A stretch of DNA of 59,493 nucleotides from a virus. The first letter of the stretch is position 1, and each line of letters begins with the position of its first letter. Made by a program: the position numbers and the translations under genes. The notes under the pieces were generated by a model that worked only from the letters and a program-made list of their open reading frames with translations, was not told the DNA's origin and did no database searches. This document shows positions 1-59,493 of this stretch, one piece after another. The stretch is taken from positions 1 through 59,493 of IMG/VR virus record IMGVR_UViG_3300019458_000009; one strand, given 5' to 3'.

Positions 1-123
1 AAAGCGCGACGCGCGCCAGCCGCTCCGACGGATGTTCTTCGACGTGCAGTTCGCGGACCAGGAGACCTACCCCTTCGCGGACATCATCTACAAGCTGTAC
101 AAGAAGGGCTTCATGCGGGCGAC
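1..123. repeat. Terminal overlap, identical to 59371-59493. Indicates circular or permuted assembly closure with a unique length of 59,370 bp.
   Basis: Read directly: both copies start aaagcgcgacgcgcgccagc and end ttcatgcgggcgac. The overlap lies inside one continuous reading frame. Confidence 0.9.
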
Positions 124-1342
124 CTCCGTGGGCTTCGACCCGATTAGCACTCGGGAGGTCACCGACGAGAAGGAGCTCGCGGAGCTCGGGCTGCGCGGCC
201 CCGTCGGCGTGGTGTACACGAAGCAAGAGCTGTTCGAGCTCTCGGCCGTGCCGGTGCCCGGCAACCCGAACGCGCTGGTAGATGAGCTCGGTGCCCTGGT
301 GCCCGCGTGCCGCGCCCTAGTGCTCAACGCCGACGGCTCGACGCCCGGGGAAGCCGAGATTAATGAGGCGTGGCTGAAGCAGCGCCTCGAATCGGTGCGG
401 CTGGCGCTGGATCCGGCCGCCGATATGAGAGAGTTCCGCGTCGTGACGACGGGTGGCGCGTCTAGTACCTCCGTAGAACTGGAGCTGGGCGTGCTGGACC
501 CGCGTGAGGACTCGCCCGAGGAGCTGATGGAGCCCGGCGTGGGCGACGCGGCGATCGGCGCCCACCCGACGACACTGGACGAGGAAAAGGTGGCCGCGGC
601 CATCCTGGCCAACACTGAAGCGAACGACGACCCGCCCCCGGCGCTCATTGAGCTGCTGAAGCGGATCGACCAGGAGACCGACGCGCAGCGAGACGAGCGC
701 ATCTCCGCGGCCGTGCAGGCGTGGAACGACGGCGAGGGCGAGGACGCCCAGCGGGCCGGGTTCACCTGTCCGAAGCCGTTCGAGTCGCACGCGGCCTGCG
801 TGTCGAGCATGGGCGACAAGGTGGACGACCCCGACGCGTTCTGCGCGGCGTGGGCCCGGCATTGCGGTGAGAAGGCCGCCCCAGAGGCCGCCCCGCCCGA
901 CGGGCGCCAGGAGATCCTGGACAAGCTCGGCGAGGCGCAGGCGCTGATCGACGAGGCCCTGCAGCTGGCCATCGTCCAGGGACTGGGTGAGAACGAGGTG
1001 GAGGAGGCGGTCGCGCCCCTCGCCGACTTCTTTGCCACCCGCTGGCCGGCGCCCGTCCTGGAGCTGGTGCGCGCCGAACTGCGGCGCGCCGAGCGAAGCC
1101 TTTTGCCCTGCTTGAATGGCATGGCGAAGCGAAGCGAACTTTCAGCGGTCCTCGTGCAGCTCGCCGAGGTCCAGCGTTCGGTGACCGAGATCAAGGAGGC
1201 CCGCGCCAATGCGGCCGGCGCGCCCGCCCCGAAGGGGCAAGGCGCACCCGAGCGCAAGGGCGACGGCTACCTCGATCGCGTGCTCACCCAGAACGCAGAG
1301 GCCCTTCGGCGGCTGCGAGAGATCGAGAAGAAGACCAAGTAA
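1..1342 (+). CDS. Prohead protease-scaffold fusion, C-terminal part (5' end is at 59141).
   Basis: The protease core (FMRATSVGFDP...ELSAVPVPGNPNA) is followed by an acidic, Ala-rich, coiled-coil region of about 300 aa. That region includes CPKPFESHAACVSSMGDKVDDPDAFCAAW. The stop is at 1340-1342, just before the capsid gene. Confidence 0.75.
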   Translation, partial: KRDARQPLRRMFFDVQFADQETYPFADIIYKLYKKGFMRATSVGFDPISTREVTDEKELAELGLRGPVGVVYTKQELFELSAVPVPGNPNALVDELGALVPACRALVLNADGSTPGEAEINEAWLKQRLESVRLALDPAADMREFRVVTTGGASSTSVELELGVLDPREDSPEELMEPGVGDAAIGAHPTTLDEEKVAAAILANTEANDDPPPALIELLKRIDQETDAQRDERISAAVQAWNDGEGEDAQRAGFTCPKPFESHAACVSSMGDKVDDPDAFCAAWARHCGEKAAPEAAPPDGRQEILDKLGEAQALIDEALQLAIVQGLGENEVEEAVAPLADFFATRWPAPVLELVRAELRRAERSLLPCLNGMAKRSELSAVLVQLAEVQRSVTEIKEARANAAGAPAPKGQGAPERKGDGYLDRVLTQNAEALRRLREIEKKTK

Positions 1343-1364
1343 ACCCCTTTCGAGGAAGCTAACG

Positions 1365-2543
1365 ATGAGCATGGATGAGATCCTCGGCCGGATCGACGGA
1401 AACGTGGCCGGCATGAAGGAAACCCTAGCGAACCACGGCAAGAGCCTGGAGCAGCTGAATGACCGCGTGAACGCGCTCGAGCAGAAGACGAAGGGCTCCC
1501 GCTCCGTGTCCCTGGGGATCGACGACGAGGAGAGGAAGAAGCACCCCTTCTCCTTCCAGCGCGCGATCCTGGCGATCTCGGAGAAGAACCACAAGCTCGC
1601 CCCCTTCGAGATGTCCGTCATGAAGGAGGCCGCGGCCAAGCGTGACCTGTCGACCGACGTCGATACGGCGGGCGGGTACATCGTCCCGACCGAGTACATG
1701 GCTGACCTGATCGAGCTCCTGCGAGCCAAGCTGGTCGTGCAGCAGCTCGGCGCCACGCGCATGAGCGGACTCACCGGCGGCATGGTCCAGATCCCCAAGC
1801 AGACCGGCGGCGCGACCGGGTACTGGGTCGCGGAAGGCGCGTCCATCACGTCCAGCCAGCAGACCCTCGGGCAGATCGAGATGCGGCCCCGCGAGGCGGC
1901 CGGCCTCACGATCATGTCCAACCGGTTGCTCAAGCTGTCGAACCCGTCGGCCGAGGCCATGGTTCGCAACGACCTGGCGGCCACGATCGATCGGCTGGTG
2001 GACCTCGCCGCCCTGCAGGGCGTCGGCGGGCTTCAGCCTCTCGGTATCGCCAATACCCCGGACATCAATACCACGGCGATGGGCGCGGCCCCGACGCTCG
2101 ACGACCTCTACGACATGATCCTCAAGCTCGAAGAGGACAACGCCGACGACGGCGCGCTCGGGTGGGCGTTCCACCCCCGGACGTGGAACACGCTCCGGCA
2201 GCTGAAGGATTCCGAGGGTCGGTACATCCTGACTCCCGGCGTGATCCCGTCCAGCGTCCAGGACCTTCGGCGCGGCGCCCAGATGGGCACGCTGCTCGGC
2301 TACCCGTTCCGGACCACGACACAGATTCCCATCACGCTCGGCGCGGGCGCCGATTCCCGGATCTTCTTCGGGAACTGGGCCGACCTCGTCATCGGCGAGT
2401 GGGGTGGCATCGAGATCCTGGCGTCACAGGAGACCAGCGACGCGTTCGCGAAGAACCAGACCCATGTGCGGATCATCGTCGAGCTCGACGTGGTCGTGCG
2501 GCACGCGGAATCGTTCTGCGTGGACTCCACGGTGGCGGCGTAA
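1365..2543 (+). CDS. Major capsid protein, HK97 fold family (392 aa).
   Basis: ATG 1365 follows GAGGAAG. An N-terminal coiled-coil delta-like segment (KETLANHGKSLEQLNDRVNALEQK) precedes AGGYIVPTEY, LGYPF and a C-terminal HVRIIVELDVVV. The gene sits immediately after the protease. The longer ORF starting at 1209 overlaps the protease gene and is unlikely. Confidence 0.8.
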   Translation: MSMDEILGRIDGNVAGMKETLANHGKSLEQLNDRVNALEQKTKGSRSVSLGIDDEERKKHPFSFQRAILAISEKNHKLAPFEMSVMKEAAAKRDLSTDVDTAGGYIVPTEYMADLIELLRAKLVVQQLGATRMSGLTGGMVQIPKQTGGATGYWVAEGASITSSQQTLGQIEMRPREAAGLTIMSNRLLKLSNPSAEAMVRNDLAATIDRLVDLAALQGVGGLQPLGIANTPDINTTAMGAAPTLDDLYDMILKLEEDNADDGALGWAFHPRTWNTLRQLKDSEGRYILTPGVIPSSVQDLRRGAQMGTLLGYPFRTTTQIPITLGAGADSRIFFGNWADLVIGEWGGIEILASQETSDAFAKNQTHVRIIVELDVVVRHAESFCVDSTVAA

Positions 2544-2562
2544 ACCAGAGACGATGGGAGGC

Positions 2563-2582
2563 CCGGGGCCGCGAGGCCCCGG
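2563..2582 (+). other. Stem-loop immediately after the capsid gene: CCGGGGCC-GCGA-GGCCCCGG.
   Basis: An 8-bp perfect stem with a GNRA-type tetraloop, 20 nt after the capsid stop. There is no U-tract. It could be an attenuator or an mRNA-stability element. Confidence 0.5.
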
Positions 2583-2603
2583 CCCCCTAACTAAGGAGAG
2601 ACC

Positions 2604-3404
2604 ATGACGGTTGCAACGGAAGTGGCCAAGCGGCCTAGCACCGCCCTGCAGCGGTTCGTCGACTACGCGGTCATGCGCGACGACAAGCCGCTGTACTTCG
2701 GCGACGCGGGCAACGCGGGCCTCAAGTGGAACTCGGCGGACGAGGTGCTTGAGATCGTCGGCGGGCTGGGCCTGCCGCTGTTCGAGGAGTACGCCGCCGC
2801 GGGTTCTCACCAGATCGTAGCGGCGGACCTGGAGCCCAGCGCGACGGCGGGAAGCTCGGACGGCGCGGACCCCGACTTCATCGCGGCGATCATGGGCAAC
2901 CTGATCAAAGCCTCGGGCGGGATGACGTCCGACGCCAACTACCTGGCGGGCGTCATCGGGCACTTCAGCATCGTGGGCACGGTGGCCTCGACCTACCCGA
3001 CAGGAGCGGTCCTGGCGGGCATCGGCGACGGCGTCACCGACTGCCACGGCGCGGTGGTGGCCTACATCGACGGCGACAGCGCGCAGACGAACTGCGGCGC
3101 CATGTTCAAGGTCATGTCGAACAACTCGACGGCGGCCTCGGGCCCGGACTTCGGGATGGACCTGCAGGACGCCGCGCACGACGGGTACCAGGCGGTGAAC
3201 CGCGCCTTCTACAAGAAGGCCGAGATCCGGCTGACCGGCGACGCGCTGATCTTTACCAACGCGGGCGCTCCCTCGGATGGGGTGACCCTCGACAACGTGG
3301 CCGGCCGGGGCTCGCTGTGCATCGACGTGACCAACGGCTTTCTCTACATCAATACCGGGACCATCACGGACTCCGTGTGGACCAAGGTGGGAACGCAGAG
3401 CTAG
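2604..3404 (+). CDS. Hypothetical virion protein in the head module (266 aa).
   Basis: AAGGAG RBS before ATG 2604. The product is Gly/Ala-rich and ends GFLYINTGTITDSVWTKVGTQS. I recognise no family. A structural role is inferred from position only. Confidence 0.6.
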   Translation: MTVATEVAKRPSTALQRFVDYAVMRDDKPLYFGDAGNAGLKWNSADEVLEIVGGLGLPLFEEYAAAGSHQIVAADLEPSATAGSSDGADPDFIAAIMGNLIKASGGMTSDANYLAGVIGHFSIVGTVASTYPTGAVLAGIGDGVTDCHGAVVAYIDGDSAQTNCGAMFKVMSNNSTAASGPDFGMDLQDAAHDGYQAVNRAFYKKAEIRLTGDALIFTNAGAPSDGVTLDNVAGRGSLCIDVTNGFLYINTGTITDSVWTKVGTQS

Positions 3405-3408
3405 CCAT

Positions 3409-3687
3409 ATGAACCTGCAAGAGACCCTGAAGGCCCGGTCGAAGGTCCTGCTGCAGAAGCACCAGGTACTGCTGGACCAGCTGTCCAAGGTAGAGGCGGC
3501 CCGCGCCAGGATCCTGCGCGAGATTCAGCAGCTCGAGGGTGGCGCCCAGGAGTGCGAATGGTTGCAGGAGCTCGTTGGGCAACTGGAGCGTGAAGCGGCG
3601 GTCCCCGAGAAGGGGAAGCCGAAGTTTCAGCGAGTGGAGGCGCTTTCCTCCACGGAACCCCAGGAAGCAACGGAGTATAACCCATGA
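3409..3687 (+). CDS. Hypothetical coiled-coil protein (92 aa).
   Basis: An ORF with heptad-like sequence (LLQKHQVLLDQLSKVEAARARILREIQQLEG), coupled by an ATGA overlap to the next gene. Confidence 0.55.
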   Translation: MNLQETLKARSKVLLQKHQVLLDQLSKVEAARARILREIQQLEGGAQECEWLQELVGQLEREAAVPEKGKPKFQRVEALSSTEPQEATEYNP

Positions 3688-4097
3688 AGAACACCGCTCA
3701 GGAGACCATCAAGGTGGTCCACGTCCTCGAGCCCGATAGCTACGCGGCGGGCGCCGCGGCCAACAGCGCCGGCATCGACTGCCAGGGCTTTGACGAGGCC
3801 CTGATCGTCTTCGACCTCGGCGACTTCACCGCCACGGGCGACGTGACGTTCCAGATCCAGGAGTCGGCCGACAACGTCACGTTCACCAACGTGACCGGCG
3901 CGGCCGTCGCCGAGAAGGTCCAGGCCGACGATGAGAAGGTCTACGTCGGGCGAGTGGACCTGGCCAAGCGGCTCCGGTACCTCCGGGTGCAGTACGACGT
4001 TGACGACGACGCGGTCGAGTTCGCCGTCCTGGCGCTGCTCATGAACGCCAAGTATAAACCCGTGTCCCAGGAAAACGCGGTGGCGTTCACGGTCTAA
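3684..4097 (+). CDS. Hypothetical small beta-rich virion protein, a possible capsid decoration protein (137 aa).
   Basis: ATGA overlap with the upstream ORF. The composition (DVTFQIQESADNVTFTNVTG...) suggests a beta-sandwich. The function is positional inference only. Confidence 0.55.
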   Translation: MKNTAQETIKVVHVLEPDSYAAGAAANSAGIDCQGFDEALIVFDLGDFTATGDVTFQIQESADNVTFTNVTGAAVAEKVQADDEKVYVGRVDLAKRLRYLRVQYDVDDDAVEFAVLALLMNAKYKPVSQENAVAFTV

Positions 4098-4134
4098 CGA
4101 GACCTTCCCCTCTCCTCCAGAGAGATCGGGATGA

Positions 4135-4154
4135 GCTAGCCCGTTTGGGCTAGC
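4135..4154 (+). other. Stem-loop GCTAGCCC-GTTT-GGGCTAGC in the 122-bp gap after the 3684-4097 gene.
   Basis: An 8-bp perfect stem read directly. A second GC stem (GGCGCG-cgcga-CGCGCC) follows. There is no U-tract. Confidence 0.45.
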
Positions 4155-4219
4155 CTCCCGTCAGGGGCGCGCGCGACGCGCCTCCGACCGGAGTGCAACG
4201 AGCCTAAAGGAGTAGAGAT

Positions 4220-4783
4220 ATGTGGATTCGAGGCGGCAAGGGCCCGCGGTACGCGGCCGCGCGCGTCCGGCGGCTCTTCGCGGTCTGCCATCAGACACCG
4301 GGCACGGCGATCCTGGGGCGCACGGCGTTCAGCGATACCCAGCCCCTCTTCATCGTGCGGCAGGCCGCCGCGTCGCGGCGCACGCTGCTGCTGGACTTCT
4401 CGCTGACGCAGTCCAACGTAGCCGGCGGGCCGATCTACGTGCAGGTCGCGACGGACACCACGGACCGGCTGGACGGGGCGAACCCCGGCACGGCGATAGC
4501 CTACAAGGGAGAGTTCACCGACGTGGCCAACCCGGCTCCGCAGTCCTCGTTCCACTACCACTCGGGCGGCGCCCCGCTGGCGGCGACGGCGCCCAGCGCG
4601 AACGTGGCCTATCTCGACATCGGCGGCTCGCCCGCGGTGCAGGGCGTGACGGTTGAGTGGGACTCTACCTACTCCCTCGCGATCGGCGCCACGGGCAGCG
4701 TCCTGGTCTACGCGTGGGCCGCGGTCACGGCGCCGCAGTTCTACGTCAGTGCGGAGCTCCTCGAGGAGCCCTTGATCTCATAA
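4220..4783 (+). CDS. Hypothetical virion protein (187 aa).
   Basis: AAGGAG lies 7 nt before ATG 4220. No family recognised. Confidence 0.55.
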   Translation: MWIRGGKGPRYAAARVRRLFAVCHQTPGTAILGRTAFSDTQPLFIVRQAAASRRTLLLDFSLTQSNVAGGPIYVQVATDTTDRLDGANPGTAIAYKGEFTDVANPAPQSSFHYHSGGAPLAATAPSANVAYLDIGGSPAVQGVTVEWDSTYSLAIGATGSVLVYAWAAVTAPQFYVSAELLEEPLIS

Positions 4784-4808
4784 CTCCTGAAGTGAGGCGA
4801 GCGATACC

Positions 4809-7800
4809 ATGGGTAACTGGGAAGTAAGCGGCGGCTGGGGCGTCGGCGCGGGCGGCGGCGGAGGCGGCGCGGACCCCAACACCGTCCTGCACGAGGGCAA
4901 CGCGTTCGGCGAGGTCATGGTTGTTGGCACGACCGACGCCTTCGACTTCGAGATCATCAACACCGGCGAGACCGCGGCGCGATTCCACCGGGCCGCGGCG
5001 AACGTCCACCAGCTTCTTCTGGACGACGGCGGGGCGTCTACGCCCGCGCTGGCGTTCATCCTGGCCGAGGATACAGGGGTGTTCCTCGCGGACGTCGATC
5101 AGCTGGATTTCGTCGCGGCATCGAACTCCGTGCTTCGGATGCACGCGAACGGAGGCAATCCCCAAGCCCGGGCGCTGGCGGATGGGACCTCGGCGAATCC
5201 CTTTTGGACCTTCCAGGGCGACCCGACCGCCGGGCACTACTACGACAGCGGCATGGTCGTGACGGCCGCGTCGGGAACCTACGTCCTCTACGCGTCCGAC
5301 GGCGAGGTCGGCATCCAGTCGTCAGTCAACACGAACCACGTTTTTGTGGTACGGAAGGCCGGGACGCTGGCCGTCGCGGCGGCGGTCCTTCAGGTGGACA
5401 ATCTCAACGGCCGGATGAGGATCGGCTCCACGGGGGCGCTGAACCCGGCGGTGACCCTGCACGTCGGGGACGCCGAAACCGCGACGAACACCATCGTCGA
5501 GCTCTTCCGGATGCAGCGCCTAGGGGCATCCTCTCCGGGCGCAGGTCTCGGGGCCGCACAGACGATCTACATACAGGATTCCGTGACTTCCGTCGAGGCG
5601 TTCCGGCTGGCCGTCTCCGCGTCTGACGCGGCGGCGGCGACCTTCTCCGCGGTCGTGGCCCTCTCCAGCCGGATCAACGGGACTACGGCCGAGCGGCTGC
5701 GCCTGGTGGAGACGGTCGAGGCGGGCGGCGTCTTTGATCTCATTCCGACGAACGATGGGGAGGGGAACCTCGGTGAGACCACCACTCCGAAGCGGTGGCG
5801 GTCGCTGGCCGTATCAGGGGACGCCTACGTCGGCGGCAAGCTCACGGTCGTCGGAGCCATTGACCCGACCAGCGTCACGCTCTCGGGTGGCGGAACGGCC
5901 CACTTCATGCAGTTTGCGGCGGGTTCTACGGCGGCGGTTTCTGGTGCCGGAACCATGCGCTTCCGGTACGATGAAGCCGGGAATAAGGCCCAGGTGTCGC
6001 TCAACGGTGCCGCCTACGTCGATATCAGCACGGGCGGCGGAACCTTCTTCGCGCAGGGCGGGAACACGTTCGGGGCGAACGGCGTTCTCGGGACAAATGA
6101 CGCCTTTGACCTTGAGATCCGTACCGGCGGCATCCCGGCCCTTTACCTGGACACGGCTCAAAGCGCCATCTTCACGAACAGCGTTTCCATCGCCAATGGG
6201 TTCCTGGAAGTCCCCGATGGAACCGCAGGACAGCCGACGGTTGTAGGTTCCGGGGATCAGACGACGGGCATCCTGTTCAGCGCAGGTTCCGGCGTCAGGA
6301 TCTCGCACGGAGGGTCCCTGGTCGCCTCGTTCAACAACACTCCCGCGATCTTCATGGAGGGCGACGGGAGCGCGAGCGATCCGACGTACTCCTGGAACAG
6401 CTCGGGAAACTACGGGATGTACGTCTCGCCCGGCTCTTACGTCGGGATATCGGCGGCGGGCACGGAAGCCGTGCGGTTCTCCACGACGGGCGCGGTACTG
6501 CATACGAGCGGAAGCGCGACCAATCCCGGGATGGCGTTCATCGCGGACGTGAACTGGGGCTGGTACTTCACGCCCGGCACGCCGTCGATGAGCCTTTCGG
6601 TGGACGGAACCCAGGCCCTCGAATTCACCAACGGCGTTTTCATCCACTACGGGAATTCGGTCTACGAGGCGGTGGACCAGACGGGAGTCGGGGTGGGGGC
6701 CGTCGGGCGCGGGCGCATCCGCTACAACTCGACTTCAGGAACGTTCCAGATTTCGGCGGAAGGGGGAGCCTACGCCGACATCGCCACGGGCACGTCTGGC
6801 TGGACCGACGACGGTACCGTGGTTAGGCTTACGACCGCCGGCGATAAAGTCACGATCGGCGGGGCTTCAAACCTGGCAAAGTTCGCGGTGGATGGGGCCG
6901 CCGACGAGATCCAGCTCCTAGTGCAAGGGAACGCCACGCAGACGGCGAACCTTGTGGTGTGGGAGAACTCGGCGGGTTCGGATCTCTTCCGCTTCAGTGG
7001 CGCGGGTGCGATCACGATGCTCTCGACCGGGGGAATCAGTCTTCGACCCACCATCGACGCCGCTACCCCGGACATCCTGATCGGCTCGACGGGGATCACG
7101 TTCGGCGGGGATGTCAACATCTCACGCGGCGCGGCGGATCGGCTCGACATCGCCTCGGGCAATCGGCTCCGGTTCGCAAGCGGCGGTACAGCGGCGGCGC
7201 CCCGCGTCGAAATGGGCGCGGGCGGGCCGAACGGGATCTTCTCCCCGAACGCGGGCGAGATCGCGATCGGCACGAACTCGACCGAGCGTTTCGTCGTGTC
7301 GAACACTGATATCCACACCAGGGACATCCCCTTCCTCCCCCGCGTGGACGCCCAGGCCGCGACGACCATTGGGAGCACGTCCCTCAGGTTCGTTTCGTCC
7401 GCCGTCAACACCATGAACTCGTTCGCGGCGTCCGGGGACGCTAATCCCACGGCGCAAATTGCCTCCAACTCGATCAAGCTCGGCGTGAACAGTGCGGACA
7501 ACCTGAGCGTGGCGCTTTCGGCTGGGGCGGCGAACCGTCTCGACCTCGCCAGCGGCGACTCTTTGAACCTCGTAAGCGGCTCCCTGCTGATCGGCGCAAC
7601 GTCGAGGCTCTCGTCGGTATCCTCGACCGAGACCTCGATCGATACCGAAATCGCTCGCGCCGGGTCGGGGGCAACCGCGGCCCGGTTCCGGCTGCGCGGG
7701 TTCTACACGGCGTCGCCTTCCGACCCGCCCACGGATCAGGCGGACATAATCATCCTGGACGACGGCGTAAATACCCTTCTTCGCGTCAGATACAACGACG

Positions 7801-7838
7801 CGGGGACGGTCAAGATGGGCGACTTGGTGCTCGTGTAG
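4809..7838 (+). CDS. Large fibre-like protein with a Gly-rich N-terminus and internal repeats (1009 aa).
   Basis: The product starts MGNWEVSGGWGVGAGGGGGGADP. Fibre-type modules recur: GNAFGEVMVVGTTDAFDFEIINTG, GGNTFGANGVLGTNDAFDLEIRTGG, NGRMRIGSTG, TAERLRLVE, TEAVRFSTTG, STERFVVSN. Confidence 0.65.
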   Translation: MGNWEVSGGWGVGAGGGGGGADPNTVLHEGNAFGEVMVVGTTDAFDFEIINTGETAARFHRAAANVHQLLLDDGGASTPALAFILAEDTGVFLADVDQLDFVAASNSVLRMHANGGNPQARALADGTSANPFWTFQGDPTAGHYYDSGMVVTAASGTYVLYASDGEVGIQSSVNTNHVFVVRKAGTLAVAAAVLQVDNLNGRMRIGSTGALNPAVTLHVGDAETATNTIVELFRMQRLGASSPGAGLGAAQTIYIQDSVTSVEAFRLAVSASDAAAATFSAVVALSSRINGTTAERLRLVETVEAGGVFDLIPTNDGEGNLGETTTPKRWRSLAVSGDAYVGGKLTVVGAIDPTSVTLSGGGTAHFMQFAAGSTAAVSGAGTMRFRYDEAGNKAQVSLNGAAYVDISTGGGTFFAQGGNTFGANGVLGTNDAFDLEIRTGGIPALYLDTAQSAIFTNSVSIANGFLEVPDGTAGQPTVVGSGDQTTGILFSAGSGVRISHGGSLVASFNNTPAIFMEGDGSASDPTYSWNSSGNYGMYVSPGSYVGISAAGTEAVRFSTTGAVLHTSGSATNPGMAFIADVNWGWYFTPGTPSMSLSVDGTQALEFTNGVFIHYGNSVYEAVDQTGVGVGAVGRGRIRYNSTSGTFQISAEGGAYADIATGTSGWTDDGTVVRLTTAGDKVTIGGASNLAKFAVDGAADEIQLLVQGNATQTANLVVWENSAGSDLFRFSGAGAITMLSTGGISLRPTIDAATPDILIGSTGITFGGDVNISRGAADRLDIASGNRLRFASGGTAAAPRVEMGAGGPNGIFSPNAGEIAIGTNSTERFVVSNTDIHTRDIPFLPRVDAQAATTIGSTSLRFVSSAVNTMNSFAASGDANPTAQIASNSIKLGVNSADNLSVALSAGAANRLDLASGDSLNLVSGSLLIGATSRLSSVSSTETSIDTEIARAGSGATAARFRLRGFYTASPSDPPTDQADIIILDDGVNTLLRVRYNDAGTVKMGDLVLV

Positions 7839-7847
7839 GAGGTAGAA

Positions 7848-8102
7848 ATGGCAACTACGGACAGGAAGGTCAAGCGCATCGTGGCGGTTCTCCTCATCGA
7901 GAATCCCTCCAGAGACGGAGCGACGTACCAGGCCACGATCCACAGCCCGCAGATCGTCTACGACGATCCCGCGGCCACGGTAGCGGCCGACCAGGGGGAT
8001 AAGGGCCACGCGTTCTCGTTCTCCGAGACCGACGGGAAGCTGAGCCTCGACGACATCAAGGCGAACCTGTTGGCGCAGGCACAGACGGAAATCAAGGGGT
8101 AG
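7848..8102 (+). CDS. Hypothetical protein (84 aa).
   Basis: AGGAGG RBS before ATG 7848. Confidence 0.55.
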   Translation: MATTDRKVKRIVAVLLIENPSRDGATYQATIHSPQIVYDDPAATVAADQGDKGHAFSFSETDGKLSLDDIKANLLAQAQTEIKG

Positions 8103-8152
8103 GCTTCAAGGACGGATTCGGTGTAGCTACTTTTTTTGGAGGCGCGAAGATC

Positions 8153-8506
8153 ATGGCGAAGATCGTGGACATCCCGGCAGCGGTGGAGCTGGAGTCACCC
8201 CTGGGCAAGGACCCGTACAGCTGGGCGGACTTCTCCCTGGAGGCCCTGCACCAGTACTCCAAGCTGAACCAGGGCGAGGAGTCGGCCCACTTTAAGCGGA
8301 AGATGCGGAACAAGCTTGAGGGCCTGGCGGACGACGCCAAGGCTATCACTCTCGAGGACGACGAGTTCAACAAACTCCGGGACGCGGTGAAGACCGCCAA
8401 GTATAACCCACGGTACATGGAGTTGTTCGTGGAGTTCTTCGAATCCTTCCACGACGACAAGGTCCAGTCGGTCGAGCTGCCCGGCAAGAAGGAGGCCAAG
8501 CCATGA
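8153..8506 (+). CDS. Hypothetical protein (117 aa).
   Basis: GGAGG RBS before ATG 8153; ATGA overlap with the next ORF. Confidence 0.55.
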   Translation: MAKIVDIPAAVELESPLGKDPYSWADFSLEALHQYSKLNQGEESAHFKRKMRNKLEGLADDAKAITLEDDEFNKLRDAVKTAKYNPRYMELFVEFFESFHDDKVQSVELPGKKEAKP

Positions 8507-8733
8507 GGTACGCCGTAAAGCGCAAGGACGGGTTCGTGTGGGTGAATCCCAAGACGGGGAACCCCGAGCCAGAGCGTACGGAGATCGACGACCAAGAGCC
8601 GGGCTTCGATCTGGGACAGGTCTACAAGCTGACGCCGCTCGCCGCCTCCGAGGCGCCGACGGCCGAGCAGCCCGCCGCCGCGCCGGCCAACCGGATGGTG
8701 ACGGGCAAGTCCCTCAAGCGACGGGAGGCCTAG
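8503..8733 (+). CDS. Hypothetical protein (76 aa).
   Basis: Translationally coupled ORF. The next gene starts immediately after its stop. Confidence 0.5.
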   Translation: MRYAVKRKDGFVWVNPKTGNPEPERTEIDDQEPGFDLGQVYKLTPLAASEAPTAEQPAAAPANRMVTGKSLKRREA

Positions 8734-9324
8734 GTGGACCTGACGACGCTGGCCCGGATCAAGACGCTCCTGGCCATCGATACGGCCGAAACCCAGCACG
8801 ACGCGCTGTTGTCCCAGCTCATCTCCGCCGTGAGCGCCGAGGCCGAGGTCTTCCTCGACCGGCACGCGCAGCAGGTGGCCCGGGTTGAGCAATACGACGT
8901 ATACAACCGGCAGGCGGTGTTCTTCCTCCGCGGCTACCCGGTGCTGGTGGCGCCGGCGCCGACGGTGAATCACAACCTGGACCGGGACTTCAGCGGCGCC
9001 GACCTGTCGGTCGACGCGTACTACCTGGAACTGGCGACCGGTAAGCTGACCGTAGACCGGGTGGAGCTGACGCCAGGGCCCGGCGTGCTGGAGGTGTCGT
9101 ACACCGGCGGCATGGCGGCGTCGACCGCCGCTCTTGTAACGGCGTTCCCGGCGGTGGCTCACGCGGTGGACATCCAGGTGGCGTTCGTGTTCCAGCGCCG
9201 GCACTCGCTGGGCATCAGCGGGTTCAGCGCCGAGGGAGGCTCGGTCTCGCTGGAGACCCCGGTGGAGCTGATCCCCATAGTCAAGAGCTCCCTCAAGCGG
9301 TTCCGCCGGAAGGAGACGTCGTAA
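8734..9324 (+). CDS. Head-tail connector/adaptor, gp6-like (196 aa).
   Basis: GTG start. The N-terminus DLTTLARIKTLLAIDTAETQHDALLSQLISAVSAEAEVFLDR matches the usual gp6-like connector pattern. Confidence 0.55.
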   Translation: MDLTTLARIKTLLAIDTAETQHDALLSQLISAVSAEAEVFLDRHAQQVARVEQYDVYNRQAVFFLRGYPVLVAPAPTVNHNLDRDFSGADLSVDAYYLELATGKLTVDRVELTPGPGVLEVSYTGGMAASTAALVTAFPAVAHAVDIQVAFVFQRRHSLGISGFSAEGGSVSLETPVELIPIVKSSLKRFRRKETS

Positions 9325-9896
9325 TGGTCACCCCGCGCTCCCAGCGAGTCTTGGAGTTCATGGCGAGCACGGCCCGGCAGGAGCTGGTGCGCGGCGGGTT
9401 CCGCTTTCAGCGCACGATGCAAATTACCCGGCTGTCCGGGCCGACCACGCCCGCGTCGTTGTCGGTGCGCACCGGCGCCCTACGGCGCAGCATTCGCCAT
9501 GAGGTGGTGCAGACTGGTCGCTATGCTTATACGCTGATTGGAGTTATCGGCCAGGGTGTGCCGTACGCTCGAATTCACGAATTTGGTGGGACCATTGAGC
9601 CAAAGAAGGCCAAGCACCTGGCAATCCCGCTGCAGCGTGGCGCTAAAACGGCGTTTGGGCCGTCCGCGTATCCTGGCAAACTTACGTTCATCAAGAGCAA
9701 GGCCGGGAATAAGCTGCTAGCTGAGGTGACGGGACGCGGAACGCGCCGCCGCATCAAGCCCGTGTTTGTCTTAAAGAAGCAAGTGGTCGTGCCGGCGCGG
9801 CTGGGTTTTCGTCAAACCTTCCAGCAGGAAGCTCAAGTAACGTTGGTGAACATCCAGCAGAAGCTGCAAGTAATTAAGATGCGGGGAGGCCGTTGA
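9324..9896 (+). CDS. Neck/tail-completion protein, HK97 gp10-like or Mu G-like (190 aa).
   Basis: TAATG coupling. The central motif VPYARIHEFGGTIEPKKAKHLAIPL resembles the YA..HqFGg signature of these families. The region is visibly lower in GC. Confidence 0.45.
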   Translation: MVTPRSQRVLEFMASTARQELVRGGFRFQRTMQITRLSGPTTPASLSVRTGALRRSIRHEVVQTGRYAYTLIGVIGQGVPYARIHEFGGTIEPKKAKHLAIPLQRGAKTAFGPSAYPGKLTFIKSKAGNKLLAEVTGRGTRRRIKPVFVLKKQVVVPARLGFRQTFQQEAQVTLVNIQQKLQVIKMRGGR

Positions 9897-10363
9897 TGGC
9901 CTTGACTACGCTCAGGGAGGCGATCCTTGACCAGATCGCGGCGGAGCTGGCGGCCATCACGGTGGCCAACGGCTTCGAGCAGACCGTCAAGAAGGTCTAC
10001 CGTACCGGCGAGAGTACAGTTACGATCAACGAGGACCCGTCGTTGCTTATGGTGGACCGTGGCGATACGGCGGCCCGGCTCGTGCAGTTCGCCTACGAGA
10101 TGCGCTTACAGCTAGAGATCAAGACGCTGACGCGCGAGTACGTCACGGCGCTCAAGCGGCAGGAGGTCGAGCGGCTGCGCGCCGACGTGATCAAGCGGCT
10201 CATGCAGGACGAGACGCACGGCGGGTACGCCGTGGCGACGTTCGTGCAGGGCACGGACACCCGGCTGCCCGAGGTGAACGACCCGGACGGCATCGCGCTG
10301 GTCACCGTGGAGGTGCAGTACCGGGTGGTGGAGAGCAATCCATACCAGCAGCAGATACTGTGA
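9896..10363 (+). CDS. Hypothetical neck/tail-terminator-like protein (155 aa).
   Basis: ATG 9896 overlaps the upstream TGA by 1 nt; a TTG at 9893 is the alternative start. The function is inferred from position and size. Confidence 0.5.
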   Translation: MALTTLREAILDQIAAELAAITVANGFEQTVKKVYRTGESTVTINEDPSLLMVDRGDTAARLVQFAYEMRLQLEIKTLTREYVTALKRQEVERLRADVIKRLMQDETHGGYAVATFVQGTDTRLPEVNDPDGIALVTVEVQYRVVESNPYQQQIL

Positions 10364-10845
10364 TGGCTAACCCAACGCCGACAATCGACCAGGTGCTGAA
10401 CGCCGTCGTGGCGGAGATGAACTCCATGACGCCGCTCCCTGAGGGAGCGGTGCTCTACTTCGAGGGACACCTGCCCAGCGAGGCGGAGCTGCTGCGCAAG
10501 TACCGGGACGCGGTGAACCAATCGGCCGACGTGTGGCTGGTCTCGGCCGACGTGGATTCCGAAGAGGGCCCGGCACCGGGCGAGCTCTACTCGCTCTACC
10601 GGGTGCGCGTCCGCTACTTGTCGGTTCGGGTGGATGAGGAGGAGTGGTCGCGGCAGGCGCTCTTCGAAGCCGAGCGCGTGCGCACGGAGCTGGAGGCCAA
10701 CGCGGGCGTGTTCGCGATCGGCGGGCAGCGCCAGCTCCGCGCGACCGAAGCCATCTCCGTGGACGGCGCGTTCAAGGACGTGGAGGGCAGCCAGGTGTTC
10801 GAGGCCAACCTGCGGTTCACGGTGGAGGCCCGGCGGTGGCAATAG
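10360..10845 (+). CDS. Hypothetical neck/tail protein (161 aa).
   Basis: GTGATG start context overlapping the upstream stop. Confidence 0.5.
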   Translation: MMANPTPTIDQVLNAVVAEMNSMTPLPEGAVLYFEGHLPSEAELLRKYRDAVNQSADVWLVSADVDSEEGPAPGELYSLYRVRVRYLSVRVDEEEWSRQALFEAERVRTELEANAGVFAIGGQRQLRATEAISVDGAFKDVEGSQVFEANLRFTVEARRWQ

Positions 10846-11807
10846 CCAGCAACGTCCGGGCGGGGCGGGCGACGGCGTTCCTGGCGGCGTTCCAGCCGGC
10901 CAAGGGCACGGCCGTCTCGGACTTCACCACGGCCGGCGCGATCCGGCTGTGGACCGAGTCGGCGCAGCTGCCGTTGGCGCGCCGGTACGGCCTGGAGGCT
11001 TTCATGGACAGCGACCGGGTGCCTCACGAGGGCGCCCGCTTCCGGCGGCCCGAGGACCTGACGGGGCGGGCAGCGGTCCTGGCCACGCCCGAGAGCTTGG
11101 AGTGGCTGCTGCGGTCGAACTACGGGCCGTTCGCCGCCGGAGCCTTCTCGCTGCATACCCAGGTCGCGGACGACCGGTGGCTCACGCTGGGCTGGGTGGA
11201 GAACGTGGCCGGCGGTACGCAGAACTTCGTGCGCCTCGTGGATGCATGGTTCCACAGTCTGGAGCTCGTGGCGGAGGGCCCGGCGGGCCGCGTCATCGCG
11301 CTGTCGGACTTCGCCGCCCGGTCGTCGCTCGTGCAGGCGCTGAACGCCGGTGGGGTGACGCTCCCCGTGGCGCCGATGGCGCCGGCCGATTTGGGCGTCT
11401 TCCCGGTGTACGGCGCCCAGCTGTTTCGCGACCCGACGGGCGACAACGAGGAGCTACGCTTCCGCCAACTGCGTCTCCGGCTGGATCAGCGGCTGGGCTA
11501 CGAGTGGGACATGGGAGCCTTCAAGCGCGACGTGTTCAAGATGGGCAAGCTGCGCGCGACGCTGGAGTTCACGTCCGACGTGGGCGACGAGACCTGGCAG
11601 GCGCTGTCGAACCAGCGGGCTGGGACGGACGACCGGTACCGCGTGCGGCTCACCGCGGGGGCGAGCGTTTTCACCGTGGATCTCCACAACGTTATGTTGG
11701 AGGTGGAGGCGCTGGGGCACGAGGGACTGAGCTACGCGGAGTTCCGGGCGGCCGGGGTCGCCGCGCGGGACGCTGGCGGGAACTTTTTGACCGTAACCTT
11801 GACGTAA
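10836..11807 (+). CDS. Hypothetical tail structural protein, possibly the major tail protein (323 aa).
   Basis: The ORF frame opens at 10644, but that stretch overlaps the previous gene and is Arg/Gly junk. GTG 10836 is the first plausible start, though uncertain. Confidence 0.45.
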   Translation: MAIASNVRAGRATAFLAAFQPAKGTAVSDFTTAGAIRLWTESAQLPLARRYGLEAFMDSDRVPHEGARFRRPEDLTGRAAVLATPESLEWLLRSNYGPFAAGAFSLHTQVADDRWLTLGWVENVAGGTQNFVRLVDAWFHSLELVAEGPAGRVIALSDFAARSSLVQALNAGGVTLPVAPMAPADLGVFPVYGAQLFRDPTGDNEELRFRQLRLRLDQRLGYEWDMGAFKRDVFKMGKLRATLEFTSDVGDETWQALSNQRAGTDDRYRVRLTAGASVFTVDLHNVMLEVEALGHEGLSYAEFRAAGVAARDAGGNFLTVTLT

Positions 11808-11819
11808 GGAGTCGCAGTC

Positions 11820-13025
11820 GTGTCTATCACCTACGCAGACTTCCAGGTGCAGCTCGGCGCCGTGCTGCGCATCGCCCGCAAACGCGAGGCGCTGCTGGAG
11901 CACATCCGCCAGGCGGACAACGCCAACTACGACCGGCGGCTCCTGACCGCCGCGAACGGGTTCTCGACCTCGCAGACCGACGAGGCGCGCGTGCTCGGCC
12001 AGCACCTGGCGCACCTCGACGGCGCCGCGCTGACCAACATCCGGTCGGCCTGGACGGCCTACCGGTCGCTGCTCGAGGCAGCGACGGGGTTCCTGGACAT
12101 GATCGCGGACGATCTGGGCGCGAGTCAGGAGGACCGCGCGGCCGGCGCCATCCGCTACCTGTACGACGTGGTCGACGGGGTGGTGTCGATCAACGAGCGC
12201 CGGGGTAAGCTGGGCGCGCTCTACCGCGACATGCTCGACCAGAGCGAGAGCGTCAAGGCGAACGTGGTGACGTTCGGCTCGCTGACCGCGGGTCCGGACA
12301 ACCGGGGCCTGCTCACGGCGACCTCGGAGTCGGCCTTGTCGCACTGCCCGACGGGCACGCTGGTACTCGAGGTGGTGAGCGACAACGTGGACAACCCGAC
12401 GCTGCGGGCCTCGGTGGAGCTGACCAACCCGCTCCCCGATGGGACGGCCCGGATCGTGGGGGACAACCTGGTCACCTGCGAGCGGTCCTGGGAGGACGGC
12501 CCGACGGGCATCACGATGGTGCTGACCCGCACCGGTCTGGGGTCCCCGACGGAAAGTGGCGACAACGGCTCGCTGTTTTCCGGCACGACCATCGCGACCC
12601 CGGCGGAGTCGGACTCGGACAAGGGCATCTTCCACATCACCGTGACTCGGCAAGCGACGAGCCCGATCTGGTTGATCGAGGTATTCAACGACAGCGCGCG
12701 GGAGAACAAGGTGGGCTCCACGACGGCCGACACGACGTCGGGCACGGTAGCGTTGACCATCACTTGCCGGGGCGGGTCGGTCATCTCGACTACGTTCAAT
12801 CGCGCCAACGCGCACACGCACCTGCCGTCGGCCGGCAACACCGACGAGGATATCAGCTTCGACATCGAGACGCCGCGCCTTGGCGACCGCTGGACCCGGT
12901 CCCTGTCGAACGATGAGGCGGGGAATTTCTCGACGAAGCTCATGAAGCTCTGGCGGATCAGCCTGCCGACGGACGCCTCGCCGACGTTTACCGACGCGAA
13001 CGCGTCGAGCATCTCCATGAGTTGA
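11820..13025 (+). CDS. Hypothetical tail structural protein (401 aa).
   Basis: AAGGAG RBS, then GTG 11820. No family recognised. Confidence 0.55.
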   Translation: MSITYADFQVQLGAVLRIARKREALLEHIRQADNANYDRRLLTAANGFSTSQTDEARVLGQHLAHLDGAALTNIRSAWTAYRSLLEAATGFLDMIADDLGASQEDRAAGAIRYLYDVVDGVVSINERRGKLGALYRDMLDQSESVKANVVTFGSLTAGPDNRGLLTATSESALSHCPTGTLVLEVVSDNVDNPTLRASVELTNPLPDGTARIVGDNLVTCERSWEDGPTGITMVLTRTGLGSPTESGDNGSLFSGTTIATPAESDSDKGIFHITVTRQATSPIWLIEVFNDSARENKVGSTTADTTSGTVALTITCRGGSVISTTFNRANAHTHLPSAGNTDEDISFDIETPRLGDRWTRSLSNDEAGNFSTKLMKLWRISLPTDASPTFTDANASSISMS

Positions 13026-13037
13026 TTAATTGCGGAG

Positions 13038-13421
13038 GTGATGATCGTGGAACCGTGGAAGTGGGTAGAGGGCGGCGTTGAGATCGATGGGCAGGCGCAC
13101 GCGCTGCCGCCGATGGATCGTGCTGCCGCGCGACGCTTAATCGGGGAGCTCAACCAGAGCGCGGAGCTGTTCGAGGTGCTCAGCCTCGGCAAGGTGGCGT
13201 TCAGCAACGGGCGGGCGGCGTACGAGGACGCGGCGGCCAACCTGTCTCATCTGCTCACGGAGCTGCAGAAGGCCCAGCTGCGGTGGCTCACCGCGTTTGA
13301 CGACCTGTGCCGCGCGTTCGCGCCCCCCGTTAGGGCGGAGGCCATTGACTCGGCCGACCGTACCCGGTTCGCCTTTGAGACCATCCTGAAGATCGACGCT
13401 AAGCTAATGGAGAAAAGCTAA
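13038..13421 (+). CDS. Hypothetical protein, possibly a tail assembly chaperone by position (127 aa).
   Basis: GGAGG at 13034-13038. The start is ambiguous among GTG 13038, ATG 13041 and GTG 13047. The ORF ends with TAATG coupling to the next gene. Confidence 0.5.
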   Translation: MMIVEPWKWVEGGVEIDGQAHALPPMDRAAARRLIGELNQSAELFEVLSLGKVAFSNGRAAYEDAAANLSHLLTELQKAQLRWLTAFDDLCRAFAPPVRAEAIDSADRTRFAFETILKIDAKLMEKS

Positions 13422-14035
13422 TGGCCGAAGGCAACGAGGTACGATCAAAGCTTTCGCTAGACGTTGAAGACGCACGAGCGAAGCTCGAAGATATCGACGA
13501 TCGACAGGAGACGCAAGATGCCTTAATCCTCAAGGCGTCTGATCGTCTGGTGCGTCTAGCTTCTGAGCGCGATAAATCCAACGCGTTAATCGACGCCTTG
13601 GAGACTCGGATTGGGCGGTTGAGCAAGGCGGTTGCTCGCATCGGGCTTGCCACGATCACCACGGAAGCGCTGGCTACGGCGGGATTAGAGAGTTCTTTTT
13701 TCGGCCGTCTGACCGGCAACGTGTTGACCGGCGCCGCGTTCAACCCACTGAACCCGGCGACCGGTGCTGGCATTGCGGCGATCGCTACTATCATTAATGA
13801 ATTGCTCCGTGCGTTTCGCGAGTTACTAAAAGCTAGCGACACGCTACGGGAGGAACAGGATAAACTGCGTCAGCAATTTATCGAGGCAGAACGCAAGCGC
13901 GTCACAGAACTGCAGCGGATCGAGGCAGAGGGGCGGCAGCGCGCTCTGCAGATCGAGCTGCAGGCTATCCCGGGCCGCAGCGAGATCATCTACCAGGCGC
14001 AGCGCGCGCTGGCGCGCAAGCGGAGGGCTGGGTAA
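13421..14035 (+). CDS. Short tape-measure-like or internal protein: coiled coils flanking a Gly/Ala-rich hydrophobic core (204 aa).
   Basis: The sequence RLSKAVARIGLATITTEALATAGLESSFFGRLTGNVLTGAAFNPLNPATGAGIAAIATII sits between charged helical segments. Confidence 0.4.
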   Translation: MAEGNEVRSKLSLDVEDARAKLEDIDDRQETQDALILKASDRLVRLASERDKSNALIDALETRIGRLSKAVARIGLATITTEALATAGLESSFFGRLTGNVLTGAAFNPLNPATGAGIAAIATIINELLRAFRELLKASDTLREEQDKLRQQFIEAERKRVTELQRIEAEGRQRALQIELQAIPGRSEIIYQAQRALARKRRAG

Positions 14036-15082
14036 ATGGGCTACTCCATCGAGATCGGCGAGGGGTTGGACAAGTTGACCCTGGACGCCAACATCAGGTT
14101 CGACCTGGATTCCCAGCTGTCGCAGACCTCGAACGGAGCGGCGGATAAGACCGAGATCTACCTGGAGATCGAGGGCGAAATCGTAGAGCCCAGCGCATCG
14201 GACGTGGTGCAGCGGATCATCGACTTCTCCGAGGAGGTGAAGACAAAGGTCTCCCCGCGCCGGATCCGCATCCTGCTGGACAACGTAGAGAAGTTCGACT
14301 TTCAGCCGAACGAGGCCCTGGGCTCGCCGATCGTAACTCGCTTCCGCACCTTCTCGGACAACGACGGGGGCGAGTCGCACTGGCGGTGGGCTATGTCCGC
14401 GTACATCCTGCTGTCGGCGCGGGCCCAGGACCTGGGGGACTCGGACATTGTCGACCTGACTACCTCCCTGGAGGTCACCAAGAAGAACGGGCAGGTCATC
14501 AAGAAGGTCTGGAAAGCGGCGGCTCGGGGCAAGACGGCCGCGATCGCCGAGACCAAGGTGCGCTCCTTCCAGCCCGCCGAGACGATCATCAAGGAGATCG
14601 TCGAGACCTTCGCTCAGGAGGCCCGCGCCACCGGCGTGTGGATTTGGGAGGCACAGAAGGACCGTAATATCGTGGCCGTCATCGAGACGGTGCGGCTGCG
14701 CGACAGCGGCGCGGATTACATCGCAGACACGCAGGTCGGCGAGCCGGGCGTCGTGCCCGGGCCGGCGCCACTGCTGCACCTGGCTGCGCGCGGACCGGGC
14801 GAGTGCGAGATCACCATCGTGGTGAAGGGCCCCGACCCCGCGGCGCTGGCGCCGGTGCCCCCGCACTTCCAGGAGGGCGGCGGGATCGTGCGCGTGGTCG
14901 CGCGCGAGCTGAAGCCTACGAAGCCGTCGCCGGACGACGACTTCCTCCGGACCGGGCTCTATAAGATCGAGTACACCGAGGTGTGGCTCTCAACGGAGCC
15001 CTTCTCGGACCTAGATCACGGCGACCACGCGAACATCGTGCTGATCCAGCCGCCCCCGGACGGGAACATCCTGGAGGACTAG
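14036..15082 (+). CDS. Hypothetical tail protein (348 aa).
   Basis: ATG directly after the upstream TAA. No family recognised. Confidence 0.55.
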   Translation: MGYSIEIGEGLDKLTLDANIRFDLDSQLSQTSNGAADKTEIYLEIEGEIVEPSASDVVQRIIDFSEEVKTKVSPRRIRILLDNVEKFDFQPNEALGSPIVTRFRTFSDNDGGESHWRWAMSAYILLSARAQDLGDSDIVDLTTSLEVTKKNGQVIKKVWKAAARGKTAAIAETKVRSFQPAETIIKEIVETFAQEARATGVWIWEAQKDRNIVAVIETVRLRDSGADYIADTQVGEPGVVPGPAPLLHLAARGPGECEITIVVKGPDPAALAPVPPHFQEGGGIVRVVARELKPTKPSPDDDFLRTGLYKIEYTEVWLSTEPFSDLDHGDHANIVLIQPPPDGNILED

Positions 15083-17589
15083 TGGCCGTTTTCCACAAAG
15101 TAACGTACCAAGGGCTGACGTGCCAGGCGGTGAGCTACCGCCGCTCGCCGTGGTTTGACCCGGAGCCGGGCTACGTCGACATCAATCTGCGGGATCTGGG
15201 GCAGATCAAGATCCTGGTAGACGACGTGCCGTGGCCCGCGGTGAACGGCAAGGAGATCGAGGGGCAGCTGCCGATCAGCGCTTGGAATCGGCTGCGTCCT
15301 ACGGTTACAGCGGGCCGGGCGCGCCCGCAGGGCGAGGGTGCCCCGGAGGGCGGCGGCCTGCGCCACTTCGGCGATCTCGTGATGCAGAGTTACGACGGCT
15401 CGACGGCGCTCTCCGACGAGATGCGGTATAACTGGGTCTACGTCGACTCCGCCGGGATCGAGGAGGTCACCCGCAACCTCGCCGACATCAAGGCCCACAA
15501 TCGGGGGAAGGTGCGCGTGCCACTGACCGACGTCCGCAAATATTACCGCGCGTACGGCATGCTGGTGCAGCGCATCAACGTCCGTAGCCGGGCGGGGTAC
15601 TGGGACCCGCTCAGCCTCAACGACGGCGTGCCGTGGAGCCTGCAGGACGTGATCGCGTACCTGCTGAGTCAGCTGCCCGGCAGCCCGGCGCCCTCATTTG
15701 CGCCCGACGTCCCGGGGCAGACGCTGGCCGTGACCCCGGAGAACTTGACGGCAATCGGCGATCCGGTGGTCGAGGTGTTGGAGGACCTGCTCAAGAAAAA
15801 CGGCCTCGTGCCGTTGATGCTGCCGGATGGGAATTTTCGCGTCACCGTACGCGGCTCGAAGCTGGTGACGGAGGGGGAGATTGCCTTCGACCTGGGCCAG
15901 TATGGCGCGTACCCCAAGGAGCACTACGAGACCAAGAGCGCGTACGTCACCGACCGGCCGCCGCTGGTGCAGGTCATCGGCAAGCCGGTGATCCGGCGCA
16001 TCACGCGGACTTACGTGGCCGCGCTTCAGGACCTGGATGGCATGATCTACAAGCTATCCGACGCGCCGCTCATCATCGGGTACTCGGTCGCCGCCATCAA
16101 GGCGCAGGTGTTCAACGATGAGAAGCAGTTCGGGGATCTGAACTCGCCGGAGCACCGGGAGATGCTGCAGCGGTGCGCGTACAAGATGTACGTGCCCGCC
16201 GACGCCTTCGAGGGCGCCGCCGTGACCGACCTGGGCGGGTCGAGCGTCGTCTCGGCGGTTGGCGTAGCTACCGAGCTGCTGGAGCAGCAGCCGTTCTTGC
16301 CGGTGCAGAAGGCGCCCATGTACGTGGGCGACCTGGACAAGCGCACTCCGCCGATTGACGACGGCGTGCCGGATCGCGAGCGGTACGTGCTGATGAAGCC
16401 GATCGCCTACGGCAACCGGATCAGCCAGGACTGGTTCGAGGACGTGGGCGCGCTCGAGGACTACTTTAACCGGCTGAAGGTCCCGGCGGTCGCGCTGATC
16501 GGCAACTTGGGCGTGCTCGACGCACAGCTCGAGCGCCTGGCCGCACAGTACAACGACGAGGTGCCGCGGGCTGCAGACGCCGCCGTGGAGGTTGTGCCGC
16601 TGACCGGGAACCCGGCGGCCATCCTGGGGACGCTCCAGACGGCGACGAAGTTCGTGCAGCGTCTCGTCGAGACGCCTTCCTTGGAGGGCCGGGCTCGGTT
16701 GTCGCTTAACGGCGACGTCGTGCGGAGCCTGAAGTTCCTGGACCCGCTCGCCCCGCACGAGCAGGCGCTGCAGCTGGCGTTCAACGACCCGCCCATGGTC
16801 GACCTGGTGCGGGACAAGATCCAGAAGATGCGCGCGGAGATCCTACGCATGCGCGCGGAGGCACAGGCGTCGCTGGCGGCCTGGAACTCGCAGTTCTCCA
16901 GCTTCAGGAACGCATTCGACGAAGTGGGTGGCATCCAGGCTAAGGTCAACGTGCCGTGGGGGCCGCTGCCGGACGGGTCGTACCACATCGATGAGAACAC
17001 CGGCATCCTGTGGGCCGACGACCCGCTGTGTCACATGGCGCAAGCGTTCACCATCGACGACGGCCCGGTGGAGGTGGGCAGCGACGGGGCCATCGTGGTG
17101 ACGGCGGGCTACGAGGTGTACGACAACCACACGGGCGGGCTGACCAGCGTGCTGCTCAGTTCCGGGGACGACGAAGACGACTCCACGCCGGAGGCGGAGA
17201 TCGTCGGCGCCAACCGGCCCAGCCCGCTCAAGGCTAAGATCGTGCGATCGCCGCGCATGCGGATGTATCAGGCGGACCTGGGCACGCCGATGAACCTGCA
17301 CGAGTGCGAGGCACAGGCGCTCGACGCGGGCGCCGGCGAGCTGACCGTACCGAAGGTCCTGGGTGGCCGGACGTTCACGTTCTCCGGCCTGGTGCTGGCC
17401 ATGCTGGACGGTGGCGTGAACACGGTGCAGCACGCGTGGGACAGCGAGAGCCGCCAGCCCGCGTACACCTACGTGGCGGTGAACGCGCCGGGCTGCCGGG
17501 CCCCGGTATTCCCAGTGGACGCAGCGCCGCCGGAGACGCCGCACTGGACCATTCGCGAGTACGAGCAGCAGGGGCGCGAGGGATTCTAA
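15082..17589 (+). CDS. Large tail/baseplate-hub-like structural protein (835 aa).
   Basis: GTG 15082 overlaps the upstream TAG. The ORF-track start at 14983 would lie inside the previous gene. The function is inferred from position and size. Confidence 0.55.
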   Translation: MAVFHKVTYQGLTCQAVSYRRSPWFDPEPGYVDINLRDLGQIKILVDDVPWPAVNGKEIEGQLPISAWNRLRPTVTAGRARPQGEGAPEGGGLRHFGDLVMQSYDGSTALSDEMRYNWVYVDSAGIEEVTRNLADIKAHNRGKVRVPLTDVRKYYRAYGMLVQRINVRSRAGYWDPLSLNDGVPWSLQDVIAYLLSQLPGSPAPSFAPDVPGQTLAVTPENLTAIGDPVVEVLEDLLKKNGLVPLMLPDGNFRVTVRGSKLVTEGEIAFDLGQYGAYPKEHYETKSAYVTDRPPLVQVIGKPVIRRITRTYVAALQDLDGMIYKLSDAPLIIGYSVAAIKAQVFNDEKQFGDLNSPEHREMLQRCAYKMYVPADAFEGAAVTDLGGSSVVSAVGVATELLEQQPFLPVQKAPMYVGDLDKRTPPIDDGVPDRERYVLMKPIAYGNRISQDWFEDVGALEDYFNRLKVPAVALIGNLGVLDAQLERLAAQYNDEVPRAADAAVEVVPLTGNPAAILGTLQTATKFVQRLVETPSLEGRARLSLNGDVVRSLKFLDPLAPHEQALQLAFNDPPMVDLVRDKIQKMRAEILRMRAEAQASLAAWNSQFSSFRNAFDEVGGIQAKVNVPWGPLPDGSYHIDENTGILWADDPLCHMAQAFTIDDGPVEVGSDGAIVVTAGYEVYDNHTGGLTSVLLSSGDDEDDSTPEAEIVGANRPSPLKAKIVRSPRMRMYQADLGTPMNLHECEAQALDAGAGELTVPKVLGGRTFTFSGLVLAMLDGGVNTVQHAWDSESRQPAYTYVAVNAPGCRAPVFPVDAAPPETPHWTIREYEQQGREGF

Positions 17590-17590
17590 C

Positions 17591-17956
17591 ATGGCCGATA
17601 AGCTGATCACGGTGCGCGAGAACTCGCGGCCGTTTTTGACCTTCGAGATGGTGGACTTCCGCAACGAGGTAGACCCCACGTTGGCGGTCGACATCACCGG
17701 TTGGGCGTTCCGGCTCGTGGTAAAGAACGATATCGACGACCCGGACGCGCAGGCGCTGGTGGACCTGGCCGGGGTCATCGTGTCCGCGCCAGCGGGCACG
17801 TTCAGCTTCACGCTGACGACGGCGCACACCTCGCTCGCGCCGGGAACCTACGTCGGCGAGATCCGGTGGTGGGAAGACGGGGTGACGACTAACCCGCCGC
17901 ACGACGCGTGGCGGGTCTCGTACACGGTGCAAAAAGCGGTGGACAACACGGTGTAG
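17591..17956 (+). CDS. Small beta-sandwich-like tail protein (121 aa).
   Basis: ORF with ATG 2 nt after the upstream stop. The sequence is beta-rich (FSFTLTTAHTSLAPGTYVGEIRWWEDG). Confidence 0.5.
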   Translation: MADKLITVRENSRPFLTFEMVDFRNEVDPTLAVDITGWAFRLVVKNDIDDPDAQALVDLAGVIVSAPAGTFSFTLTTAHTSLAPGTYVGEIRWWEDGVTTNPPHDAWRVSYTVQKAVDNTV

Positions 17957-17957
17957 C

Positions 17958-19067
17958 ATGCCAGATAGCGCCGGACGAAACTCGGGCTTCGACCGCGGGC
18001 CGCTCAAGCGGATGCCCGTGCTGTGGGACATCACCGAGAAGCCCTTTGACAACACCGACCGGGAGGACAAGCTCGGCCAGGGCGATGCCACCCGCGCGGT
18101 GGCGTACCACGACTTCGACGCCGCCACGAAGAAGTGCACGCTGGCCGACGGGTTCACGCCCGAGAACTCCACGATCATGAGCGCGCGCCAGTTCGAGCCG
18201 GACAACTGGATGCTACGCCTCCACGACGAGAAGGGCAAGGGCAAGGACTCGGTCTGGGCGCTCCGGATGATCGCGGAGCACACCAACAAGTCGTACGAGC
18301 GCAAGCACCGCTCGACGATGTTCATCAGCGAGGGCGAGCTGCAGATCTGGGGCTGGGCGCAGGACCTCTTCTGGCTCGTGGACTTGGCCGCCGTCACGGA
18401 GCACCCGGAGCTGGAGATCAACCCCGCGGGGTTCCTGAACATGCTGTACAGCGACGACCACGCGGGCGCGTCATCCAAGCGCGGCTGCCTATCGCTCAAC
18501 CTGTCCCGCAACGGCGGTCACGTCACGGGCTACCGGGGCGGGCAGCAGCGCGTCGGCCAGCTGTGGCATCCGTTCACGATCTTCAGCGAGCGAACGGCCT
18601 CCGGCTTTGGCGAGGACGGCCAGCTGTTGATCGGCAGCGAGCTCTGCCTGCGGCGCGACGTGAAATTTGATTACAACGACGGCGGGCCTCGCATGATGCC
18701 GGACGCGCCGTTCACGTCGATCTCCCCGTCCGTAGGGGAAGTGCCGTACAAGGTGTTCTTCTACGTAGACTCGCCGGGGCCGAACCTGCCAGCGCTCGAC
18801 ATGGCGAAGGACGAGTCCTCAAACCAGACCGAGATCGAGAAGGTGACCGGCTTCCCGATCAAGGCGTTCGTGCTCATCCCGGAGGTTGAGGATGAGTTCG
18901 ATGACACCGTGAGCGACAGCGGGCTCTCATACCCCAAAGAGCAGTACGACGACGAGGACGTTGGAACGTCCGGGTTTTCACAAGCGGAGCCGACGCATTC
19001 GGGATCTACTGCGGACAATTCCGAGCCGATGCAGATGGCGAACTTTATTCCGATATTCCCCCCATAG
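17958..19067 (+). CDS. Hypothetical tail protein with an acidic C-terminus (369 aa).
   Basis: ORF with ATG 2 nt after the upstream stop. No family recognised. Confidence 0.55.
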   Translation: MPDSAGRNSGFDRGPLKRMPVLWDITEKPFDNTDREDKLGQGDATRAVAYHDFDAATKKCTLADGFTPENSTIMSARQFEPDNWMLRLHDEKGKGKDSVWALRMIAEHTNKSYERKHRSTMFISEGELQIWGWAQDLFWLVDLAAVTEHPELEINPAGFLNMLYSDDHAGASSKRGCLSLNLSRNGGHVTGYRGGQQRVGQLWHPFTIFSERTASGFGEDGQLLIGSELCLRRDVKFDYNDGGPRMMPDAPFTSISPSVGEVPYKVFFYVDSPGPNLPALDMAKDESSNQTEIEKVTGFPIKAFVLIPEVEDEFDDTVSDSGLSYPKEQYDDEDVGTSGFSQAEPTHSGSTADNSEPMQMANFIPIFPP

Positions 19068-19074
19068 GTGAACG

Positions 19075-19524
19075 ATGGAAGTCAGGGTCGCCAAAGCGAA
19101 CGGACGCGATTACAAGATGTCCGTCCGCGTCCAGATCCCGCTCGATCTGGGAACGGATCGGGGTTTCCGGATGTACTTCAAAGTCGCCATCTCGGCGGCG
19201 TATACCGGCGGGCAGTCTACCGACTTCTCGATGGTCTGGCGCGCGGTGCCGAACAACTCCGATCCGAGCGCGATCGCCTTTACGGAAACGGACTTCACGT
19301 TCGATTCGGGGGAATCCCTGCCGGTCGAATCGTCGGGCAAGTGGAAGACTTACGTCTTCGAGGTCAAGCATTCGGATTTGACGGGCGCGGAAGGCGGGGA
19401 GCTTCATCTCGTCTTTTACGTCATCAACAGTTCGACCGGCCCGGACTGGTATCTCAACCAGGAAGGATGGGTCTTTCCGCGCATCTCGGGCGGCGGGACG
19501 ACCGGAATAACGGCGGTGGCTTGA
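19075..19524 (+). CDS. Hypothetical jelly-roll-like tail accessory protein (149 aa).
   Basis: AGGTGA RBS. The region is lower in GC, and the ORF is coupled by TGATG to the next gene. Confidence 0.5.
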   Translation: MEVRVAKANGRDYKMSVRVQIPLDLGTDRGFRMYFKVAISAAYTGGQSTDFSMVWRAVPNNSDPSAIAFTETDFTFDSGESLPVESSGKWKTYVFEVKHSDLTGAEGGELHLVFYVINSSTGPDWYLNQEGWVFPRISGGGTTGITAVA

Positions 19525-20468
19525 TGAATAACGGAACGATACTTCTGGGCGGCGGCGGGTACATCGAGTACCTCCGGGAGATATCGGCCAGCTTTACGCC
19601 GGCCGACCCCGTGACGGGAAGCTGGAAGCGGTACTTCCGGGGGACGGGCCTCTACGTCGAGGAGGATACGGCCTTCCGGCAATACCGCATCCGGCTCCGG
19701 CGGGCCAATCTCGTAACGGTCAACACGACCATCGTCGACCCGACGCACGATACCGTGCAGGTCGACGCCACCTCCGGGAATATCACGATCACGCTCCCCG
19801 ACCCGTCCGACATCACCTATGGAAATCGGATGAAGGTCATCACGATCCAGAAACAGGATAGCTCCGCCAACGCCGTCATCATCGACGGGGCCGCGCTCGG
19901 GGATGCGGGGCTCGCCCAGAGGTACGTCCTCTCGAGCCAGTACCAGTCCGTCACGTTCGTGCCGTTCGTCGACGCCTCCGGCGACGGCCTCGGCTGGATC
20001 GCGGAATCGGCCGCTCCGGGCGCGGGGCCGCTCCGGGATCTCGATACCCAGGGGACGACGGCGGTCACGAGCGAAGAGGATCTCAACTCCATCGTGGTCC
20101 CGGCGCACGTCTTGAACGGGAACTTCGTCGCGTTCGACGTCGAGGTATTCGGGAGCTTCGCCAACAATACGAACACGAAGACGGCTCGTCTCAAGATCGG
20201 ATCGACCACGCTGATATCAAACGACGTGACGACCGCGCCACAGGATCTTAAGTGGATCATGAAAGCCAGGATCTACCGGACGGGCGTGAGCGCGCAGAAG
20301 GCCGTGGGGGAAATGCTGGTAGGGGCGAATCCTCAGACGGTGACGTACCAGACGCTGACGTTTACCGAAACGGCGGCGCAGACAGTGAAGGTGACGGGCC
20401 AGAACGGGACGGCGAGCGCGAACGACGTCGTATGCGAGGGCCTCATCGTGAGACCGGTTCCCTACTAA
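19524..20468 (+). CDS. Putative tail fibre/receptor-binding protein (314 aa).
   Basis: ATG 19524 overlaps the upstream TGA. The ORF-track start at 19068 would overlap the whole previous gene. This is the last structural gene before the lysis cassette. Confidence 0.5.
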   Translation: MNNGTILLGGGGYIEYLREISASFTPADPVTGSWKRYFRGTGLYVEEDTAFRQYRIRLRRANLVTVNTTIVDPTHDTVQVDATSGNITITLPDPSDITYGNRMKVITIQKQDSSANAVIIDGAALGDAGLAQRYVLSSQYQSVTFVPFVDASGDGLGWIAESAAPGAGPLRDLDTQGTTAVTSEEDLNSIVVPAHVLNGNFVAFDVEVFGSFANNTNTKTARLKIGSTTLISNDVTTAPQDLKWIMKARIYRTGVSAQKAVGEMLVGANPQTVTYQTLTFTETAAQTVKVTGQNGTASANDVVCEGLIVRPVPY

Positions 20469-20482
20469 TTTGCGGAGCAGCC

Positions 20483-20785
20483 ATGGTTAAGAAATTGGTC
20501 AACGGCAACGGCCACAACGGCTGGGGCAACTGGGTAGTTAACGCGCTGTTCGCGCTGCTCATCCTGGGGCTCGGCAAGTGGGTCGATTCACTCTCGCGCA
20601 CCAACGACGCGCTGGCCGCCGAGATCAAGGCGGCGCAGGCCATCGACTCGGCGCGCAGCGAACGGCTGGCCGTGGTGGAGACCGAGACGCGGAACACCGC
20701 GGCCCGGCTGCTGAGCATCGAGAACAAGCTGGATCTGCTCTCCAAGGAGTTCGAGGCCCTGCGCCGCGAGCTCATCAAGCGGTAG
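20483..20785 (+). CDS. Type II membrane protein with a periplasmic coiled coil, i-spanin-like or holin-accessory (100 aa).
   Basis: ATG 20483. One N-terminal TMD (WVVNALFALLILGLGKWV) is followed by a coiled coil (AAEIKAAQAIDSARSERLAVVETETRNTAARLLSIENKLDLL). Confidence 0.5.
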   Translation: MVKKLVNGNGHNGWGNWVVNALFALLILGLGKWVDSLSRTNDALAAEIKAAQAIDSARSERLAVVETETRNTAARLLSIENKLDLLSKEFEALRRELIKR

Positions 20786-20811
20786 ATCGTCTTTATTTTA
20801 AGGAGCTGGCG

Positions 20812-21138
20812 ATGAAGTGGCTGTTGGTGGCGGCGCTCGTCTGTGCCGTCGGGTGCACCACGGTCAAGGACCACCTGGATCGGGTGGAGAAGGCCGTGCG
20901 CCCCATGATCGAGCGGTGGGTCGTGGAGCACCCCGAGGAGGAGCTCTCCGACGCGGTAAAGCGGGAGCTGTACGCGGCGGCGGAGGCCCTCGTCGAGCGA
21001 GAGCTCGACCAGGAGAACGCCGAGGCGGCGGCGAAGCTGGCCGAGACGGCTGGCGCCCTGGCGACCGGCGACTACGTCGGCGGCGGGGTCGGCGTGCTGA
21101 CCCTGCTGCTCTGGTGGCTCGGAGTTCGTCGCAAGTAA
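20812..21138 (+). CDS. Lipoprotein-like protein that also has a C-terminal TMD, a unimolecular-spanin-like topology (108 aa).
   Basis: AAGGAG RBS. MKWLLVAALVCAVGC is a signal peptide plus Cys in a lipobox-like context. The C-terminus GGGVGVLTLLLWWLGVRRK looks like a membrane anchor. Confidence 0.5.
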   Translation: MKWLLVAALVCAVGCTTVKDHLDRVEKAVRPMIERWVVEHPEEELSDAVKRELYAAAEALVERELDQENAEAAAKLAETAGALATGDYVGGGVGVLTLLLWWLGVRRK

Positions 21139-21143
21139 AGGAG

Positions 21144-21416
21144 ATGACTATGGATCAAGAAACCCTGCAGCTGCTCACGGACGGCAGCGCCGTCACCGGC
21201 ATCACGGCCGTGGTCGAGTTCGTGAAGCGCACCGTCCCCAAGGCCTGGGTCAAGTACATGCCGCTGTTTGCGGTGGGCTTCGGTCAGGCATACGCGCACC
21301 TGCTGCGACCCGGCGACTCGATCGGGGCCAACGCCATGATCGGGATGCTACTGGCCATGGCCGCCGTGGGTGGCTACTCCGGAGTGAAGAACTTCTTGCA
21401 GAAGCGAAAGAAGTAA
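21144..21416 (+). CDS. Holin-like two-TMD protein (90 aa).
   Basis: AAGGAG RBS. There are two hydrophobic segments and a basic C-terminal tail (KNFLQKRKK). This is the last gene of the late operon. Confidence 0.5.
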   Translation: MTMDQETLQLLTDGSAVTGITAVVEFVKRTVPKAWVKYMPLFAVGFGQAYAHLLRPGDSIGANAMIGMLLAMAAVGGYSGVKNFLQKRKK

Positions 21417-21438
21417 GACTTCGCGGCTCCACGATCGG

Positions 21439-21480
21439 TTCGCCCGCGGGTTGCCTCACGGTGGCCCGCGGGCGAATTTG
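21439..21480 (+). terminator. Intrinsic terminator between the convergent late (+) and early (-) operons.
   Basis: A perfect 12-bp stem, TTCGCCCGCGGG (21439-21450) paired with CCCGCGGGCGAA (21465-21476), has a 14-nt loop and is followed by TTTGTAT. Confidence 0.7.
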
Positions 21481-21482
21481 TA

Positions 21483-21956
21483 TCACCGCCCCAGAACGAG
21501 CTCCACCACGAAGTCCCCGTTCGCCGCGCGTACTCGGTAGATCTCCTCAAACCCCTCCGCGAGCGCGACACCCTCGTAGGAGTTAGCTTTGCGGAATACC
21601 TCGCTCTCGGGGTAGACCTTACGCCGCCGCGCGTTGCGCTGGAGGCACTCATCCAGCCCCGTGTCGAACACGTAGGCGATCGCGCGCACATAGGGCTTGA
21701 ACAAGCCTACGGCGCGCTCGCGCGCCCGGCGCCGGTGGAACGTGCCGTCGAGCATCACACGCGAGTTGCTCGCCCGTGGGTAGTCACGCCGCTTCGCAGC
21801 CACCGCCTCCACCATCTCCCAGAAGCCCCGGTAGTCCGGGGCGAAGGCGTCGGCCTCCAGCACCACCCAGTCGACCCCGTGCTGCCGGGCGAACGTGGTC
21901 TTGCCCGCGGCCGGGAGGCCTACCAGGATCGCCAGCTGCGTGGTCACTACACCCAT
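21483..21956 (-). CDS. P-loop kinase, AAA_33/polynucleotide-kinase-like (157 aa).
   Basis: Walker A GLPAAGKTT lies near the N-terminus. The size and layout fit small nucleotide/polynucleotide kinases. Confidence 0.6.
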   Translation of the reverse strand: MGVVTTQLAILVGLPAAGKTTFARQHGVDWVVLEADAFAPDYRGFWEMVEAVAAKRRDYPRASNSRVMLDGTFHRRRARERAVGLFKPYVRAIAYVFDTGLDECLQRNARRRKVYPESEVFRKANSYEGVALAEGFEEIYRVRAANGDFVVELVLGR

Positions 21957-21957
21957 G

Positions 21958-22527
21958 TCACCGCTCCACTACCTCGAACCAGTAGATCACCCGGCATAGC
22001 GGGCACTGGGCGACGCGGTACCGGTGCAGCCCGTCGTGCGTCGCGATCTCGCGGGCCCGCAGTTCCGTGGTCAGCAACTCCTCCACGGCCCGGAGGTCCT
22101 CGTCCTGGAGGTAGATCTCCCGGGTCTGGCACCCGCATGTCACGGTCCAGGGCTCGCGCAGGTGGTCCTCCTCGAGCGCGATGCGGCCCAGCCACCGCCA
22201 GGCCGCGTCCAGCGCGCGCCCGTCGACGTAGCCCCGCTGCTCGGCCGCGACGACCAGCCACGCCGGCGGGGCCTGCGCGGCGGCGCGCTCCAGGTCGATC
22301 TCGTCGGCCCACCGGTCGTCTAGCCAGTCGTGCTTCGGCGTGACCATGGGCACGTCGTGGCACCCGCAGCGGCACCGCTCAGCTTTAAACTGCCCGTCCG
22401 GGCCGTGCGCCATCGCGATGCCCTGGAGCTCGGCGCAGTCGCGGCAGCGCCCCTGCTCGCACCACCAGCTCTTGTTTCCCTCGGCCATGGCGTTTCCCAC
22501 AGTGGAAACCGGGCTAGGGCAGCCCAA
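21958..22527 (-). CDS. Cys-rich hypothetical protein (up to 189 aa).
   Basis: TTG 22527 follows GGGGAG; ATG 22488 is the alternative start. Several CxxC/CxC pairs are present (CEQGRCRDC, CRCGC, CGC, CPLC). Confidence 0.5.
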   Translation of the reverse strand: MGCPSPVSTVGNAMAEGNKSWWCEQGRCRDCAELQGIAMAHGPDGQFKAERCRCGCHDVPMVTPKHDWLDDRWADEIDLERAAAQAPPAWLVVAAEQRGYVDGRALDAAWRWLGRIALEEDHLREPWTVTCGCQTREIYLQDEDLRAVEELLTTELRAREIATHDGLHRYRVAQCPLCRVIYWFEVVER

Positions 22528-22747
22528 GCCCCGGCTCCCCGCCCCGATTCAGCCGGCGCTCCTCCAGGCGGGCGTGCCGCACGATGTACTTCATGCCCAG
22601 CCCGACGCACTCATAGCAGAGCGCCAGCACCAGCCTGCTGTCGTGCACCACCGTGAGGGCCACCGGCACTACGCTCTCGCAGACCGTGCAGATGAATTGC
22701 TGTCCGGACGGCGGCTGGTGGCCCTGCGGGCAGTTGCAATTACCCAC
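22514..22747 (-). CDS. Zinc-ribbon-like mini-protein (77 aa).
   Basis: GGGAGGAAG RBS, then GTG 22747. Motifs CNC, CTVC and CYEC are present. Confidence 0.5.
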   Translation of the reverse strand: MGNCNCPQGHQPPSGQQFICTVCESVVPVALTVVHDSRLVLALCYECVGLGMKYIVRHARLEERRLNRGGEPGLGLP

Positions 22748-22761
22748 GCTCGCTTCCTCCC

Positions 22762-23163
22762 TTAGTCGTCGTGCGCGTCGCAGCGGGCGCGCAGCCAGAA
22801 CCGCTGCCGGATGACGCCGGGTCGACCGCACACATCGCAGGTCCGCGTCGATCGCTCCTCCGCGCCCGCGATCGCCGCGGAGATGTCGTCCGTCTCCCAG
22901 TCGCAGTACACCCGCAGGATGCCGTACTTTTCCTTAACCTGCGCGATTTGGAAAGGCGAGCCCCGCGCGAAGGTCGCGGCTTCCTCGTGCACCCGCAGGA
23001 TGGCGTCGATCCGTTCGCAGAGGTCCCACACCACCTGGAACCAGCCGTCGCCGCACTCGAAGAAAAACCCCACGGGGAACTGCTCGGCTAGGCCAAGGTG
23101 ACGATTGTCTGGACTGAAGAACTTGAACCGCTCCAGCAGCTTGCGCGTGTTCTCCGCGTTCAT
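22762..23163 (-). CDS. Conserved phage hypothetical protein with a KEKYGxLR motif and a C-terminal CxxC (133 aa).
   Basis: ATG 23163. QVKEKYGILRVYCDW...CDVCGRPG is a pattern I recognise from many phage early proteins of unknown function. Confidence 0.55.
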   Translation of the reverse strand: MNAENTRKLLERFKFFSPDNRHLGLAEQFPVGFFFECGDGWFQVVWDLCERIDAILRVHEEAATFARGSPFQIAQVKEKYGILRVYCDWETDDISAAIAGAEERSTRTCDVCGRPGVIRQRFWLRARCDAHDD

Positions 23164-23384
23164 CGCTCGTCCTCCCACTGCAGCTTCGCCTCGACGAACT
23201 TCCCGCGCGGCGCGCAACCCTCGCCGCAGGCGACCCACCGGAACGACCGGCACGCGGCCCGCACGACCGACTCGTGCGGCCCGGCGTGACCCTGGCTCAG
23301 TTCGCACTCCACGTCCAGCCCGGCGCCGCGGTAGTACTCGCTAGAGACGTACAGCTGGAACCGGCAGCGCTTATGTTGGGCCAC
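23160..23384 (-). CDS. Cys-rich mini-protein (74 aa).
   Basis: GGGAGG RBS, then GTG 23384. An ATGA overlap joins it to the downstream gene. Confidence 0.45.
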   Translation of the reverse strand: MAQHKRCRFQLYVSSEYYRGAGLDVECELSQGHAGPHESVVRAACRSFRWVACGEGCAPRGKFVEAKLQWEDER

Positions 23385-23544
23385 GGCGGCCTCCCGAGCG
23401 CGGCGCGTGCAGGTGGGCCTGACGCCACCACGACAGGCGCCGCATGAACTTCCTGGCCTCCGCGTCCGTCGTGAAATAGTGCGCGCCAGTCTGCGAGCTG
23501 CGCGGGTGGTTGACCGTGCGGTACGTGACCTTGAAGGCGTGCAC
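23371..23544 (-). CDS. Hypothetical mini-protein (57 aa).
   Basis: GTG 23544 directly follows the upstream stop at 23546. Confidence 0.4.
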   Translation of the reverse strand: MHAFKVTYRTVNHPRSSQTGAHYFTTDAEARKFMRRLSWWRQAHLHAPRSGGRRGPT

Positions 23545-23545
23545 G

Positions 23546-23794
23546 CTACCACCCGACCTTTCGCGGCGGCGCCGGCGGGAGCGTCTCCTGCAGCCAGACG
23601 CGGACCGCCTCACCCAGGCACACCACGCAGATGTGCCCGGCGTTCCAGGTCAACAGGCCGTCGCGGTTGTCGTCCACCGCCACAGACAGCTGCAGGGTGA
23701 GCGGGCGATCGCGTACGACCACGGTGCCGTCGAGCTTCGGCGCGTCGCCGGGTTTGATCTCCCGCTCGCAGTAGTCGCAAAAGGGTTTAAGCAC
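23546..23794 (-). CDS. Zinc-ribbon mini-protein (82 aa).
   Basis: AGGAGG RBS, then GTG 23794. Motifs CDYC...CVVC are present. Confidence 0.5.
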   Translation of the reverse strand: MLKPFCDYCEREIKPGDAPKLDGTVVVRDRPLTLQLSVAVDDNRDGLLTWNAGHICVVCLGEAVRVWLQETLPPAPPRKVGW

Positions 23795-23990
23795 GCCCGG
23801 CCTCCTTTTCTGGAACGGTGACCTCCACGACGTCCAGAGCCCACACCCACTCGGGCTCAACTATTTTGCCGCGCTCCGCGCAGCTAGGGTTGCGGCACCG
23901 CGTGTGCTGAAACAGCAGGCCGAGCGTGAGCTCGGCCTCCGGTAGCACAAGGCGCCAGCATTTTGGGCAGCGCGGGAGCTGGATGACCAC
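23787..23990 (-). CDS. Zinc-ribbon mini-protein (67 aa).
   Basis: AGGAGG RBS, then GTG 23990. Motifs CPKC...CRNPSC are present. Confidence 0.5.
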   Translation of the reverse strand: MVIQLPRCPKCWRLVLPEAELTLGLLFQHTRCRNPSCAERGKIVEPEWVWALDVVEVTVPEKEAGRA

Positions 23991-24238
23991 TAGTCCTCCT
24001 TGCCCTCGCAGCGCACGTGGTCGCCGCGCTTCAGCTTCTTTAGCTTGCACTGTTTCTTATCATCGTCATCTTTCTTCGGCGGACAGTCGCACTGCACGAT
24101 GACCTCGACCACCTGCTCGTTCACTACGAGCACATCGACGACTTCGTGGTAGGTCTTCTTCACCACGTAGGTGTCGTCGCCCTCGTCCCGGCAGCCGGAC
24201 GCCAACAGCAGCGCCAAGCCCAGCGTCAGTCTCTTCAC
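23990..24238 (-). CDS. Small secreted lipoprotein-like protein (82 aa).
   Basis: AAGGAG RBS, then GTG 24238. VKRLTLGLALLLASGC is a signal peptide plus Cys. The C-terminus is Lys/Asp-rich with four further Cys. Confidence 0.5.
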   Translation of the reverse strand: MKRLTLGLALLLASGCRDEGDDTYVVKKTYHEVVDVLVVNEQVVEVIVQCDCPPKKDDDDKKQCKLKKLKRGDHVRCEGKED

Positions 24239-24255
24239 GCGCGGCTCCTTAAAAG

Positions 24256-24642
24256 TCAAGTCCACAGGTACTCACGGTGCTTCACCAGCTCCAGCAGCCG
24301 GCGCTGGTCCTCGCCGGCGAGCGCGTCCTCGCGCTCCATCGACCACTGCCGCTCCAGGGCGCCGACCAGAATGGGCCGGCTGTCCTTCCACCACCAGTAG
24401 AGGTCGCGCAACGCCGTGCGCACGGCGCGGCTCGCGTGGTCGTGCGGGTCCCACATCTCCAGACCGCGCTCCACCTCCACGAAGTCCACTAGGAGCTGGA
24501 AGCACGCGTGGAGCATGAGATCGTCCTTGTCGTGGTAGTCCGGCGACAGGGAGCGAATTCGCACCACGTTGAACGGGCGGACGGCGCGATGGTAGACCCA
24601 CCACCCGGCGTGGCGCAGCTTGTGGAGCCAGCGCGCCAGCAT
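24256..24642 (-). CDS. Hypothetical protein (128 aa).
   Basis: ATG 24642 shares 1 nt with the upstream stop. Confidence 0.5.
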   Translation of the reverse strand: MLARWLHKLRHAGWWVYHRAVRPFNVVRIRSLSPDYHDKDDLMLHACFQLLVDFVEVERGLEMWDPHDHASRAVRTALRDLYWWWKDSRPILVGALERQWSMEREDALAGEDQRRLLELVKHREYLWT

Positions 24643-24785
24643 CACAACACCGCCGCGAACAGCCGATAGATGAGCCAGACCATCGTGGCCAGCATCAGCA
24701 GCGGCAGCAGAACAATCGACAACATCAGCGCGCCGGCGCACGTCGTGGCCAGGAAGTCGAAGACCCCGCGCAGCAACTTGCTCAT
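24642..24785 (-). CDS. Small membrane protein (47 aa).
   Basis: ATGA coupling at 24782-24785. There is one long hydrophobic segment (ALMLSIVLLPLLMLATMVWLIY). Confidence 0.45.
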   Translation of the reverse strand: MSKLLRGVFDFLATTCAGALMLSIVLLPLLMLATMVWLIYRLFAAVL

Positions 24786-24982
24786 CGCTCCACCTCCGCG
24801 TATACCTTCAGGATCAGTACGCTGACGAACACCGTGAGGTACAGCCAGAAGAACGCGCGGCACTGCTCCGCGGCCCGCAGGTCGTGGGTCCACCCGCCGT
24901 ACGCGTACAGCCCGGCGAGCAAGGCCAGCAGGCCCAGCGGGATCAGCCACAACCCCAGGGCGCCTCGGTACTTGCTCAGCAC
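24782..24982 (-). CDS. Small two-TMD membrane protein (66 aa).
   Basis: GGAGGTGA RBS, then GTG 24982. The long ORF to 25372 is Arg/Gly junk that overlaps the upstream gene. Confidence 0.45.
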   Translation of the reverse strand: MLSKYRGALGLWLIPLGLLALLAGLYAYGGWTHDLRAAEQCRAFFWLYLTVFVSVLILKVYAEVER

Positions 24983-25545
24983 GGCTTCACCTCCGTCGTC
25001 GGCTCCGGCTCGGCGGGCGGTGCCGCGGCCTCCGGCGCGGCTCGCTTGGCCCAGGCCGCATCGATCCGACTCATTATCGCGTCCGGGCCCTTGCCCCCGT
25101 AGCTCTCCGCCCCCATCTCTAGCAGTACCTCCTCCACGGCAGCCCGCATGGCCCGCGCGCCCATCGCCCGGCCGGCGTCGTACAGCGCCTGCACGCGCTC
25201 GAAGTCGTAGTACGCGGGCGCCCCACTCGGCTGCATCTGCATGTACGCGTGACAGCCGACGCACCGGAAGTACTGCTGCTGGGCCAGGCCGATCTTGCCC
25301 TCGGGCTCCCGCTTGTCGCGCGCGAACTGCGCCAGCGCTTTCGGCTCCAAGTGCGTCGAGCCGCACTGGCACTGCAGAAACTCCACGTGTTCTAGTGGCA
25401 CGGTAGTCACCGCGCCGTCCCGTGCGGCCGCGATACGCGCCACGGCCTGCTCTACCACGGCGTTCTGCAACTGCTTGCCGACGGCGCGCTTGGCGTCGGA
25501 TTGCAGCCGCCGCAGGTCCGCCGGCGTCATGCCTGGTTTACCCAC
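24976..25545 (-). CDS. Hypothetical protein with a central zinc ribbon (189 aa).
   Basis: GGGAGG RBS, then GTG 25545. Motifs CQCG...CVGC are present. Confidence 0.5.
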   Translation of the reverse strand: MGKPGMTPADLRRLQSDAKRAVGKQLQNAVVEQAVARIAAARDGAVTTVPLEHVEFLQCQCGSTHLEPKALAQFARDKREPEGKIGLAQQQYFRCVGCHAYMQMQPSGAPAYYDFERVQALYDAGRAMGARAMRAAVEEVLLEMGAESYGGKGPDAIMSRIDAAWAKRAAPEAAAPPAEPEPTTEVKPC

Positions 25546-25546
25546 G

Positions 25547-25852
25547 CTAGCCTCCCTTCGCTTCCTTCTTATGGACGATGAACACGAGGTCGCAGTCATC
25601 GGTGTTCAAGATCAGGGTCGCTGCGTCTAACAGCGTGGCCTGCAGCCAGGCGTCCGCGCGCGTCGGCTCCTCCGAGTTCAGCGCGGTGTACACGCCGGCG
25701 ATGAGCGTCGCCACCTCTGCCGCGATTGTCATGTGCAGATAGCAGTCGCTCTGCTGGGCCGCGCGCACGGCGTCCGACGCAGCGTTCTCCCGCCCCTGCA
25801 GGATGGCCCGTGTGATGGCCTCCCGCTTCTTTGGGTCGAGCTCGTCTGTCAC
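25547..25852 (-). CDS. Hypothetical protein (101 aa).
   Basis: GTG 25852 sits in a GTGA overlap with the upstream stop. Confidence 0.45.
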   Translation of the reverse strand: MTDELDPKKREAITRAILQGRENAASDAVRAAQQSDCYLHMTIAAEVATLIAGVYTALNSEEPTRADAWLQATLLDAATLILNTDDCDLVFIVHKKEAKGG

Positions 25853-26049
25853 AGTTCCCTCGCCTTCAGGCACCGGCACGGCACCGGCACCTTATGCTGC
25901 AGGTCGGCGTACCCAATTCGGCCGGTGCCGTAGCACCGCCGACAGTTCGCCTTCGCGGTCTTGGGCGGAATCTCGCCCGCCTCGTCGCCGACCGGGAAGC
26001 TGATCTTCGCGGGCTCGGACTTCTTATTGCTCAGCATCTCGTCGCTCAT
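25849..26049 (-). CDS. Mini-protein with a DnaJ-type CxxCxGxG motif (66 aa).
   Basis: Motifs CRRCYGTGRIG ... PCRC are present. Confidence 0.5.
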   Translation of the reverse strand: MSDEMLSNKKSEPAKISFPVGDEAGEIPPKTAKANCRRCYGTGRIGYADLQHKVPVPCRCLKAREL

Positions 26050-26272
26050 CGTCCAGCTCCTGCAGATCCCGCGCCAACCATCTCGCCCGCCGCCGCATAA
26101 ACCCAGTCGTCGAGGTCCAGCACGGCTTGATCGGCGCGCGCAACTCGCCCCGGATCCCCAGGGTGAAGCGTGGGTACTCCGAGCGGCTAATCACCAGCGG
26201 TCGCCCGCGCCGCGCCTCGCGCCGCAGCGTCCGGCAGTACAGGCACTCGCCGCACCCGTAGGCCCAGGTCAC
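26024..26272 (-). CDS. Hypothetical basic mini-protein (82 aa).
   Basis: GTG 26272 sits in a GTGA overlap. The motif CGECLYC is present. Confidence 0.4.
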   Translation of the reverse strand: MTWAYGCGECLYCRTLRREARRGRPLVISRSEYPRFTLGIRGELRAPIKPCWTSTTGFMRRRARWLARDLQELDDERRDAEQ

Positions 26273-26628
26273 GGTCCGGCCTCCATGTCCTCCAGGTAAC
26301 CGTCGCCCGCGCACACCTTGATGTTCTCGCTCACTTCAAGGTCGAACTCGATTGGGCCAACGCCGGCTGCGCCGTACTCATCGAAGATCATGATGAACAC
26401 CGTGGCGATCTTCGGCAGCCGCAGTGCCGCCAGCTCGATCCGGTCGCCGTTGACGATCCGGTAGGCCGAGCCGTTGCCCCAGTGGTACACGCTCACGAAG
26501 AACAGGTTCGGGCAGCTGTCCATCACCGCGATGGCAACCGGGCAGCGCTCGGGCCGCCGTTGCCGGCCCATCTCGATGTGGGCCTCCGTCACCTTCACCC
26601 GCCGCTTGATCCAGCGCTCCTCGACCAC
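26269..26628 (-). CDS. Hypothetical protein (119 aa).
   Basis: GGAGGT RBS, then GTG 26628, just after the upstream TAA. Confidence 0.5.
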   Translation of the reverse strand: MVEERWIKRRVKVTEAHIEMGRQRRPERCPVAIAVMDSCPNLFFVSVYHWGNGSAYRIVNGDRIELAALRLPKIATVFIMIFDEYGAAGVGPIEFDLEVSENIKVCAGDGYLEDMEAGP

Positions 26629-26630
26629 GC

Positions 26631-27542
26631 TTATACCTCCAGTTTGAACCACCGGTCCGGGCCGGTCGCCAGCACCACGCGGGACATGCCGGTCGCGACC
26701 GGGGTGTAGCCCTTCATCTCGCCGTATGAATTGTCGTACCCCAGGTAGCACCCCGTGGTCAGGAACCCCACCCGACGATAGACGGGGCGGCCGGAGCTCC
26801 ATTCGGCCCGCAGCGCGTCACTCGCGGTGCGCTTGTGGTGGTGGCCCCGCACATAGAGGTCAGCCAGGCCGATGTCGCGCTGCTTTATCACGGCCGCCAG
26901 GGCGGAGGTCGCCGCTACGCACGAACCTTCGCCGTGCATCGAGTGGAATGTGTAGGCTTGCTTGCCCGCCACGACGCGGGTCAGGGCCTGCCACCCGGCC
27001 CACTGCACCGCGGGCTTCTTCTTGAGATAGGGTTCGACGGCCTCAATGGCCTCGGCGATGTAGCCCAGCTTGGCGCGCTTCGTGGCGGGGCGGGCGTCAA
27101 ACGCCCCCTCGGCGTACCGCCGCATCAGCTTCCAGACCGAGTCAGCCACCCCGTCGCCAAAGAATAGCCGGGCGACCGTCTCCTCTAGCGTGAAGGCACC
27201 CGACTCCTTGAACGTGCGGAAGGAGTGATTGGAGTCATGCCACCAGAGCACCTTGCCCCGCTGCACGAGAGGCCGGAACAGCGTCGCCACGACGACCGCC
27301 TGCTCCATTGGGTTGAGGTAGTTCTCGTAGACGCTGCCCCCCGGCGACTGCTTGGTGCCGTTGTCACCGCTGTCTCCGAGGTTGACCAGGTAGGTATCCT
27401 CGGCCTTCAGCACGCGGTCGAAGTACTCTATGGTCTTCTCGCGCTCGTGCATGTTGTGCCCAACGTGGACGCACGAGCAAATCTCGATCGTGATCGGCGC
27501 GCCGGGCTTGCTCGGCGCCAGGGATACCTCCAGGCTGCGCAT
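26631..27542 (-). CDS. Calcineurin-like metallophosphoesterase (303 aa).
   Basis: GGAGGG RBS. The ordered metal-site-like blocks are CSCVHVGH, NLGDSGDNG, WHDSNHS, HSMHGEG and RGHHH. Confidence 0.55.
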   Translation of the reverse strand: MRSLEVSLAPSKPGAPITIEICSCVHVGHNMHEREKTIEYFDRVLKAEDTYLVNLGDSGDNGTKQSPGGSVYENYLNPMEQAVVVATLFRPLVQRGKVLWWHDSNHSFRTFKESGAFTLEETVARLFFGDGVADSVWKLMRRYAEGAFDARPATKRAKLGYIAEAIEAVEPYLKKKPAVQWAGWQALTRVVAGKQAYTFHSMHGEGSCVAATSALAAVIKQRDIGLADLYVRGHHHKRTASDALRAEWSSGRPVYRRVGFLTTGCYLGYDNSYGEMKGYTPVATGMSRVVLATGPDRWFKLEV

Positions 27543-27555
27543 GTTCTACCCTCCG

Positions 27556-28089
27556 TCAATCAGACGCCATACGGTCTCGAGCGGAGAGCTCGAGCGCCAC
27601 GCCGGCGTCCTTCGAGGCGCCACGTGCTACCACGATCAGGTCTTCGTACTGCGGAAATAGCCGACGAGACCGGTTGACCACCACCAGGTGGTATGGCAGC
27701 TCTCGCCCGGTGGCCAGCTCCCACACCCGGCGCTGGTAACTGACCATGATCTGCTTCTTGTTCTGGAAGAGCGAACGGCAGAAGTTCACCAGCACCTCAC
27801 GGCCGAGGCGGGTGCGCCGGTTGACGAGTGCGTTGGGCCCGGACACGAAGTAGGAGAGCACCTGTCGCCGGAAGTTCACGACATGCCGCCGAGAGCCCCG
27901 GCGGCGGTCCTTGTTCGCCACGGACTCGCAGTTCTTGCACAGGCTGCTGGTCTGGTTGTACGTCCCGCCACAGAAGATCGAGCCGCGGCGGCAGCGCCAG
28001 AATTCGGCGTTGACGCCCCACGCGGTGCGCCACACCCCGTCGACGCCTCGGCGCACTTCCGTCGTCCACTTGCGCCTTGACTTACTCAT
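27556..28089 (-). CDS. Basic hypothetical protein with a zinc-ribbon-like motif, in a low-GC patch (177 aa).
   Basis: GAGG RBS, then ATG 28089. The motif is CGGTYNQTSSLCKNC. I considered a degenerate HNH/homing-endonuclease, but no clear catalytic motif is present. Confidence 0.45.
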   Translation of the reverse strand: MSKSRRKWTTEVRRGVDGVWRTAWGVNAEFWRCRRGSIFCGGTYNQTSSLCKNCESVANKDRRRGSRRHVVNFRRQVLSYFVSGPNALVNRRTRLGREVLVNFCRSLFQNKKQIMVSYQRRVWELATGRELPYHLVVVNRSRRLFPQYEDLIVVARGASKDAGVALELSARDRMASD

Positions 28090-28375
28090 CCCGCGGCCTC
28101 GGCTCAAGGACGGTCACCACGACGTGGCTGGGCATGAGCGCAGAATAGAACCAGTAGTCGCCCGATTGGCCGGGCGCCAGCTCGATCGTACGGCTCAAAA
28201 CTCCGGCTGAGGCGGTGATTCGGACCGGCCGGTCGAGGCCGTTCTTCAGTAAGAAGGTCACTCGCTGCCCGGTCAGTGACCCGCAGGCGGCGGACGTCAG
28301 CAGCGCCATCGAGAGCGCGATCACCCTGATAAACAGCATATAAATGTGACGACTCAAGACTGTCCTTTGTTTCAT
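28082..28375 (-). CDS. Small lipoprotein-like secreted protein (97 aa).
   Basis: ATGA coupling. The hydrophobic leader IALSMALLTSAAC is followed by a beta-rich body. This is the most AT-rich coding stretch of the early arm. Confidence 0.5.
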   Translation of the reverse strand: MKQRTVLSRHIYMLFIRVIALSMALLTSAACGSLTGQRVTFLLKNGLDRPVRITASAGVLSRTIELAPGQSGDYWFYSALMPSHVVVTVLEPRPRDE

Positions 28376-28629
28376 GAATTTTTAGATTGCTCGATTAAGT
28401 TCTTGAGGTACTCGTCGCAGCGCTCCAGCGAGAGGCTGGCTAACGCCGCGGAGTTCAGCAGCACCGGCAGTTGCTCTGGCGCCCACAGGTCGAGCACGAC
28501 CGGGCTCCCGTTGAACTGAAGCTCCGCGTAGTTTTGCACGAACGCCTCGGCGGCACCCATGGCCTGGTGCGGCACCAGGTACTCGTCAGCCTCGGCCACC
28601 CCAACAAACCTAACGCGCATCACGCACAC
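28372..28629 (-). CDS. Hypothetical protein (85 aa).
   Basis: GGAGGG lies 8 nt before GTG 28629. Confidence 0.5.
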   Translation of the reverse strand: MCVMRVRFVGVAEADEYLVPHQAMGAAEAFVQNYAELQFNGSPVVLDLWAPEQLPVLLNSAALASLSLERCDEYLKNLIEQSKNS

Positions 28630-28888
28630 GTTGTTCGCCCTCCACGAAGTCCAAGCGGCTGGACGGATAGCGCCCGCGCGCGACGCGCATGCGCTGGTCG
28701 ACCTCGGGGCACCCGCGGTGCAGGCAGTCGGCGCACGTGGACGGGAATGACGGAAGGATCCGCACCACGTCCTCCACTAGGCCGCAGCACCCGCACCGCT
28801 CCCGACGCCCACACCACTGCGCGAAAAAGCCGGGCGACCGGCCGCGCCGACATCCGCACGGCCGTTTATTGTGCTTTTTCTTCGGCAA
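28610..28888 (-). CDS. Possible Cys-rich mini-protein (about 92 aa). The start is uncertain.
   Basis: The only open frame between the polymerase stop and 28629. It has no ATG or GTG, and TTG 28888 is the candidate start. Motifs CGC, CGCC and C..C are present. Confidence 0.3.
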   Translation of the reverse strand: MPKKKHNKRPCGCRRGRSPGFFAQWCGRRERCGCCGLVEDVVRILPSFPSTCADCLHRGCPEVDQRMRVARGRYPSSRLDFVEGEQRVRDAR

Positions 28889-30872
28889 GGTCCAGGTCCT
28901 CGGCCTCGCTCCACCGAGCGTGGGCAATCTGCGCGTCGACGTAGATGGGTACGCGCATACGAGGCTGCCCCGCATCGTCCAGGAAGGTCTCCAGCACCGG
29001 GCGCAGCGCCCGCGCCGCCTCGAGCGCCGCCTCGCCCGGCACCTCGAACATAAGCTCGTCGTGGATCGTCACCAGGAGGCTTCCATCGAAGCGCTTGGCT
29101 ACCTCGTGCCCTCGAATGGCCTGGTACTTCAACAAGTCCGCCGAACTGCCCTGGCAGATGGCGTTGAGTGCCTGGTACGGCTTCAGTCCGCGGTCTTCCT
29201 TGCCTTGGCCCTTGCCCCAGCCCCACCGCTTGGCCGCGCGGCGCCGGCGGCCCAGGATCGTCTTGACGTAGCCGCGCTGCATAAGCGCCCGGCTCACGCG
29301 GTCCTGGAGGCCGGCGAGCTCCGGCACCTCGCGGTGGTAGGCCTCCAGGACCCGCCGCGCGGCGGCCTCGTCCACCGCCGCGTCGTTGTCCGACATGAAC
29401 CGCACCAGCTTATCCTGGCCCATGCCATACACAATGCCGAAGTTACCAGACTTCATGAGGCTGCGCTTCAAGCTGGTGCCCAGGATTCCGTTCATAAGGT
29501 CAGTCGCCCACTGGTGCATGTCCATCGTAGCGTCGCTTGCGTACGCCTGGATCAGGCGGGGCGAGTTGGTGTAGTGCGCAAAGAACCGGTACTCGATCTG
29601 GCTGGCGTCGAACAGCAGCAGCGCATAGCCCGGCCGCGGCACGAAATACTGACGGGCGCCGGGCGCGCGCCACGTCTCGACTTGGCCCTCGTTCATCTCT
29701 AGGGTAAATTCCTCTTCGTCTGGCACCTGCTGCAGGTTGGGTGAATCGGACGACATGCGGCCCGTGCGCGCGCCGAGCTGGTTGAAGTTCGAGTGGATCG
29801 CGTGATCGATCTCGCATTCTAGGTAAGCCTCGATGAACGAGTTGCGGATGTGGTGCAGCCGCCGCGCCTTGCGGATGTTCCAGAAGACGCGCCGGTGGTC
29901 CGGGTATTCCCGGATATACCGTAGCAGCACCTCGTCGTCAAACCGTGGCAGCCCATACGGGTGTCGGCCCGATGGTTTCGTGCGCCCCAGGATCGGAAGT
30001 CCCAGCTTGTGTTGGACCGCGTCGGCGAGCTCCTCGATGGAGCCCGGGTTGACCGACACGCCGATCAACTTCTCCAGCTCGGCCTCCAGCTCGATGGCCT
30101 CCGCAAGCGTATCGCGACGATCTTTTTTAAGCCGGTCTACATCTACCAGGACGCCACGCAGCTCGCTCTCCACCAGGACGCGCAGCATCTCGCACTCCAT
30201 GGCGTACACCGCCTCAACTTCCTCAGTGGCCAGCTTTGGCGCCTGCCACGCGGCCAGGCGCAGCGCGCGCTCCACATCGGAGCACCCGTACGGCGCCATG
30301 ACGTCGACCGGCACGACGGACCAATCCTGGCGGGCCTTCTTCTGGCCTATCAAGTAGGCATCCTTAGCGGCCTCTTCGTCGGCCGGCATGTTTAGGTACT
30401 TCGCGGTGATGGGCTTCAGTGAGTGCGTCGGCTCCCTTTCGTCGATCAACTGCGAGGCAAGCATCGTGTCCAGTAGCCGGGCGCCCGCGTAGTCACCGGG
30501 CTGCAGCGCGCCGTTCACGATCAAGTGCTTGAGATCAAACTTCAAATTTTGGTTGACTATGAACTTGGCCGATCGTGTGATCTGCGTTAGCCAGTGGTAC
30601 ACCTGCGCGCTGTTTAAATTTTTATCCGCGTCGCTGGGGCTGCGGTGGCGTAGTGGCAGATACCATGCCTCGCCCGGCACCGCGACGGATATTCCTAGCA
30701 GGTCGGCGTGCCAGGGATTCAGCCCGGCGCCGTCGATCTCGCGAGACTTCTGATCTGGCATTGTCTCGATATCGACCGCCACGACCGGTTGCCCGACCAG
30801 GTTCGGCAGCGATTCCCCGGGCGTGACAAGGTTCTTTTTAAACTCGAGCTTGGCCCAGCTTGGGTCGATCAT
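28866..30872 (-). CDS. Family A DNA polymerase with a 3'-5' exonuclease domain (668 aa).
   Basis: ATG 30872 sits in an ATGA overlap. Exo I is VAVDIETMP. Motif A is LLLFDASQIEYRFFAHY, motif B is RSLMKSGNFGIVYGMG, and motif C is VTIHDELMFEV. Confidence 0.9.
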   Translation of the reverse strand: MIDPSWAKLEFKKNLVTPGESLPNLVGQPVVAVDIETMPDQKSREIDGAGLNPWHADLLGISVAVPGEAWYLPLRHRSPSDADKNLNSAQVYHWLTQITRSAKFIVNQNLKFDLKHLIVNGALQPGDYAGARLLDTMLASQLIDEREPTHSLKPITAKYLNMPADEEAAKDAYLIGQKKARQDWSVVPVDVMAPYGCSDVERALRLAAWQAPKLATEEVEAVYAMECEMLRVLVESELRGVLVDVDRLKKDRRDTLAEAIELEAELEKLIGVSVNPGSIEELADAVQHKLGLPILGRTKPSGRHPYGLPRFDDEVLLRYIREYPDHRRVFWNIRKARRLHHIRNSFIEAYLECEIDHAIHSNFNQLGARTGRMSSDSPNLQQVPDEEEFTLEMNEGQVETWRAPGARQYFVPRPGYALLLFDASQIEYRFFAHYTNSPRLIQAYASDATMDMHQWATDLMNGILGTSLKRSLMKSGNFGIVYGMGQDKLVRFMSDNDAAVDEAAARRVLEAYHREVPELAGLQDRVSRALMQRGYVKTILGRRRRAAKRWGWGKGQGKEDRGLKPYQALNAICQGSSADLLKYQAIRGHEVAKRFDGSLLVTIHDELMFEVPGEAALEAARALRPVLETFLDDAGQPRMRVPIYVDAQIAHARWSEAEDLDLAEEKAQ

Positions 30873-31861
30873 AGGGTCTCCATCAAAGCGCCGGCCACCA
30901 GGGCTCGCAGACGCACGCCCCACTCGGGCAGTCGCTGTGACTCAAAGCGGCGCAGGTACTGCGGGTGCGGAAACTTGTGATGCGTGATGTTATGCTTGTG
31001 TAGATATTTCGCCGCCGATTCACCGAGCGCGATTACGATCTTTGGCGAGAGCCAAATTATCGCGCGCGGATCGAGTTCATCGCCGTCGTTGTCGTACGCG
31101 TTCACCAGGTACAACGAGCGCTCGCCCACGCCGGCGAAGTCTAACAAATCGCTGAGAGTTTTACTGCATCCGTTAAAGCCCGCGAACGGGCGCATGCCGG
31201 TTATATCGCCGCCTACCTGCTCTCCAACTAGAAGAATCTTCGGCCACAGGTAGCCCCAGCTCTGGGGCGCAAAGCCGGTGATCGTCATAGACCGATCCAG
31301 GTGCATGCGCCATACATCGAGCGACCACGTGAGCGCTTGTGCGACGGCGTCTTCATTGCCATCGGACGTATCAATCTCTGAAAGGTACGTCACGCCCCGC
31401 CGTCCCAGCGCAAGGTCTTTCAACGCAACATCGTAATATTGATTGATGGCGTTGTAATGTCCCACGGTTTGGCACATATCATCGCGGCCTCGTTCGATCA
31501 TGCGGCGCGCGATTGAATCTACGTTGGCTCGCAGGAGCACTTGCACGCTGCCCGCGCGATTAAGCTCACGCGCTACCAGGCGACGGAGGTGCGGCGTGAA
31601 CTTGGGATTTACGCCGTTACGAAACGCGGCGCCGTACGCCAACTCCGACAGGGCGAATCGATCTGACAGCTGTCCACCTTTAGTCACCGCATCTAGGTAA
31701 CTCTGTCCGTAGTTAAAATTCTCCGGCAAGCGACCCCAGTGCTGTATCTTGATAACGTCGCGCCCGTACCACCGGGGCCACTTTGCGCGGTTGATCTTTG
31801 TCCGCGCTTGATTTAAGAAGGTTGTCTTGCCGACGAAGTCGGCGCCCTCGACGATGAACAC
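30869..31861 (-). CDS. Fusion of a thymidylate/dNMP-kinase-like P-loop domain with a UDG-superfamily (family 4/5-like) domain (330 aa).
   Basis: The N-terminal half has FIVEGADFVGKTTF and SDRFALSELAYGA, the TMK-type P-loop and DRY-like block. The C-terminal half has LLVGEQVGGDITGMRPFAGFNGCSKTLSDLL and HKFPHPQYLRR, which resemble UDG motifs A and B. GTG 31861 after AGGAAA is preferred; GTG 31900 is the alternative. Confidence 0.6.
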   Translation of the reverse strand: MFIVEGADFVGKTTFLNQARTKINRAKWPRWYGRDVIKIQHWGRLPENFNYGQSYLDAVTKGGQLSDRFALSELAYGAAFRNGVNPKFTPHLRRLVARELNRAGSVQVLLRANVDSIARRMIERGRDDMCQTVGHYNAINQYYDVALKDLALGRRGVTYLSEIDTSDGNEDAVAQALTWSLDVWRMHLDRSMTITGFAPQSWGYLWPKILLVGEQVGGDITGMRPFAGFNGCSKTLSDLLDFAGVGERSLYLVNAYDNDGDELDPRAIIWLSPKIVIALGESAAKYLHKHNITHHKFPHPQYLRRFESQRLPEWGVRLRALVAGALMETL

Positions 31862-31871
31862 GATTATTTTC

Positions 31872-32900
31872 CTAATGAAAGCAAAAGTTAAATACGCCAC
31901 CGAGTTTCTGGCGCAACAGCTCTTCTAGCGTACGCCGCGCCGCCTCGGAGGTCTCCACGCCGAGTTGTACTCGCTTCCAAAGCCACGCGGTCTCGGCAAG
32001 TTGTTCAAGCGAATTGAGTTCCGCGCGGCCAATGATGCGGTCTGTCAACCTCGCCTCAGCGGTCTTAGCGTCCAGCGACTTCGTCCACGCCGCGCGTAAC
32101 GGTAATTGCAATTCAGCGTTCGGCCTTAACGGGAATGACTCAGATGTTAAAGATACGTTGTCGCCAAGTTCGCCATAGTAGTATTCCAAGATCCGCTCGG
32201 TCGCGCTCCAATTACGCTCGTACAGGTGCAATGACCCCACTTGGTGTACGTACTCTCCAACGTACGCGCCGAGCTGCTGAGCCATGAGCTCCTGCAGCGC
32301 GGTGAAACAAAAGATGTCATAAAGCGTGCCCAGCCACAGGTCGTTCGATCTCATCGTTGTAATGAGATTTAAGTGGCCGTCGCGCAGCAAAAATTGCAGC
32401 GCCAGCGTGCAGGGATAATCCTTTGTCTTAGCGCCTACGTCCGTCGGCGCGTAGATGGGGATGACCGCCTGGCGCGTGTCGGGATCGTTACGAAGTAGGC
32501 GTTGACACTTTAACCACGGCGACGTTTGTTGACTCTGGCCCAGCTCATCACGGTCCTCAACGCACGGACCAAAGATGCGCGGACCATACGCGCCGTATAA
32601 ATGCGCGCCGTCATCGGAGAACTGCCCATAGCTTGGCGCGTAGTATTTGATGTACTCCAAGTTGTCGGACCCGCACAGGTACCACGCCAGCTCACCGGCC
32701 GCGTACGCCAGCGACCAGCGCCGAAACGGGATCAACGGGATACGGGCGACCGGATCGGTGAGCGTTAACTGCGCCGCCAAAATCTCCTTAGTCCGTTGAC
32801 CGCGAGGCGCCACGTCGGTTCCGTGCCAATACACTCGGCGCAGCGCTTGCCGCCACACGTTAGTTAAACTGTCTCCGCTAACGACGCACTCGTTATCCAC
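31872..32900 (-). CDS. Thymidylate-synthase-fold pyrimidine C5 transferase, probably deoxycytidylate-specific (dCMP hydroxymethylase-like) (342 aa).
   Basis: GGAGG RBS, then GTG 32900. The block YPCTLALQFLLRDGHLNLITTMRSNDLWLGTLYDIFCF aligns without gaps to E. coli ThyA [38 protein letters not shown]. The catalytic Cys is kept and Asn177 is replaced by Asp. NDPDTRQ and SLHLYE blocks are also present. Confidence 0.7.
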   Translation of the reverse strand: MDNECVVSGDSLTNVWRQALRRVYWHGTDVAPRGQRTKEILAAQLTLTDPVARIPLIPFRRWSLAYAAGELAWYLCGSDNLEYIKYYAPSYGQFSDDGAHLYGAYGPRIFGPCVEDRDELGQSQQTSPWLKCQRLLRNDPDTRQAVIPIYAPTDVGAKTKDYPCTLALQFLLRDGHLNLITTMRSNDLWLGTLYDIFCFTALQELMAQQLGAYVGEYVHQVGSLHLYERNWSATERILEYYYGELGDNVSLTSESFPLRPNAELQLPLRAAWTKSLDAKTAEARLTDRIIGRAELNSLEQLAETAWLWKRVQLGVETSEAARRTLEELLRQKLGGVFNFCFH

Positions 32901-34098
32901 GATAAACCTCCGCGCGGGGCTTCTTTGGCCGCCAGCCGGGCACACGGTCGAGCCGCGCGACGTAGTGGGCTGGCCCAACGAGCTCGACCAACTCCTGGTC
33001 GCCCTTATATGAGACGCCGGTCGTCAGCGTCTCGTTACAAAGTTTGCCGAACCACCGCCCGACTTCCACGCAGACGCCCTTGCCGATCTGAGCGGCGCCG
33101 TCATCGCCGATGACTACCCAGTCGTCCGGCAAGCCCATGCACCGCGCCATCTCCCGCACCGAGAGCGGGCGCTGGTGATCGGGGTGGAAGTAATGCCAGG
33201 ACCCACTGTAGATTACCTTGCACGGCCGATCCGGGTGCAGCCGGTGCGGTACGTGCCAGCCTAGGTTGATGGCCTGCAAGCGCTCAGGGAGGTCCGCCCA
33301 AGGCAGGTCGCGCACGTTCTCGCCTGGCGCCAGTTTTAACGCAGCTTCAAAGTACGCCCGCGAAGCGGGCGTCGTCTTCCACCAGTAATGGTGGTTGATA
33401 TAATTCGTCGGCGAATTTTTGACCACGCCTTCCAGATCGTTTAGGGTAGATAGATCGAAGACGGGCAGCGCCGGACAATTCCACAGCGCGCCGTTGTCCT
33501 GGCCGTATAAGACGTCGTGCACTAAGACGTGCGGGCCGCGATGTCGCAGCTCATTCGTGACCGTGGTAAGCGGCGGTTGAAGCCGTTGGTCGACCCACAT
33601 GAAAATCACGCGGGGCCGCCACTGCGAGTTGCCGAACATGTTCGCGTTGTGGTACAACTCGTACAGGGTGTACCCGGCCCCGTGGGTGTGGTGTAGCCAC
33701 TCGATCAGCGGGCGCCCGGTCGTGCCCGCCTGCTGCACCGACTCAAACGCCCATATGCTAGGCTTCAGCCAGGAGGCGAGCTCCGCGAATTGGCGGATGT
33801 CCACCGTCGGCCGGGCCCAGGCGCCGTGCGCGTCTTCAGAACAGCCGTGCCCCAGTGCTGAGAAGCCGGTGCACCGCGGGTTGCCGAATAGCACGTCGAT
33901 GCCGTGAAACTTACTGGCCACGCTGGGCCAGGCCTCGAAGTCGCCGCGGTAGAACGGGATGCCTAAGTTGTGCTCTACGGTCTTTTCCCCCAGCGTGAAG
34001 ACCTCGAGCTGGGCTTGCACTTCTAGACTTTCCGCCATGCCGCAAGTAAAGCCGCCCATGAAGCAATGCGCGCCGAGCGCGGTGAAGCGAGCAGTCAT
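32893..34098 (-). CDS. DNA (cytosine-5)-methyltransferase-like protein (401 aa).
   Basis: Motif I is HCFMGGFTCG, motif IV GNPRCTGFS, motif VI FESV, and motif VIII NSQWRPRVIF. Motif IX is RPLSVREMARCMGLPDDW and motif X is IGKGVCVEV. An ATGA overlap joins it to the upstream gene. Confidence 0.7.
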   Translation of the reverse strand: MTARFTALGAHCFMGGFTCGMAESLEVQAQLEVFTLGEKTVEHNLGIPFYRGDFEAWPSVASKFHGIDVLFGNPRCTGFSALGHGCSEDAHGAWARPTVDIRQFAELASWLKPSIWAFESVQQAGTTGRPLIEWLHHTHGAGYTLYELYHNANMFGNSQWRPRVIFMWVDQRLQPPLTTVTNELRHRGPHVLVHDVLYGQDNGALWNCPALPVFDLSTLNDLEGVVKNSPTNYINHHYWWKTTPASRAYFEAALKLAPGENVRDLPWADLPERLQAINLGWHVPHRLHPDRPCKVIYSGSWHYFHPDHQRPLSVREMARCMGLPDDWVVIGDDGAAQIGKGVCVEVGRWFGKLCNETLTTGVSYKGDQELVELVGPAHYVARLDRVPGWRPKKPRAEVYRG

Positions 34099-34577
34099 GA
34101 GACCCTCTTATCCACGATGTCGATGTGCTGCGCCAACAGCAGCGGGGCCAGGTCGGGCGGTTCATAACCTTCGCCCTTGGGATGCAACGGCGACTTGGCC
34201 TCTTGGTTCGCCGTCTTCGTCATGTTGCTGCGTTGGATCTCTGCGAAGATCGGCGCCAGGTCGATGCCGGCCGCGACGGCCGAGCCGAGTACGACGTACA
34301 GCAGGTCGCCGAGCGCGTCGGCGATCTTCACCACGTCCAGCTGGTGCCACGCCTCCATGAGCTCGCCGGACTCAGAAATCACCATGTGGGCGCGCTCGAC
34401 GCCGGTCTTCCACCACTCGTGGAGCCAGGCCTCGTAACCTTGCGGAAGATGGCAGGCCTTCGTACTGCATCCGGACTTCAACAGGTCGACCACGAAGCCG
34501 TGCTTCTCATGAAAGGTTTTAACCGCCGCCTGCGCTTCACGCAGCGATGGATCGTGCGAGTTAGATCCTGGGCTCAT
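34095..34577 (-). CDS. MazG-like all-alpha NTP pyrophosphohydrolase (160 aa).
   Basis: ATG 34577 sits in an ATGA overlap. The blocks ISESGELMEAW ... ADALGDLLYVVLGSAVAAGIDL ... EIQRSNMTK are typical of MazG-type pyrophosphatases. Confidence 0.65.
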   Translation of the reverse strand: MSPGSNSHDPSLREAQAAVKTFHEKHGFVVDLLKSGCSTKACHLPQGYEAWLHEWWKTGVERAHMVISESGELMEAWHQLDVVKIADALGDLLYVVLGSAVAAGIDLAPIFAEIQRSNMTKTANQEAKSPLHPKGEGYEPPDLAPLLLAQHIDIVDKRVS

Positions 34578-35815
34578 AGCAATTCTCTCCAATCAAACAC
34601 ATGACGTCGACCAAGTTCGGGCGCTTGCCAGTTAAAGTCATCTTTCGTCACCACCGCCTCAATGGAGTCCGGCACGCGGCTCGGTTTGAGTAAATGATGG
34701 CCGGCGAGCTGCTCGCGTTGCAGCCACACACGCTCGATATATTCAGCGCCATACCGACAGCGCTGGATTAATTGTCGCGCCGGCTCGGGCGCCTCCACGT
34801 AATACTTCTCGTCGACGAGCTCCAGGTCGTTGCGCAGCCGCGCGTCGACGAACATCAGCCGGCCTGCCTCCGCTACCTCGCACCAGCGAAATGCGATGAG
34901 CTTGGCGGGGTAGAATTTTCGGTGCGTGATGACGATGGACGCCCAGCAGCGTTGGTACGAGCTCAAGATGTCGCGGGGTGGCACGGGTCCCAGGAACGCC
35001 TCCGCGCCGACGGAGTCCAACAGGTGCGCGTGCCGCTCCAGGTCCCACCGACCCCACACGGCGTTGCGGACCGTCGCGCCGTTGGCGTGCTCGCGCTTGT
35101 AGAATTCCGCCAGGAACTGGTCGCGCTCGTAGTCGTTGCCGACGTAGCCGAAGTCGTACTCCACGCGTGAGGTGTCGATCGCGCGGTCCGGCGGCGTCTG
35201 GTACGGCGGCAGCGAGACGTACTGGTGCCCGGCCCACAGGCGCGCCAGGTACGGCGTGAACAGATAAAAGTAGCTCACGAAATCGGCCCGCGTCGCGTCA
35301 CGGATGGCGCCGGTGAGACGGAACATGTCGTCGAGGCAGGGCAGGAGCCCGTTCGCGCCCAGGTCTTGGTCAAACAAGATCACCGGCACGCCGCTGACTA
35401 CCGCGCGCAAGATGACCGCCGTGACCTCCAGCTTGGCCGCGAGCGAGACGCACGGGTTGATCTTGAGGCACTGAACGTCGGCCTCCAGCGGCTTGAACTC
35501 GCTGGACTCCAGCCAGGCCTTCAGCCGACGCTGCGCCCGGTTCTGCGGATCGCAGCCCCGCGTCTCCTTGATGAGGTCCAGGATCACACGGTGCAGCCAG
35601 AGGCCTTCGCCGTTCCAGGCGCTCGCGTACCGCCCCGTGTCCTGATAGTCGAACGTGTCGACGTTTGACCCGTCGGGTGGCCGCGCGATGCCATTCAATA
35701 CGATCTCGTGGCCGCGCCGGCGCAGCTCATCGAGCACCGACAACGCAAGTTTTGGCGCGTTGCGAGTAAACACCGAGTCGTCGGTGTTGCCGTACATCCA
35801 CCAGGCAATCTTCAC
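34574..35815 (-). CDS. T4 beta-glucosyltransferase-like DNA glycosyltransferase (413 aa).
   Basis: GTG 35815 sits in a GTGA overlap. From memory of T4 BGT, four blocks correspond (this protein / T4):
- MKIAWWMYGN / MKIAIINMGN
- VILFDQDL / YYLFTDIRL
- GYVGNDYERDQ / IYGGSFRSGQR
- FLGPVPPRDI / FTGKIPMNMV, and IAFRWCEVAEAGRLMFVD / ITLRVWETMASDAVMLID
No search was run to verify this. Confidence 0.55.
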   Translation of the reverse strand: MKIAWWMYGNTDDSVFTRNAPKLALSVLDELRRRGHEIVLNGIARPPDGSNVDTFDYQDTGRYASAWNGEGLWLHRVILDLIKETRGCDPQNRAQRRLKAWLESSEFKPLEADVQCLKINPCVSLAAKLEVTAVILRAVVSGVPVILFDQDLGANGLLPCLDDMFRLTGAIRDATRADFVSYFYLFTPYLARLWAGHQYVSLPPYQTPPDRAIDTSRVEYDFGYVGNDYERDQFLAEFYKREHANGATVRNAVWGRWDLERHAHLLDSVGAEAFLGPVPPRDILSSYQRCWASIVITHRKFYPAKLIAFRWCEVAEAGRLMFVDARLRNDLELVDEKYYVEAPEPARQLIQRCRYGAEYIERVWLQREQLAGHHLLKPSRVPDSIEAVVTKDDFNWQAPELGRRHVFDWRELL

Positions 35816-36120
35816 GGCTGGCCTTTCTCTAAGTTGGCGATGAACCGATCCAGGTACCAGCGCGCCTTCTTAAGATCCTCTAGCGGATGGCCCCTGTGTG
35901 GGCTGCGCGCCACGTACTTCACCACGTTACCCAGGTGGAACGGCAGCTTCTGATCCTCGATGAAGTCGATAATCTCGATCTTGCCGGCTGCGTAGTGGGA
36001 CGGGTAGTCCACAGGGTTGTTATCCTTCACAGGTTCCGCCGCCGGCTCCCTAAATTGAGCCTTGTATTTCTCGATAGGCTGTTCTCTGAACCGCTGACAC
36101 TCGTGGCAATCGCACGACAT
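35812..36120 (-). CDS. DUF3310-like phage protein (102 aa).
   Basis: GGGGTGAGG RBS, then ATG 36120. YPSHYAAGKIEIIDFIEDQKLPFHLGNVVKYVARSPHRG..LEDLKKARWYL matches the DUF3310 pattern. Confidence 0.6.
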   Translation of the reverse strand: MSCDCHECQRFREQPIEKYKAQFREPAAEPVKDNNPVDYPSHYAAGKIEIIDFIEDQKLPFHLGNVVKYVARSPHRGHPLEDLKKARWYLDRFIANLEKGQP

Positions 36121-36124
36121 GGCC

Positions 36125-36790
36125 TCACCCCTTAAATCGGATCTCCACCCACCCCGCCTCCACCCACTTGGCGAAGACCTTCTGGGCATACGCCTCCGCC
36201 TTCATCACGCTCAGCTGCGCGGCGTGGATCAACTGACGCTTAAACTCGTCGTACTCCACGCCGTCGGGCCCGGCGAGTATAATCATCTGGAAGGCCATCC
36301 AAGCGACGCCCCGCTCGAAGGGATTCTCGATCCGCGCCGACACCCGCGCCTTCTTGAGCGACGTGGAGTCCTTGTCGGGCTCGTCGTCAACCTCGTCGAC
36401 CGCCAGGAGACGCGGGCCCATCATGGCGAAGCGTGAGTCGTTCTTCCGCACCGACTCGGGCACCGCTCGTCCGCTGCGCCGGTAGTGTTCACGCTGGTAC
36501 TGCCGCCCCATCGCCTCGATCATCCAGTCGCGGCGCGCGCGAAACGGCGGCTCTTGCCCCAGGTCTTGGCGAAATCGCGCCTCTAACACCAGGCGTGGCA
36601 TACGCTGTAGCTGACGGTAGTAGTGGTGCACCGGCTCCAAGGTAAAGCCGTCCCACGGTGCAGGTGGCGGGAGCTGAATCTCCTCTTTATCGCGCGCCCG
36701 TTGTGTTTGGCGTTTCTCCTCGAGTGCCTTTTGTTGCGCTCGAACCTCACGCATCAGCTCTCGCTCAATGGCGTCTAGATCAGAATTCAT
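36125..36790 (-). CDS. Hypothetical protein (221 aa).
   Basis: GGAGGG RBS, then ATG 36790. The N-terminus is charged and coiled, and the C-terminus is globular. Confidence 0.55.
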   Translation of the reverse strand: MNSDLDAIERELMREVRAQQKALEEKRQTQRARDKEEIQLPPPAPWDGFTLEPVHHYYRQLQRMPRLVLEARFRQDLGQEPPFRARRDWMIEAMGRQYQREHYRRSGRAVPESVRKNDSRFAMMGPRLLAVDEVDDEPDKDSTSLKKARVSARIENPFERGVAWMAFQMIILAGPDGVEYDEFKRQLIHAAQLSVMKAEAYAQKVFAKWVEAGWVEIRFKG

Positions 36791-39662
36791 CTGGCCCTCC
36801 CGTTCTCGCTTGGTTGCCGGCGAACTCTAGACTTTGAAACCGCTTCAACAGCTCGATGAACGCGCCCGTCTTGTAGTAGGAGTTCTGCTGCCGGCGGAGC
36901 GCATTGCTGCGCACGAGCAGGGACAGCAGATCCCGCGCCTGGTCCTTGCCCACGCCACCCCAGTCGCCGATGTCCGATGGACGGATCTCCCCAGAGCGCA
37001 TTAATCCCTTGATCGTCTCCATCGGGTACGGGAGCGCCATCAAGGCGGCCTTGATGGAGGCGACGTCGGTCACGGCGGCGTCCGATCGCTTAACGTCCGA
37101 ATAGTCCGCGTACCCCATGAATCGAGACGAGTAGATTGTGTTTAGAAATTCCGCGGCCCAGCGCACGTGGCCCTCGCGGACCACCAGCCGCTCCCCGTAC
37201 TCATCGCACGAGAACGTGCGGGCCGCAATGGCGGCCGCCAGGCGGGCGAGCTTCAACCGGTGGTCGGCGGGCTCCACGAGCGGGATCGCCGAGGAGTAGC
37301 GCTGGCCCTGCTCCACCGCCAGGTCGAGGCAGGCTTGCGTGGCGGCGGGCTCCAGGACCACGTCTTCCGGCCGCCGCGACCAGACCCAGAGGATTAGGCG
37401 CCGGCACAGCTCAGATGTAAATCTATGCGGCACGGGCTCGCGCTGCACCTGTTGGGTGATGACCGCCGCGTCTACCTCGTTGGAGGCCACGACCAACGCG
37501 GCGTCAAACCGGCGGACGTCCTCCAGGGAACCCAGCAGCTCCTTGATCGCCTCCGCGCCAAAGCTGTACGTCTCGATCCTGCGGTCGGATCGCGGGTTCG
37601 AGATCCACAGCAGCCGGGTGCGAGCGAACGTGCTACGCCGCTCGATCTTCGTCAGCTCGGCGCGCCCGCTGGACCGCATGTCCGTGAGCGACTGCAGCAC
37701 CTCCGGCGGGCAACCCTTGACCTCCTCCAGGATCACCAAGCGGCGGTCGTTGAGCGGGATGGCTCCCCACGTTACGAACCAGCGGCCTTGCGTCTCCTGC
37801 ACGCCGCCCTTCAACCCAGCGGTTGACGCGCCCTTCATGTCGACGCGCTCGCCGACGCCGTAGTGTTTCAACAAGCGTGACGCCGTCTCGGTCTTGCCTT
37901 GGCCCGAGTCACCGATTACCAGCGCGTCCACCCAGCCCTTGATCGGCTCGCCGTTGAACGTAACGAACAGCGCCGAGTGCCACACCAGGTCCATGAGCGC
38001 GTGTAGCTGGCGCCGCTGGTAAATGCGGGTCACGTTCGCCTCGAGGTCGGAGTAAATCTCGTCCAGTTTACCCTGCACACCCGCTGAAGACCAGTCATCG
38101 TTGGTCGGCTGGAACAGCAGCAGCTCATTGAGTTCCTCGGTCGAGGGCTTAAAACTGGACAGGTTGTCCACGTTGGGTTTGGCCTCGTACGCCAACAAGG
38201 TCGCCACCTGCGTGGCGGGGTCCACGACCGATCGCGCCGTGATCTCGTAGGTCGCGTTCGTCTCGATGCCGTGCCCGACGTGAAAGGCCCGCACAACCGC
38301 ATTCTCCGACGACGCCGGCGTCAGGTTGGTCGTGGAGAATTGCGGTACGAGCCGCACCTCCTCGATGTTGTGCTGGTCCGCGATCAGCAGGTCCGACACG
38401 TCACAGCCGGTCGGGATGCCGATCTTCTCGCGAATCGCGCGATCTTGAGCCGAAGTCGTCACATTGATGAACTCCAGGAGCTCGGCCTCATCGGCCTCAA
38501 ACTCCCACGCCGCGTCGCCCGCTTGGTTCAGGAACACCGGACACACGGCGCACATCTCCATGTTCTTCGGGCAGTTGACCTTTACCGTGCGCGGCGCGAT
38601 GTACGGCGAGGTATTCTTCGCGCTGACGATGACGGGGACCTTTACGCGCTTTTGATAGTACTGCGCCTTCGACGCGCTGCTCAGGTCCACGTCATAGACG
38701 TTAGCGTCGTCGGGCAGCTCAAACGGCTTATCTTTTTGAAACTGCGGCGTCCCTACGATCAGGTTGCGAAAGTCCTGCGGGCCGTAGCCGCCTTGGACGA
38801 AATAGTCCAGCACGTCGCCGTGCGGGTGCCGCTGCAAGTCGAGCGGCAACTGGACGACGCGCACCTCCGCGGCCAGGTCAACTAAGCGGTTCGCCAACCG
38901 CTTAGCGCCGTCCGCCCCGGCCTGGTCTACGTCATAGGCAATCACGACGCGCTTGCCGCGAAACAACGGCGACCACTCGTCACGCCAGTTGCGCGAGCCG
39001 CCGGTCGCGGTGACGGCGTTGAAGCCGCGTTGGCGCAGGCCAATCATCTTGAGCTCACCCTCCGCGACGACAATCTCCTCGCTGCCCTGCAAAGCTTCGT
39101 GCGGCACGAGCCGAATCTGCCCGTGGCGGGCGAGGCTGGTGTACTTCTTTGCCGGTGGGTGAATCTTTAATAGATCGTACGATCGGATGTTGACGAACAA
39201 CCCGGCTTCGTCTTTGATCGGAATGGTCAGGCGGCGAGCCTTCGCGTCCCACCCGAGACGAAACTTGTCCACCGACTCGCCAGAGAGCCCCTTGCTCTTT
39301 TCTAAGAGCTCCAGGAGCTCCGCCGATAGACGCAGCGCGCCGTAATATTCTTCGACGATGCGTGGATTGACCGCATAATCCGGCGTCACGCCGATCGTAC
39401 GCGCGAGCAGGGTCACCACGGCGTGCCGCGGCTGCCCGGTGACCTGGGCCCACAGGTCAATGACGGACCCCTCCTTGCCGCAGCCGAAGCACTTGAAAAG
39501 CTTATTCCGGACGTTGACCGAGCACGACGGCGTGCGGTCGTCGTGGAATGGGCACTGGATCTTCGCCTCGCCGCGCGCGTCGGGCTCCGGGAAGTCCACC
39601 AGGAGCTCCCGCATCGCAGCCAGCCCGTCGAGACGCTTTAAGACGTCCTTAGAATCGTTCAA
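36780..39662 (-). CDS. Primase-helicase: a DnaG-type zinc finger and Toprim domain fused to an MCM-like AAA+ helicase (960 aa).
   Basis: The CHC2 finger is CPFHDDRTPSCSVN..FKCFGCG and the Toprim block is VVAEGELKMIGL...VIAYDVDQAG. A Zn/OB-like block follows (VKVNCPKNMEMCAVCP). Walker A is VIGDSGQGKTE and Walker B is LVILEEV. The MCM-like LQSLTDMRSSGRAELTKIERRSTFARTRLLWISNP is also present. A TTG start at 39662 is inferred. Confidence 0.75.
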   Translation of the reverse strand: MNDSKDVLKRLDGLAAMRELLVDFPEPDARGEAKIQCPFHDDRTPSCSVNVRNKLFKCFGCGKEGSVIDLWAQVTGQPRHAVVTLLARTIGVTPDYAVNPRIVEEYYGALRLSAELLELLEKSKGLSGESVDKFRLGWDAKARRLTIPIKDEAGLFVNIRSYDLLKIHPPAKKYTSLARHGQIRLVPHEALQGSEEIVVAEGELKMIGLRQRGFNAVTATGGSRNWRDEWSPLFRGKRVVIAYDVDQAGADGAKRLANRLVDLAAEVRVVQLPLDLQRHPHGDVLDYFVQGGYGPQDFRNLIVGTPQFQKDKPFELPDDANVYDVDLSSASKAQYYQKRVKVPVIVSAKNTSPYIAPRTVKVNCPKNMEMCAVCPVFLNQAGDAAWEFEADEAELLEFINVTTSAQDRAIREKIGIPTGCDVSDLLIADQHNIEEVRLVPQFSTTNLTPASSENAVVRAFHVGHGIETNATYEITARSVVDPATQVATLLAYEAKPNVDNLSSFKPSTEELNELLLFQPTNDDWSSAGVQGKLDEIYSDLEANVTRIYQRRQLHALMDLVWHSALFVTFNGEPIKGWVDALVIGDSGQGKTETASRLLKHYGVGERVDMKGASTAGLKGGVQETQGRWFVTWGAIPLNDRRLVILEEVKGCPPEVLQSLTDMRSSGRAELTKIERRSTFARTRLLWISNPRSDRRIETYSFGAEAIKELLGSLEDVRRFDAALVVASNEVDAAVITQQVQREPVPHRFTSELCRRLILWVWSRRPEDVVLEPAATQACLDLAVEQGQRYSSAIPLVEPADHRLKLARLAAAIAARTFSCDEYGERLVVREGHVRWAAEFLNTIYSSRFMGYADYSDVKRSDAAVTDVASIKAALMALPYPMETIKGLMRSGEIRPSDIGDWGGVGKDQARDLLSLLVRSNALRRQQNSYYKTGAFIELLKRFQSLEFAGNQARTGGPDEF

Positions 39663-39771
39663 ATCTTTACCCTGCGAGGTCGTGACCGAACGTCTACGAA
39701 GCTTGGCCTTATCGGTAGACAGATCTAGGTCGGTCGCCTATCATATACCAAGCTGAACGACCTCGCGGGGT

Positions 39772-39807
39772 AAAGGGCGAGCCGTCGATTAACTCGGCGG
39801 CTCGCCC
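39772..39807 (-). terminator. Terminator-like hairpin after the SSB-like gene.
   Basis: On the minus strand: GGGCGAGCCG, a 13-nt loop, CGGCTCGCCC, then TTTACCCC. The stem is 10 bp and perfect. It lies in the 170-bp gap upstream of the primase-helicase gene. Confidence 0.5.
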
Positions 39808-39832
39808 ATCTGGAGATGGGGTTATGACTTCG

Positions 39833-40696
39833 TTAGAAGCTCTCGCCGGCCGTCGGCGGGGCCGTCCCAACGTCGTCCGCTTCGGCGACGGGCTCGTCCG
39901 ATTCGTACCGCAAGGTCGTCGCCTCGAAGGCCTCCTTGGCGTGAGCGTACGCCTGCTTGACGACGACGTACTCGGCCTCGGTCGCCCACCCGTTGGCCTT
40001 GAAGTCGTAGTTGAAATACGACTGGCCCTTTTTGTTCTTCTCCAGCACCGAGGTCAGCTGGTACTTCCCGGCGTAGAGCGGGATCTTCGGGCCGCGCCGC
40101 AGCGCCAGCGCGAGCAGCTGTTGGCCCTTCTTGAACTTCGTGCGGGACATCGTGATCGCCACCGGCGCCAGCTGCCCATCCAACAACACGAAGAACACGT
40201 GGTATTTCGTCACGCGCGGCTCGTCGGAGTTGCCCTCGCGCTTCTCGCGCAGGTCCTGCAGCTGGCGTGCCGCCAGCTTTGCCAGCTCGCCGCGAGGGTC
40301 CTTCGATCGGGCCAGGATGCCCTCGCCCGTCTCGCGGGGTGCCCACTGGATCCACTCGTTGAAGTGGTAGAACGGGACGAAGTTCAGCGACCCGCCCGCG
40401 TGGATCAGCGCCGTCTCCGCGTCGGAGTTCAGCACCACGTCACCGGGCTTCAGCTTGCCATCGACAACCTGCGGCGTCAGCGGCTGCGCCAGCAGCAACA
40501 GTGGCAGCTGCAGGCCCGCGTCACCCGCGTTCTCCAGCCCGTCGGCCGCCGAGACGTCGACGTACGCGGGCAGGTCGGCCGGCCGCGCGATCATCGCGCC
40601 TGCCTTGGCCAACTCCTCCGAGGCGGCCTTCGGCACCGCGCCCGCGGGACCCGGGATCGCCGCGTTGACCGCGGCCTTCGCCTTGATCTTCTCCAT
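39833..40696 (-). CDS. Putative ssDNA-binding/recombination-mediator-like protein with an acidic C-terminal tail (287 aa).
   Basis: AGGAGGAG RBS. The C-terminus YESDEPVAEADDVGTAPPTAGESF is acidic and ends in Phe, as in the tails of bacterial and T7-type SSBs. I did not recognise the body. Confidence 0.4.
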   Translation of the reverse strand: MEKIKAKAAVNAAIPGPAGAVPKAASEELAKAGAMIARPADLPAYVDVSAADGLENAGDAGLQLPLLLLAQPLTPQVVDGKLKPGDVVLNSDAETALIHAGGSLNFVPFYHFNEWIQWAPRETGEGILARSKDPRGELAKLAARQLQDLREKREGNSDEPRVTKYHVFFVLLDGQLAPVAITMSRTKFKKGQQLLALALRRGPKIPLYAGKYQLTSVLEKNKKGQSYFNYDFKANGWATEAEYVVVKQAYAHAKEAFEATTLRYESDEPVAEADDVGTAPPTAGESF

Positions 40697-40708
40697 GAGC
40701 TTCTCCTC

Positions 40709-41236
40709 CTATGACTCAGACAACGGTGTAACCTTAACCTTCATTTTGGGGGACACCTTGACGCCGGGCGGCAGCGGCTCGCCTCGCGCCGTGAGCTCCT
40801 CACACAGCGTCTTGAGCGGGGACCACTTCAGGTCCTCGACCACCACGCCGGCCACGCGCTCCTTCAGCCAGGCCACGAGCGCCTGGTACTCCGGCGTCCC
40901 GCGCGCGGGCGGCGACGGCAGCAGGTCCGCGTCCAGCGTAAACTTTTGCTTTAGCTCCGGCACCTCGATCTCGTAGGCCTCCTGGCCCACCGCCAGGGCG
41001 ATCAACCGCTGCTGGCTGTAGCGCTGCACGATGGAGAAGCGTTGCTGCAACTCCTCCAGGAGGGCGGTGACCTGGCGCAGCCAGGCCTCGTGGTACCCCG
41101 CCTCGAGCGGCGTCACGTCGCCCACGAGCGTCTTCTGGATCCGTTGGTCCAACTCGATCAGCGCGTCGGTCGCGATCGTGAACGCCTGGCGCTGCGCCTC
41201 GAGCGCGGCGGACAGCTTACCCTGCAGTGGGATCAT
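40709..41236 (-). CDS. Hypothetical protein (175 aa).
   Basis: GAGGA RBS, then ATG 41236. GTG 41251 is the alternative start. Confidence 0.5.
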   Translation of the reverse strand: MIPLQGKLSAALEAQRQAFTIATDALIELDQRIQKTLVGDVTPLEAGYHEAWLRQVTALLEELQQRFSIVQRYSQQRLIALAVGQEAYEIEVPELKQKFTLDADLLPSPPARGTPEYQALVAWLKERVAGVVVEDLKWSPLKTLCEELTARGEPLPPGVKVSPKMKVKVTPLSES

Positions 41237-42086
41237 CGTCGTCCTCGTCACTTAAAGATAGGACGCGGCCGGACCCGTCGGCGTTACGAAAAAATTGTGG
41301 GCCGTCTAACTTTACCGGCTCGAGCACCGCGAACCCGGCCGGATCCGCGGTTAACGCCATCTGGTAGGCGTAGTCCACCGCGAGGACGGCGGCCTCCACT
41401 TCTTCAACGGTCGCCGCGCGCTGCAGCTCCGCCCGCCGGGCTACGTCGAGCTTGAGCGACTGCAGGAAACTCGCCGCCAGGTCGGCCAGCTCCGCGAGCA
41501 CGCGGTCGACCTTGGGGTTCAGCCGGCCCAGCTCCAGCGCCAGGTACTTGCGGTAGGTGTTCGGCGCCACGCCCAACTTGCTCGCCCACTCCTTGATCGA
41601 CAGGCCCAGTTCCAGACGGTCTAGCTCCAGGCGCTGGCCGAACGGCCCCACCGCGGGAACCGCCGATGGGTGCCGCCCCAGCCGTCTCGCGGCCAGCTTG
41701 AGCTCCCCGGCGCGGGCCGCGTCCCACCGCCGGCGCGCGGGCGACCGCATCGTCTCGCGCAGCGCGTGGGGCCCGCTGCGCTTTAGCGCATCGCGCGCCA
41801 GGTCCACCAGCATCGCCCGCGCGAAGCCGGGTCGGTACACCGCGGCGCGGTATGAGCGGGCCGCCCGCGCGCCCTCGAAGCCCAGCACCTCGGCCCACGC
41901 CGCGTGGGACAGCGGCGACCGCATCTCGATCCGCAGACGTGCGCGGGCCAGCTCCACCACCCACCCGTCGGCGTCCAGCCCGCGGTAGAAGTACCGCAGC
42001 CGCGCGGGCGATTCGCCGGCGGACGCACCGACAAAGCCAGTCACCCAGTCCACAATTTTAGGATCGACGCTCACAGAACAGCTCAA
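41217..42086 (-). CDS. Helix-turn-helix DNA-binding protein (289 aa).
   Basis: An XRE-like HTH segment is present: LELGLSIKEWASKLGVAPNTYRKYL. The tail is acidic (SDEDDDDP). The start is uncertain (TTG 42086 or GTG 42074). Confidence 0.5.
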   Translation of the reverse strand: MSCSVSVDPKIVDWVTGFVGASAGESPARLRYFYRGLDADGWVVELARARLRIEMRSPLSHAAWAEVLGFEGARAARSYRAAVYRPGFARAMLVDLARDALKRSGPHALRETMRSPARRRWDAARAGELKLAARRLGRHPSAVPAVGPFGQRLELDRLELGLSIKEWASKLGVAPNTYRKYLALELGRLNPKVDRVLAELADLAASFLQSLKLDVARRAELQRAATVEEVEAAVLAVDYAYQMALTADPAGFAVLEPVKLDGPQFFRNADGSGRVLSLSDEDDDDPTAG

Positions 42087-42107
42087 TTCAAAATAATTAA
42101 CCGGCCA

Positions 42108-42467
42108 CTACTCCTTGTACCGGAACGCATGGCCGATGGACCGGGCGATGCTGTCCACCAACTCGCTGTACGCTGTCTCATTTCCGACAATCTTCTCAAA
42201 GCCTTTGATGACGAGCCCCTGGATCATCTCACGGATTTTACCGTTCTCCCTGAAATGCTTTTCGACTTCCTCGCGGGCGACGCCCTGCACCGCGCTGTCG
42301 TAGGCCACTTCAAGGGCGCTCCTCCGGTCGTAGTTGTACCCCGACCCCTGCGTAGGCGCTATCAAGTTCTCGAGCGCACCCTTGATCAACGCCTCGCGCT
42401 TCTTCTCGTCGAGACTCTTGAACATGGCCTCGACGACCAGCGCCCGCAGTTCAGCATCCGTGCTCAT
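42108..42467 (-). CDS. Hypothetical protein (119 aa).
   Basis: GAGGAGG RBS and an ATGA overlap. The region is lower in GC. Confidence 0.55.
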   Translation of the reverse strand: MSTDAELRALVVEAMFKSLDEKKREALIKGALENLIAPTQGSGYNYDRRSALEVAYDSAVQGVAREEVEKHFRENGKIREMIQGLVIKGFEKIVGNETAYSELVDSIARSIGHAFRYKE

Positions 42468-42670
42468 TTCGCCTCCTCATTTAGCCAGGACGTAAAATTT
42501 GCGATAGCCTCGCTGATCTTCAGGGCTTTCTGTAGGGGCTCATCCGTGAACGTTCTAAGAGAGTAACTCGCCCATTTGATTCCGGCCTCGTTCAATTCTT
42601 CGCCGGACGGGACAGAAACCGTGTTACGCCCAAGAGCGTTCTTTAGTTCATCCATTCGGTCGTCTCTCAT
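42464..42670 (-). CDS. Hypothetical protein (68 aa).
   Basis: ATG 42670 sits in an ATGA overlap after GGAGGCGAA. Confidence 0.5.
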   Translation of the reverse strand: MRDDRMDELKNALGRNTVSVPSGEELNEAGIKWASYSLRTFTDEPLQKALKISEAIANFTSWLNEEAK

Positions 42671-42876
42671 TTCGCCTCCGGCCACATGGATGAATCGTTA
42701 CGCCACGGCCCGTGGCCTTCCGGTGGAGGTGGACCGTTCAGCGTCAGACATCGGTCCGCCGCGCACCAGCAGCAAAGCTCGTCCTGGTGGTTCATGATTG
42801 CGTGTTGGGTTATCGAGACATGCCAGCAATGCCCCTCGGGGCGGATGCAGGCGGGGGTATCGCTCATTTTCTTCAT
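42667..42876 (-). CDS. Cys/His/Trp-rich mini-protein (69 aa).
   Basis: ATGA coupling on both sides. Motifs HCWH ... CCWCAADRC are present. Confidence 0.5.
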   Translation of the reverse strand: MKKMSDTPACIRPEGHCWHVSITQHAIMNHQDELCCWCAADRCLTLNGPPPPEGHGPWRNDSSMWPEAK

Positions 42877-43040
42877 CGCGACCCCAGAATCTCTCGCACT
42901 TCAACCCGCGCCACGCGCCCACCCTGCAACGCACCGAATAGCCTCGCCCAGCTCCGCCGACCCATGCTGCCAGGAAGGATTCGCCCTCGGACAATCCGAG
43001 CCCACAGCTTGAGCGGCCTTGCTTTCGTCAGCTTCTTCAT
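42873..43040 (-). CDS. Basic mini-protein below the ORF-track size cut-off (55 aa).
   Basis: Hand translation gives MKKLTKARPLKLWARIVRGRILPGSMGRRSWARLFGALQGGRVARVEVREILGSR. GGAGG lies 8 nt before ATG 43040, and the stop overlaps the next ATG. Confidence 0.45.
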   Translation of the reverse strand: MKKLTKARPLKLWARIVRGRILPGSMGRRSWARLFGALQGGRVARVEVREILGSR

Positions 43041-43089
43041 ATGGGAAAACCTCCAAAAACGACCACACCTTTGATGAGTTCGCCTACAG

Positions 43090-43545
43090 TCATCGCTTGC
43101 CCCTCCTGTTCGCCTCGATGTTGGACCGCACCCACTCGAGAATCCCCTGATACCGACGCTCGGGAGTGGCGTCCTCTAAATCCTCGTCATTGACCCAGGT
43201 AATCTCCTTGACCATCGCGTCGGCTACGCCTATTTCGTCAGCAATAACTTCGGCTTCCGCATCTTCTGGAAATTTTTCTGCGATTTCCCTCAAGGCGCCG
43301 GCTATCGAAGCGCCTTTATCGACTCGACGTTTGAGGGCTACAGCGCCGAGAGCGCAAACTTGTCCGGTCGAAGGATTCGCAAAGTCGTAAGCGCAGAGAT
43401 TCTTTTCGGGAAGCGCCAGAAGTGCGGCTTCCAATTCCAGAAGCAATCTCTGACCCCGCTTGCCCCGGATGGCTGAAGCTATCGCGTCTCTCCATCGGAT
43501 CCAATCCCATGTGTCGTAGTCGTCGCTATATCCCGATCTGCTCAT
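43090..43545 (-). CDS. Hypothetical phage protein (151 aa).
   Basis: ATGA coupling. No assignable family. Confidence 0.55.
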   Translation of the reverse strand: MSRSGYSDDYDTWDWIRWRDAIASAIRGKRGQRLLLELEAALLALPEKNLCAYDFANPSTGQVCALGAVALKRRVDKGASIAGALREIAEKFPEDAEAEVIADEIGVADAMVKEITWVNDEDLEDATPERRYQGILEWVRSNIEANRRGKR

Positions 43546-43709
43546 TTCGATACCCTCCTCTTCGCCTTCGCCTTGGCGGGCTTAGATTCAGTCCAGTAAG
43601 CTTCATGGAGGTCATCGCAACAATCTTGGCAATGCGAAGTTCCGGGATCAACGACGCAATCCCCCAGGTTCGTAGACTTCCGACAGTATTTGCATCGAAG
43701 TTTGCTCAT
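43542..43709 (-). CDS. Zinc-ribbon mini-protein (55 aa).
   Basis: An RBS precedes ATG 43709. Motifs CKYC...CQDCC are present, and the tail is basic. Confidence 0.45.
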   Translation of the reverse strand: MSKLRCKYCRKSTNLGDCVVDPGTSHCQDCCDDLHEAYWTESKPAKAKAKRRVSK

Positions 43710-43906
43710 CTCCCCGCCTTCCTTTTCCGCTTGACCGGCTTGGGCTTGGCCGGGACCATCTTGACGATGCGGTGGGGGCAAGAGTCATGACGGAAACACA
43801 CCTTAAATCCGCTTCGCCACAAAAACATACTGACCCTCTCACGGCCTAAGAATAGATATTCATGCAGCTCCCCATCCCGGCACGCAATCGCGTAGTAGCG
43901 TTTCAC
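43706..43906 (-). CDS. Hypothetical mini-protein with a basic tail (66 aa).
   Basis: ATGA coupling on both sides. Confidence 0.5.
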   Translation of the reverse strand: MKRYYAIACRDGELHEYLFLGRERVSMFLWRSGFKVCFRHDSCPHRIVKMVPAKPKPVKRKRKAGR

Positions 43907-44196
43907 TTAGAACTTCCTCCGTGCTTCTCGATCAGGGCGCGGGCCAGTCCTTTCATGTCTTCGATGGTGTTGGCCGCATGCTCAAACGGATCACGGCTAA
44001 ATCTGCCTTTGCCCTTGGTGATCTCCATCAACCCCTCCATCAGTTCCCGCTTGTCCGCGAACATCCGCTCAACTTCTGCGCGTAGTTTGACTATCGTATC
44101 TGCCGCATAGAACAGCGCGTCTCCTTGCTGCCGGTCCCGCTGTATGAGGCACGCATGTTCCATGAGGAGGATTTTAACGAATTCCTCGTTGCTCAT
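43903..44196 (-). CDS. Hypothetical protein, paralogue of the 44193-44459 gene (97 aa).
   Basis: ATG 44196 sits in an ATGA overlap. It shares KRELMEG...ARALIEKHGG with its neighbour, plus exact 22-bp and 17-bp DNA repeats. Confidence 0.5.
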   Translation of the reverse strand: MSNEEFVKILLMEHACLIQRDRQQGDALFYAADTIVKLRAEVERMFADKRELMEGLMEITKGKGRFSRDPFEHAANTIEDMKGLARALIEKHGGSSK

Positions 44197-44459
44197 CTTC
44201 CACCTCCGAGCTTCTCGATCAGGGCGCGGGCGACTCGACATTCTCCCGTATGGCCCAATCCAACTTGGTCGGCGGTCCGGCAGAAACAATAACCTTCTCC
44301 GATGAAACCGAGAGCTTGCATCGCCTCCACCAGTTCCCGCTTGTCCGAGAGGAGCTTGTCGCGTATGAACCGGCAACACAATATGCAATGATCTGGGTCA
44401 GAGTCGTGATTTCCGAAGGCCCCGCATTCGTGGTCGATTGGGTTATGAGAATCGCTCAT
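44193..44459 (-). CDS. Cys-rich hypothetical protein, paralogue of the 43903-44196 gene (88 aa).
   Basis: ATG 44459 sits in an ATGA overlap. It carries KRELVEA...ARALIEKLGGG. Confidence 0.5.
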   Translation of the reverse strand: MSDSHNPIDHECGAFGNHDSDPDHCILCCRFIRDKLLSDKRELVEAMQALGFIGEGYCFCRTADQVGLGHTGECRVARALIEKLGGGR

Positions 44460-45138
44460 CGCTTGCCTCCCTCCTCGAAGTTCCCCGTCTCCAAGCACGC
44501 CAGGACCTCATCCTGCGTCCGGCACGCCTTCACCGGCTTGCGGCCCATCGCGCACAGGTCGAGGATAAGCTGGAGGATCTCGCGCTTGTCGTTCGTGGCC
44601 GTCTCCGCCGCCCACGCCGCCGGCCGCGCCGCCTCCGCCGCCCGCGCCGCCCACGCCGCCCGCGCCGCCCGCACCGCCTCCGCCGCCCGCGCCCGACGGC
44701 CCGCGCCGCCCACGCCGCCCGCGCCGCCCGCACCGCCTCCGCCGCCCGCGCCGCCTCCTCCGCCGCCTCCGCCGCCGCCGCAGTCCCCTTGTCCGCGATG
44801 GCGGGCAGGGTGCGCAGTTTTTGAGCCTCGCCGGATAGACCTGCCCGCTCAAGGGCGCTCACAGCAAACCGCCGCACGGCCCGATCCGCGCACACGTAGG
44901 CCCGCTTGAGTGACATCTCGGCGCCGAGATTCGTCCCGATCGGCGTGAACAGATGCGGTCCGATAAGGGCCTCCCGCTCGCCGTCGTCGCACATGTCGTT
45001 GAACCGGATACACAAGTGACGAATCACCGGGTCCACGCAGTCCGGGTGATCCGTCCAGCGCGTACCCATGTAGTAACTCACCGCCGACATCCAGCACGCG
45101 CCCGTCTCCGGGCTGCCCTCGCCTCGCACGAGTTTCAT
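44456..45138 (-). pseudogene. Ala/Trp-repeat (AARAAWAARA) protein gene whose reading frame is broken inside a 59-bp-period duplication.
   Basis: The N-terminal ORF (45138 down to about 44700) and the C-terminal ORF (44713-44456) each read one copy of the 52-bp repeat as AAEAVRAARAAWAARA, but in different frames. Both gene ends are translationally coupled (ATGA) to their neighbours. Confidence 0.5.
44642..44752. repeat. Exact 52-bp direct repeat (44642-44693 and 44701-44752) separated by 7 bp.
   Basis: Read directly: ccgcgccgcccacgccgcccgcgccgcccgcaccgcctccgccgcccgcgcc occurs twice. The period is 59 bp, which is not a multiple of 3. Confidence 0.85.
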
Positions 45139-45347
45139 CGCTGGCCTCCTTCGCTTTCGATTTCAACGCGCACGGAATATTCCCCGCGCTCCTGCCCATA
45201 GATCCACGTGATACGCGAATTGCCGTCGTCGATCCCGAGCGCGTCCGCGATCCCGTCCCTCACAGCCTTGAGCGCGGAAGCGACTCCATCCGAATCCATG
45301 CGCCGGAAACACTCGGCGGAGTCCGGGCACTCGCGCTTGGGCTTCAC
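45135..45347 (-). CDS. Hypothetical protein with weak RusA-like C-terminal similarity (70 aa).
   Basis: GTG 45347. DSDGVASALKAVRDGIADALGIDDGNSRI recalls the RusA D.DN..K...D...DD block. The protein is only about half the length of RusA. Confidence 0.4.
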   Translation of the reverse strand: MKPKRECPDSAECFRRMDSDGVASALKAVRDGIADALGIDDGNSRITWIYGQERGEYSVRVEIESEGGQR

Positions 45348-45348
45348 A

Positions 45349-45453
45349 TCAGGCTCCGAGGCCTACGACGACCGCGCGCAGCAGCGCGCCGGCTACGGCG
45401 CCGCCGAGCAGCAGCGTCGAATACAGCAGGACCAGCCCACGGTGCTTCCTCAT
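45349..45453 (-). CDS. Possible single-TMD micro-protein (34 aa).
   Basis: Hand translation gives MRKHRGLVLLYSTLLLGGAVAGALLRAVVVGLGA. GGGAGG RBS. An ATGA overlap joins it to the upstream stop. Confidence 0.35.
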   Translation of the reverse strand: MRKHRGLVLLYSTLLLGGAVAGALLRAVVVGLGA

Positions 45454-45650
45454 ACCGCCTCCCTTTTATCGTTGTTTCGCAGGGCGCCCAGCTCCGCGTT
45501 GAGACGCTGAACCTCCAGCCGCAGTTGAGCCACGGCCCCGCACAGCAGCGAGCACGCCCAGACGCGCTCTGAAAATTCGCCGCCCGGCAGCATCGTCGAG
45601 TAGCCGAAACCGGGCACGGAGCTCCACCCGCGGCAGATGTCGCAGTACAT
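45450..45650 (-). CDS. Zinc-ribbon/coiled-coil mini-protein (66 aa).
   Basis: ATG 45650 shares 1 nt with the upstream TGA. The sequence is MYCDICRGW...CSLLCG followed by LRLEVQRLNAELGALR. Confidence 0.45.
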   Translation of the reverse strand: MYCDICRGWSSVPGFGYSTMLPGGEFSERVWACSLLCGAVAQLRLEVQRLNAELGALRNNDKREAV

Positions 45651-46216
45651 CAGTCCTCCAGCTTTGCCGCGTCCACGCGGCCCCACGTCTCTACCCCCAG
45701 GACCACGTGCCCGGCGTGCCACCGCTCGCCGCGGCAGCGGATGTGGAACTGCAGCGGCCAGTGCATCAGCGTCATCGGGTTGTCGGGCCGTCTCAGCAGG
45801 AGCGCCCGCCCGGCCACGTCGGTTAGTGACAGCTGGCCCAGCCGCGACAGGTGCGCCAGGTCGATCCCCACCGCGAGCGTCGCGGCGCCGCCCGGCAGAT
45901 CGTCCGACTCGACCGTCGTGCCCACCAGGTAGCGCGCCCGCAGCGGGCCGTCGATGGCCGCGAGCAGCGAGAGCTCGGCCCACTGGATCCCAGTCAGGGT
46001 CTTCGTCACGAGCTCGGCCAGCGGGCGTTCGGCGTCCACCTGAGACCTGATCCACTTGGCCTCGACCAGCGCGGCGCTGCGCTCCAGCGCGACGACCAAG
46101 TCCGGCACGCCCGCCTGGAACCGATCGCCGTGCAGCTTGCGCCACACGGCCATCGGCCACTGGTCGAGAAAGTGGTCGTGCAGCTCATGCAGGAGGTCAT
46201 TCTCAGAGTCTACCAC
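45650..46216 (-). CDS. PD-(D/E)xK nuclease, VRR-NUC-like (188 aa).
   Basis: GVPDLVVAL...ALVEAKW followed by LTGIQWAELSLLAAIDG matches the VRR-NUC layout. Confidence 0.5.
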   Translation of the reverse strand: MVDSENDLLHELHDHFLDQWPMAVWRKLHGDRFQAGVPDLVVALERSAALVEAKWIRSQVDAERPLAELVTKTLTGIQWAELSLLAAIDGPLRARYLVGTTVESDDLPGGAATLAVGIDLAHLSRLGQLSLTDVAGRALLLRRPDNPMTLMHWPLQFHIRCRGERWHAGHVVLGVETWGRVDAAKLED

Positions 46217-46611
46217 GGATCAACCTCGTTCTCCTGCAGGATCTGCAGGAAGCGCTCACGCACCAGCTGTCGCTCGGCGCGCCGTTCACCCGTTAGGGTA
46301 TCATCGTGCTTCAAGCTGCTACGCAGCCACTCATAAAAGTCCAGCAACGCTAGATGAAATAGCGGTCCGGACTGAGCCAACTTCAGCTCCTCGCGCTCAT
46401 CCGGCAGCTGGAACTCGATGATGTGCTTAGGCATCTGTACCAGCGTGCGCGTGGGCGGAAGGGTACCGGGAGTTGCTTCCAGCACCTGAGCTTGCCGTTG
46501 ACGGCCGGTCTTCAGCCGGCGGTGATGCCGGCGTACGCAGCCCGCGTGCGACGGGGCCGCGGCCGGACGGTGGCAATGCGAGCAGTAGTTCGCCACGGGC
46601 TTGGCCATCAC
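46210..46611 (-). CDS. Hypothetical protein with an N-terminal CxxC (133 aa).
   Basis: GTGATG start overlapping the upstream TGA. Confidence 0.5.
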   Translation of the reverse strand: MMAKPVANYCSHCHRPAAAPSHAGCVRRHHRRLKTGRQRQAQVLEATPGTLPPTRTLVQMPKHIIEFQLPDEREELKLAQSGPLFHLALLDFYEWLRSSLKHDDTLTGERRAERQLVRERFLQILQENEVDPW

Positions 46612-46832
46612 TTACCTGCCTTTCTCCTCGGGGAGAACGCGTCGTTGATCAGGTGCGAGAACCCCGCCGCTACGAAGCCCACGACGAGCAGCGGCCACGC
46701 CAAGCAGCGTGCGGTCGCTTTCTGCGCGTCGCGAGCGCCCCAGTCCATGGGATCCTGGGAGAACGCCAGGACGTGGCCGATGGCGCACAGCCATACGCCG
46801 GCAAGGTAGGCCAGGAGGTAGAGGTGGTTCAT
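46608..46832 (-). CDS. Two-TMD membrane protein (74 aa).
   Basis: ATGA coupling. There are two hydrophobic segments. Confidence 0.5.
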   Translation of the reverse strand: MNHLYLLAYLAGVWLCAIGHVLAFSQDPMDWGARDAQKATARCLAWPLLVVGFVAAGFSHLINDAFSPRRKAGK

Positions 46833-47320
46833 TGGCGCGGCTCCGGCTCATCCGGCGAGGCCATCACATCGAAGCCCGCGCTTAAATTTCCCAGCTCGAT
46901 TGACCGCGCCGCCTCCGCCTCCGGCCACCGGTTAACCTCGTCCCAGTCCGCGCGGCCGGCGACGAGGCGCCGCACGATCTCGTCCAGCTTTAGGAGGTTA
47001 ACCCGCACGCGCTCGTGGCTGACGAAGCCGTTGTACAGGCGGCGCAGCCAGGTGGTCACCGACGCCGAGACCACCGCCGACGAGGCCAGCCGCCAGCCGG
47101 AGTAATCGGCCAGGGCTAGGACCTTCGGGGTCAGGTCCCACGGGTCAAACACCACCGCGTAATCCGTGGTGAGCTCGATCAGGCGCACCGCGCGGCTGAA
47201 GTACGGGCTCACCAGGGCTGGCGCGTTCGCGTAGCTCGCCAGCTCCCGGTCCTGCCAAGACATCGCCGCGTCCTTGACCTGCAGGACCCAGTCACCCGGC
47301 CGGAGCTCGTCGTCACGCAT
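46829..47320 (-). CDS. Hypothetical protein (163 aa).
   Basis: AAGGGAGG RBS, then ATG 47320. Confidence 0.55.
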   Translation of the reverse strand: MRDDELRPGDWVLQVKDAAMSWQDRELASYANAPALVSPYFSRAVRLIELTTDYAVVFDPWDLTPKVLALADYSGWRLASSAVVSASVTTWLRRLYNGFVSHERVRVNLLKLDEIVRRLVAGRADWDEVNRWPEAEAARSIELGNLSAGFDVMASPDEPEPRQ

Positions 47321-47675
47321 CGCCGCCTCCCTTGGTAAGGGAGGAGCTGGACCCCTTCAGGGGTCCAGGCTCCTCGAGATGAGAGGGGGACACTTCGATG
47401 TTTCGACACACCACGAAGCGTTTCATTTGAAGTAGGAGTGCCCGCCATATAGGTAGCAGCTCCACCGCGCCCGCGCGCTCGCAGTCGTAGACGTGCTCCT
47501 GAAGCAGCGCGAGGAGGTACTGCCCGTTCTTGCTGTCGTTCAGCGCGCGCACGGCAAACAGCACGTCGGCCGCGATCTCACAGGCCCGTGCCGCGTCGAG
47601 GTGGCCCTTCAAGGCGCGCAGCTCCGCCGCGTCGCGCAGCACGGTCTCGCCAATCTTCAAGGCTGGGGTCAACAT
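47313..47675 (-). CDS. Hypothetical protein (120 aa).
   Basis: GGGAGG RBS, then ATG 47675. A 78-bp gap lies upstream. Confidence 0.55.
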   Translation of the reverse strand: MLTPALKIGETVLRDAAELRALKGHLDAARACEIAADVLFAVRALNDSKNGQYLLALLQEHVYDCERAGAVELLPIWRALLLQMKRFVVCRNIEVSPSHLEEPGPLKGSSSSLTKGGGDA

Positions 47676-47753
47676 CGCGCCTCCCTTCTAGTGCGTTAAT
47701 TTGACGCCTCGCGCGCGGACGGTATTACAAGAAAGTTCACCCACGCGCTAAAT

Positions 47754-48029
47754 TTACGGCGCTTCATCTTCATCGATCAAGAGCGCGTCGAGCGTGCGGC
47801 GCGCCATCTCCTCGGACAGCTGGGCCACCTCGCCGCGGGCCGTCTCCAGACGAAGAGCCAGCTCGGCACGGCGCCTACAGCGCCGGCAGCGGCGCGGGTG
47901 CTCACGCCCAAAAGCCGACACTCGCTCCGCGAAGTCCACGTCGGGGTCGTCTATGCAGTTGTCGAGCGACGCGTAGAACTTCGCGACCATGCGGCAGCCC
48001 GGGTCTAACGGCATCAAGTCGGCGTCCAC
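47754..48029 (-). CDS. Hypothetical Cys-containing protein (91 aa).
   Basis: GGGAGG RBS, then GTG 48029. Confidence 0.45.
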   Translation of the reverse strand: MDADLMPLDPGCRMVAKFYASLDNCIDDPDVDFAERVSAFGREHPRRCRRCRRRAELALRLETARGEVAQLSEEMARRTLDALLIDEDEAP

Positions 48030-48127
48030 GGTAGCCTCCCGCCTGTAATGAGAACATGGCAATTTTTATTACGCCCGTCTCTCCGGGCCGTCACGCCTAT
48101 TAATCGGCGGCGTTCCCGGTTCCCGGG

Positions 48128-48532
48128 CTACGCGGTGGGCTTGGACAGCGGGGTGACCGCCACGATCACCGGGCTGGCCGCCCGCGCGTCGCGCTCCACC
48201 CGGCCGATCGCCCGCATCAGCTGCTTAACCCGCCGCAGGGTGCGCCGGTTGATCTTTAGGACTTGGCGCAGGCGCCGATTCTCCAGCCGGGCCCGCAGGT
48301 TCTGCATTCGCACGTCGGCGCGTAGCTCCAGCTTCAGCTTAAGCTGTCGCAGCTTCTGCTGGTACCTCGCGCGCGTCGCCTGCAGCCGGGCGCGGGCCGC
48401 GCGGCGGACGCGCTGCAGCTTCGTCGGTGGCTTGGCCTTCTTCACGGCCTTCTGGACCGCGACCCGACGCGCGGCGGACCTGGACTTCACCGCCGCCTTC
48501 TTCGGCGGCGCTTGGACGGTGACGGTGGGCAT
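48128..48532 (-). CDS. Extremely basic Arg/Lys-rich protein, a possible nucleic-acid-binding or histone-like protein (134 aa).
   Basis: GGAAGGAG RBS. The sequence is dominated by K/R/A/L helices (RVRRAARARLQATRARYQQKLRQLKLKLELR). Confidence 0.5.
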   Translation of the reverse strand: MPTVTVQAPPKKAAVKSRSAARRVAVQKAVKKAKPPTKLQRVRRAARARLQATRARYQQKLRQLKLKLELRADVRMQNLRARLENRRLRQVLKINRRTLRRVKQLMRAIGRVERDARAASPVIVAVTPLSKPTA

Positions 48533-48614
48533 GGCTTCGCTCCTTCCCTATTATCCTGAGGTCCCGCGGCCCAATGCAGCGGGCACCCGTGAGTTCGCAC
48601 AAACACAGCGCCTA

Positions 48615-50561
48615 CTACTTGTCGTCGCGGCGCACCGCGGCCAGCTGAGCCCGCAGGGCGTCCGCGATCTTCTTGCGGTCGGTCAACAGGTCCGCCAGGT
48701 CGCGCTTCGTCTTGAGCCGCTCCAAGATCAACGAGTCGATCGAGGTCGGCACCACCAGGTCCGTGTATAGCACGTTCCGGGTCTGCCCGATGCGGTGGCA
48801 GCGGTCCTCCGACTGCGACCGCGTCTGCAGCGAGAAGTCGTTGCTGAAGTACACGCAGTGGTTGGCCTCCGTGAGGTTGATGCCGAACCCGCCGGACTGC
48901 GGCTGCCCGACGAACACGCGACAGCGCGGGTCCGTCTTGAACCGCTCTAGGTTGCGCTCGCGGGCCGCGTCGCTGAGCCCGCCGTAGAACGGCGCAACCC
49001 CGTACTTCGCCAGGCGCTCGGACACCAGGCGGATGTCCTCCACGAACCGCGACCACACGATGACCTTGTCCTCCGGCCCGAGCTCCTCCAGGAGCTCCTC
49101 CAACGCCTCGACCTTCGGGTTGCTCGAGAAGCGGTGGATCGTGCCGTCGACCTTCTTGACGAAGCCCGACGTGATCTGCGCGAGCCGCAGCAACTTCACC
49201 AGGATGATCCGCGCCGTCGCGAACCGCTGGTTGCCCACGGCGCCCGCGCCCGCCGCCTGATCGAACAGGTCCGCCACGGCCGCGTTGGCCTCGTCGCCGT
49301 CGTCGACGGCCTCGGCGGCGGCCGGCCGGTCCAGCTGGTCGAGGTCCACGATCATGTCCTCGAGCATCTGCTCGTAGGCCGCGCGCTGGTCGTCGGCCAT
49401 CTCGATCTCTAGCGTCTGGTACATCTTCGCCGGCAGGTCGAGGCACTGGCTCCGCCGGATCACGAAGGAGAAGCGGGCGAGCCGCTCCTGCAGCTCCGGC
49501 AGCTTGTCGCGCTTCCACGAGGCAAAGCCGCCCCAGTGGTTCTTCTCCCCGTAGTAGTTCTGGTAGGCGTAGAACGAGGTGAACCCGAGCGAGCCCGGCT
49601 TCAGGAAGTGAAACTGCCCGTACAGGTCGAGGATGTTCTTGGTAATCGGCAGGCCGGTCAGGATGAACCGCGACCTGGCGCACTCCGCCAGCCGGTACGC
49701 GGCGCGGGCCCGCCGGGTCTCTGGGTTCTTGATCCAGATCGACTCGTCGCAGACCATCAGGTCCCACTGCACCTTGTTGAGCGCCTCCTCGATGGCCTCG
49801 AGCCCCTCGTAGTTGGTCACGGCCACGATCGCCGGCGCCTCGCGTTCACGCAGCAGCCCGACCAGGGCCTGTACCCGTCGGAGCTTGCCGCCCCGCAGCC
49901 GGTCCACGGCCAAATCCACCGTCGCGTGCTTCTGCAGTTCGAGCAGCCAGTTGTGGGTCACCGTCTTCGGCGCCACGACGAGCGCGCGCAGCTGCGGAGC
50001 CGGGCCGTTCCGGCCGCCCCGCTCCCACTCCACGCGGGCCCGACGGGCGCGGTCGCAGATCACGTCGACCACGACCTTCGACTTGCCGGTGCCCATCTCC
50101 ATGAGCAGCGCGAAGTACTCCGCGGTCCGCGCCGAGCTGAACGCGATGGTCTGGTGCCCGTGCGGCTGGGTTGCGTAGAGGTATCCCTCCGGCTCCACGA
50201 CCGCCTGGTCCTGCAGGTAGGCGAGCCGCTCCTGGAGCTTCACGTCCGCCACCGCGCGGGTCTTCAGGTGGTAGTCCAGCATCACCCGCGCCGCGTCGGT
50301 CAACTCCCACGTCGCGGGCTCCCAGTTGTTCGTCAGGTACTCCACGTTCGGGTCCGTCAGCGGCACGAGCCAGGCGCCCTCGCGCTCCGAGTACTTGCGC
50401 TGCGGGAACGCGCGGACCTTCTCCAGGTCGACGCGCGAGGCGCCCGCCGGGTTGTCATCCGCGTACTCCAGCAGCCGCAGCAGCCGCAGGGCGAGCGACT
50501 CGCCGTCGAGCGTGTCGATCAGCAGGCGCTTGGCCGTGGGGGGCGAGGCAGGTTCGCTCAT
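48615..50561 (-). CDS. SNF2-family helicase/translocase (648 aa).
   Basis: Motif I is LLMEMGTGKSKV, motif II MVCDESIWIKN, and motif III LTGLPITKN. Motifs V and VI are FVGQPQSGGFGINLTEANHCVYFSNDFS...EDRCHRIGQ. Confidence 0.85.
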   Translation of the reverse strand: MSEPASPPTAKRLLIDTLDGESLALRLLRLLEYADDNPAGASRVDLEKVRAFPQRKYSEREGAWLVPLTDPNVEYLTNNWEPATWELTDAARVMLDYHLKTRAVADVKLQERLAYLQDQAVVEPEGYLYATQPHGHQTIAFSSARTAEYFALLMEMGTGKSKVVVDVICDRARRARVEWERGGRNGPAPQLRALVVAPKTVTHNWLLELQKHATVDLAVDRLRGGKLRRVQALVGLLREREAPAIVAVTNYEGLEAIEEALNKVQWDLMVCDESIWIKNPETRRARAAYRLAECARSRFILTGLPITKNILDLYGQFHFLKPGSLGFTSFYAYQNYYGEKNHWGGFASWKRDKLPELQERLARFSFVIRRSQCLDLPAKMYQTLEIEMADDQRAAYEQMLEDMIVDLDQLDRPAAAEAVDDGDEANAAVADLFDQAAGAGAVGNQRFATARIILVKLLRLAQITSGFVKKVDGTIHRFSSNPKVEALEELLEELGPEDKVIVWSRFVEDIRLVSERLAKYGVAPFYGGLSDAARERNLERFKTDPRCRVFVGQPQSGGFGINLTEANHCVYFSNDFSLQTRSQSEDRCHRIGQTRNVLYTDLVVPTSIDSLILERLKTKRDLADLLTDRKKIADALRAQLAAVRRDDK

Positions 50562-51157
50562 CCGCGGCGCCCTCCCTTCGACTTCTTGCCCAGCTCCGCC
50601 TCGAGGTGCGCGATCTGCGCCCGCAGCTGCTCGATCTTCACCCGCGCGTCGCGGTGCACGTCCGTCTGGAAGACGGACACGGCCTTGACGAGCTCGGGCA
50701 GCGTCGTAGCCTCGAGTTCGGCGGTTCGCGCGACGTTGTACTCCAGCTCGCGGTCCACCTTCGCCTTGAGCTCCTCGAGCTCGGGCCGCCGCAGGCGCAG
50801 GCCGCGGAGCTCGTTCTGCCGCAGCTCCAGCTCGCGCTCGGCCGCCTCACCCGGCAGCTCGGCGCGCTTCCGCGGCGGGGCCTTCTTCGCGGCGAGCGGC
50901 TGCAGGTACTCGCGGCCCGTCTCCGAGTCGCGGGTCCACTTGAACTTCTCCGGGTGCTGGCACGCGATGCACAGCAGCCGCAGCTCGCGGCGCTTGTAGA
51001 TCTCGATGGTGTCGCGCGCCGCGTAATCCGCGCGCTGGCACTTCCAGCAGTTGAACTCCAGGAGCTCGTCGCCCAGGTCGTCCGTCAGGCCCAGCCGGTT
51101 GGGCTGCGCCGGCTGTTCGTCCGAGCCCAGGAACTTCGCGTTGTCGTCCGCACTCAT
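50558..51157 (-). CDS. Zinc-ribbon plus coiled-coil protein (199 aa).
   Basis: GGGAGGGTGAG RBS. CWKC...CIAC is followed by a long charged helix. Confidence 0.55.
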   Translation of the reverse strand: MSADDNAKFLGSDEQPAQPNRLGLTDDLGDELLEFNCWKCQRADYAARDTIEIYKRRELRLLCIACQHPEKFKWTRDSETGREYLQPLAAKKAPPRKRAELPGEAAERELELRQNELRGLRLRRPELEELKAKVDRELEYNVARTAELEATTLPELVKAVSVFQTDVHRDARVKIEQLRAQIAHLEAELGKKSKGGRRG

Positions 51158-51174
51158 CTCACCCTCCCGCTATA

Positions 51175-51336
51175 TTAATTGTAAGGCCAACGCCGGAGCC
51201 GCGCCCGGTCCCGGGCCGCGTACGTCCGCCGAAAAGCCCGCTCCCGCCAGTGGCGCCGAGCGAGCCCGACCGTTCCGGCGACCAGGGCCGCGGTCGCCAG
51301 GCCGCCCACCAGAAGCAGCAACGCCTCCAGGCTCAT
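51175..51336 (-). CDS. Single-TMD mini-protein (53 aa).
   Basis: GGGAGG RBS, then ATG 51336. The sequence begins MSLEALLLLVGGLATAALVAGTVGLA and has a basic tail. Confidence 0.45.
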   Translation of the reverse strand: MSLEALLLLVGGLATAALVAGTVGLARRHWRERAFRRTYAARDRARLRRWPYN

Positions 51337-51468
51337 CGGACACCTCCCTTCATCAAAAACGTCGGCCTCATCGGCGTGGGCCTCACCCACGGACCGCGCC
51401 GGCAGCGCGCTGGCCCCCAGTACAATCGAGAGGGCCCGGCATGCCGGACGCGGTTTCGGCCTGGTTGG

Positions 51469-51780
51469 CTACTTCGTGGCTTCCACCTCGGCCTGCAGGG
51501 CGGCCAGCATCGCCTTGAGCTTCTCGATCCGCTTGACCTTCTTCGCGGCCTTGTCGACGTGCTCGCCGGCCTTCTTGGCCTCCCACTGCTGGGCCTTCTC
51601 GGTCTGCTTCGCGGCGGCGGCCAGGCAGCGCTGCTTCTTGAACTCGCAGAAGTCTGCCCAGGTCGCGAAGTCGGAGCGCTTCTTCTTCGCGCCGGCCGCG
51701 GCCTTCGCCGCGGGGGCGGGCGCCGGGGCGGCCGCGGGCTTCGCCACCGGGGCCGTCGGGTTCGCCTGGATCTTCACCAT
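51469..51780 (-). CDS. Lys/Ala-rich hypothetical protein (103 aa).
   Basis: GGAGGAA RBS, then ATG 51780. Confidence 0.5.
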   Translation of the reverse strand: MVKIQANPTAPVAKPAAAPAPAPAAKAAAGAKKKRSDFATWADFCEFKKQRCLAAAAKQTEKAQQWEAKKAGEHVDKAAKKVKRIEKLKAMLAALQAEVEATK

Positions 51781-51830
51781 ACATTCCTCCGTAGAGCTTC
51801 GGTCCACCGGGCCAACCTGGGCCTCGTCAG

Positions 51831-51867
51831 CGCGGGCTTCACCCGCGAACTCGCCCGAAGGCGAGTT
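51831..51867 (-). other. Two adjacent tetraloop-type stem-loops after the 51876-52037 ORF.
   Basis: On the minus strand: AACTCGCC-TTCG-GGCGAGTT (8 bp), immediately followed by CGCGGG-TGAAG-CCCGCG (6 bp). There is no U-tract. Confidence 0.5.
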
Positions 51868-51875
51868 TCGGCCTG

Positions 51876-52037
51876 CTACAGGTTCTCCAAGATCGAGTCG
51901 CCGCCCAGCTGCCGGTCCAGCTCCTGCGGCCAGTTGGCCGGCCAGGCGCCGACCGGGTCCACCGGCAGCTCAAAGCCCACCGTGAAGATGGCCGCCAGCA
52001 AGTCGGGATCGAGTGGGGTCGAGTTCAGCTGGTCCAT
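51876..52037 (-). CDS. Acidic mini-protein below the ORF-track cut-off (53 aa).
   Basis: Hand translation gives MDQLNSTPLDPDLLAAIFTVGFELPVDPVGAWPANWPQELDRQLGGDSILENL. ATG 52037 shares 1 nt with the upstream TAA. Confidence 0.4.
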   Translation of the reverse strand: MDQLNSTPLDPDLLAAIFTVGFELPVDPVGAWPANWPQELDRQLGGDSILENL

Positions 52038-52258
52038 TACGCGCTCCCCTCTTCTTCAAGCTCCATCACGGCCAGCGCGACGTCCTTCAAGAAGTCGGCC
52101 CGGTCCTCAAAATCGATGGGGTCCATCTCGTACTCTGCCACAAGCTCATGCTCCGGGTCGAGCTTCTTGAGCCGAGCGACCAGGAGTTTCATCGCCTTGC
52201 TCACAGAGTCATTGTAGCCATCGTGGTGCTTTGGGTCGCGCGAGTTCTTGCAAGTCAT
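52037..52258 (-). CDS. Hypothetical acidic protein (73 aa).
   Basis: ATG 52258 shares 1 nt with the upstream TAA. Confidence 0.5.
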   Translation of the reverse strand: MTCKNSRDPKHHDGYNDSVSKAMKLLVARLKKLDPEHELVAEYEMDPIDFEDRADFLKDVALAVMELEEEGSA

Positions 52259-52470
52259 TACGCGCTCCTCTCTTCGGGGGTCACGATCAGGCTGCCCCGC
52301 CAGACGTAGGTCGGCGGGAAGCTGAAGTTGATCGAGCTGCGCACGATCACCAGCGAACGGTCGCCGTTGTTCTCCAGCACTTCGTACAGCCACGCGCCGG
52401 CAGGGTCCTCGGAGTCGCGCACCCGGAAGGTCTGGCCCACGGCCAGGTCGCGCAGGCGGGTCGTCGTCAT
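52258..52470 (-). CDS. First gene of the early operon, hypothetical (70 aa).
   Basis: GAGAGGAG RBS, then ATG 52470. The ORF-track start at 52530 lies in AT-rich leader sequence. Confidence 0.5.
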   Translation of the reverse strand: MTTTRLRDLAVGQTFRVRDSEDPAGAWLYEVLENNGDRSLVIVRSSINFSFPPTYVWRGSLIVTPEERSA

Positions 52471-52501
52471 TTCGGTTCTCCTCTCATCAATCAACACAAA
52501 G

Positions 52502-52530
52502 ATTATACGACGGAATTCGCGATTCTGCAC
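52502..52530 (-). promoter_or_regulatory. Candidate early promoter: a perfect TATAAT -10 box (52507-52502) with a weak -35 (GTGCAG) at 17-bp spacing.
   Basis: Read on the minus strand about 32 nt upstream of the first early start codon. The host and its sigma specificity are unknown. Confidence 0.3.
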
Positions 52531-52791
52531 CAGAAAACTGCAAAGTCGGTGAAGATAATTAAAATTATAACTCCTTGAGTACCAATGACTTAGAGGGGTT
52601 AGGGCCGAATTGCGGCCCGGGGGCGAATTTTTAATTTCCCTTCATTATAATAGGCGCGCCGGGCCGGGGCCGCGGAAATTACATCACGGAAGCGTAATAC
52701 GACAACCCGGGCGCTTGCCGTAACACGAAGAACGCCCCCGCGTTACACAAAGTGTTACGGTAAGTTACAGCAAGTGTTACAGCAAGTGCAA

Positions 52792-52808
52792 AAATAGCTG
52801 AGCTATTT
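52792..52808. repeat. Perfect palindrome AAATAGCT-G-AGCTATTT inside the control region.
   Basis: Read directly. The arms are 8 bp with a 1-nt centre. Confidence 0.6.
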
Positions 52809-53201
52809 GGGTCAAGCGCGGCGGAGGCTTACCGTAACACTTACCGTAACGCCGCTGTAACTTACCGTAACAGTTAGCGTAACAAAGCGAGCGCGGTTGT
52901 TACGGCAAGCCTAGCGGGAGCTCGGCTACCAGGAGCCGTGGGGCGCCGGCCGCGTCCTAAGCATGGTGGTTTGTTACAGCAAACACGGGAAAGTTACCAG
53001 GGTTAGGAAAGTCAACGTGAGGTCTAGGTAGGTAGTAAGGAGAATTTGTTACAGTAAAAATTTAGTTACCCCAATTGTTACCTCTAGAATTGAAATTTGA
53101 ACTTTTTTGTTTTGCTTCGTGTTACACTTACGGGTAACAGTTTTTATTACTGTAACAGTTTTTAGGACGTAGACCTCCCGGCGGCCACGGCGCTTTGGTG
53201 A

Positions 53202-53274
53202 CTGGGTAACTATTCCGTGTTTGCCGTAACAGACCGCGGAGGCCTGGGTAACTATTGCATGTTTGCTGTAACAG
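53202..53274. repeat. Two 31-bp direct repeats (53202-53232 and 53244-53274, period 42 bp), each holding two GTAAC cores.
   Basis: CTGGGTAACTATTCCGTGTTTGCCGTAACAG versus CTGGGTAACTATTGCATGTTTGCTGTAACAG, with 3 mismatches. Confidence 0.8.
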
Positions 53275-53341
53275 TCGCGCGTTCTACTGGGCTACCGGCA
53301 TTTTGCTGTAACACTTCAATCGCGGGAGGCGTCAAACTCAC

Positions 53342-54073
53342 GTGAGCGACGTAGACGCGCGGACGTGCTCGATCTGTCGAACGGCGGTAGTCGCCGGCCG
53401 GCGGTACTGCGGCGTCGCCTGCAAGCAGGCGGCGTACCGCGCGCGACGAGATGAGACGCGGGTCGACGTGCTTCAACTTCACGATAAGAGGAGACGCCGC
53501 ATGGACCGCGCTGAAATTCGGACGTGCCTCGGCTGCGGCCAGGGGCTCCTGGTGGGCAAGACCTCGCAGCGGTACTGCAGCAACGGCTGCCGGCAGTTGG
53601 CGTACCGCGCTCGAAAGTCGCGCGGCCTGAAGGCCACCCCCGTGGGCCAGCCCACCGCGGTGGAGCGAGCGTGGACCGTAGCGCCGAGCGCGCGGCTGGC
53701 GCCGCCGGCCTACCTGCTCGCCCCGCAGCCCACGGACTTCGGAGACATCCCCGGGCTGCCGCTGGACCACCCCTACCCCGACTTCTCCAAGTCGACGGCC
53801 GAGACCCGCGCGCAGTGGGAGCGGGACGCCCGCATGGAGAACTTCAAGAAGGTGGACCCGGCGGGCCACGAGCGCTGGTGGGACGCCTACTACCAGAAGA
53901 TGTGGGAAACCGGCGAGATTCGCCATTGCGATTGCTGCTACCGGGCGCCGGAGTGTCGCTGCGAGTGTCCCGCGGGGTGCAACTCGGAGTTTCTCGCCGC
54001 CGCGGTGGTGGACGCGCTGCGGGCCCGTCGCTCCGATGCGCCGCCGCCAGGGGCCGACGCCGCTTCAACTTAG
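53342..54073 (+). CDS. Tandem zinc-ribbon protein with two CxxC-x(n)-YCxxxC(K/R)QxAYRAR modules and a Cys-rich C-terminal segment, a candidate DNA-binding regulator (243 aa).
   Basis: GGGAGG upstream of GTG 53342. The two modules are CSICRTAVVAGRRYCGVACKQAAYRARRDE and CLGCGQGLLVGKTSQRYCSNGCRQLAYRARKSRG. HCDCCYRAPECRCECPAGC lies later. This is the first plus-strand gene, flanked on both sides by GTAAC motifs. Confidence 0.55.
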   Translation: MSDVDARTCSICRTAVVAGRRYCGVACKQAAYRARRDETRVDVLQLHDKRRRRMDRAEIRTCLGCGQGLLVGKTSQRYCSNGCRQLAYRARKSRGLKATPVGQPTAVERAWTVAPSARLAPPAYLLAPQPTDFGDIPGLPLDHPYPDFSKSTAETRAQWERDARMENFKKVDPAGHERWWDAYYQKMWETGEIRHCDCCYRAPECRCECPAGCNSEFLAAAVVDALRARRSDAPPPGADAAST

Positions 54074-54144
54074 CTGGGTCAAACCATGCCCCTCCGGGGG
54101 CCGTTGATCTCAGGTCAACCTCGGGCCCCCTCTAATATTAAGCT

Positions 54145-54172
54145 GTTACAAAAAGGCCCCTGTTTTTGTAAC
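54145..54172. repeat. Perfect 10-bp inverted repeat GTTACAAAAA-N8-TTTTTGTAAC.
   Basis: Read directly. The two arms are themselves GTTAC/GTAAC cores. Confidence 0.8.
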
Positions 54173-54258
54173 GGTTCGCCCCGCGTCCCGCCGGCATGCT
54201 ATCTACCGTCGGCTCACGGCGCAAATCTTACCCCGCAATTTGTAACGGTTCCCCGCGC
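54165..54258 (+). repeat. Direct repeat TTTGTAACGGTTC(G)CCCGCG at 54165 and 54239 (period 74 bp), upstream of the terminase genes.
   Basis: A 13-bp exact core plus a GC tail, read directly. It lies 66 to 160 bp before the putative small terminase start. Confidence 0.75.
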
Positions 54259-54323
54259 TAACATTAAGTTCAAGCGCAACCTTTCGGGTATCTTACTCCC
54301 TCCCGCCGTGATATCATTAATCC

Positions 54324-55019
54324 ATGACGCGTGAGTTGTCTCCCCGGCCCGGCGCCGCGCTCCGCGCCCGGTACGAGCGGACGCTGGAGATGTCGCCGGC
54401 CCTCCTGGATCGCCTGCAACAGGCCTCGGCGTCCGAGCTCTCGCTGCGCGACGAGGTGGCCCTGGCCCGGACCCTGCTGGACGAGGTGCTGGCCTCGGTG
54501 GCCGCGGCGCACGGGCGCACCGGTAAGCTGTCGGCCGACGGTCTCGGCCTGCTCATGGAGCAGCTCAACCAGGTGCACCGGCTCGTGGAGTCGGCGGCCT
54601 CGATCGAGGCCAAGCGGGGCGACCAGGCCTTGTCCGCGACGCACGTGCTGCTCCTGGTGACCGCCCTGCGCGACGACCTGCGCCGGTCCCTGACGGCGGC
54701 GTTCGGCGACGGCGCGGCCGAGCTGGTCGACGACGCGTTCCGCCGGCAGCGGTGGACCGGCGGGCTCGACCCGGCGGCCGTCGCAGAGGCCCTGGCGGCG
54801 CCGGCGGCGTACGAGGTCAAGTTCCGGCCCCTGGAGCGCGAGGGCGGCGACGGGCCCGTGCGCGAGCGGCGCGACGCGATCCCGGCCGACGGGCTCCTGG
54901 ATGCGCTGGCCGGCGCGCCGGCGGGCGACCCGGCCCTGGCGGCGGAGGCCGAGGCGGCGGACCGGGCGGCGAGCGGCGGCGAACCCGACCCGCTCAACGG
55001 GCGCGGGGGGCGCGCGTGA
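54324..55019 (+). CDS. Putative small terminase subunit, assigned by position (231 aa).
   Basis: A helical Ala/Leu-rich protein just upstream of the large terminase. No Shine-Dalgarno sequence is visible before ATG 54324. The function is positional inference only. Confidence 0.4.
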   Translation: MTRELSPRPGAALRARYERTLEMSPALLDRLQQASASELSLRDEVALARTLLDEVLASVAAAHGRTGKLSADGLGLLMEQLNQVHRLVESAASIEAKRGDQALSATHVLLLVTALRDDLRRSLTAAFGDGAAELVDDAFRRQRWTGGLDPAAVAEALAAPAAYEVKFRPLEREGGDGPVRERRDAIPADGLLDALAGAPAGDPALAAEAEAADRAASGGEPDPLNGRGGRA

Positions 55020-55159
55020 GCCCCGGCCTGAAGCTGCTGCGCCTGGCGCTCCGCGTCGCGCTGGCGGCGGGCCTGGTGTGGCTCGCGTTCGCGGCGGTTG
55101 GGTGGCTGGTGTCGCTGCTGACCTACATGCGCCGGGTAGAAGCAGAGATGTGGCGATGA
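55016..55159 (+). CDS. Small membrane protein (47 aa).
   Basis: GTG 55016 sits in a GTGA overlap. The sequence is LALRVALAAGLVWLAFAAVGWLVSLL. Confidence 0.4.
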   Translation: MSPGLKLLRLALRVALAAGLVWLAFAAVGWLVSLLTYMRRVEAEMWR

Positions 55160-55338
55160 GGAAAATCTTCCTAAGCTTAACGCTGGGACTGGCCGCCGGC
55201 TGCCTGTTGGCCGATTGGCTTGAGGCAGTGCTCGAGGTGGCCAAGTTCCTGGCGTCCTACCTGCTGGACTGCGGGCGCGCCTGGCTCGAGGAGCGCGGGT
55301 TGAGCTTCCCGTTCGGTAACGGGGGCGCGGAGGTCTGA
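55156..55338 (+). CDS. Small lipoprotein-like protein (60 aa).
   Basis: ATG 55156 sits in an ATGA overlap. The leader is MRKIFLSLTLGLAAGC. Confidence 0.4.
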   Translation: MRKIFLSLTLGLAAGCLLADWLEAVLEVAKFLASYLLDCGRAWLEERGLSFPFGNGGAEV

Positions 55339-56663
55339 TGCCGGGCACCGTCGACTACTCGCAGGCCCCCGCCAAGGCGCCGGCGCGCGTCATCGAGCTC
55401 CCCGGACACTGGGGCCAGCTGCGCGTCATGGCGTCGCCGGCCCGGTTCAAGTGGATCTACTCCTCGCGCCGGTGGGGCAAGACCACGTACGGCGTCATGG
55501 ATGTGATCGACAAGGCGAAGACGCCGAACCCGGACGGGCTCATCTGGTGGGTGTCGCCGACGTACCGGCAGTGCCGGCGCCCGTTTCGCACCCTGCTGTC
55601 GGCCCTGTCGGGCACGGGGCTCGTGCGGCGCGTGCGGCGGGACGAGATGATTATCGAGCTGCTGACCGGCCAGCGGATCGAGTTCCGCACGGCGGACCAG
55701 CCCGACAACCTGCGCGGCGATGGCGTCAACCACCTGGTAGTCGACGAGATGGCGCAGATCAGCGACGAAGTCTGGTACGACTGCCTGCGCCCGGCCCTGT
55801 CCGACACGCGGGGCTCCGCGACCGGCATCGGCACGCCGCGCGGCCGGCGCGGCTTCTCGTACGAGAACTACTCGCGCGGGCTCCAGGGCGAGCCGGGTTA
55901 CGAGTCGTGGAAGTTCACGGCCATGGACGCCGTATTCATCCCGCGAGCGGAGCTTGAGGAAGCGCGGCGCACGCTGCCCGCGCGGGCCTTCGACCAGGAG
56001 TTCATGGCGGCGTTCCTCGACGGTGTCGGCGCCGTGTTCGAGAACGTGCGGACCCGACCGCGCGTCGCGCCCCTGGCCGGCGAGGCCGTGGGCATCGGGG
56101 CCGACTGGGCGAAGAAGGTGGACTTCACCTGGTTCGTCGCCGTGGGCGCGGAGAGCGGGGCGATCCTGAAGATTTTCCGGGCGCCGCAGCGCTTGTCGTA
56201 CGCGCGGCAGGTCGAGCTCCTGGCGGAGTTCGCGAAGCCGTTTCGGGCCGCCGGCCGGCGGGCTTACCTCTGCCATGACCAGACCGGCGTGGGCGAGGCG
56301 GTGGCCGACCTCTTGGCGGGCGTGCGCACCGGCGACGGCGACCGGTACTTCCACGAGCGCAACAGCGAGGGCGTCGTGTTCACCGAAGCGGTCAAGCGGG
56401 AGCTCGTCGAGGAGGCTGTTGTCGACTTCGAGGCGGGCAAGCTCGGCTTCGTCTCCGGCGCCGAGCATGATCCGGTGTACGAGGCCCTGGTGAAGGAGCA
56501 CGAGGACTTCTCGCTCGACGTGTCGAAGACCGGCAAGATCTCCTACGGCGCGCCGCAGGGGCTGCACGATGACGCGGTCATGGCGACGTGCCTAGCGAAC
56601 CGCGCGCGGCGGCTGCTTGCTCGACCGGCGAACCAGTTCAAGCCCCGGGTCAGCTTCGTGTAG
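55338..56663 (+). CDS. terL: Large terminase subunit (441 aa).
   Basis: Walker A is SSRRWGKTT and Walker B is VNHLVVDEMAQI. The nuclease acidic blocks are IGADWAKKVDFT, CHDQTGVGEA and GLHDDAVMATCLA. Confidence 0.85.
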   Translation: MPGTVDYSQAPAKAPARVIELPGHWGQLRVMASPARFKWIYSSRRWGKTTYGVMDVIDKAKTPNPDGLIWWVSPTYRQCRRPFRTLLSALSGTGLVRRVRRDEMIIELLTGQRIEFRTADQPDNLRGDGVNHLVVDEMAQISDEVWYDCLRPALSDTRGSATGIGTPRGRRGFSYENYSRGLQGEPGYESWKFTAMDAVFIPRAELEEARRTLPARAFDQEFMAAFLDGVGAVFENVRTRPRVAPLAGEAVGIGADWAKKVDFTWFVAVGAESGAILKIFRAPQRLSYARQVELLAEFAKPFRAAGRRAYLCHDQTGVGEAVADLLAGVRTGDGDRYFHERNSEGVVFTEAVKRELVEEAVVDFEAGKLGFVSGAEHDPVYEALVKEHEDFSLDVSKTGKISYGAPQGLHDDAVMATCLANRARRLLARPANQFKPRVSFV

Positions 56664-56666
56664 CGA

Positions 56667-56894
56667 ATGTGGAGATGGACGGCGACAAGAAAACTTTGGT
56701 GGTGGGCGTGGGTGGCGGCGATGGCCGGCGCGATGCTCGCCTCCGCGGAGCGGCCACCGGCGCCGCATCGGCACCCGCCCGGCCCGGACGGGCTGTACCA
56801 GTGGTGCCCGGACGTAGACTTTCGGCTGCACAACTTCAAGGCCGAGATGGAGTGGTGGCACCGGTACCAGGAAGGCTATAGGGAAGTATTGTGA
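56667..56894 (+). CDS. Trp-rich small protein with an N-terminal hydrophobic segment (75 aa).
   Basis: An ORF between the terminase and portal genes. Its stop overlaps the portal GTG. Confidence 0.45.
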   Translation: MWRWTATRKLWWWAWVAAMAGAMLASAERPPAPHRHPPGPDGLYQWCPDVDFRLHNFKAEMEWWHRYQEGYREVL

Positions 56895-59128
56895 CGACCC
56901 CGATCAAGGTCCAGGGACCCCCGCTCGAAAAGCGCCAGGTGGCGTTCCCCGAGGTGGACAAGCAGTTCTTCATGCCCATCCGGTTGCGCGACGCGCAGGG
57001 CGCGCTCAACGAGCCCTACCGGCAGCACGGCTGGACGTACGCGGTCGTTCGCGCGCTGGCGCTCAACATTAGCCAGGTGCCGTTCCTAATTAAGACCGGC
57101 ACGCGGCAGGATTCCGAGCTAGTTGAGGAGGGCGACGCCGGGTCCGAGTGGGTCACGTTGTTCGATAATCCCAACCCGGAGCTCTCGACGGCTCAATTGT
57201 GGGAGGCGGTCGTTACGTGGCTCTCGCTCTCGGGGGATTGCAAGGTCGTGAAGATCTCCAAGGACGATCGACCGGTGCGCCCCGACGAGGTGCCGCTGGA
57301 GCTGTGGCCGGAGAACGGTGCGGACTTTGAGCCGCTCGTAGACAAGGCCACGAAGCGCGTGCGGGGCTGGGTGCGCCGGACGCGCGGGAAGTCGCAGACG
57401 GAGGTCTACGAGGCGCACGAGATCTGCCACATCAAGTACTTCAACCCGTACAGTCGGTACCAGGGCATGGCCCCGTGGGAGGCGAGCGAACTGGCGACCC
57501 GGCAGGACTTCAAGGCCTCGCAGTACAACGAGGCCTTCTTTGACAACGACGCGACGCCGGGCCTGGTCCTGGTGTCCAAGGAGGAGCTGTCGAAGAACCA
57601 GCGCGACGAGATCCGCGACGCGTGGGAAGACCGGCACCGCGGGCGGCTCAAGCGCCGGCGCACCGCCGTGCTCGAGGGCGGCCTGGATTTGCGGGAGACC
57701 GGAGCGACGCACCGCGAGATGGAGTTCGTCACCCTGCGGCGCTTCTCGCTCGAGGAGCTGCTGGCCATCTACAAGGTGCCCGACAGCGAGGTGTCGAACT
57801 ACAAGAACCTGAACTTCGCCACGGCGCAGGTGGTCGATCGGGCCTTCTGGACGAAGACTCTGATCCCGATTATGAACCTCATCGAGGACGCCCTGTGGGC
57901 GCGACTCTTCCGCGAGCCGGGCAAATCTCAATTTTGGGGCGAGTTTGATGAGGTCTCGATCTCCGCGCTCAAGGAGAACTTCGGCGAGACGCTGGACAAC
58001 GCCCGGAAGGCGCGCGACCTTGGTTACACGCAGAATGAGGTCAACCAGCGCTTTGAGCTCGGCTTTGAGGAGGCGCCCGACTACGCCGACATCCCGCTCG
58101 TGCCGGCCGGCTACCAGGACGCGCGCGAGTTTACCTTGGGACCCGACGTCGTGGAGCCCCAGTCCCCCGTCGGCGAGGAGCCGGCGGCCCCGGCCCCGGA
58201 ACCCAGCCCGGCGGACGAGACCCCGGTTCCCGCCGCCGACGAGGATGAGGGGGAGACGGAGGCGGAGGGCCTCACGCCGGAGCAGGTCCACACGGTAGCG
58301 GTGTGGACCCGGCTGCGCGAGCCCGAGCGGGTCGCCCGTTGGGAGGCGGTGCTGCGCGCTAACCTGCAGCCCAACGAGCCGCAGTTTAAGCGCCGGTTCC
58401 GGCGGTACCTCATCAAGCTGCGCGCGGAACAATTGAAACGGCTGGAGGCCAGCGACCTCGGGGCGCGGTTCGCCGCTTCAGCGGAGGCGATTCGAGAGCT
58501 CCTTGAACGCGACAACGCTATCATTAATGATGAGATCCTGCGCGATTTGCGCGACACGATCAGCGGCGTGCTGTTCGACGAGAACAAGTGGAATCAGCGG
58601 CTGATCCGGCAGCACCACCCGCTCTACGTCAAGATCTCCTCGGACGCGGCGGGCCAGGTGACCCAGGAGATTGGCGGGGACTTCGTGTTCGACGCCGCCG
58701 ATCCGCGGCTGCAGCGGCTCATCGAGGGGCGGGAGCGCATCTTCGTGCAGGCCAACAACACGATCCGCAAGCAGCTGGCGCGCACCCTGGAAACCGGCGT
58801 TGGCCAGAAGGAGTCGATCACCGAGCTGGCCAAGCGGGTGCGCGATACGTTTGACTTCGCGGCGGGCCGGTCGCTGACCATCGCCCGCACCGAGGTCGCG
58901 TCCATGACCAACACGGTCCGGCACGAGGTCATGGAGGAGCAGGGCATCGTGAGGCACGAGTGGATCACCGCGAGGGACGAGGCGGTGCGGGACAGCCACC
59001 GCGAACAGGATGGCGACGTGGTCACGGTCGGGGATACCTTTCCCAACGGACTGCGGTACCCGAACGACCCGCTCGGCGACGCGAGCGAGACGATCAACTG
59101 TCGGTGCGTCGCGGTAGCGGTGGTGTAA
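56891..59128 (+). CDS. Portal protein (HK97-family-like) fused to a C-terminal Mu F/SPP1 gp7-like minor head domain (745 aa).
   Basis: GTG 56891 sits in a GTGA overlap. The portal core is FNPYSRYQGMAPWEA...FFDNDATPGLVL...EEL LAIYKVPDSEV. The C-terminal 130 aa, IARTEVASMTNTVRHEVMEE..HEWITARDEAVRDSHREQDGDVV...INCRCV, match the MuF-type signature. Confidence 0.8.
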   Translation: MTTPIKVQGPPLEKRQVAFPEVDKQFFMPIRLRDAQGALNEPYRQHGWTYAVVRALALNISQVPFLIKTGTRQDSELVEEGDAGSEWVTLFDNPNPELSTAQLWEAVVTWLSLSGDCKVVKISKDDRPVRPDEVPLELWPENGADFEPLVDKATKRVRGWVRRTRGKSQTEVYEAHEICHIKYFNPYSRYQGMAPWEASELATRQDFKASQYNEAFFDNDATPGLVLVSKEELSKNQRDEIRDAWEDRHRGRLKRRRTAVLEGGLDLRETGATHREMEFVTLRRFSLEELLAIYKVPDSEVSNYKNLNFATAQVVDRAFWTKTLIPIMNLIEDALWARLFREPGKSQFWGEFDEVSISALKENFGETLDNARKARDLGYTQNEVNQRFELGFEEAPDYADIPLVPAGYQDAREFTLGPDVVEPQSPVGEEPAAPAPEPSPADETPVPAADEDEGETEAEGLTPEQVHTVAVWTRLREPERVARWEAVLRANLQPNEPQFKRRFRRYLIKLRAEQLKRLEASDLGARFAASAEAIRELLERDNAIINDEILRDLRDTISGVLFDENKWNQRLIRQHHPLYVKISSDAAGQVTQEIGGDFVFDAADPRLQRLIEGRERIFVQANNTIRKQLARTLETGVGQKESITELAKRVRDTFDFAAGRSLTIARTEVASMTNTVRHEVMEEQGIVRHEWITARDEAVRDSHREQDGDVVTVGDTFPNGLRYPNDPLGDASETINCRCVAVAVV

Positions 59129-59140
59129 GGAGAAATTGAG

Positions 59141-59493
59141 ATGTCGCACGAGTTCAGGATCATCGCGGGCGAGGCTCGACAGGTCGGTGAGGAGAAGGAC
59201 CGCACGCTGCGGATCTACGGCACTGACGAGTCGCCGGACCGCTACAACAGCGTTATCCGGGTGGACGGCTGGGTCATGGACAACTTCCGGAAGAACCCGA
59301 TCTTCCTGTGGTGCCACGACTCGCAGTCGCCGCCGATCGGACGGATCGTGAACTACGGGACGACCGAGGAAAAGCGCGACGCGCGCCAGCCGCTCCGACG
59401 GATGTTCTTCGACGTGCAGTTCGCGGACCAGGAGACCTACCCCTTCGCGGACATCATCTACAAGCTGTACAAGAAGGGCTTCATGCGGGCGAC
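59141..59493 (+). CDS. Prohead (HK97/S78-like) maturation protease fused to a scaffold-like tail, N-terminal part. It continues in frame at base 2 after circular closure, giving about 523 aa in total.
   Basis: AAGGAG at 59127-59132 lies 8 nt before ATG 59141. The product MSHEFRIIAGEARQVGEEKDRTLRIYGTDESPDRYNSVI..WCHD is typical of prohead proteases. The frame matches ORF 32..1342 through the overlap, and the gene sits between portal and capsid genes. Confidence 0.75.
   Translation, partial: MSHEFRIIAGEARQVGEEKDRTLRIYGTDESPDRYNSVIRVDGWVMDNFRKNPIFLWCHDSQSPPIGRIVNYGTTEEKRDARQPLRRMFFDVQFADQETYPFADIIYKLYKKGFMRA
59371..59493. repeat. Second copy of the 123-bp terminal overlap (identical to 1-123).
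   Basis: Exact identity to bases 1-123, read directly. Confidence 0.9.

Follow-up and report, generated by a model that had tools for sequence, protein, structure and literature searches.

A putative T4-like cytosine modification gene set beside the DNA polymerase gene of an uncultivated HK97-type phage

Introduction

Do the five overlapping genes found next to the DNA polymerase gene of an uncultivated, GC-rich tailed phage (a siphophage) encode a pathway that replaces cytosine in phage DNA by a glycosylated 5-hydroxymethyl form, after the fashion of phage T4? The question was raised by a sequence-only reading of the IMG/VR record IMGVR_UViG_3300019458_000009, the whole of which (59,493 nucleotides, hereafter the window; overall GC 65.2%) was analyzed here. 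From sequence comparisons and structure models, it is judged fairly probable that 5-hydroxymethyl-deoxycytidine (5hm-dC) synthesis before replication would replace cytosine and that glycosylation of the DNA would follow after replication.

Gene organization

Capsid, portal and terminase genes identified in the genome agree with the earlier assignment to the HK97 type. The five genes occupy positions 30869-35815 of the minus strand, directly upstream of the polymerase gene, and their open reading frames and coordinates agree with the sequence-only reading; the fold that it proposed for each of them was confirmed by profile searches, structure models and Foldseek. The features are listed below in 5' to 3' order of the minus strand.

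35812-36189 (start 36189 or 36120), minus strand: DUF3310 protein (PF11753, phrog_236)
34574-35815, minus strand: GT, a GT-B glycosyltransferase distantly related to T4 beta-glucosyltransferase (BGT); predicted DNA 5hmC glycosyltransferase
34095-34577, minus strand: MazG/PRA-PH, an all-alpha NTP pyrophosphohydrolase (PF01503, phrog_671)
32893-34098, minus strand: C5-MTase, a divergent C5-cytosine DNA methyltransferase fold (PF00145)
31872-32900, minus strand: ThyA-like protein, thymidylate-synthase fold; predicted dCMP 5-hydroxymethylase (PF00303)
30869-31861, minus strand: kinase/UDG fusion gene
31277-31861, minus strand: N-terminal kinase domain of the fusion, thymidylate-kinase fold; predicted 5hm-dCMP (dNMP) kinase (phrog_761)
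30869-31276, minus strand: C-terminal UDG domain of the fusion, family-4 uracil-DNA-glycosylase fold
28866-30872, minus strand: PolA, family A DNA polymerase (PF00476, phrog_17)

When read with the best-supported gene starts, start and stop codons overlap at five of the six junctions: GTGA between DUF3310 and GT, ATGA at the GT/MazG, MazG/MTase and kinase-UDG/PolA junctions, and 8 nt with a GGAGG ribosome-binding site between MTase and ThyA. The ThyA/kinase junction, named beforehand as the sole exception to overlaps of 4-8 nt, is indeed a 10-nt gap containing AGGA. Independent gene calls on the NCBI MAG copy of the same genome returned identical lengths of 342, 330 and 668 aa. The coupling on which a single expression unit had been proposed is thus confirmed, but the unit is longer than supposed: upstream, the coupling takes in the DUF3310 gene, then a 221-aa ORF and finally the primase gene, which makes the five genes one section of a larger replication operon on the minus strand. 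The DUF3310 gene (PF11753 at 5e-20, phrog_236 at 3e-26) is located downstream of PolA in relatives and is therefore a member of the replication module, without clear membership in the pathway. The PHROG families of this domain carry the annotation 'nucleotide kinase'.

Predicted synthesis of the modified nucleotide

The ThyA-like protein matches PF00303 at 9e-27. Its best PDB match is the CMP 5-hydroxymethylase MilA (E 8e-46), with an E-value 28 orders of magnitude below that of any thymidylate synthase (8e-18). In the active site (E. coli numbering), L143D, H147T and N177D are changed while C146, S167, D169 and R126 are kept. The Asp143, Thr147, Asp177 signature is common to T4 gp42, including the same Thr at H147. 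The residues were read by criteria drawn from PMC13326640, PMC5175136 and PMC8670742. The Asp at the N177 position, already pointed out as cytosine-specific, indicates a cytosine substrate, and that at L143 indicates a hydroxymethyl, not a methyl, product, the product-type rules (L143, D169) being correlations from a limited set of characterized enzymes. Ser167 and Arg126 point to a deoxyribonucleotide as substrate. With Asp at the N177, L143 and D169 positions, Thr at H147 and a cytosine-nucleotide hydroxymethylase as closest solved relative, the protein is set apart from ordinary dUMP thymidylate synthases. MilA and BcmA, CMP 5-hydroxymethylases of nucleoside-antibiotic biosynthesis (PDB 5b6d, 5jnh), likewise possess Asp at the N177 and L143 positions. 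They are encoded in an antibiotic gene cluster and not in a phage replication operon, and MilA carries the ribose-preference residues Ala176 and Lys133 where the phage protein has Ser and Arg, as in deoxyribonucleotide enzymes (PMC5175136).

The type of product is nevertheless not provable from sequence alone, and 5-hydroxy-dCMP synthases, likewise followed by glycosyltransferases, have recently been recognized in the same fold (PMC13326640). The enzyme could accordingly yield 5-hydroxy-dCMP, as in RB69, or 5-methyl-dCMP, as in phage XP12, and the GT would then either modify this product or not act. This is considered improbable: all tested 5-hydroxy-dCMP synthases have Asn at the D169 position (PMC13326640), where Asp is kept here, methylases are hydrophobic at position 143, where the Asp is that of hydroxymethylases, and the closest solved enzyme is itself a hydroxymethylase.

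A more radical objection is that no bases are replaced and the locus serves ordinary nucleotide housekeeping. It would then comprise a thymidylate synthase and a thymidylate kinase together with a house-cleaning MazG, a methylase of the Dcm type, a UDG for repair and an unrelated GT, all adjacent by chance. Homologous genes were read in this way by automatic annotation and in the description of the cultured Stenotrophomonas phage AXL3 (PMC7504290), and the sole name returned by NCBIfam for the ThyA-like gene is 'thymidylate synthase', far below cut-offs. Such a reading is very hard to sustain against the alteration of all three positions defining dUMP/methyl specificity (N177D, L143D, H147T), the margin by which MilA outscores the thymidylate synthases, and the behavior of AXL3 DNA, which proved refractory to 35 of 37 restriction enzymes, every one of them having G/C in its site (PMC7504290). 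AXL3 (NC_071036) harbors in its nucleotide module gp27-gp31 a homologous pyrophosphatase (E 2e-24), a nearly full-length homologue of the kinase-UDG fusion (E 6.6e-22) and a ThyA with an identical active-site signature. It differs in its 47.5-kb genome, in the addition of dCMP deaminase and ThyX, in a class-I methyltransferase replacing the C5-MTase, and in a modification known from restriction resistance alone. As AXL3 has no BGT-like GT, this resistance supports the replacement step only.

The pyrophosphatase was identified by PF01503 (3.5e-13) and phrog_671 (8e-20), with DR2231 as best PDB match; its acidic metal-binding residues E69, E72, D87 and D91 are conserved across nine homologues. 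It is predicted to be a dCTP (possibly also dUTP) pyrophosphatase, a functional analogue of T4 gp56. The same association is found in the MetaGPA contigs, which combine Asp177 thymidylate synthase, PRA-PH and dCMP deaminase: on contigs with experimentally demonstrated modified cytosine, PF01503 is found alongside Asp177 thymidylate-synthase homologues, and PRA-PH and Asp177 ThyA homologues are enriched there (PMC8670742).

The kinase domain matches phrog_761 at 5.8e-13 and its homologues match PF02223. Its P-loop EGADFVGKTT and NMP-binding motif DRFxLSELAYG are invariant, its Foldseek matches are the M. tuberculosis and Aquifex TMPK, and a stand-alone version exists in related phages. Since substrate specificity cannot be read off the sequence of either the kinase or the pyrophosphatase, the assigned substrates are predictions. 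The counterparts of the four T4 enzymes had been described as unrelated-looking versions. This holds for the kinase and the pyrophosphatase, which share no detectable similarity with gp1 and gp56, respectively; it does not hold for the ThyA-like protein, a gp42 homologue (27% identical, E 2e-13), nor for the GT, a distant relative of BGT.

The UDG domain scores below the cut-off with PF03167 (2.8e-4) and its homologues score above it. Its family profile retrieves TM0511 (9e-5) and the T. thermophilus UDG (2.8e-4) from the PDB, and family-4 UDG and UdgX are the top Foldseek matches of its model (pLDDT 90, pTM 0.89). The motifs VGE, RPFAG, Asn254 and HPQ are conserved; the four-Cys cluster is absent from the domain. 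Its most likely role, put forward tentatively, is at the replication fork, where it may remove uracil-type bases or dock the kinase on the polymerase. A comparable arrangement is known from the UDG-PolA proteins of the 5hmU-containing phages SPO1, SP-10 and SP-15 (PMC10201439), in which a family-4 UDG fold with its catalytic motifs kept is also tied to a family A polymerase and to the conversion of a pyrimidine to its 5-hydroxymethyl form (here predicted). In those phages, however, the UDG is fused to the polymerase and the modified base is uracil, whereas here it is fused to a kinase encoded immediately upstream of the polymerase and the predicted base is cytosine. PolA itself (PF00476 at 1.9e-61, phrog_17 at 4.9e-106) is predicted to incorporate 5hm-dCTP. 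No description of the kinase-UDG fusion or of the linked MTase clade was found in the publications consulted.

Predicted glycosylation and methylation of the DNA

Sequence searches of Pfam, PHROG, NCBIfam and the PDB, and of 50,697 phage records, gave no match for the GT, of which only 10 homologues were found among 5.8e9 proteins and 190 relatives among 1.84e9 representatives. Its AF2 model (pLDDT 84, pTM 0.83) is of the GT-B type, and the top Foldseek match in the PDB is T4 BGT (1c3j, E 4e-8); the structural matches in BFVD comprise a 'DNA beta-glucosyltransferase' and the GTs of SP-15 and a Rhizobium phage. Alignment of the GT profile with T4 BGT by hhalign (E 2.8e-4) covers the UDP-binding half. 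Residues D151, R231, R310 and E313 align with BGT D100, R195, R269 and E272, the D151/D100 equivalence being taken from a MAFFT alignment at about 13-20% identity, and these positions are conserved in 38-42 of 42 relatives. The protein falls within the GT-B glycosyltransferases, with T4 BGT as best structure match and catalytic and UDP-binding residues aligned and conserved.

GT-B enzymes adjoining ThyA homologues constitute a recognized class of pre-replicative pathways in metaviromes, and the present locus is of the same gene-neighborhood class (bioRxiv 2023.12.21.572611); it differs from those clusters and from the MetaGPA contigs by the rarity of its GT family. The same survey found most phage GT-containing contigs not to adjoin base-modification genes. 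The GT does not match the Pfam BGT family PF09198, and 24 of the 42 relatives match the general CgeB-like family PF13524. Moreover, in close relatives the GT and MazG genes are separated by a radical SAM/SPASM gene, and some relatives have a second tandem GT, which suggests that the end product varies. It could thus be that 5hm-dC is made and incorporated but that the GT acts on a host surface polymer or small molecule, or that the final modification is not a simple hexosyl-5hmC. This is regarded as unlikely, given that the GT gene is embedded in the nucleotide module and overlaps both neighbors by 4 nt, that all homologues with enough flanking sequence are in such modules, and that no other PDB entry matches as well as T4 BGT, with which the key residues align.

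The C5-MTase matches PF00145 at 9e-15, and its family profile retrieves M.HaeIII (3e-16) as well as DNMT1 and M.HhaI from the PDB. The protein retains the catalytic Cys, Glu in motif VI, Arg residues in motif VIII and the elements of motifs I and II that bind the cofactor, and the catalytic motifs are conserved in 23 homologues; FMGGF, GNPRCTGFS, FESVQQ and QxRxRV are characteristic of the clade. Since 5hmC cannot be methylated at C5, the conservation of a C5-MTase fits poorly with a complete replacement of cytosine. The enzyme most likely, although the proposal is a tentative one, methylates the cytosines that escape replacement. Mixed DNA could then be envisaged, in which incomplete 5hmC replacement leaves cytosines to be methylated in the sites of the C5-MTase, giving 5mC together with (glycosyl-)5hmC. 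This possibility, which extends the favored pathway rather than excluding it, is rated below even but above the other alternatives. Each of the related phages examined, even those devoid of GT, has the C5-MTase linked to the ThyA-like gene, and in MW202657 an unrelated HaeIII-like C5-MTase accompanies a ThyA of the same signature. Against this, motif I falls one residue short of the canonical length, PRC replaces PPC in motif IV, both activity and cofactor use are only predicted, and AXL3 has its class-I methyltransferase at that position.

Proposed pathway and comparison with phage T4

The preferred pathway of cytosine replacement followed by glycosylation can be summarized as follows. The pyrophosphatase would convert dCTP to dCMP, thereby lowering the competing pool and feeding the ThyA-fold enzyme, which would use methylene-tetrahydrofolate to form 5-hydroxymethyl-dCMP. 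The thymidylate-kinase-fold domain would then produce 5hm-dCDP, the host nucleoside-diphosphate kinase 5hm-dCTP, and the phage polymerase would incorporate 5hm-dC in place of dC. In the last step, the 5-hydroxymethyl group in DNA would receive a sugar that the BGT-like enzyme takes from a nucleotide sugar of the host; the scanned ORFs of the window included no sugar-nucleotide genes. The T4-style pathway of the sequence-only reading is supported in that all parts are present and both the ThyA-like protein and the GT fell into the expected groups; product, sugar and extent of replacement are those we infer.

The proposed pathway follows the same logic and draws on the same activities as the T4 glucosyl-5-hydroxymethylcytosine pathway (gp42, gp1, gp56, alpha- and beta-glucosyltransferases). 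T4 is, however, a myovirus with a family B polymerase and scattered pathway genes, in contrast to the family A polymerase and single overlapping block of this HK97-type phage. A TMPK-fold kinase and a PRA-PH/DR2231-like pyrophosphatase are encoded here. Two conserved extras are also present, as had been noted: the C5-MTase and the family-4 UDG domain fused to the kinase. The gene set would thus probably represent a T4-like cytosine modification logic built from different proteins plus two extra parts.

Conservation and origin of the gene set

The gene set is syntenic in related metagenomic phages (L001-L007), its order being conserved across at least six related contigs, and the combination recurs in the more distant phages L021 and L022. 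The lower GC previously ascribed to the ThyA (57.3%) and kinase/UDG (57.7%) genes is real, with a GC3 of 0.69 for each against 0.886 (sd 0.05) for long ORFs elsewhere. Acquisition of the pathway as a cassette, which had been deduced from it, is not supported: gene order is conserved, the dip is limited to these two among the pathway genes, and the same genes display no dip in relatives. This pattern fits a recombinational replacement of the two genes rather than an import of the pathway.

Genome and operon organization

The window is a complete phage genome, assembled in circular form. An exact repeat of 123 nt at both termini (window 1-123 and 59371-59493) reflects an overlap in the assembly of a genome that is circular or terminally redundant, and leaves approximately 59,370 bp of unique sequence, in agreement with the 59,361 bp of the NCBI MAG copy of the same genome. 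The genome-wide GC content is 65.2%, and an HK97-type capsid, a prohead protease, a portal and a large terminase are among the encoded proteins. Genes for replication and nucleotide metabolism lie on the minus strand, between approximately 52 kb and 21 kb. This part includes the block 30869-35815, in which a sequence-only reading had recognized five coupled genes and proposed for them a T4-style pathway for the hydroxymethylation and glycosylation of cytosine. The genes are the following.

34574-35815, minus strand, glycosyltransferase (GT)
34095-34577, minus strand, pyrophosphatase
32893-34098, minus strand, C5-methyltransferase
31872-32900, minus strand, ThyA-fold enzyme
30869-31861, minus strand, kinase-UDG fusion
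28866-30872, minus strand, family A DNA polymerase (PolA)

The coordinates and junctions of the five-gene block were confirmed, and identical protein lengths were obtained in the independent gene call of the NCBI MAG copy.

Junctions between consecutive genes (minus strand, best-supported starts)
Junction; arrangement
DUF3310/GT; GTGA overlap
GT/pyrophosphatase; ATGA overlap
pyrophosphatase/methyltransferase; ATGA overlap
methyltransferase/ThyA-like; 8-nt overlap behind GGAGG
ThyA-like/kinase; 10-nt gap behind AGGA
kinase-UDG/PolA; ATGA overlap

The coupling of the five genes had been read as a sign of a single expression unit and is retained, but the unit is not confined to them: since the overlaps run on upstream as far as the primase gene, they belong to an operon of greater length. 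A search of the region at the DNA level against 50,697 phage records returned no match, and the promoter and terminator scan of the 27-43 kb interval remained, as a whole, at chance level. One sigma-70-like site (window 31863-31891, minus strand; TTAACT, 17 nt, AATAAT; 9/12) falls in the sole non-overlapping junction, upstream of the kinase start and within the low-GC stretch described below. The gene coupled to that of the GT (window 35812-36189, minus strand) encodes a DUF3310 protein, a domain found in PHROG families annotated 'nucleotide kinase'. As this gene is located downstream of PolA in the relatives, its place beside the GT is particular to this genome.

The ThyA-fold enzyme

The product of 31872-32900 belongs to the thymidylate-synthase family according to Pfam (PF00303, 9e-27) and its catalytic Cys aligns with C146 of the E. 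coli enzyme. Its best solved relative is the CMP 5-hydroxymethylase MilA (E = 8e-46), the best true thymidylate synthase being found at 8e-18. The protein was aligned with E. coli ThyA, T4 gp42 (dCMP hydroxymethylase), SPO1 gp29, MilA and six phage homologues.

Residues of the ThyA-fold enzyme at selected E. coli ThyA positions
Position; window enzyme; significance
N177; Asp; cytosine substrate
L143; Asp; water access, hydroxymethyl product
H147; Thr; same as T4 gp42
D169; Asp kept; Asn in 5-hydroxy-dCMP synthases
S167 and R126; both kept; deoxyribonucleotide, Ala and Lys in MilA

Replacement of Asn177 by Asp denotes a cytosine rather than a uracil substrate (PMC13326640, PMC8670742) and was observed in the window enzyme and in 7/7 phage homologues checked, namely six metagenomic relatives and gp28 of the cultured Stenotrophomonas phage AXL3 (NC_071036). 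An acidic residue in place of Leu143 provides water access and leads to a hydroxymethyl product (PMC13326640), and Asp at this position is common to the window enzyme, T4 gp42, SPO1 gp29 and MilA. A canonical ThyA was rejected, given the D, D and T found in place of Asn177, Leu143 and His147. Synthases of 5-hydroxy-dCMP of the RB69 gp48 type are marked by an Asn replacing Asp169 (PMC13326640) and were discarded as well, since the required Asn is absent and Asp169 is retained. A ribonucleotide (CMP) hydroxymethylase of the MilA type was rejected too. The ribose preference of MilA is associated with Ala at its position 176 and Lys at 133 (PMC5175136); Ser and Arg occupy these positions in the window enzyme, as in TS and T4 gp42. 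The NCBIfam TS equivalog scores of 60-77 bits lie far below the cut-offs of 108-576, and identity with T4 gp42 amounts to 27%. From its residue signature, the enzyme is predicted to be a dCMP 5-hydroxymethylase.

The glycosyltransferase

No Pfam match was obtained for the GT at E <= 0.1; PHROG, NCBIfam and PDB sequence searches were also empty, and tblastn against the 50,697 phage records gave no match. Homologues amount to 10 among 5.8 billion proteins and 190 among 1.84 billion cluster representatives, and only structure prediction was informative. The model built from the 10 sequences (pLDDT 84, pTM 0.83) displays the two Rossmann domains of the GT-B fold. Its top PDB match in Foldseek is T4 beta-glucosyltransferase (BGT, 1c3j; E = 4e-8, TM 0.50/0.59), with MshA and other GT-B enzymes ranking below, and viral predicted structures agree with this picture. 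Comparison with T4 BGT using hhalign (E = 2.8e-4, probability 41%) covers the C-terminal, nucleotide-sugar-binding half only. Residues D151, R231, R310 and E313 align with D100, R195, R269 and E272 of BGT, in an alignment of about 13-20% identity, with 38 to 42 of the aligned sequences (41 relatives and BGT, 42 in total) retaining each residue. In BGT, Asp100 is the catalytic base, and Arg195, Arg269 and Glu272 bind UDP. Among the 42 aligned sequences, T4 BGT itself is the sole match to PF09198; many of the relatives match the general PF13524 family. The enzyme is accordingly designated BGT-like in fold and, as the alignment suggests, in active-site layout, and is not counted as a member of GT63. 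Belonging to a very rare family, it could find use as a new reagent for DNA labelling if the prediction holds.

In some relatives (L018 965-3387 and L019 408-2119) the GT gene is doubled in tandem, one copy being a close family member and the other distant, an arrangement reminiscent of T-even and RB69-like phages, whose DNA glycosyltransferases are paired or sequential. The contigs carrying more distant relatives of the GT (P0065 and P0069) were too short for informative neighbourhoods.

The pyrophosphatase and the kinase-UDG fusion

The pyrophosphatase is an all-alpha MazG/PRA-PH enzyme with conserved acidic metal ligands, whose family showed no significant similarity to T4 gp56 (dCTPase) using hhalign (probability 1%). 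The same comparison of the kinase family with T4 gp1 (dNMP kinase) was negative as well (probability 0.1%). The protein encoded at 30869-31861 is a two-domain fusion (model pLDDT 90, pTM 0.89). Its N-terminal half has a thymidylate-kinase fold with the P-loop EGADFVGKTT and the nucleotide-binding motif DRFALSELAYG. Homologues of the kinase match PF02223 and Foldseek retrieves 1n5k and 2pbr with this domain, the window kinase's own scores being weak (phrog_761, 5.8e-13; TIGR00041, 17.7 bits for a cut-off of 83). The C-terminal half adopts a family-4 UDG/UdgX fold (Foldseek 1l9g, 1ui1 and 4zbx at E = 6e-6 to 1e-5; TM0511 at 9e-5 in a profile search) and conserves the UDG motifs VGE (motif A), RPFAG with the stacking Phe, the base-reading N254 and HPQ (motif B). 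No set of four conserved Cys that could serve as [4Fe-4S] ligands was found in the UDG half of a 12-sequence alignment.

The kinase-UDG fusion could also be read as the DNA 5hm-base kinase and aGPT-Pplase pair (5-HMUDK + aGPT-Pplase) of thymidine hypermodification. This interpretation was rejected, as the mononucleotide-binding TMPK motifs are intact in the kinase, the ThyA-fold enzyme has the cytosine-specific Asp177 and no aGPT-Pplase Pfam match was obtained. The solved aGPT-Pplase (PUGT) consists of helical subdomains in a fold reported as novel; no UDG-type fold is mentioned in the paper describing it, so that the UDG domain was not retained as an aGPT-Pplase. The 5hmU phages SPO1, SP-10 and SP-15 have a family-4 UDG domain joined to their family A polymerase, and the domain has been suggested to act in editing or processivity (PMC10201439). 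Here, in contrast, the UDG domain is attached to the kinase, whose gene overlaps that of the polymerase. This arrangement suggests a possible fork-associated role of the domain.

The C5-methyltransferase

The methyltransferase matches PF00145 with 55.3 bits (cut-off 22) and its family profile finds M.HaeIII in the PDB at 3e-16. It belongs to a distinct clade characterized by FMGGF, GNPRC(T/S)xFS, (F/W)ESVQQ and QxRxR, and the motifs GNPRCTGFS (motif IV), FESVQQ (motif VI) and QWRPRV (motif VIII) are invariant or nearly so in 23 homologues. PRC instead of PPC in motif IV and ESV instead of ENV in motif VI depart from the canonical enzymes; motif I, FMGGF, is one residue short of the canonical FxGxGG and the motif II Glu is retained. 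The protein thus has a C5-cytosine DNA methyltransferase fold with putative SAM-dependent methyl transfer, and its reaction may be non-canonical.

No gene accompanies the ThyA-like gene more consistently than that of the methyltransferase. Because DNA fully substituted with 5hmC offers no substrate to a C5-methyltransferase, the enzyme does not fit full replacement, and its presence is most simply explained by incomplete replacement, the leftover sites being methylated. The linkage of a C5-methyltransferase to a predicted dCMP hydroxymethylase recurs across several phage lineages, and no discussion of it was found in the literature examined. A methyltransferase and a GT would also be expected in the post-replicative pathway combining C5-MT, TET/5mYOX and GT (Burke et al. 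2021). This possibility was rejected, since the Pfam scan of 39 window ORFs revealed no dioxygenase of the TET/5mYOX (TET/JBP) type; sugar-nucleotide genes and a dCMP deaminase were likewise not found among these ORFs.

A methyltransferase of the same clade (GNPPC, WESVQQ) was also noted in the cultured Micrococcus phage Kurnik (OR756649, 5390-10236), together with two GT-A-like glycosyltransferases and a MazG-like gene. No ThyA-like gene was found among the genes surrounding this cluster, where some of the nearby unnamed proteins were scanned with Pfam. A 442-aa protein encoded upstream, without family match, could be the missing oxidase or hydroxymethylase.

Conservation in related phages

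The order GT - (radical SAM/SPASM) - pyrophosphatase - methyltransferase - ThyA-like - kinase/UDG - (dCMP deaminase) - PolA is conserved in at least six related metagenomic contigs. More distant loci share this backbone. In L013 and L014, the pyrophosphatase and methyltransferase genes accompany those of a ThyA with the same signature and of a stand-alone kinase, the whole set lying beside PolA; the GT and the UDG domain are both missing. The IMG/VR locus L021 carries the GT, kinase-UDG fusion, methyltransferase and ThyA, and L022 the same set with the kinase only in place of the fusion. The gene content of these distant relatives defines a core composed of the pyrophosphatase, ThyA-like enzyme, kinase and methyltransferase, to which the GT is an add-on. 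In the phage record MW202657, whose ThyA has the same signature, a kinase-like ORF lies between hypothetical proteins of 415 aa and 365 aa; these two were tested as relatives of the GT or the kinase/UDG and proved unrelated.

The radical SAM/SPASM gene occupies 8712-9686 in L001, 8971-9957 in L003 and 5815-6822 in L007, between the GT and pyrophosphatase genes. It suggests a further modification step in those close relatives. The window is devoid of it, the two flanking genes overlapping directly.

AXL3 comes closest to providing experimental support for the core; it encodes homologues of the pyrophosphatase, the kinase-UDG fusion and the ThyA with identical signature, and a dCMP deaminase as well. 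In the region 6854-9162 of this phage, the annotated thymidylate synthase (gp28) has the dCMP-hydroxymethylase signature D143, T147 and D177, and the annotated thymidylate kinase (gp29) is a fusion of a kinase with a family-4 UDG. These genes were read by the AXL3 authors as devoted to thymidylate synthesis, and the phage DNA was reported to resist 35/37 restriction enzymes, each of which has G/C in its site (PMC7504290). Taken together, the gp28 signature, the gp29 fusion and this resistance suggest that AXL3 DNA contains a 5-substituted cytosine, and the homologous core offers an immediate route to the identity of the G/C modification of that phage. Asp177 ThyA homologues, PRA-PH and dCMP deaminase have been tied to modified-cytosine contigs by MetaGPA (PMC8670742), and GT-B enzymes beside ThyA homologues have already been described as pre-replicative hypermodification pathways in a metavirome survey (bioRxiv 2023.12.21.572611).

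Base composition

Acquisition of the genes as a cassette had been proposed from the lower GC of the ThyA and kinase/UDG genes. The dip is real, with a GC of 57% and a GC3 of 0.69 for these two genes, compared to a GC3 of 0.886 (sd 0.05) for long ORFs elsewhere. The import of a cassette is not supported: the GT, pyrophosphatase and methyltransferase genes have a GC no lower than their neighbours of the replication module, the same two genes show no dip in the relatives, and synteny is conserved. This combination points to a recombinational replacement of the ThyA and kinase/UDG genes rather than to the import of a pathway. Further low-GC stretches (54-58%), containing short ORFs only, one of which encodes a 151-aa protein (phrog_25637), were observed in window 42000-44000 and 52000-53000 and may be early/regulatory regions or other mosaic segments.

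Proposed pathway and its implications

As far as computation goes, the pathway interpretation is supported by the ThyA signature, the BGT-like GT-B fold and the presence of the other folds. In the scheme that we infer in all its steps, dCTP would be hydrolysed to dCMP, which would then be hydroxymethylated; the product would be phosphorylated by the kinase domain and subsequently by a host NDP kinase, 5hm-dCTP would be incorporated by PolA, and the GT would finally glycosylate 5hmC in DNA with a host nucleotide sugar as donor. We consider it very probable that 5hmC is made and incorporated, and grant the whole chain, glycosylation included, a somewhat better than even chance.

If the chain operates in full, about 65% of the base pairs of the genome would carry a bulky cytosine adduct, which would stop most restriction enzymes as well as many CRISPR nucleases. 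A T4-style pathway would have been rebuilt from other protein families, and the family A polymerase of this siphovirus-type phage would have to copy glycosylated templates. The known glycosyl-5hmC phages use family B polymerases (PMC10201439).

A broader proposal, which we regard as rather unlikely, is that both extra conserved proteins work in a cytosine-replacement machine unlike that of T4, with at least two cytosine modifications in the genome. The UDG domain would then dock the hm-dCMP kinase on the family A polymerase and tether precursor synthesis to the fork, in a manner resembling the UDG domain built into the SPO1-type UDG-PolA enzymes, and would excise uracil-type or unmodified pyrimidines in a second editing step. 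The GNPRC/ESVQQ methyltransferase clade may in this case mark the cytosines that escape replacement or, alternatively, apply its covalent C6 chemistry to 5hmC and exchange the hydroxyl for another group.

Other features of the genome

A small P-loop kinase of the AAA_33/polynucleotide-kinase type (window 21483-21956, minus strand; PF13671, 3.6e-13; TIGR04075 Pnkp, 8e-8) is encoded at the far end of the minus-strand block and has no match in phage records. On the same strand, a 960-aa replication protein (window 36780-39662) combines a DnaG-type zinc finger, a Toprim and an MCM-like P-loop domain; among cultured phages, its closest relatives are those of Microbacterium (Krampusvirus) phages. 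The ORF 44530-45138, also on the minus strand, encodes a 202-aa protein without family match and contains a degenerate tandem repeat (window 44579-44806) made of 9-nt units in about 17 registers, of the GGCGGCGxG type on the coding strand, which specifies a glycine-rich stretch. On the plus strand, the portal protein (window 56891-59128) is fused to a Mu F-like head-morphogenesis domain.

Follow-up and report, generated by a model that had tools for sequence, protein, structure and literature searches.

Organization of the locus

The window analyzed here is the whole 59,493-nucleotide stretch of IMG/VR virus record IMGVR_UViG_3300019458_000009. A gene on its minus strand (30869–31861; GTG start at 31861, 330 codons plus a TGA stop) encodes a kinase-UDG protein of 330 aa, and an identical product is already on record from a 59.5-kb contig (P0001/P0013). 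An AGGA ribosome-binding site (31870–31873, minus strand) lies 8 nt 5′ of the GTG and overlaps the TAG stop of a neighboring TS homolog; the sequence just 5′ of the start reads TTAGGAAAATAATC-GTG. Directly downstream is the gene for a family-A DNA polymerase (PolA; 28866–30872, minus strand; 668 aa, 3′-5′ exonuclease and polymerase). As claimed in the initial annotation, the two genes overlap: the TGA stop meets the PolA ATG as an ATGA at 30869–30872 (minus strand), consistent with translational coupling. By this context, PolA is a candidate functional partner of the kinase-UDG protein.

The TS homolog on the other side (31872–32978, minus strand; start uncertain, TTG at 32978 or GTG at 32945, 32900, or 32858) is a ThyA-family protein with the signature of a dCMP hydroxymethylase. 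It retains D169 and carries Asp at 143 and 177 (E. coli numbering), a combination reported to mark 5hm-dCMP synthases (PMC13326640), and its best match was the CMP hydroxymethylase MilA (E = 8e-46), with true thymidylate synthases at ∼1e-17. Two further genes on the minus strand encode a MazG/PRA-PH-type nucleoside triphosphate pyrophosphohydrolase (34095–34592), a candidate dCTPase, and a 413-aa GT-B protein (34574–35815), a candidate hmC-DNA glycosyltransferase for which profile and model both gave T4 DNA β-glucosyltransferase as the best match. Apart from the fusion protein, the window encodes a single small P-loop protein, of polynucleotide-kinase-like type; no dCMP deaminase and no homolog of 5-HMUDK or aGPT-Pplase was found there. 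The suggestion in the initial annotation that hm-dCMP be assayed as a kinase substrate fits this cassette.

A neighborhood scan of 80 loci (L001–L080) placed a ThyA-type homolog beside the fusion gene in 78 and a dCMP deaminase adjacent in 74. Given that the window has no such deaminase, clearance of dUMP produced by it cannot explain the UDG half in general. The ThyA motif was read in 77 of the 78 loci and in the window. Asp occupies position 177 in all 78 motifs, and Asp at 143 together with D169 is present in all except possibly L026, whose aligned motif is K-D-V-P-C-T. For two additional loci, L082 and L084, the TS homologs were taken from annotation or Pfam matches and stand outside this residue reading.

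Fold and conserved residues

The AF2 model of the 330-aa protein (pLDDT 90.8, pTM 0.90) contains two domains, an N-terminal YorR/TMK-like P-loop nucleotide-kinase domain (aa 1–165; 31367–31861, minus strand) and a C-terminal, family-4-like UDG-fold domain of Fe-S-less type (aa 198–330; 30872–31270, minus strand). These are joined by a long helix (aa 170–197; 31271–31354, minus strand), around which pLDDT was 95–97 in blocks 161–190 and 92 in block 191–200. The gene had been described as encoding a single fused polypeptide, and one open reading frame with two confidently modeled domains bears this out.

PHROG 761 (“thymidylate kinase”) matched the protein at E = 5.8e-13, and the Pfam UDG match (E = 2.8e-4) lay under the Pfam cut-off (21.4 bits versus 24.3). 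A family profile built from 147 members was compared with the PDB. On the kinase side, it matched YorR across the whole domain (E = 1.5e-25) and TMK (1.6e-7); in a separate profile comparison, E. coli Tmk aligned over 120 columns that include the DR motif and lid. On the UDG side, the family profile matched the family-4 UDG TM0511 (E = 4.4e-9), Thermus UDGA (1.2e-7), and UdgX (∼8e-7). The top Foldseek matches of the N-terminal half were deoxynucleoside/thymidylate kinases; those of the C-terminal half were family-4 UDGs and UdgX. Among the 147 members, Pfam Thymidylate_kin was matched by 61 and UDG by 31. All curated thresholds were missed, including those for dTMP kinase (TIGR00041, 17.7 bits versus 83.25) and family-4 UDG (TIGR00758, 14.4 versus 125.3). 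The domain similarities of the protein are well beyond chance: profile comparison, Foldseek, and AF2 agree with the earlier call of a TMK-like domain and a family-4/5-like UDG, and the UDG-fold similarity expected at residues ∼190–330 was found over ∼198–330.

Residue conservation was counted in 157 family representatives. In the kinase half (all motifs on the minus strand), the Walker A/P-loop GADFVGKTT (aa 6–14; 31820–31846) has G11 and K12 each in 148/157, and the TMK-type acceptor motif DRFALSELAYG (aa 67–77; 31631–31663) has D67 in 154/157 and R68 in 152/157, with E73 and Y/W76 also near-invariant. The Gln with which TMK reads the base (AYQ) is replaced by Gly or Pro in the fusion family. 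An Arg-rich, lid-like segment, RRMIERGRDD (aa 119–128; 31478–31507), is deleted in kinase-decayed relatives.

In the UDG half, likewise on the minus strand, the V-G-[E/D] of motif A, LLVGEQVGGD (aa 210–219; 31205–31234), aligns with the VGE of the family-4 GE(A/G)PG motif; position 214 is Glu in 78 and Asp in 77 of the 157 representatives (acidic in 155), but conservation does not extend to the GE(A/G)PG Pro. P225-F226 of RPFAGFNG (aa 224–231; 31169–31192) aligns with the family-4 “PF” that holds the uracil-stacking Phe (F226 kept in 154/157), and N254 of LVNAY (31094–31108) with the uracil-reading Asn (156/157). Motif B, HPQYLRRF (aa 299–306; 30944–30967), compares with HPAYLLR of Thermus UDGA and has H299 in 156/157, P300 in 157/157, R305 in 153/157, and F306 in 154/157. 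The active-site residue sets of both halves are near-invariant. Every kinase and UDG motif quoted in the initial annotation was located in the product, and its statement that the family-4 Fe-S cysteines are lacking is correct: the whole protein contains two Cys residues, so a four-Cys Fe-S site is impossible. With the cluster absent and no conservation of the motif-A Pro, the UDG half is not guaranteed to be an active glycosylase.

Distribution of the fusion and its linkage to PolA

Database searching at E ≤ 1e-30 for the same fusion, as had been proposed, returned 357 clusters (50% identity), nearly all of 290–350 aa; 75 IMG/VR loci carry it. With so many clusters of nearly always full length, an assembly artifact was ruled out, and the possibility that a frameshift had merged two separate genes does not hold, the fusion being collinear in hundreds of independent sequences. 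No relative was found among 185,579 cellular genomes scanned with one pattern. Among the carriers in culture are Stenotrophomonas phage AXL3 (gp29), Pseudoxanthomonas PW916 (in which the gene is unannotated), and Actinomycetia phage DSL-LC01. Public annotation of the fusion proteins is thymidylate kinase, and no characterization of the fusion was found in the literature searched; it is widespread yet unstudied. Of the restriction enzymes tried on AXL3 DNA, the 35 whose sites contain G/C all failed to cut, and only the two with AT-only sites cleaved it (PMC7504290), an experimental hint for a modified-cytosine cassette. A radical SAM/SPASM gene occurs in L003 and L084, and a SAM methyltransferase gene in AXL3 and PW916.

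Seven distinct loci were read within the PolA clade of the window, and in six of them (the window, L003, L005, L048, L083, and L085; L004 duplicates L003) the end of the fusion gene overlaps the PolA start. The kinase is intact where a pyrimidine-C5 enzyme is encoded nearby, as in the window, L003/L004, L084, and, with a ThyX-type enzyme, L048. In L005, L083, and L085, with no C5 enzyme nearby, the kinase has lost its P-loop, DR motif, and lid; the motifs of the UDG half are for the most part preserved (with His at the N254 position in L085), and the overlap with PolA is kept. In a census of 85 loci, the gene was complete and its kinase intact in 79, truncated at a contig end in 3, and kinase-decayed in 3. 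None of the decayed genes is accompanied by a TS homolog; all intact-kinase loci have one, ThyA-type throughout except in L048.

In L084, the kinase is intact but F226, N254, and H299 are replaced, and UDG catalysis is therefore dispensable at least in that lineage. In the large IMG/VR branch, the TS homolog and dCMP deaminase genes lie between the fusion gene and PolA, so adjacency to PolA is operon-level rather than gene-to-gene. Fused UDG was absent from the close PolA homologs examined, which makes the link to known UDG-PolA fusions one of analogy only. The initial annotation had suggested nucleotide supply tethered to the replisome: the gene order agrees, with the PolA overlap persisting even after kinase loss, and the physical contact is conjecture.

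Proposed function

We favor, at a probability of roughly 55%, a bifunctional protein of an hmC cassette that combines a 5hm-dCMP kinase, analogous to T4 gp1, with a replisome-associated UDG module. Most likely, the kinase half supplies the modified nucleotide and the glycosylase-fold module works beside the polymerase. In such a pathway, the MazG-type enzyme would convert dCTP to dCMP, and the ThyA-family enzyme, judging from its active-site signature, would convert dCMP to 5hm-dCMP. The YorR/TMK-like domain would add the second phosphate to 5hm-dCMP, and perhaps to other dNMPs, taking the role of the unrelated T4 gp1 dNMP kinase; host NDP kinase would provide the triphosphate for use by the co-encoded PolA. 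The UDG domain, its translation coupled to that of PolA, would bind DNA and flip bases beside the polymerase. In most lineages, it would be a working glycosylase that removes most likely uracil, possibly 5-substituted uracil, from phage DNA, comparable to the UDG portions of SPO1-like and SP15-like phage polymerase fusions; in some, it would persist as a non-catalytic polymerase-side module. The T4-BGT-like transferase would then glycosylate hmC in DNA. The substrate range of the kinase (hm-dCMP, dTMP, other dNMPs) is not readable from sequence, and its hm-dCMP role, like the PolA association and glycosylase activity of the UDG half, is a prediction.

An ordinary thymidylate kinase fused to an ordinary UDG (“thymine in, uracil out”), with no link to hmC or the polymerase, would agree with the public annotation, the Pfam matches to both families, the frequent neighboring dCMP deaminase, and the conservation of all uracil-pocket residues. 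It is nonetheless unlikely, given that the adjacent ThyA-type enzymes with a motif read are all of cytosine type and not dTMP synthases, that the base-reading Gln is replaced, and that scores fall far under the dTMP-kinase equivalog cut-offs. Moreover, kinase decay coincides exactly with absence of the C5-modifying enzyme, though every phage needs dTTP, and the UDG half stays at the PolA start even beside a dead kinase. We consider very unlikely the DNA-base kinase raised in the initial annotation, in which the UDG fold would flip 5-hmC or 5-hmU and the kinase would phosphorylate the hydroxymethyl group for further hypermodification. The gene does lie in base-modification cassettes, some relatives encode extra unexplained enzymes (radical SAM/SPASM; SAM methyltransferase), and 5-HMUDKs are likewise small P-loop kinases (PMC8989533). 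However, M6 gp54, a proven 5-HMUDK, aligns over a 21-residue P-loop only; for Tmk and YorR, by contrast, the alignment spans the entire domain and takes in the nucleotide-acceptor motifs. The window has neither an aGPT-Pplase/HhH partner nor a 5-HMUDK homolog. The two domains also decay independently in relatives, a pattern incompatible with a two-domain DNA-base kinase, and the cassette would be left with no kinase for hm-dCMP because the other small P-loop protein is polynucleotide-kinase-like. Established structures of UDGs suggest that a second active site could not reach a base buried in the pocket.

The UDG half might instead bind free dUMP, dCMP, or hm-dCMP, as an allosteric or channeling domain for the kinase or as a nucleotide N-glycosidase that depletes a canonical nucleotide. 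Rigid domain packing (pTM 0.90), the crystallization of UdgX with dUMP (PDB 6ajp), and the suitability of substrate hand-over for a nucleotide-kinase fusion favor this reading. It is highly improbable, given that HPQYLRRF keeps the family-4 Y-L-x-R after the catalytic His, with R305 and F306 near-invariant, and that the domain outlives kinase decay, still adjoining PolA, so that a kinase-regulator role makes no sense. No UDG-fold enzyme is known to act on mononucleotides. A mainly non-catalytic PolA subunit (clamp, processivity, or template-guiding), comparable to poxvirus D4 or to the UDG domain that N4-like polymerases carry in inactivated form, with a conserved pocket that would sense rather than excise, is a doubtful alternative. 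The stop/start overlaps with PolA, the retention of the L084 variant despite its lost residues, the kinase-dead variants kept in the same place, and published precedents (the inactive UDG domains of N4-like PolA; the Mpox replicative complex) all point this way. By contrast, the acidic residue, Asn, and His are kept in 155–156/157, which argues for selection on catalysis; the PolA interaction is conjecture, and in the largest branch the gene does not adjoin PolA.

Comparison with known systems

The predicted combination of a 5hm-dCMP kinase and a polymerase-side UDG module has partial counterparts in several systems. 5-HMUDKs (M6 gp54, ViI gp67; PMC8989533) are also small phage P-loop kinases of pyrimidine-modification cassettes, but the P-loop alone aligns with the fusion kinase, their partners are HhH-fold aGPT-Pplases rather than UDG-fold proteins, and they occur with TS homologs of dUMP type, not dCMP type. 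T4 gp1 (PDB 1dek/1del) performs the same predicted job, hm-dCMP to hm-dCDP, and the genes around the fusion form a T4-like set with analogues of gp56 (dCTPase), gp42 (dCMP hydroxymethylase), and the β-glucosyltransferase. gp1 has no UDG domain, was absent among the PDB matches listed for the fusion protein, and shows no detectable sequence relationship to it; the likeness is a functional analogy only. Fold and closest family are shared with B. subtilis SPβ YorR (PDB 2axp/3kb2) and the YorR/TMK-like “nucleotide kinases” of DLP3, RB69, and RL38J1 (DLP3_078, RB69p045, RL38J1_214), which, like the fusion gene, adjoin a cytosine-specific ThyA homolog (PMC13326640). These stand-alone kinases are single-domain proteins of ∼170–200 aa without UDG, and their substrate role is likewise putative; in DLP3 and RB69, unlike the fusion cassette, the proven phosphorylation is by a separate T4-gp1-type dNMP kinase.

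Family-4 UDGs and UdgX (PDB 1ui0, 1vk2/1l9g, 4zbx, 6ajo) match aa 198–330 best, in structure as in profile, with alignment at VGE, PF, N, and HPxYLxR. Unlike these enzymes, the fusion domain has no Fe-S cluster, no conserved motif-A Pro, and no UdgX R-loop His, scores far under curated cut-offs, and in one scan was never free-standing in cellular genomes. UDG-PolA fusions (bioRxiv 10.1101/2025.03.26.645540) carry a family-4-type UDG at the N terminus of a phage PolA in the context of C5-modified pyrimidines; here too, such a fold directly precedes PolA, and a C5 modification is predicted. The active SPO1-/SP15-like proteins share with the fusion protein conserved motifs A and B; the N4-like ones are inactive. 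In the present locus, by contrast, the UDG belongs to a separate polypeptide that ends in an ATGA overlap and carries a kinase on its other side, and the PolA is of a different clade without UDG-fused relatives. The modified base of the UDG-PolA phages is a thymine derivative, whereas hmC is predicted here.

Results

A single gene encodes kinase-like and UDG-like domains

The kinase-UDG fusion gene (30869-31861, minus strand) is a single open reading frame of 330 codons with a GTG start and a TGA stop. An AGGA sequence 8 nt before the GTG shares nucleotides with the stop codon of the preceding gene. At the other end, the ATGA at 30869-30872 is common to the TGA stop and to the ATG of the downstream gene for a family-A DNA polymerase (PolA; 28866-30872, minus strand), a separate open reading frame that is read in a different frame and overlaps the fusion gene by 4 nt. 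An identical 330-aa product is already on record from a metagenomic contig; megablast of the phage collection returned no near-identical phage genome.

All of the motifs quoted in the initial annotation were found in the 330-aa translation. The fusion matched PHROG 761, “thymidylate kinase,” with E = 5.8e-13 over residues 1-178 (14-191 of the submitted 343-aa open reading frame), and Pfam returned a UDG match just below its cut-off, with E = 2.8e-4 over residues 207-310 (220-323 of the 343-aa frame). Single-sequence searches were thus weak on the UDG side, and it is the family profiles that settle the predicted assignment in favor of both domains. An AlphaFold2 model built with 12 homologs (pLDDT 90.8, pTM 0.90) comprised a kinase domain (residues 1-165), a long helix (170-197), and an α/β domain (198-330). 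Foldseek searches with this model recovered deoxynucleoside and thymidylate kinases for one half and family-4 UDGs and UdgX for the other. Profile, model, and structural searches therefore agree with the domains originally proposed, including the UDG-fold similarity of the C-terminal domain, the absence of which had been named as grounds for rejecting the proposal.

An exhaustive HMM search at E ≤ 1e-30 yielded 357 clusters (50% identity), almost all of 290-350 aa and matching end to end, and 75 IMG/VR loci carry the fusion. The same collinear architecture is present in at least three cultured phages, among them Stenotrophomonas phage AXL3 (gp29), Pseudoxanthomonas phage PW916, and Actinomycetia phage DSL-LC01. 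Given this distribution, an assembly or frameshift artefact is ruled out. Full-length structural matches in BFVD include gp315 of Bacillus phage G, and several BFVD matches of 640-890 aa may be UDG-fused polymerases. No cellular or prophage relatives were detected in 185,579 cellular genomes, although this was a single scan with one peptide pattern and does not prove absence.

No description of a kinase-UDG fusion was found in the searchable literature. Both AXL3 gp29 and its DSL-LC01 counterpart (WJZ48531) are annotated as thymidylate kinase only, and the 326-aa fusion of PW916 (OL960029.1; relative locus L001, 2319-3299) is missing from the GenBank annotation. Annotation pipelines thus name the gene “thymidylate kinase” or overlook it.

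The N-terminal half resembles YorR and thymidylate kinases

A 147-member family profile matched YorR, a kinase of the SPβ prophage, with E = 1.5e-25 (profile positions 3-161 on YorR residues 1-161 of 173; structures PDB 2axp/3kb2), compared with about 1e-7 for thymidylate kinases. A literature search on the function of YorR gave nothing relevant. The P-loop GADFVGKTT and the segment DRFALSELAYG, which contains the DR acceptor motif and S..AY, match the thymidylate kinase pattern and are near-invariant in the family. Escherichia coli Tmk aligned with the kinase half over 120 columns that include the DR motif, the S..AY segment, and the lid. Near-invariant residues among 157 representatives are E5, G6, D8, G11, K12, T/S13, D67, R68, E73, and Y/W76. 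The TIGR00041 score of 17.7 bits is below the cut-off of 83.25, and the window protein had no PF02223 match at E ≤ 1; 61 of the 147 relatives matched that family at E ≤ 1e-3. The thymine-reading Gln of the AYQ motif of thymidylate kinases is absent: after Y76, 83 of the 157 representatives have Gly and 58 have Pro. Given this replacement, the base recognized by the kinase half is probably not thymine.

A second small P-loop protein of 157 aa (21483-21956, minus strand) is AAA_33/polynucleotide kinase-like. Its nearest solved relatives are PSTK and the kinase domain of Clostridium Pnkp, and it showed no meaningful similarity to the 5-hydroxymethyluracil DNA kinase (5-HMUDK) of phage M6. Beyond these two, there is no further small P-loop protein in the window, in which the kinase half of the fusion is the only candidate for the step performed by T4 gp1.

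The C-terminal half has residues that align with the family-4 uracil pocket

The family profile matched the family-4 UDGs TM0511 (4.4e-9) and Thermus UDGA (1.2e-7) as well as UdgX (about 8e-7), in each case over the C-terminal domain, and the UDG-fold structures 1ui1, 4zbx, and 1l9g were retrieved by Foldseek with E about 1e-5 and a probability of 1.00. Positions in this half correspond in the alignment to VGE of family-4 motif A, to the PF pair, to the Asn before KCRPP, and to HPxYLxR of motif B, positions that line the uracil pocket in structures of family-4 UDGs and UdgX. Among the 157 representatives, near-invariant residues are G203, G213, F226 (154), N254 (156), and G280, together with H299 (156), P300 (157), Q301, R305, and F306 of the motif-B region; position 214 is acidic in 155 (Glu in 78, Asp in 77). 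Going by residue conservation, both the kinase and the UDG halves look catalytically competent.

Motif A (VGEQVG) is without the Pro of the family-4 GE(A/G)PG, motif B (HPQYLRR) is close to the Thermus HPAYLLR, and the KCRPP segment that follows the Asn in family 4 is AYDNDG in the fusion. The whole protein contains two cysteines, C130 and C233, in agreement with the earlier remark that the Fe-S ligands are missing, so the 4Fe-4S cluster of family 4, which is held by four conserved cysteines, would not be bound. Curated UDG models scored below their cut-offs (PF03167, 21.4 versus 24.3; TIGR00758, 14.4 versus 125.3; TIGR03914, 18.6 versus 189.95). Given that the protein fails every curated family threshold and cannot bind the family-4 cluster, it is best described as a divergent family rather than a strict member of the thymidylate kinases or of UDG family 4.

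Two other proposals for this half were rejected. Identity with aGPT-Pplase is excluded, as that protein has an HhH fold (PMC8989533) and no Pfam match to it was obtained. A role in cleaning up after an adjoining dCMP deaminase is not a general explanation because the window contains no dCMP deaminase.

The fusion lies in a predicted cytosine-hydroxymethylation cassette

Upstream of the fusion, the operon in the window encodes, in order, a 413-aa protein (34574-35815), a MazG/PRA-PH-type pyrophosphohydrolase, a C5-cytosine methylase-like protein (32893-34098), and a ThyA-family (thymidylate synthase-like, TS) homolog (31872-32978), all three mapped genes being on the minus strand. The best PDB match of the TS homolog is the CMP hydroxymethylase MilA (E = 8e-46, versus about 1e-17 for thymidylate synthases). 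It has Asp at the positions equivalent to E. coli ThyA 143 and 177 and retains D169; Asp-143 and Asp-177 with D169 constitute the signature of 5hm-dCMP synthases, whereas D169N marks 5-hydroxy-dCMP synthases (PMC13326640, NAR 2026). The protein carries a C-terminal extension of ∼100 aa, and its start is ambiguous, with four in-frame candidates, the longest of which overlaps the methylase gene.

The 413-aa protein had no Pfam or NCBIfam match, and one homolog contains PF13524. Its family profile matched T4 DNA β-glucosyltransferase with E = 5e-4, and the same enzyme was the top structural match of its AlphaFold2 model (E = 7e-8); glycosylation of hmC in DNA is the probable function of this protein. 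Analogues of T4 gp56, gp42, and β-gt are thus all encoded in the window. In the methylase-like protein, the motifs FMGG, GNPRCTGFS (with the Pro-Cys pair), ESV, and QxRxR are conserved. Relatives of this protein (locus L003, 4862-6073; L084, 4908-6203) also lie within a cassette predicted to swap C for hmC, and a radical SAM/SPASM gene is added to the cassette in the same loci (L003, 6083-7036; L084, 3392-4399).

A ThyA-type homolog adjoins the fusion in 78 of the 80 loci scanned (L001-L080). Asp occupies position 177 in all 78 motifs read (77 loci and the window) and position 143 in all of these except possibly L026, which aligns as K-D-V-P-C-T. The usual gene order is fusion, TS homolog, dCMP deaminase, and PolA, as in DSL-LC01. 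Downstream of that operon, at a distance of a few genes, DSL-LC01 encodes a glycosyltransferase and a UDP-galactopyranose mutase (L082, 17904-18990), which suggests galactofuranosylated cytosine derivatives in the large freshwater branch of the family. AXL3 and PW916 have the order SAM-methyltransferase, MazG, fusion, TS homolog, and dCMP deaminase. Their TS homologs are labeled thymidylate synthase/deoxyuridylate hydroxymethyltransferase, and both have the cytosine-type Asp. AXL3 DNA was reported to withstand each of the 35 restriction enzymes tested whose sites contain G/C and to be cut by only two enzymes, which have AT-only sites (PMC7504290), a pattern that fits modified cytosine.

Elsewhere in the window are a 960-aa primase-helicase (36780-39662), a Pam3 gp34-like protein (39833-40696), an SNF2 helicase (48615-50561), and a 745-aa protein (56891-59128, plus strand) with a portal domain and a C-terminal Mu-F-like head-morphogenesis domain. 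The whole stretch has the look of a phage genome that is close to complete.

The two halves decay independently in relatives

Within the PolA clade of the window, a homolog of the fusion always directly precedes PolA. The kinase half is intact where a ThyA-type enzyme is present, i.e. in the window, in L003 (and its duplicate L004), and in L084. It is also intact in L048 (6546-8741), where a ThyX-type enzyme and a dUTPase_2 protein take the place of the ThyA-type enzyme; here, a 407-aa dUTPase_2-domain protein and a 318-aa ThyX (Thy1) homolog precede the fusion, which hints at a flavin-dependent route to a modified pyrimidine.

By contrast, L005 (8001-8735), L083 (8147-9004), and L085 (3111-3989), which lack a TS homolog, have lost the P-loop, DR motif, and lid. 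The shortened genes (240-292 aa) largely keep the UDG motifs (His stands at the N254 position in L085), and their overlap with the start of PolA is preserved. Separate losses are suggested by the extent to which these three forms differ from one another. Other modification genes are present in these phages instead: an N6/N4 methylase; a 764-aa protein with methyltransferase and Queuosine_synth domains; and Mom with dGTP_diPhyd_N and MazG. DNA-modification cassettes appear to be exchanged on one phage backbone. The converse case is L084 (7481-8506), in which the kinase is intact and residues of the UDG pocket are replaced (PF to PY, N254 to Ser, H299 to Asn); a 123-aa Cys-rich open reading frame lies between this fusion and PolA.

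In a census of 85 loci, 79 were complete with an intact kinase, 3 were cut by contig ends, and 3 were kinase-decayed, all three of the latter without a TS homolog; given that the sequences are related, these counts do not represent independent events. The pattern of decay across loci indicates that the kinase half tracks the pyrimidine-C5 pathway and the UDG half tracks the polymerase.

Discussion

The most likely mechanism, to which we assign a probability of roughly 0.55, is that the fusion is a 5hm-dCMP (dNMP) kinase joined to a UDG module that is family-4-like, lacks the Fe-S cluster, and acts at the polymerase. The suggestion in the initial annotation that hm-dCMP be considered as a substrate agrees with the predicted cytosine-type cassette. 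The same annotation had also proposed phosphorylation of a base within DNA, by analogy with 5-HMUDK, of which M6 gp54 is an experimentally proven example (PMC8989533). This idea was not supported: hhalign aligned the fusion with M6 gp54 over 21 columns, all of them P-loop, compared with 120 columns for Tmk, and neither M6 gp51 nor M6 gp54 had a tblastn match in the window. Furthermore, 5-HMUDK co-occurs with the aGPT-Pplase transferase, whereas the window has no such partner, with no aGPT-Pplase (HhH) Pfam match among the neighbors. What speaks most strongly against a DNA-base kinase in which both domains act in concert, and in favor of two separable jobs, is that the halves track different neighbors and can fail independently.

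A further proposal was that nucleotide supply is tethered to the replisome. The gene overlap on which it drew is conserved, and a putative physical association with PolA is deduced from this stop/start overlap; tethering to the replisome is plausible. More specifically, the UDG-fold half might serve PolA as a subunit acting in trans and attach the kinase for modified nucleotides physically to the replisome; this possibility is considered rather unlikely. If true, production of hm-dCDP and hm-dCTP would be coupled to the fork, and the fusion would be the first known case of a dNMP kinase linked physically to a family-A polymerase. The UDG half would then represent a new phage-specific UDG family with structural and catalytic roles, its pocket freed from the Fe-S scaffold and specialized for surveillance of a modified genome. 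Candidate bases for excision by such a pocket are uracil, 5-hmU (which arises from hmC by deamination), and even unmodified cytosine, and their removal would enforce complete base replacement.

Should the favored reading of a 5hm-dCMP kinase with a UDG module be right, the missing hm-dCMP kinase would have been found, as a non-orthologous replacement of T4 gp1, and the restriction-enzyme resistance of AXL3 would be explained. The fusion would also serve as a genomic marker of a large and mostly uncultured group of non-T4 phages that make hydroxymethylcytosine DNA. Assays of both halves would bear on restriction-resistant phage-therapy candidates and on the enzymatic production of modified DNA.

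UDG domains fused to the N terminus of phage family-A polymerases have been described, inactive in N4-like phages and active in SPO1- and SP15-like phages, where the domain reads dU ahead of the fork (bioRxiv 10.1101/2025.03.26.645540). The order, UDG then PolA, is the same in the window, but here a stop codon separates the two and a kinase is attached. Given that no fused UDG (PF03167) was present among the best 120 of 387 homologs of the window PolA at E ≤ 1e-20, the likeness is one of analogy rather than demonstrated shared descent. If the favored reading holds, the separate, translationally coupled protein with its kinase would constitute a third arrangement of UDG folds at viral polymerases. 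The other two are the UDG domain fused to PolA and the D4 subunit of poxviruses.

Follow-up and report, generated by a model that had tools for sequence, protein, structure and literature searches.

The gene at 31872..32900 of the window, i.e. the whole 59,493-nucleotide stretch of viral DNA analysed here, probably encodes a folate-dependent deoxycytidylate 5-hydroxymethylase, as predicted from the sequence of its product. The prediction starts from the fold, the conservation of the active site, the signature residues and the linkage of genes across lineages, all of which were observed directly. The contig ends overlap by 123 bp, hence the contig is probably a complete genome. The features of the gene are:

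31872..32900, minus strand: thymidylate-synthase-fold gene, predicted dCMP hydroxymethylase, 342 aa plus stop (PF00303, similarity to MilA, AlphaFold2 model)
32900..32898, minus strand: GTG start of the gene, overlapping the TAA stop of the upstream gene
32907..32911, minus strand: ribosome-binding site GGAGG, 6 nt before the GTG start, read from the sequence
32469..32474, minus strand: Arg143-Gln144 (R126-R127 of ThyA); Arg126 is kept, deoxy-type, and R127 is replaced by Gln
32409..32420, minus strand: DYPC, with Asp161 (Leu143 of ThyA, hydroxymethyl marker) and the catalytic Cys164 (C146), by alignment
32310..32351, minus strand: block RSNDLWLGTLYDIF, residues 184-197, gap-free to E. coli ThyA R166-A179 (HMMER and MAFFT)
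32316..32318, minus strand: codon GAC of Asp195, equivalent to the pyrimidine-specificity position Asn177 (HMMER and MAFFT alignments)
31875..32117, minus strand: C-terminal helical domain of MilA type, residues about 262-342 (AlphaFold2 helices, full-length structural alignment to MilA)

The gene call on record for the contig gives an identical 342-aa product (P0001), which matches the Pfam family PF00303 (Thymidylat_synt; E 8.9e-27, 94.3 bits with a cut-off of 24.3) and thymidylate-synthase families of PHROGs with E values down to 2e-49, so that the family assignment lies far beyond chance. The AlphaFold2 (AF2) model reaches a pLDDT of 94.7, and Foldseek places MilA first (TM 0.74-0.75 over about 348 columns), with a probability of 1.00 for MilA and for dozens of ThyAs. 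MilA, the CMP 5-hydroxymethylase of Streptomyces rimofaciens (PDB 5b6d, 5jnh, 5jp9; PMC5175136), is also the best solved relative by sequence in pairwise HMMER comparisons (E 8e-46, the ThyAs giving 1e-16 to 1e-18), with 43% identity over the 222 core residues available. A megablast of positions 28000-37000 against 50,697 phage records gave no match, and the best matches of the DNA polymerase (PolA) of the window are less than 30% identical, which indicates that no cultured phage is closely related. The gene is the only one of the thymidylate synthase (TS) family found in the genome by tblastn.

Residues were mapped by pairwise HMMER to solved ThyAs and by a 126-sequence MAFFT alignment, and positions are given in E. 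coli ThyA numbering unless a residue of the viral protein itself is named. The catalytic set E58, Y94, C146, R166, D169, H207, Y209, R21 and R126 is retained, and the viral residues C164 (codon at 32409..32411), E70, Y105, R184, D187, H225 and Y227, equivalent to C146, E58, Y94, R166, D169, H207 and Y209, are invariant in a 60-sequence alignment. A preliminary description of this DNA, made from its letters alone, had proposed that the RSNDLWLGTLYDIF block runs without gaps along ThyA R166-A179, placing an Asp at Asn177, and that the catalytic Cys of the YPC motif is kept. Both alignment methods bear this out: Cys164 falls on Cys146 and Asp195 stays in the Asn177 column, where the D177 of T4 gp42 is recovered too and where the 120 best homologues all show Asp. 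The same block contains Ser185 (S167), Asn186 (C168), Asp187 (D169) and Gly191 (G173). Other changes with respect to ThyA are H147 to Thr, Q165 to Met, C168 to Asn and W80 to Tyr, whereas the Gln at R127 implies that phosphate binding differs from that of ThyA and T4 gp42. Position 147 is a second site associated with cytosine-modified contigs, according to PMC8670742.

As expected, the alignment controls reproduce the published signatures, namely D143 and D177 in T4 gp42, E143, N169 and D177 in RB69 gp48, D143 and N177 in SPO1 gp29, and K126, A167, D143 and D177 in MilA. The PaMx74 homologue of the Xp12 dCMP methylase, standing in for the Xp12 sequence, was used as the 5-methylcytosine control, and combines D177 with L143, W80, a C tail of ThyA length and an adjacent frd gene. 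Residue 143 is a published marker of hydroxymethyl versus methyl products, as a correlation and not as a proven determinant, while D169N is the signature of 5-hydroxy-dCMP (5hoC) synthases (PMC13326640). The predicted reading of the viral protein would thus be cytosine from N177 to D, hydroxymethyl from L143 to D, not 5hoC from the retained D169, and deoxy from S167 and R126 (PMC13326640, PMC5175136). The Asp at 177 is in itself not new, since its presence in TS homologues from phage metagenomes is already accepted as a sign of cytosine-modified DNA and used in screening pipelines (PMC8670742, bioRxiv 10.1101/2024.12.05.627091 and PMC13326640).

Concerning the C terminus, an extension of about 80 aa absent from ThyA had been noticed earlier. 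The extension is real, as 125 residues follow the ThyA-200 column and only 65 do so in ThyA, and AF2 builds it as five helices (262-275, 278-290, 298-313, 319-333 and 335-340). It is not, however, a novelty: it is the extra helical domain known from MilA, there formed by helices alpha9-alpha13 (PMC5175136), and Foldseek aligns MilA over its full length and the ThyAs over only ~227 columns. Viral full-length alignment partners also exist, e.g. the thymidylate synthase of Maribacter phage Colly_1.

From these residues we infer both substrate and product. C6 of dCMP would be attacked by Cys164, with the cytosine oriented and protonated by Asp195, and 5,10-methylene-tetrahydrofolate would give its methylene to C5. 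The exocyclic methylene would then be hydrated, not reduced, yielding 5-hydroxymethyl-dCMP and tetrahydrofolate; hydration would prevail because the water-excluding Leu143 has given way to Asp161 and the ThyA-type C-terminal lid is absent. What the neighbouring genes do, and how far cytosine is replaced, can be proposed by analogy with T4: a pyrophosphohydrolase would convert dCTP to dCMP, a P-loop kinase would phosphorylate 5hm-dCMP, the phage PolA would build 5hmC into DNA instead of C, and a glycosyltransferase (GT) of GT-B type would then glycosylate 5hmC on the DNA. The corresponding candidates form one run of overlapping or abutting minus-strand genes, in which the TS-like gene stands fourth:

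34574..35815, minus strand: GT-B glycosyltransferase, 413 aa, like T4 DNA beta-glucosyltransferase (BGT) (family profile and fold search)
34095..34592, minus strand: MazG/PRA-PH-type nucleotide pyrophosphohydrolase, 165 aa, candidate dCTPase (PF01503 E 3.5e-13; phrog_671 E 8e-20)
32893..34098, minus strand: C5 DNA-methyltransferase-like protein, 401 aa, with an atypical motif IV, GNPRCTGFS (PF00145 E 9e-15)
30869..31900, minus strand: P-loop nucleotide kinase fused to a uracil-DNA-glycosylase-like (UDG-like) domain, 343 aa, candidate 5hm-dCMP kinase (phrog_761, PF03167)
28866..30923, minus strand: family A DNA polymerase, PolA, end of the module (PF00476 E 1.9e-61)

The 413-aa glycosyltransferase itself has no Pfam or PHROG match and no tblastn match in phages, and PF13524 is matched by 4 of 10 members of its family. 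With the family profile, T4 BGT is the best solved match (E 0.0018), and the invariant R310 and E313 fall on BGT R269 and E272, which we take to be UDP-binding residues. Its AF2 model (pLDDT 84.6) retrieves GT-B enzymes in Foldseek, where T4 BGT takes ranks 2-4 and 6 (E 1.4e-7 to 4e-7). The likeness to BGT is weak, given the profile E value of 0.0018 and a TM of about 0.5, and the protein may be regarded as a candidate 5hmC-DNA glycosyltransferase on the basis of sequence and model. The preliminary description had called this gene adjacent; it does lie in the same block, but two genes upstream. The MazG/PRA-PH protein is 37% identical to the pyrophosphohydrolase of PaMx74 in a stretch of 84 aa, and PRA-PH genes occur together with TS homologues on cytosine-modified contigs, as PMC8670742 reports. 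In the fusion protein, residues 14-191 match the thymidylate kinase family phrog_761 (E 5.8e-13) and residues 220-323 match PF03167 (E 2.8e-4) under the curated cut-off, the homologue in lineage L009 having PF03167 on record; a comparison with PDB sequences gave no meaningful match.

Across eight diverged uncultured phage lineages, the PRA-PH, methyltransferase-like, TS-like and PolA genes are linked in every one, and the TS homologues of all eight carry the same signature residues. Searching the whole contig by tblastn found no DHFR, ThyX, dCMP deaminase or radical-SAM gene, and about 47 ORFs compared with Pfam or PHROGs contained no TET/JBP dioxygenase, DHFR, ThyX, deaminase or carbamoyltransferase. 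A 221-aa ORF at 36125..36790 was considered as a dioxygenase and rejected, being a charged sequence with no family match and no obvious dioxygenase-like motif. Between 28 and 40 kb, Rfam returned nothing, and promoter-like and terminator-like sites were no commoner than in shuffled sequences.

The conserved, atypical C5-methyltransferase homologue is the real oddity of the locus, and it counts against the hydroxymethylase reading insofar as one would not expect such a gene where every cytosine is exchanged ahead of replication. The protein aligns to M.HaeIII, and hhalign matches its family to M.HhaI with a probability of 96.5%, from motif IV onward only. The family shows an invariant Arg-Cys for the canonical Pro-Cys, ESV for ENV, and GKG in motif X. 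The possibility that 5hm-dCMP is made as predicted while the final base is something other than glycosyl-5hmC, with the methyltransferase homologue and, in relatives, radical-SAM enzymes acting further, is favoured by its linkage to the TS homologue in the 8 of 8 lineages examined, by radical SAM/SPASM genes inserted into the modules of L005-L007 and by dTDP-sugar genes in L011. It appears unlikely: the homologue retains a Gly-rich motif in its N-terminal part, the catalytic Cys, the Glu of motif VI and motifs VIII-X, so that it may be an ordinary SAM-dependent methylase, and tblastn found no radical-SAM gene in the window. With a small chance of being right, we also put forward that a broad uncultured phage clade has fixed this homologue in a pre-replicative 5hmC pathway, where it may differ from ordinary methylases and might work on 5hmC in DNA or serve an undescribed cytosine hypermodification, whose product radical SAM/SPASM or dTDP-sugar enzymes would elaborate in some lineages. 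Proteins of the Pam3_gp32/Pam3_Gp34 family are common to the phages of this clade, whose genomes measure about 47-59 kb.

The next alternative, a dCMP methylase making 5-methyl-dCMP as in Xp12 or PaMx74, agrees with several of the observations. Asp177 is common to methylases and hydroxymethylases, the E. coli N177D mutant yields 5-methyl-dCMP (cited in PMC8670742), and proven 5mdCMP synthases have similar surroundings, with a TS homologue, PRA-PH and PolA, and a deaminase in some relatives. In a published screen, moreover, 5 of 7 Asp177 homologues beside dCMP deaminase made 5-methyl-dCMP, a comparison that leaves aside their residue 143. The MetaGPA homologues with Asp177 resemble the viral protein in this residue, in a non-His 147, in the co-location of PRA-PH and PolA and in dCMP deaminase in relatives, but form a mixed set of methylases and hydroxymethylases, and the accessible parts of that work describe no clade that combines a linked C5-methyltransferase homologue with a BGT-like GT (PMC8670742, bioRxiv 10.1101/2024.12.05.627091). 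PaMx74 shares with the window D177 and a neighbouring nucleotide pyrophosphohydrolase, and is otherwise different: its homologue has L143, W80, a ThyA-type C tail, 35% identity to E. coli ThyA and adjacent DHFR and deaminase genes, whereas the viral protein has D143, Y80 and a MilA-type C domain, is 22% identical to that of PaMx74, and stands in a genome where tblastn found no DHFR. A BGT-like glycosyltransferase would also require a hydroxyl acceptor. A methylase is thus improbable, and the earlier statement that the sequence cannot separate methyl from hydroxymethyl was too cautious, since Asp at 143, the missing ThyA-type lid and membership of the MilA clade separate them reasonably well, the 5-methylcytosine control keeping Leu143 and neighbouring a DHFR gene. 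Its broader proposal, a cytosine-switched enzyme of the TS family that is probably a hydroxymethylase feeding glycosylation, finds support in the signatures, in the likeness to MilA and in the BGT-like neighbour.

MilA, the nearest characterised relative, has a ribonucleotide as its substrate, which counts against a deoxycytidylate enzyme and would suggest a CMP hydroxymethylase of the MilA/BcmA kind, whose 5hm-CMP would serve a small molecule or RNA and not DNA. Among solved proteins MilA is nearest both in sequence and in fold, and it has in common with the viral protein D143, D177, D169, T147, M165, N168 and the extra C-terminal helical domain. However, its ribonucleotide preference comes from Ala176 and Lys133, and the A176S/K133R states abolish its CMP activity (PMC5175136); the viral protein has precisely Ser and Arg there, as well as Gln at R127, and the ribose-type K/A pair at 126/167 occurs in 7 of 120 homologues, e.g. 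P0074 and P0102 (assigned by sources to Streptoalloteichus and Streptomyces). MilA belongs to an antibiotic gene cluster, whereas the viral gene sits in a phage DNA-replication module, among a DNA methyltransferase homologue, a nucleotide kinase and a DNA polymerase, and no MilB-like N-glycosidase gene was seen among the ORFs scanned with Pfam or PHROGs. This makes a CMP enzyme very unlikely.

Hardly probable is a flavin-dependent 5-hydroxy-dCMP synthase leading to O-glycosylated 5-hydroxycytosine, of the kind of RB69 gp48 and DLP3 gp80 (PMC13326640), which share D177, an acidic 143 and a downstream DNA glycosyltransferase step. These enzymes use flavin with O2 and carry the diagnostic D169N, whereas Asp187 is kept at this position (Asp in 120 of 120 homologues, Asn for RB69 gp48 in the same alignment), hence the viral protein is not expected to be a 5-hydroxy-dCMP synthase; identity to RB69 gp48 is only 23%. 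Use of dUMP, either by an ordinary thymidylate synthase or by a dUMP hydroxymethylase like SPO1 gp29, is just as improbable, for although no other TS-family gene was found and SPO1 gp29 has R127 to Q and D143 in common with the viral protein, position 177 is Asp where SPO1 gp29 and E. coli ThyA have Asn in the same alignment, H147 and Q165 are changed too, and Asp177 goes with cytosine-modified contigs (PMC8670742).

Returning to the dCMP hydroxymethylase, T4 gp42 (EC 2.1.2.8) is the known enzyme with the same predicted reaction and with D143, D177, S167, R126 and D169, and the T4 pathway follows a similar logic of dCTPase, hydroxymethylase, dNMP kinase and DNA glycosyltransferase. The differences are that gp42 is only 22% identical, has 246 aa without the C-terminal domain and keeps W80 and R127, that the T4 dCTPase is gp56 (dUTPase in the annotation of its record) and not a MazG/PRA-PH protein, and that the T4 module has no C5-methyltransferase homologue.

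If the prediction is true, this phage lineage would swap cytosine for 5hmC and then glycosylate it, which is the T4 strategy, except that the hydroxymethylase would be of MilA type, the pyrophosphatase of MazG type and the BGT-like transferase highly divergent. With its MilA-like scaffold and deoxy-type Ser and Arg, the hydroxymethylase would be the natural counterpart of the engineered MilA A176S/K133R mutant. DNA modified in this way would withstand many restriction enzymes, and some sequencing chemistries would handle it wrongly; the enzymes of the module are also potential tools. Pre-replicative 5hmC chemistry would then reach high-GC environmental phages without cultured relatives.

The TS-like protein, a predicted dCMP hydroxymethylase, matches the Pfam Thymidylat_synt family (E 8.9e-27) and the thymidylate-synthase families of PHROG (E down to 2e-49). 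When compared by HMMER with solved ThyAs, its block RSNDLWLGTLYDIF lies gaplessly opposite the ThyA block holding Asn177. MAFFT gave the same gapless placement of RSNDLWLGTLYDIF, using a set composed of the TS-like protein, E. coli ThyA, T4 gp42, RB69 gp48, SPO1 gp29, MilA and 120 database homologues, and the column assignment can be considered validated since this alignment recovers the published signatures of all four controls (T4 gp42, RB69 gp48, SPO1 gp29 and MilA). The Asp at the Asn177 position and the conserved catalytic Cys, both proposed in the preliminary description, are thus borne out as Asp195 (ThyA N177) and Cys164 (C146), accompanied by Glu70 (E58), Tyr105 (Y94), Arg184 (R166), Asp187 (D169), His225 (H207) and Tyr227 (Y209). 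The Asn177-to-Asp switch as such has been known since 1992.

Concerning the markers beyond Asp177 (ThyA numbering), enzymes with a methyl product tend to have Leu143 and those with a non-methyl product Asp or Glu143, a correlation explained by the bulky residue there being thought to shield the exocyclic methylene from water (PMC13326640); the TS-like protein shows Asp161 at this position, as do all of the homologues (Asp in 120/120). Position 169 retains Asp, without the D169N that marks flavin-dependent 5-hydroxy-dCMP synthases (PMC13326640). MilA owes its CMP preference to Ala176 and Lys133, where ThyA and T4 gp42 have Ser and Arg, and CMP activity is lost in its A176S/K133R double mutant (PMC5175136); the TS-like protein displays the deoxy-type states, Ser185 (167) and Arg143 (126), and the MilA-type Lys/Ala pair appears in 7 of the 120 homologues, two of them assigned by their sources to Streptoalloteichus and Streptomyces. 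His147 is replaced by Thr; the MetaGPA study gives position 147 as its second site of association with cytosine-modified contigs (PMC8670742).

It should be noted that the deoxy-type D143/D177/S167/R126 combination is also found in five homologues (P0027, P0039, P0067, P0084 and P0111) on contigs of 0.28-2.4 Mb, a size that places them probably in bacterial chromosomes or prophages. Also, Gln144 (codon 32469..32471, minus strand) replaces ThyA R127, the second phosphate-binding arginine; Gln occupies this position in 92 of the 120 homologues and in SPO1 gp29, and Arg in T4 gp42, MilA and ThyA.

As regards a methyl product, a published screen states that Asp177 homologues beside PRA-PH, deaminase and PolA often make 5-methyl-dCMP, and lists PaMx74 among 5mC phages, its enzyme being a homologue of the Xp12 methylase (bioRxiv 10.1101/2024.12.05.627091); for the former reason the thymidylate-synthase homologue of Pseudomonas phage PaMx74 was chosen as methylase control. 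The two proteins, 22% identical, share Asp177, but the PaMx74 homologue has Leu at position 143, Trp at position 80, a ThyA-length tail and 35% identity to EcThyA, whereas the TS-like protein has Asp, Tyr, a 125-residue tail with a helical domain and 25% identity, respectively. DHFR and dCMP deaminase genes are adjacent in PaMx74, whereas the window genome has neither; tblastn over the whole contig found no ThyX or radical-SAM genes. Every available discriminator points to a hydroxymethyl product, so the earlier view that the sequence cannot tell methyl from hydroxymethyl was too cautious.

The AlphaFold2 model of the TS-like protein (built on 60 homologues) is of high confidence, with a pLDDT of 94.7 and a pTM of 0.93. 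MilA chains take the first seven places among its PDB fold matches (E about 1e-25, TM 0.74-0.75, ~348 columns), whereas ThyAs in the same search align over ~227 columns only (TM about 0.56). Hence the C-terminal helical extension, previously described as absent from ThyA, is real (helices 262-340 in the model) but not new, and judged from the modelled fold it is the additional domain of five helices known from MilA, a part of that enzyme which is remote from the active site and required for solubility (PMC5175136). In a viral structure library, a Maribacter phage Colly_1 protein aligns with the model over 364 columns (TM 0.78).

The ORF (minus strand, 32900..31872) encodes 342 aa, identical to the product of P0001, a public gene call on this same contig of 59,493 bp. 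Six nucleotides separate a GGAGG from the GTG start, which overlaps the TAA that ends the upstream gene, and the opposite plus strand holds just short ORFs (50-55 aa). The contig ends share an exact 123-bp repeat (1..123 = 59371..59493), and therefore this is probably a complete phage genome, assembled as a circle, of ~59.4 kb (about 59,370 bp). The gene belongs to a series of minus-strand genes that abut or overlap one another:

Gene neighbourhood of the TS-like gene
36780..39662, minus strand, primase-helicase
36125..36790, minus strand, 221-aa protein, no function assigned
35812..36189, minus strand, DUF3310 protein
34574..35815, minus strand, 413-aa glycosyltransferase (family profile and fold search)
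34095..34592, minus strand, PRA-PH/MazG pyrophosphohydrolase
32893..34098, minus strand, C5 DNA-methyltransferase homologue
31872..32900, minus strand, TS-like gene
30869..31900, minus strand, P-loop kinase, C-terminal half UDG-like
28866..30923, minus strand, PolA

The kinase/UDG-like protein, encoded directly upstream of PolA, matches phrog_761 over residues 14-191 and PF03167 below the cut-off (E 2.8e-4); a preprint (10.1101/2025.03.26.645540) reports that phage family-A polymerases can have a UDG fused to them or encoded in trans. A second small P-loop kinase (21483..21956, minus strand; PF13671 AAA_33, E 3.6e-13) is located at the distal end of this block. Along the window, G+C lies between 0.56 and 0.71 and for the most part at 0.63-0.69; in the TS-like and kinase/UDG-like genes (30869..32900), G+C (0.57) and GC3 (0.68-0.69) are both clearly below those of the neighbours (GC3 0.79-0.84), and these two genes may be a more recent acquisition or have a different origin. 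Within 28-40 kb, an Rfam scan gave no match, and promoter-like and terminator-like sites occur at chance frequency, with no enrichment.

The 413-aa protein has no match in Pfam, PHROG or cultured phages, and its family comprises just 10 homologues in 5.8 billion proteins, 4 of the 10 matching PF13524. The best solved relative of the ten-member profile is T4 DNA beta-glucosyltransferase (BGT; E 0.0018), the invariant R310 and E313 aligning to BGT R269 and E272, and the matches in a fold search with the AlphaFold2 model of the 413-aa protein (pLDDT 84.6) are GT-B glycosyltransferases, among which T4 BGT entries hold ranks 2-4 and 6. Profile and fold search thus identify the protein as a GT-B glycosyltransferase, with T4 BGT as nearest solved sequence relative; the glycosyltransferase called adjacent in the preliminary description stands as such, but lies two genes off.

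The C5-methyltransferase homologue belongs to a family of 35 proteins (E<=1e-5, 5.8 billion searched) and has three weak matches in 50,697 cultured-phage records. Motifs VIII to X are retained in the family, as are the motif VI Glu and the catalytic Cys. Unlike canonical enzymes, it has an invariant GNPRCTGFS (Arg-Cys replacing the canonical Pro-Cys), ESV replacing ENV, and a Gly-rich motif I that is shortened; motif X contains GKGVCV. Within a pathway that would remove cytosine from DNA, a cytosine-5 methylase would have no obvious substrate if C were replaced by 5hmC; the protein may simply be an orphan methylase whose targets are residual C or host DNA, and is unlikely to do something new.

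Contigs with TS-like homologues of 45-50% identity share the gene order of the window module: primase-helicase, unknown, glycosyltransferase-like, PRA-PH, methyltransferase-like, TS-like, kinase/UDG-like and PolA. A radical SAM/SPASM gene is inserted in three of these relatives' contigs (L005, 5815..6822; L006, 9057..10010; L007, 6704..7657), and L008 has a dCMP deaminase (7721..8260). Three more distant lineages, found from the methyltransferase homologue (30-34% identity; TS identity 31-37%), show the same linkage of PRA-PH, methyltransferase-like, TS-like and PolA genes, L013 also having a kinase and a dCMP deaminase (10709..11203) and L011 dTDP-sugar isomerase and epimerase/reductase genes (11283..13569). 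The methyltransferase homologue is near or beside the TS-like gene in eight diverged lineages of uncultured phages (L005-L009, L011-L013), immediately upstream in most, and the signature of all their TS homologues is the same: R126, Q127, D143, C146, T147, S167, N168, D169, D177. The window has none of the added genes (radical SAM/SPASM, dTDP-sugar enzymes, dCMP deaminase), and these differing extras in or near the module suggest that the lineages elaborate cytosine modification differently.

A T4-like pre-replicative cytosine-modification pathway is the best-supported reading; residue-level evidence and gene linkage are established here, and we infer substrates, products and degree of replacement. 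The MazG/PRA-PH enzyme would hydrolyse dCTP to dCMP, which the TS-like enzyme would hydroxymethylate with methylene-tetrahydrofolate as donor; the adjacent kinase and then host NDP kinase would phosphorylate 5hm-dCMP, the phage PolA would polymerise 5hm-dCTP, and the BGT-like enzyme would glycosylate the hydroxymethyl group on DNA. The enzyme type is already known: the MetaGPA study (PMC8670742) has Asp177 as its benchmark residue, the same switch serves as a hard filter for picking cytosine-modified viral contigs (bioRxiv 10.1101/2024.12.05.627091), and the closest GenBank phage records already annotate homologues as 'pyrimidine hmase'. What is of modest interest is a MilA-type scaffold bearing deoxy-type residues, a non-T4 parts list, and a phage group without a cultured relative.
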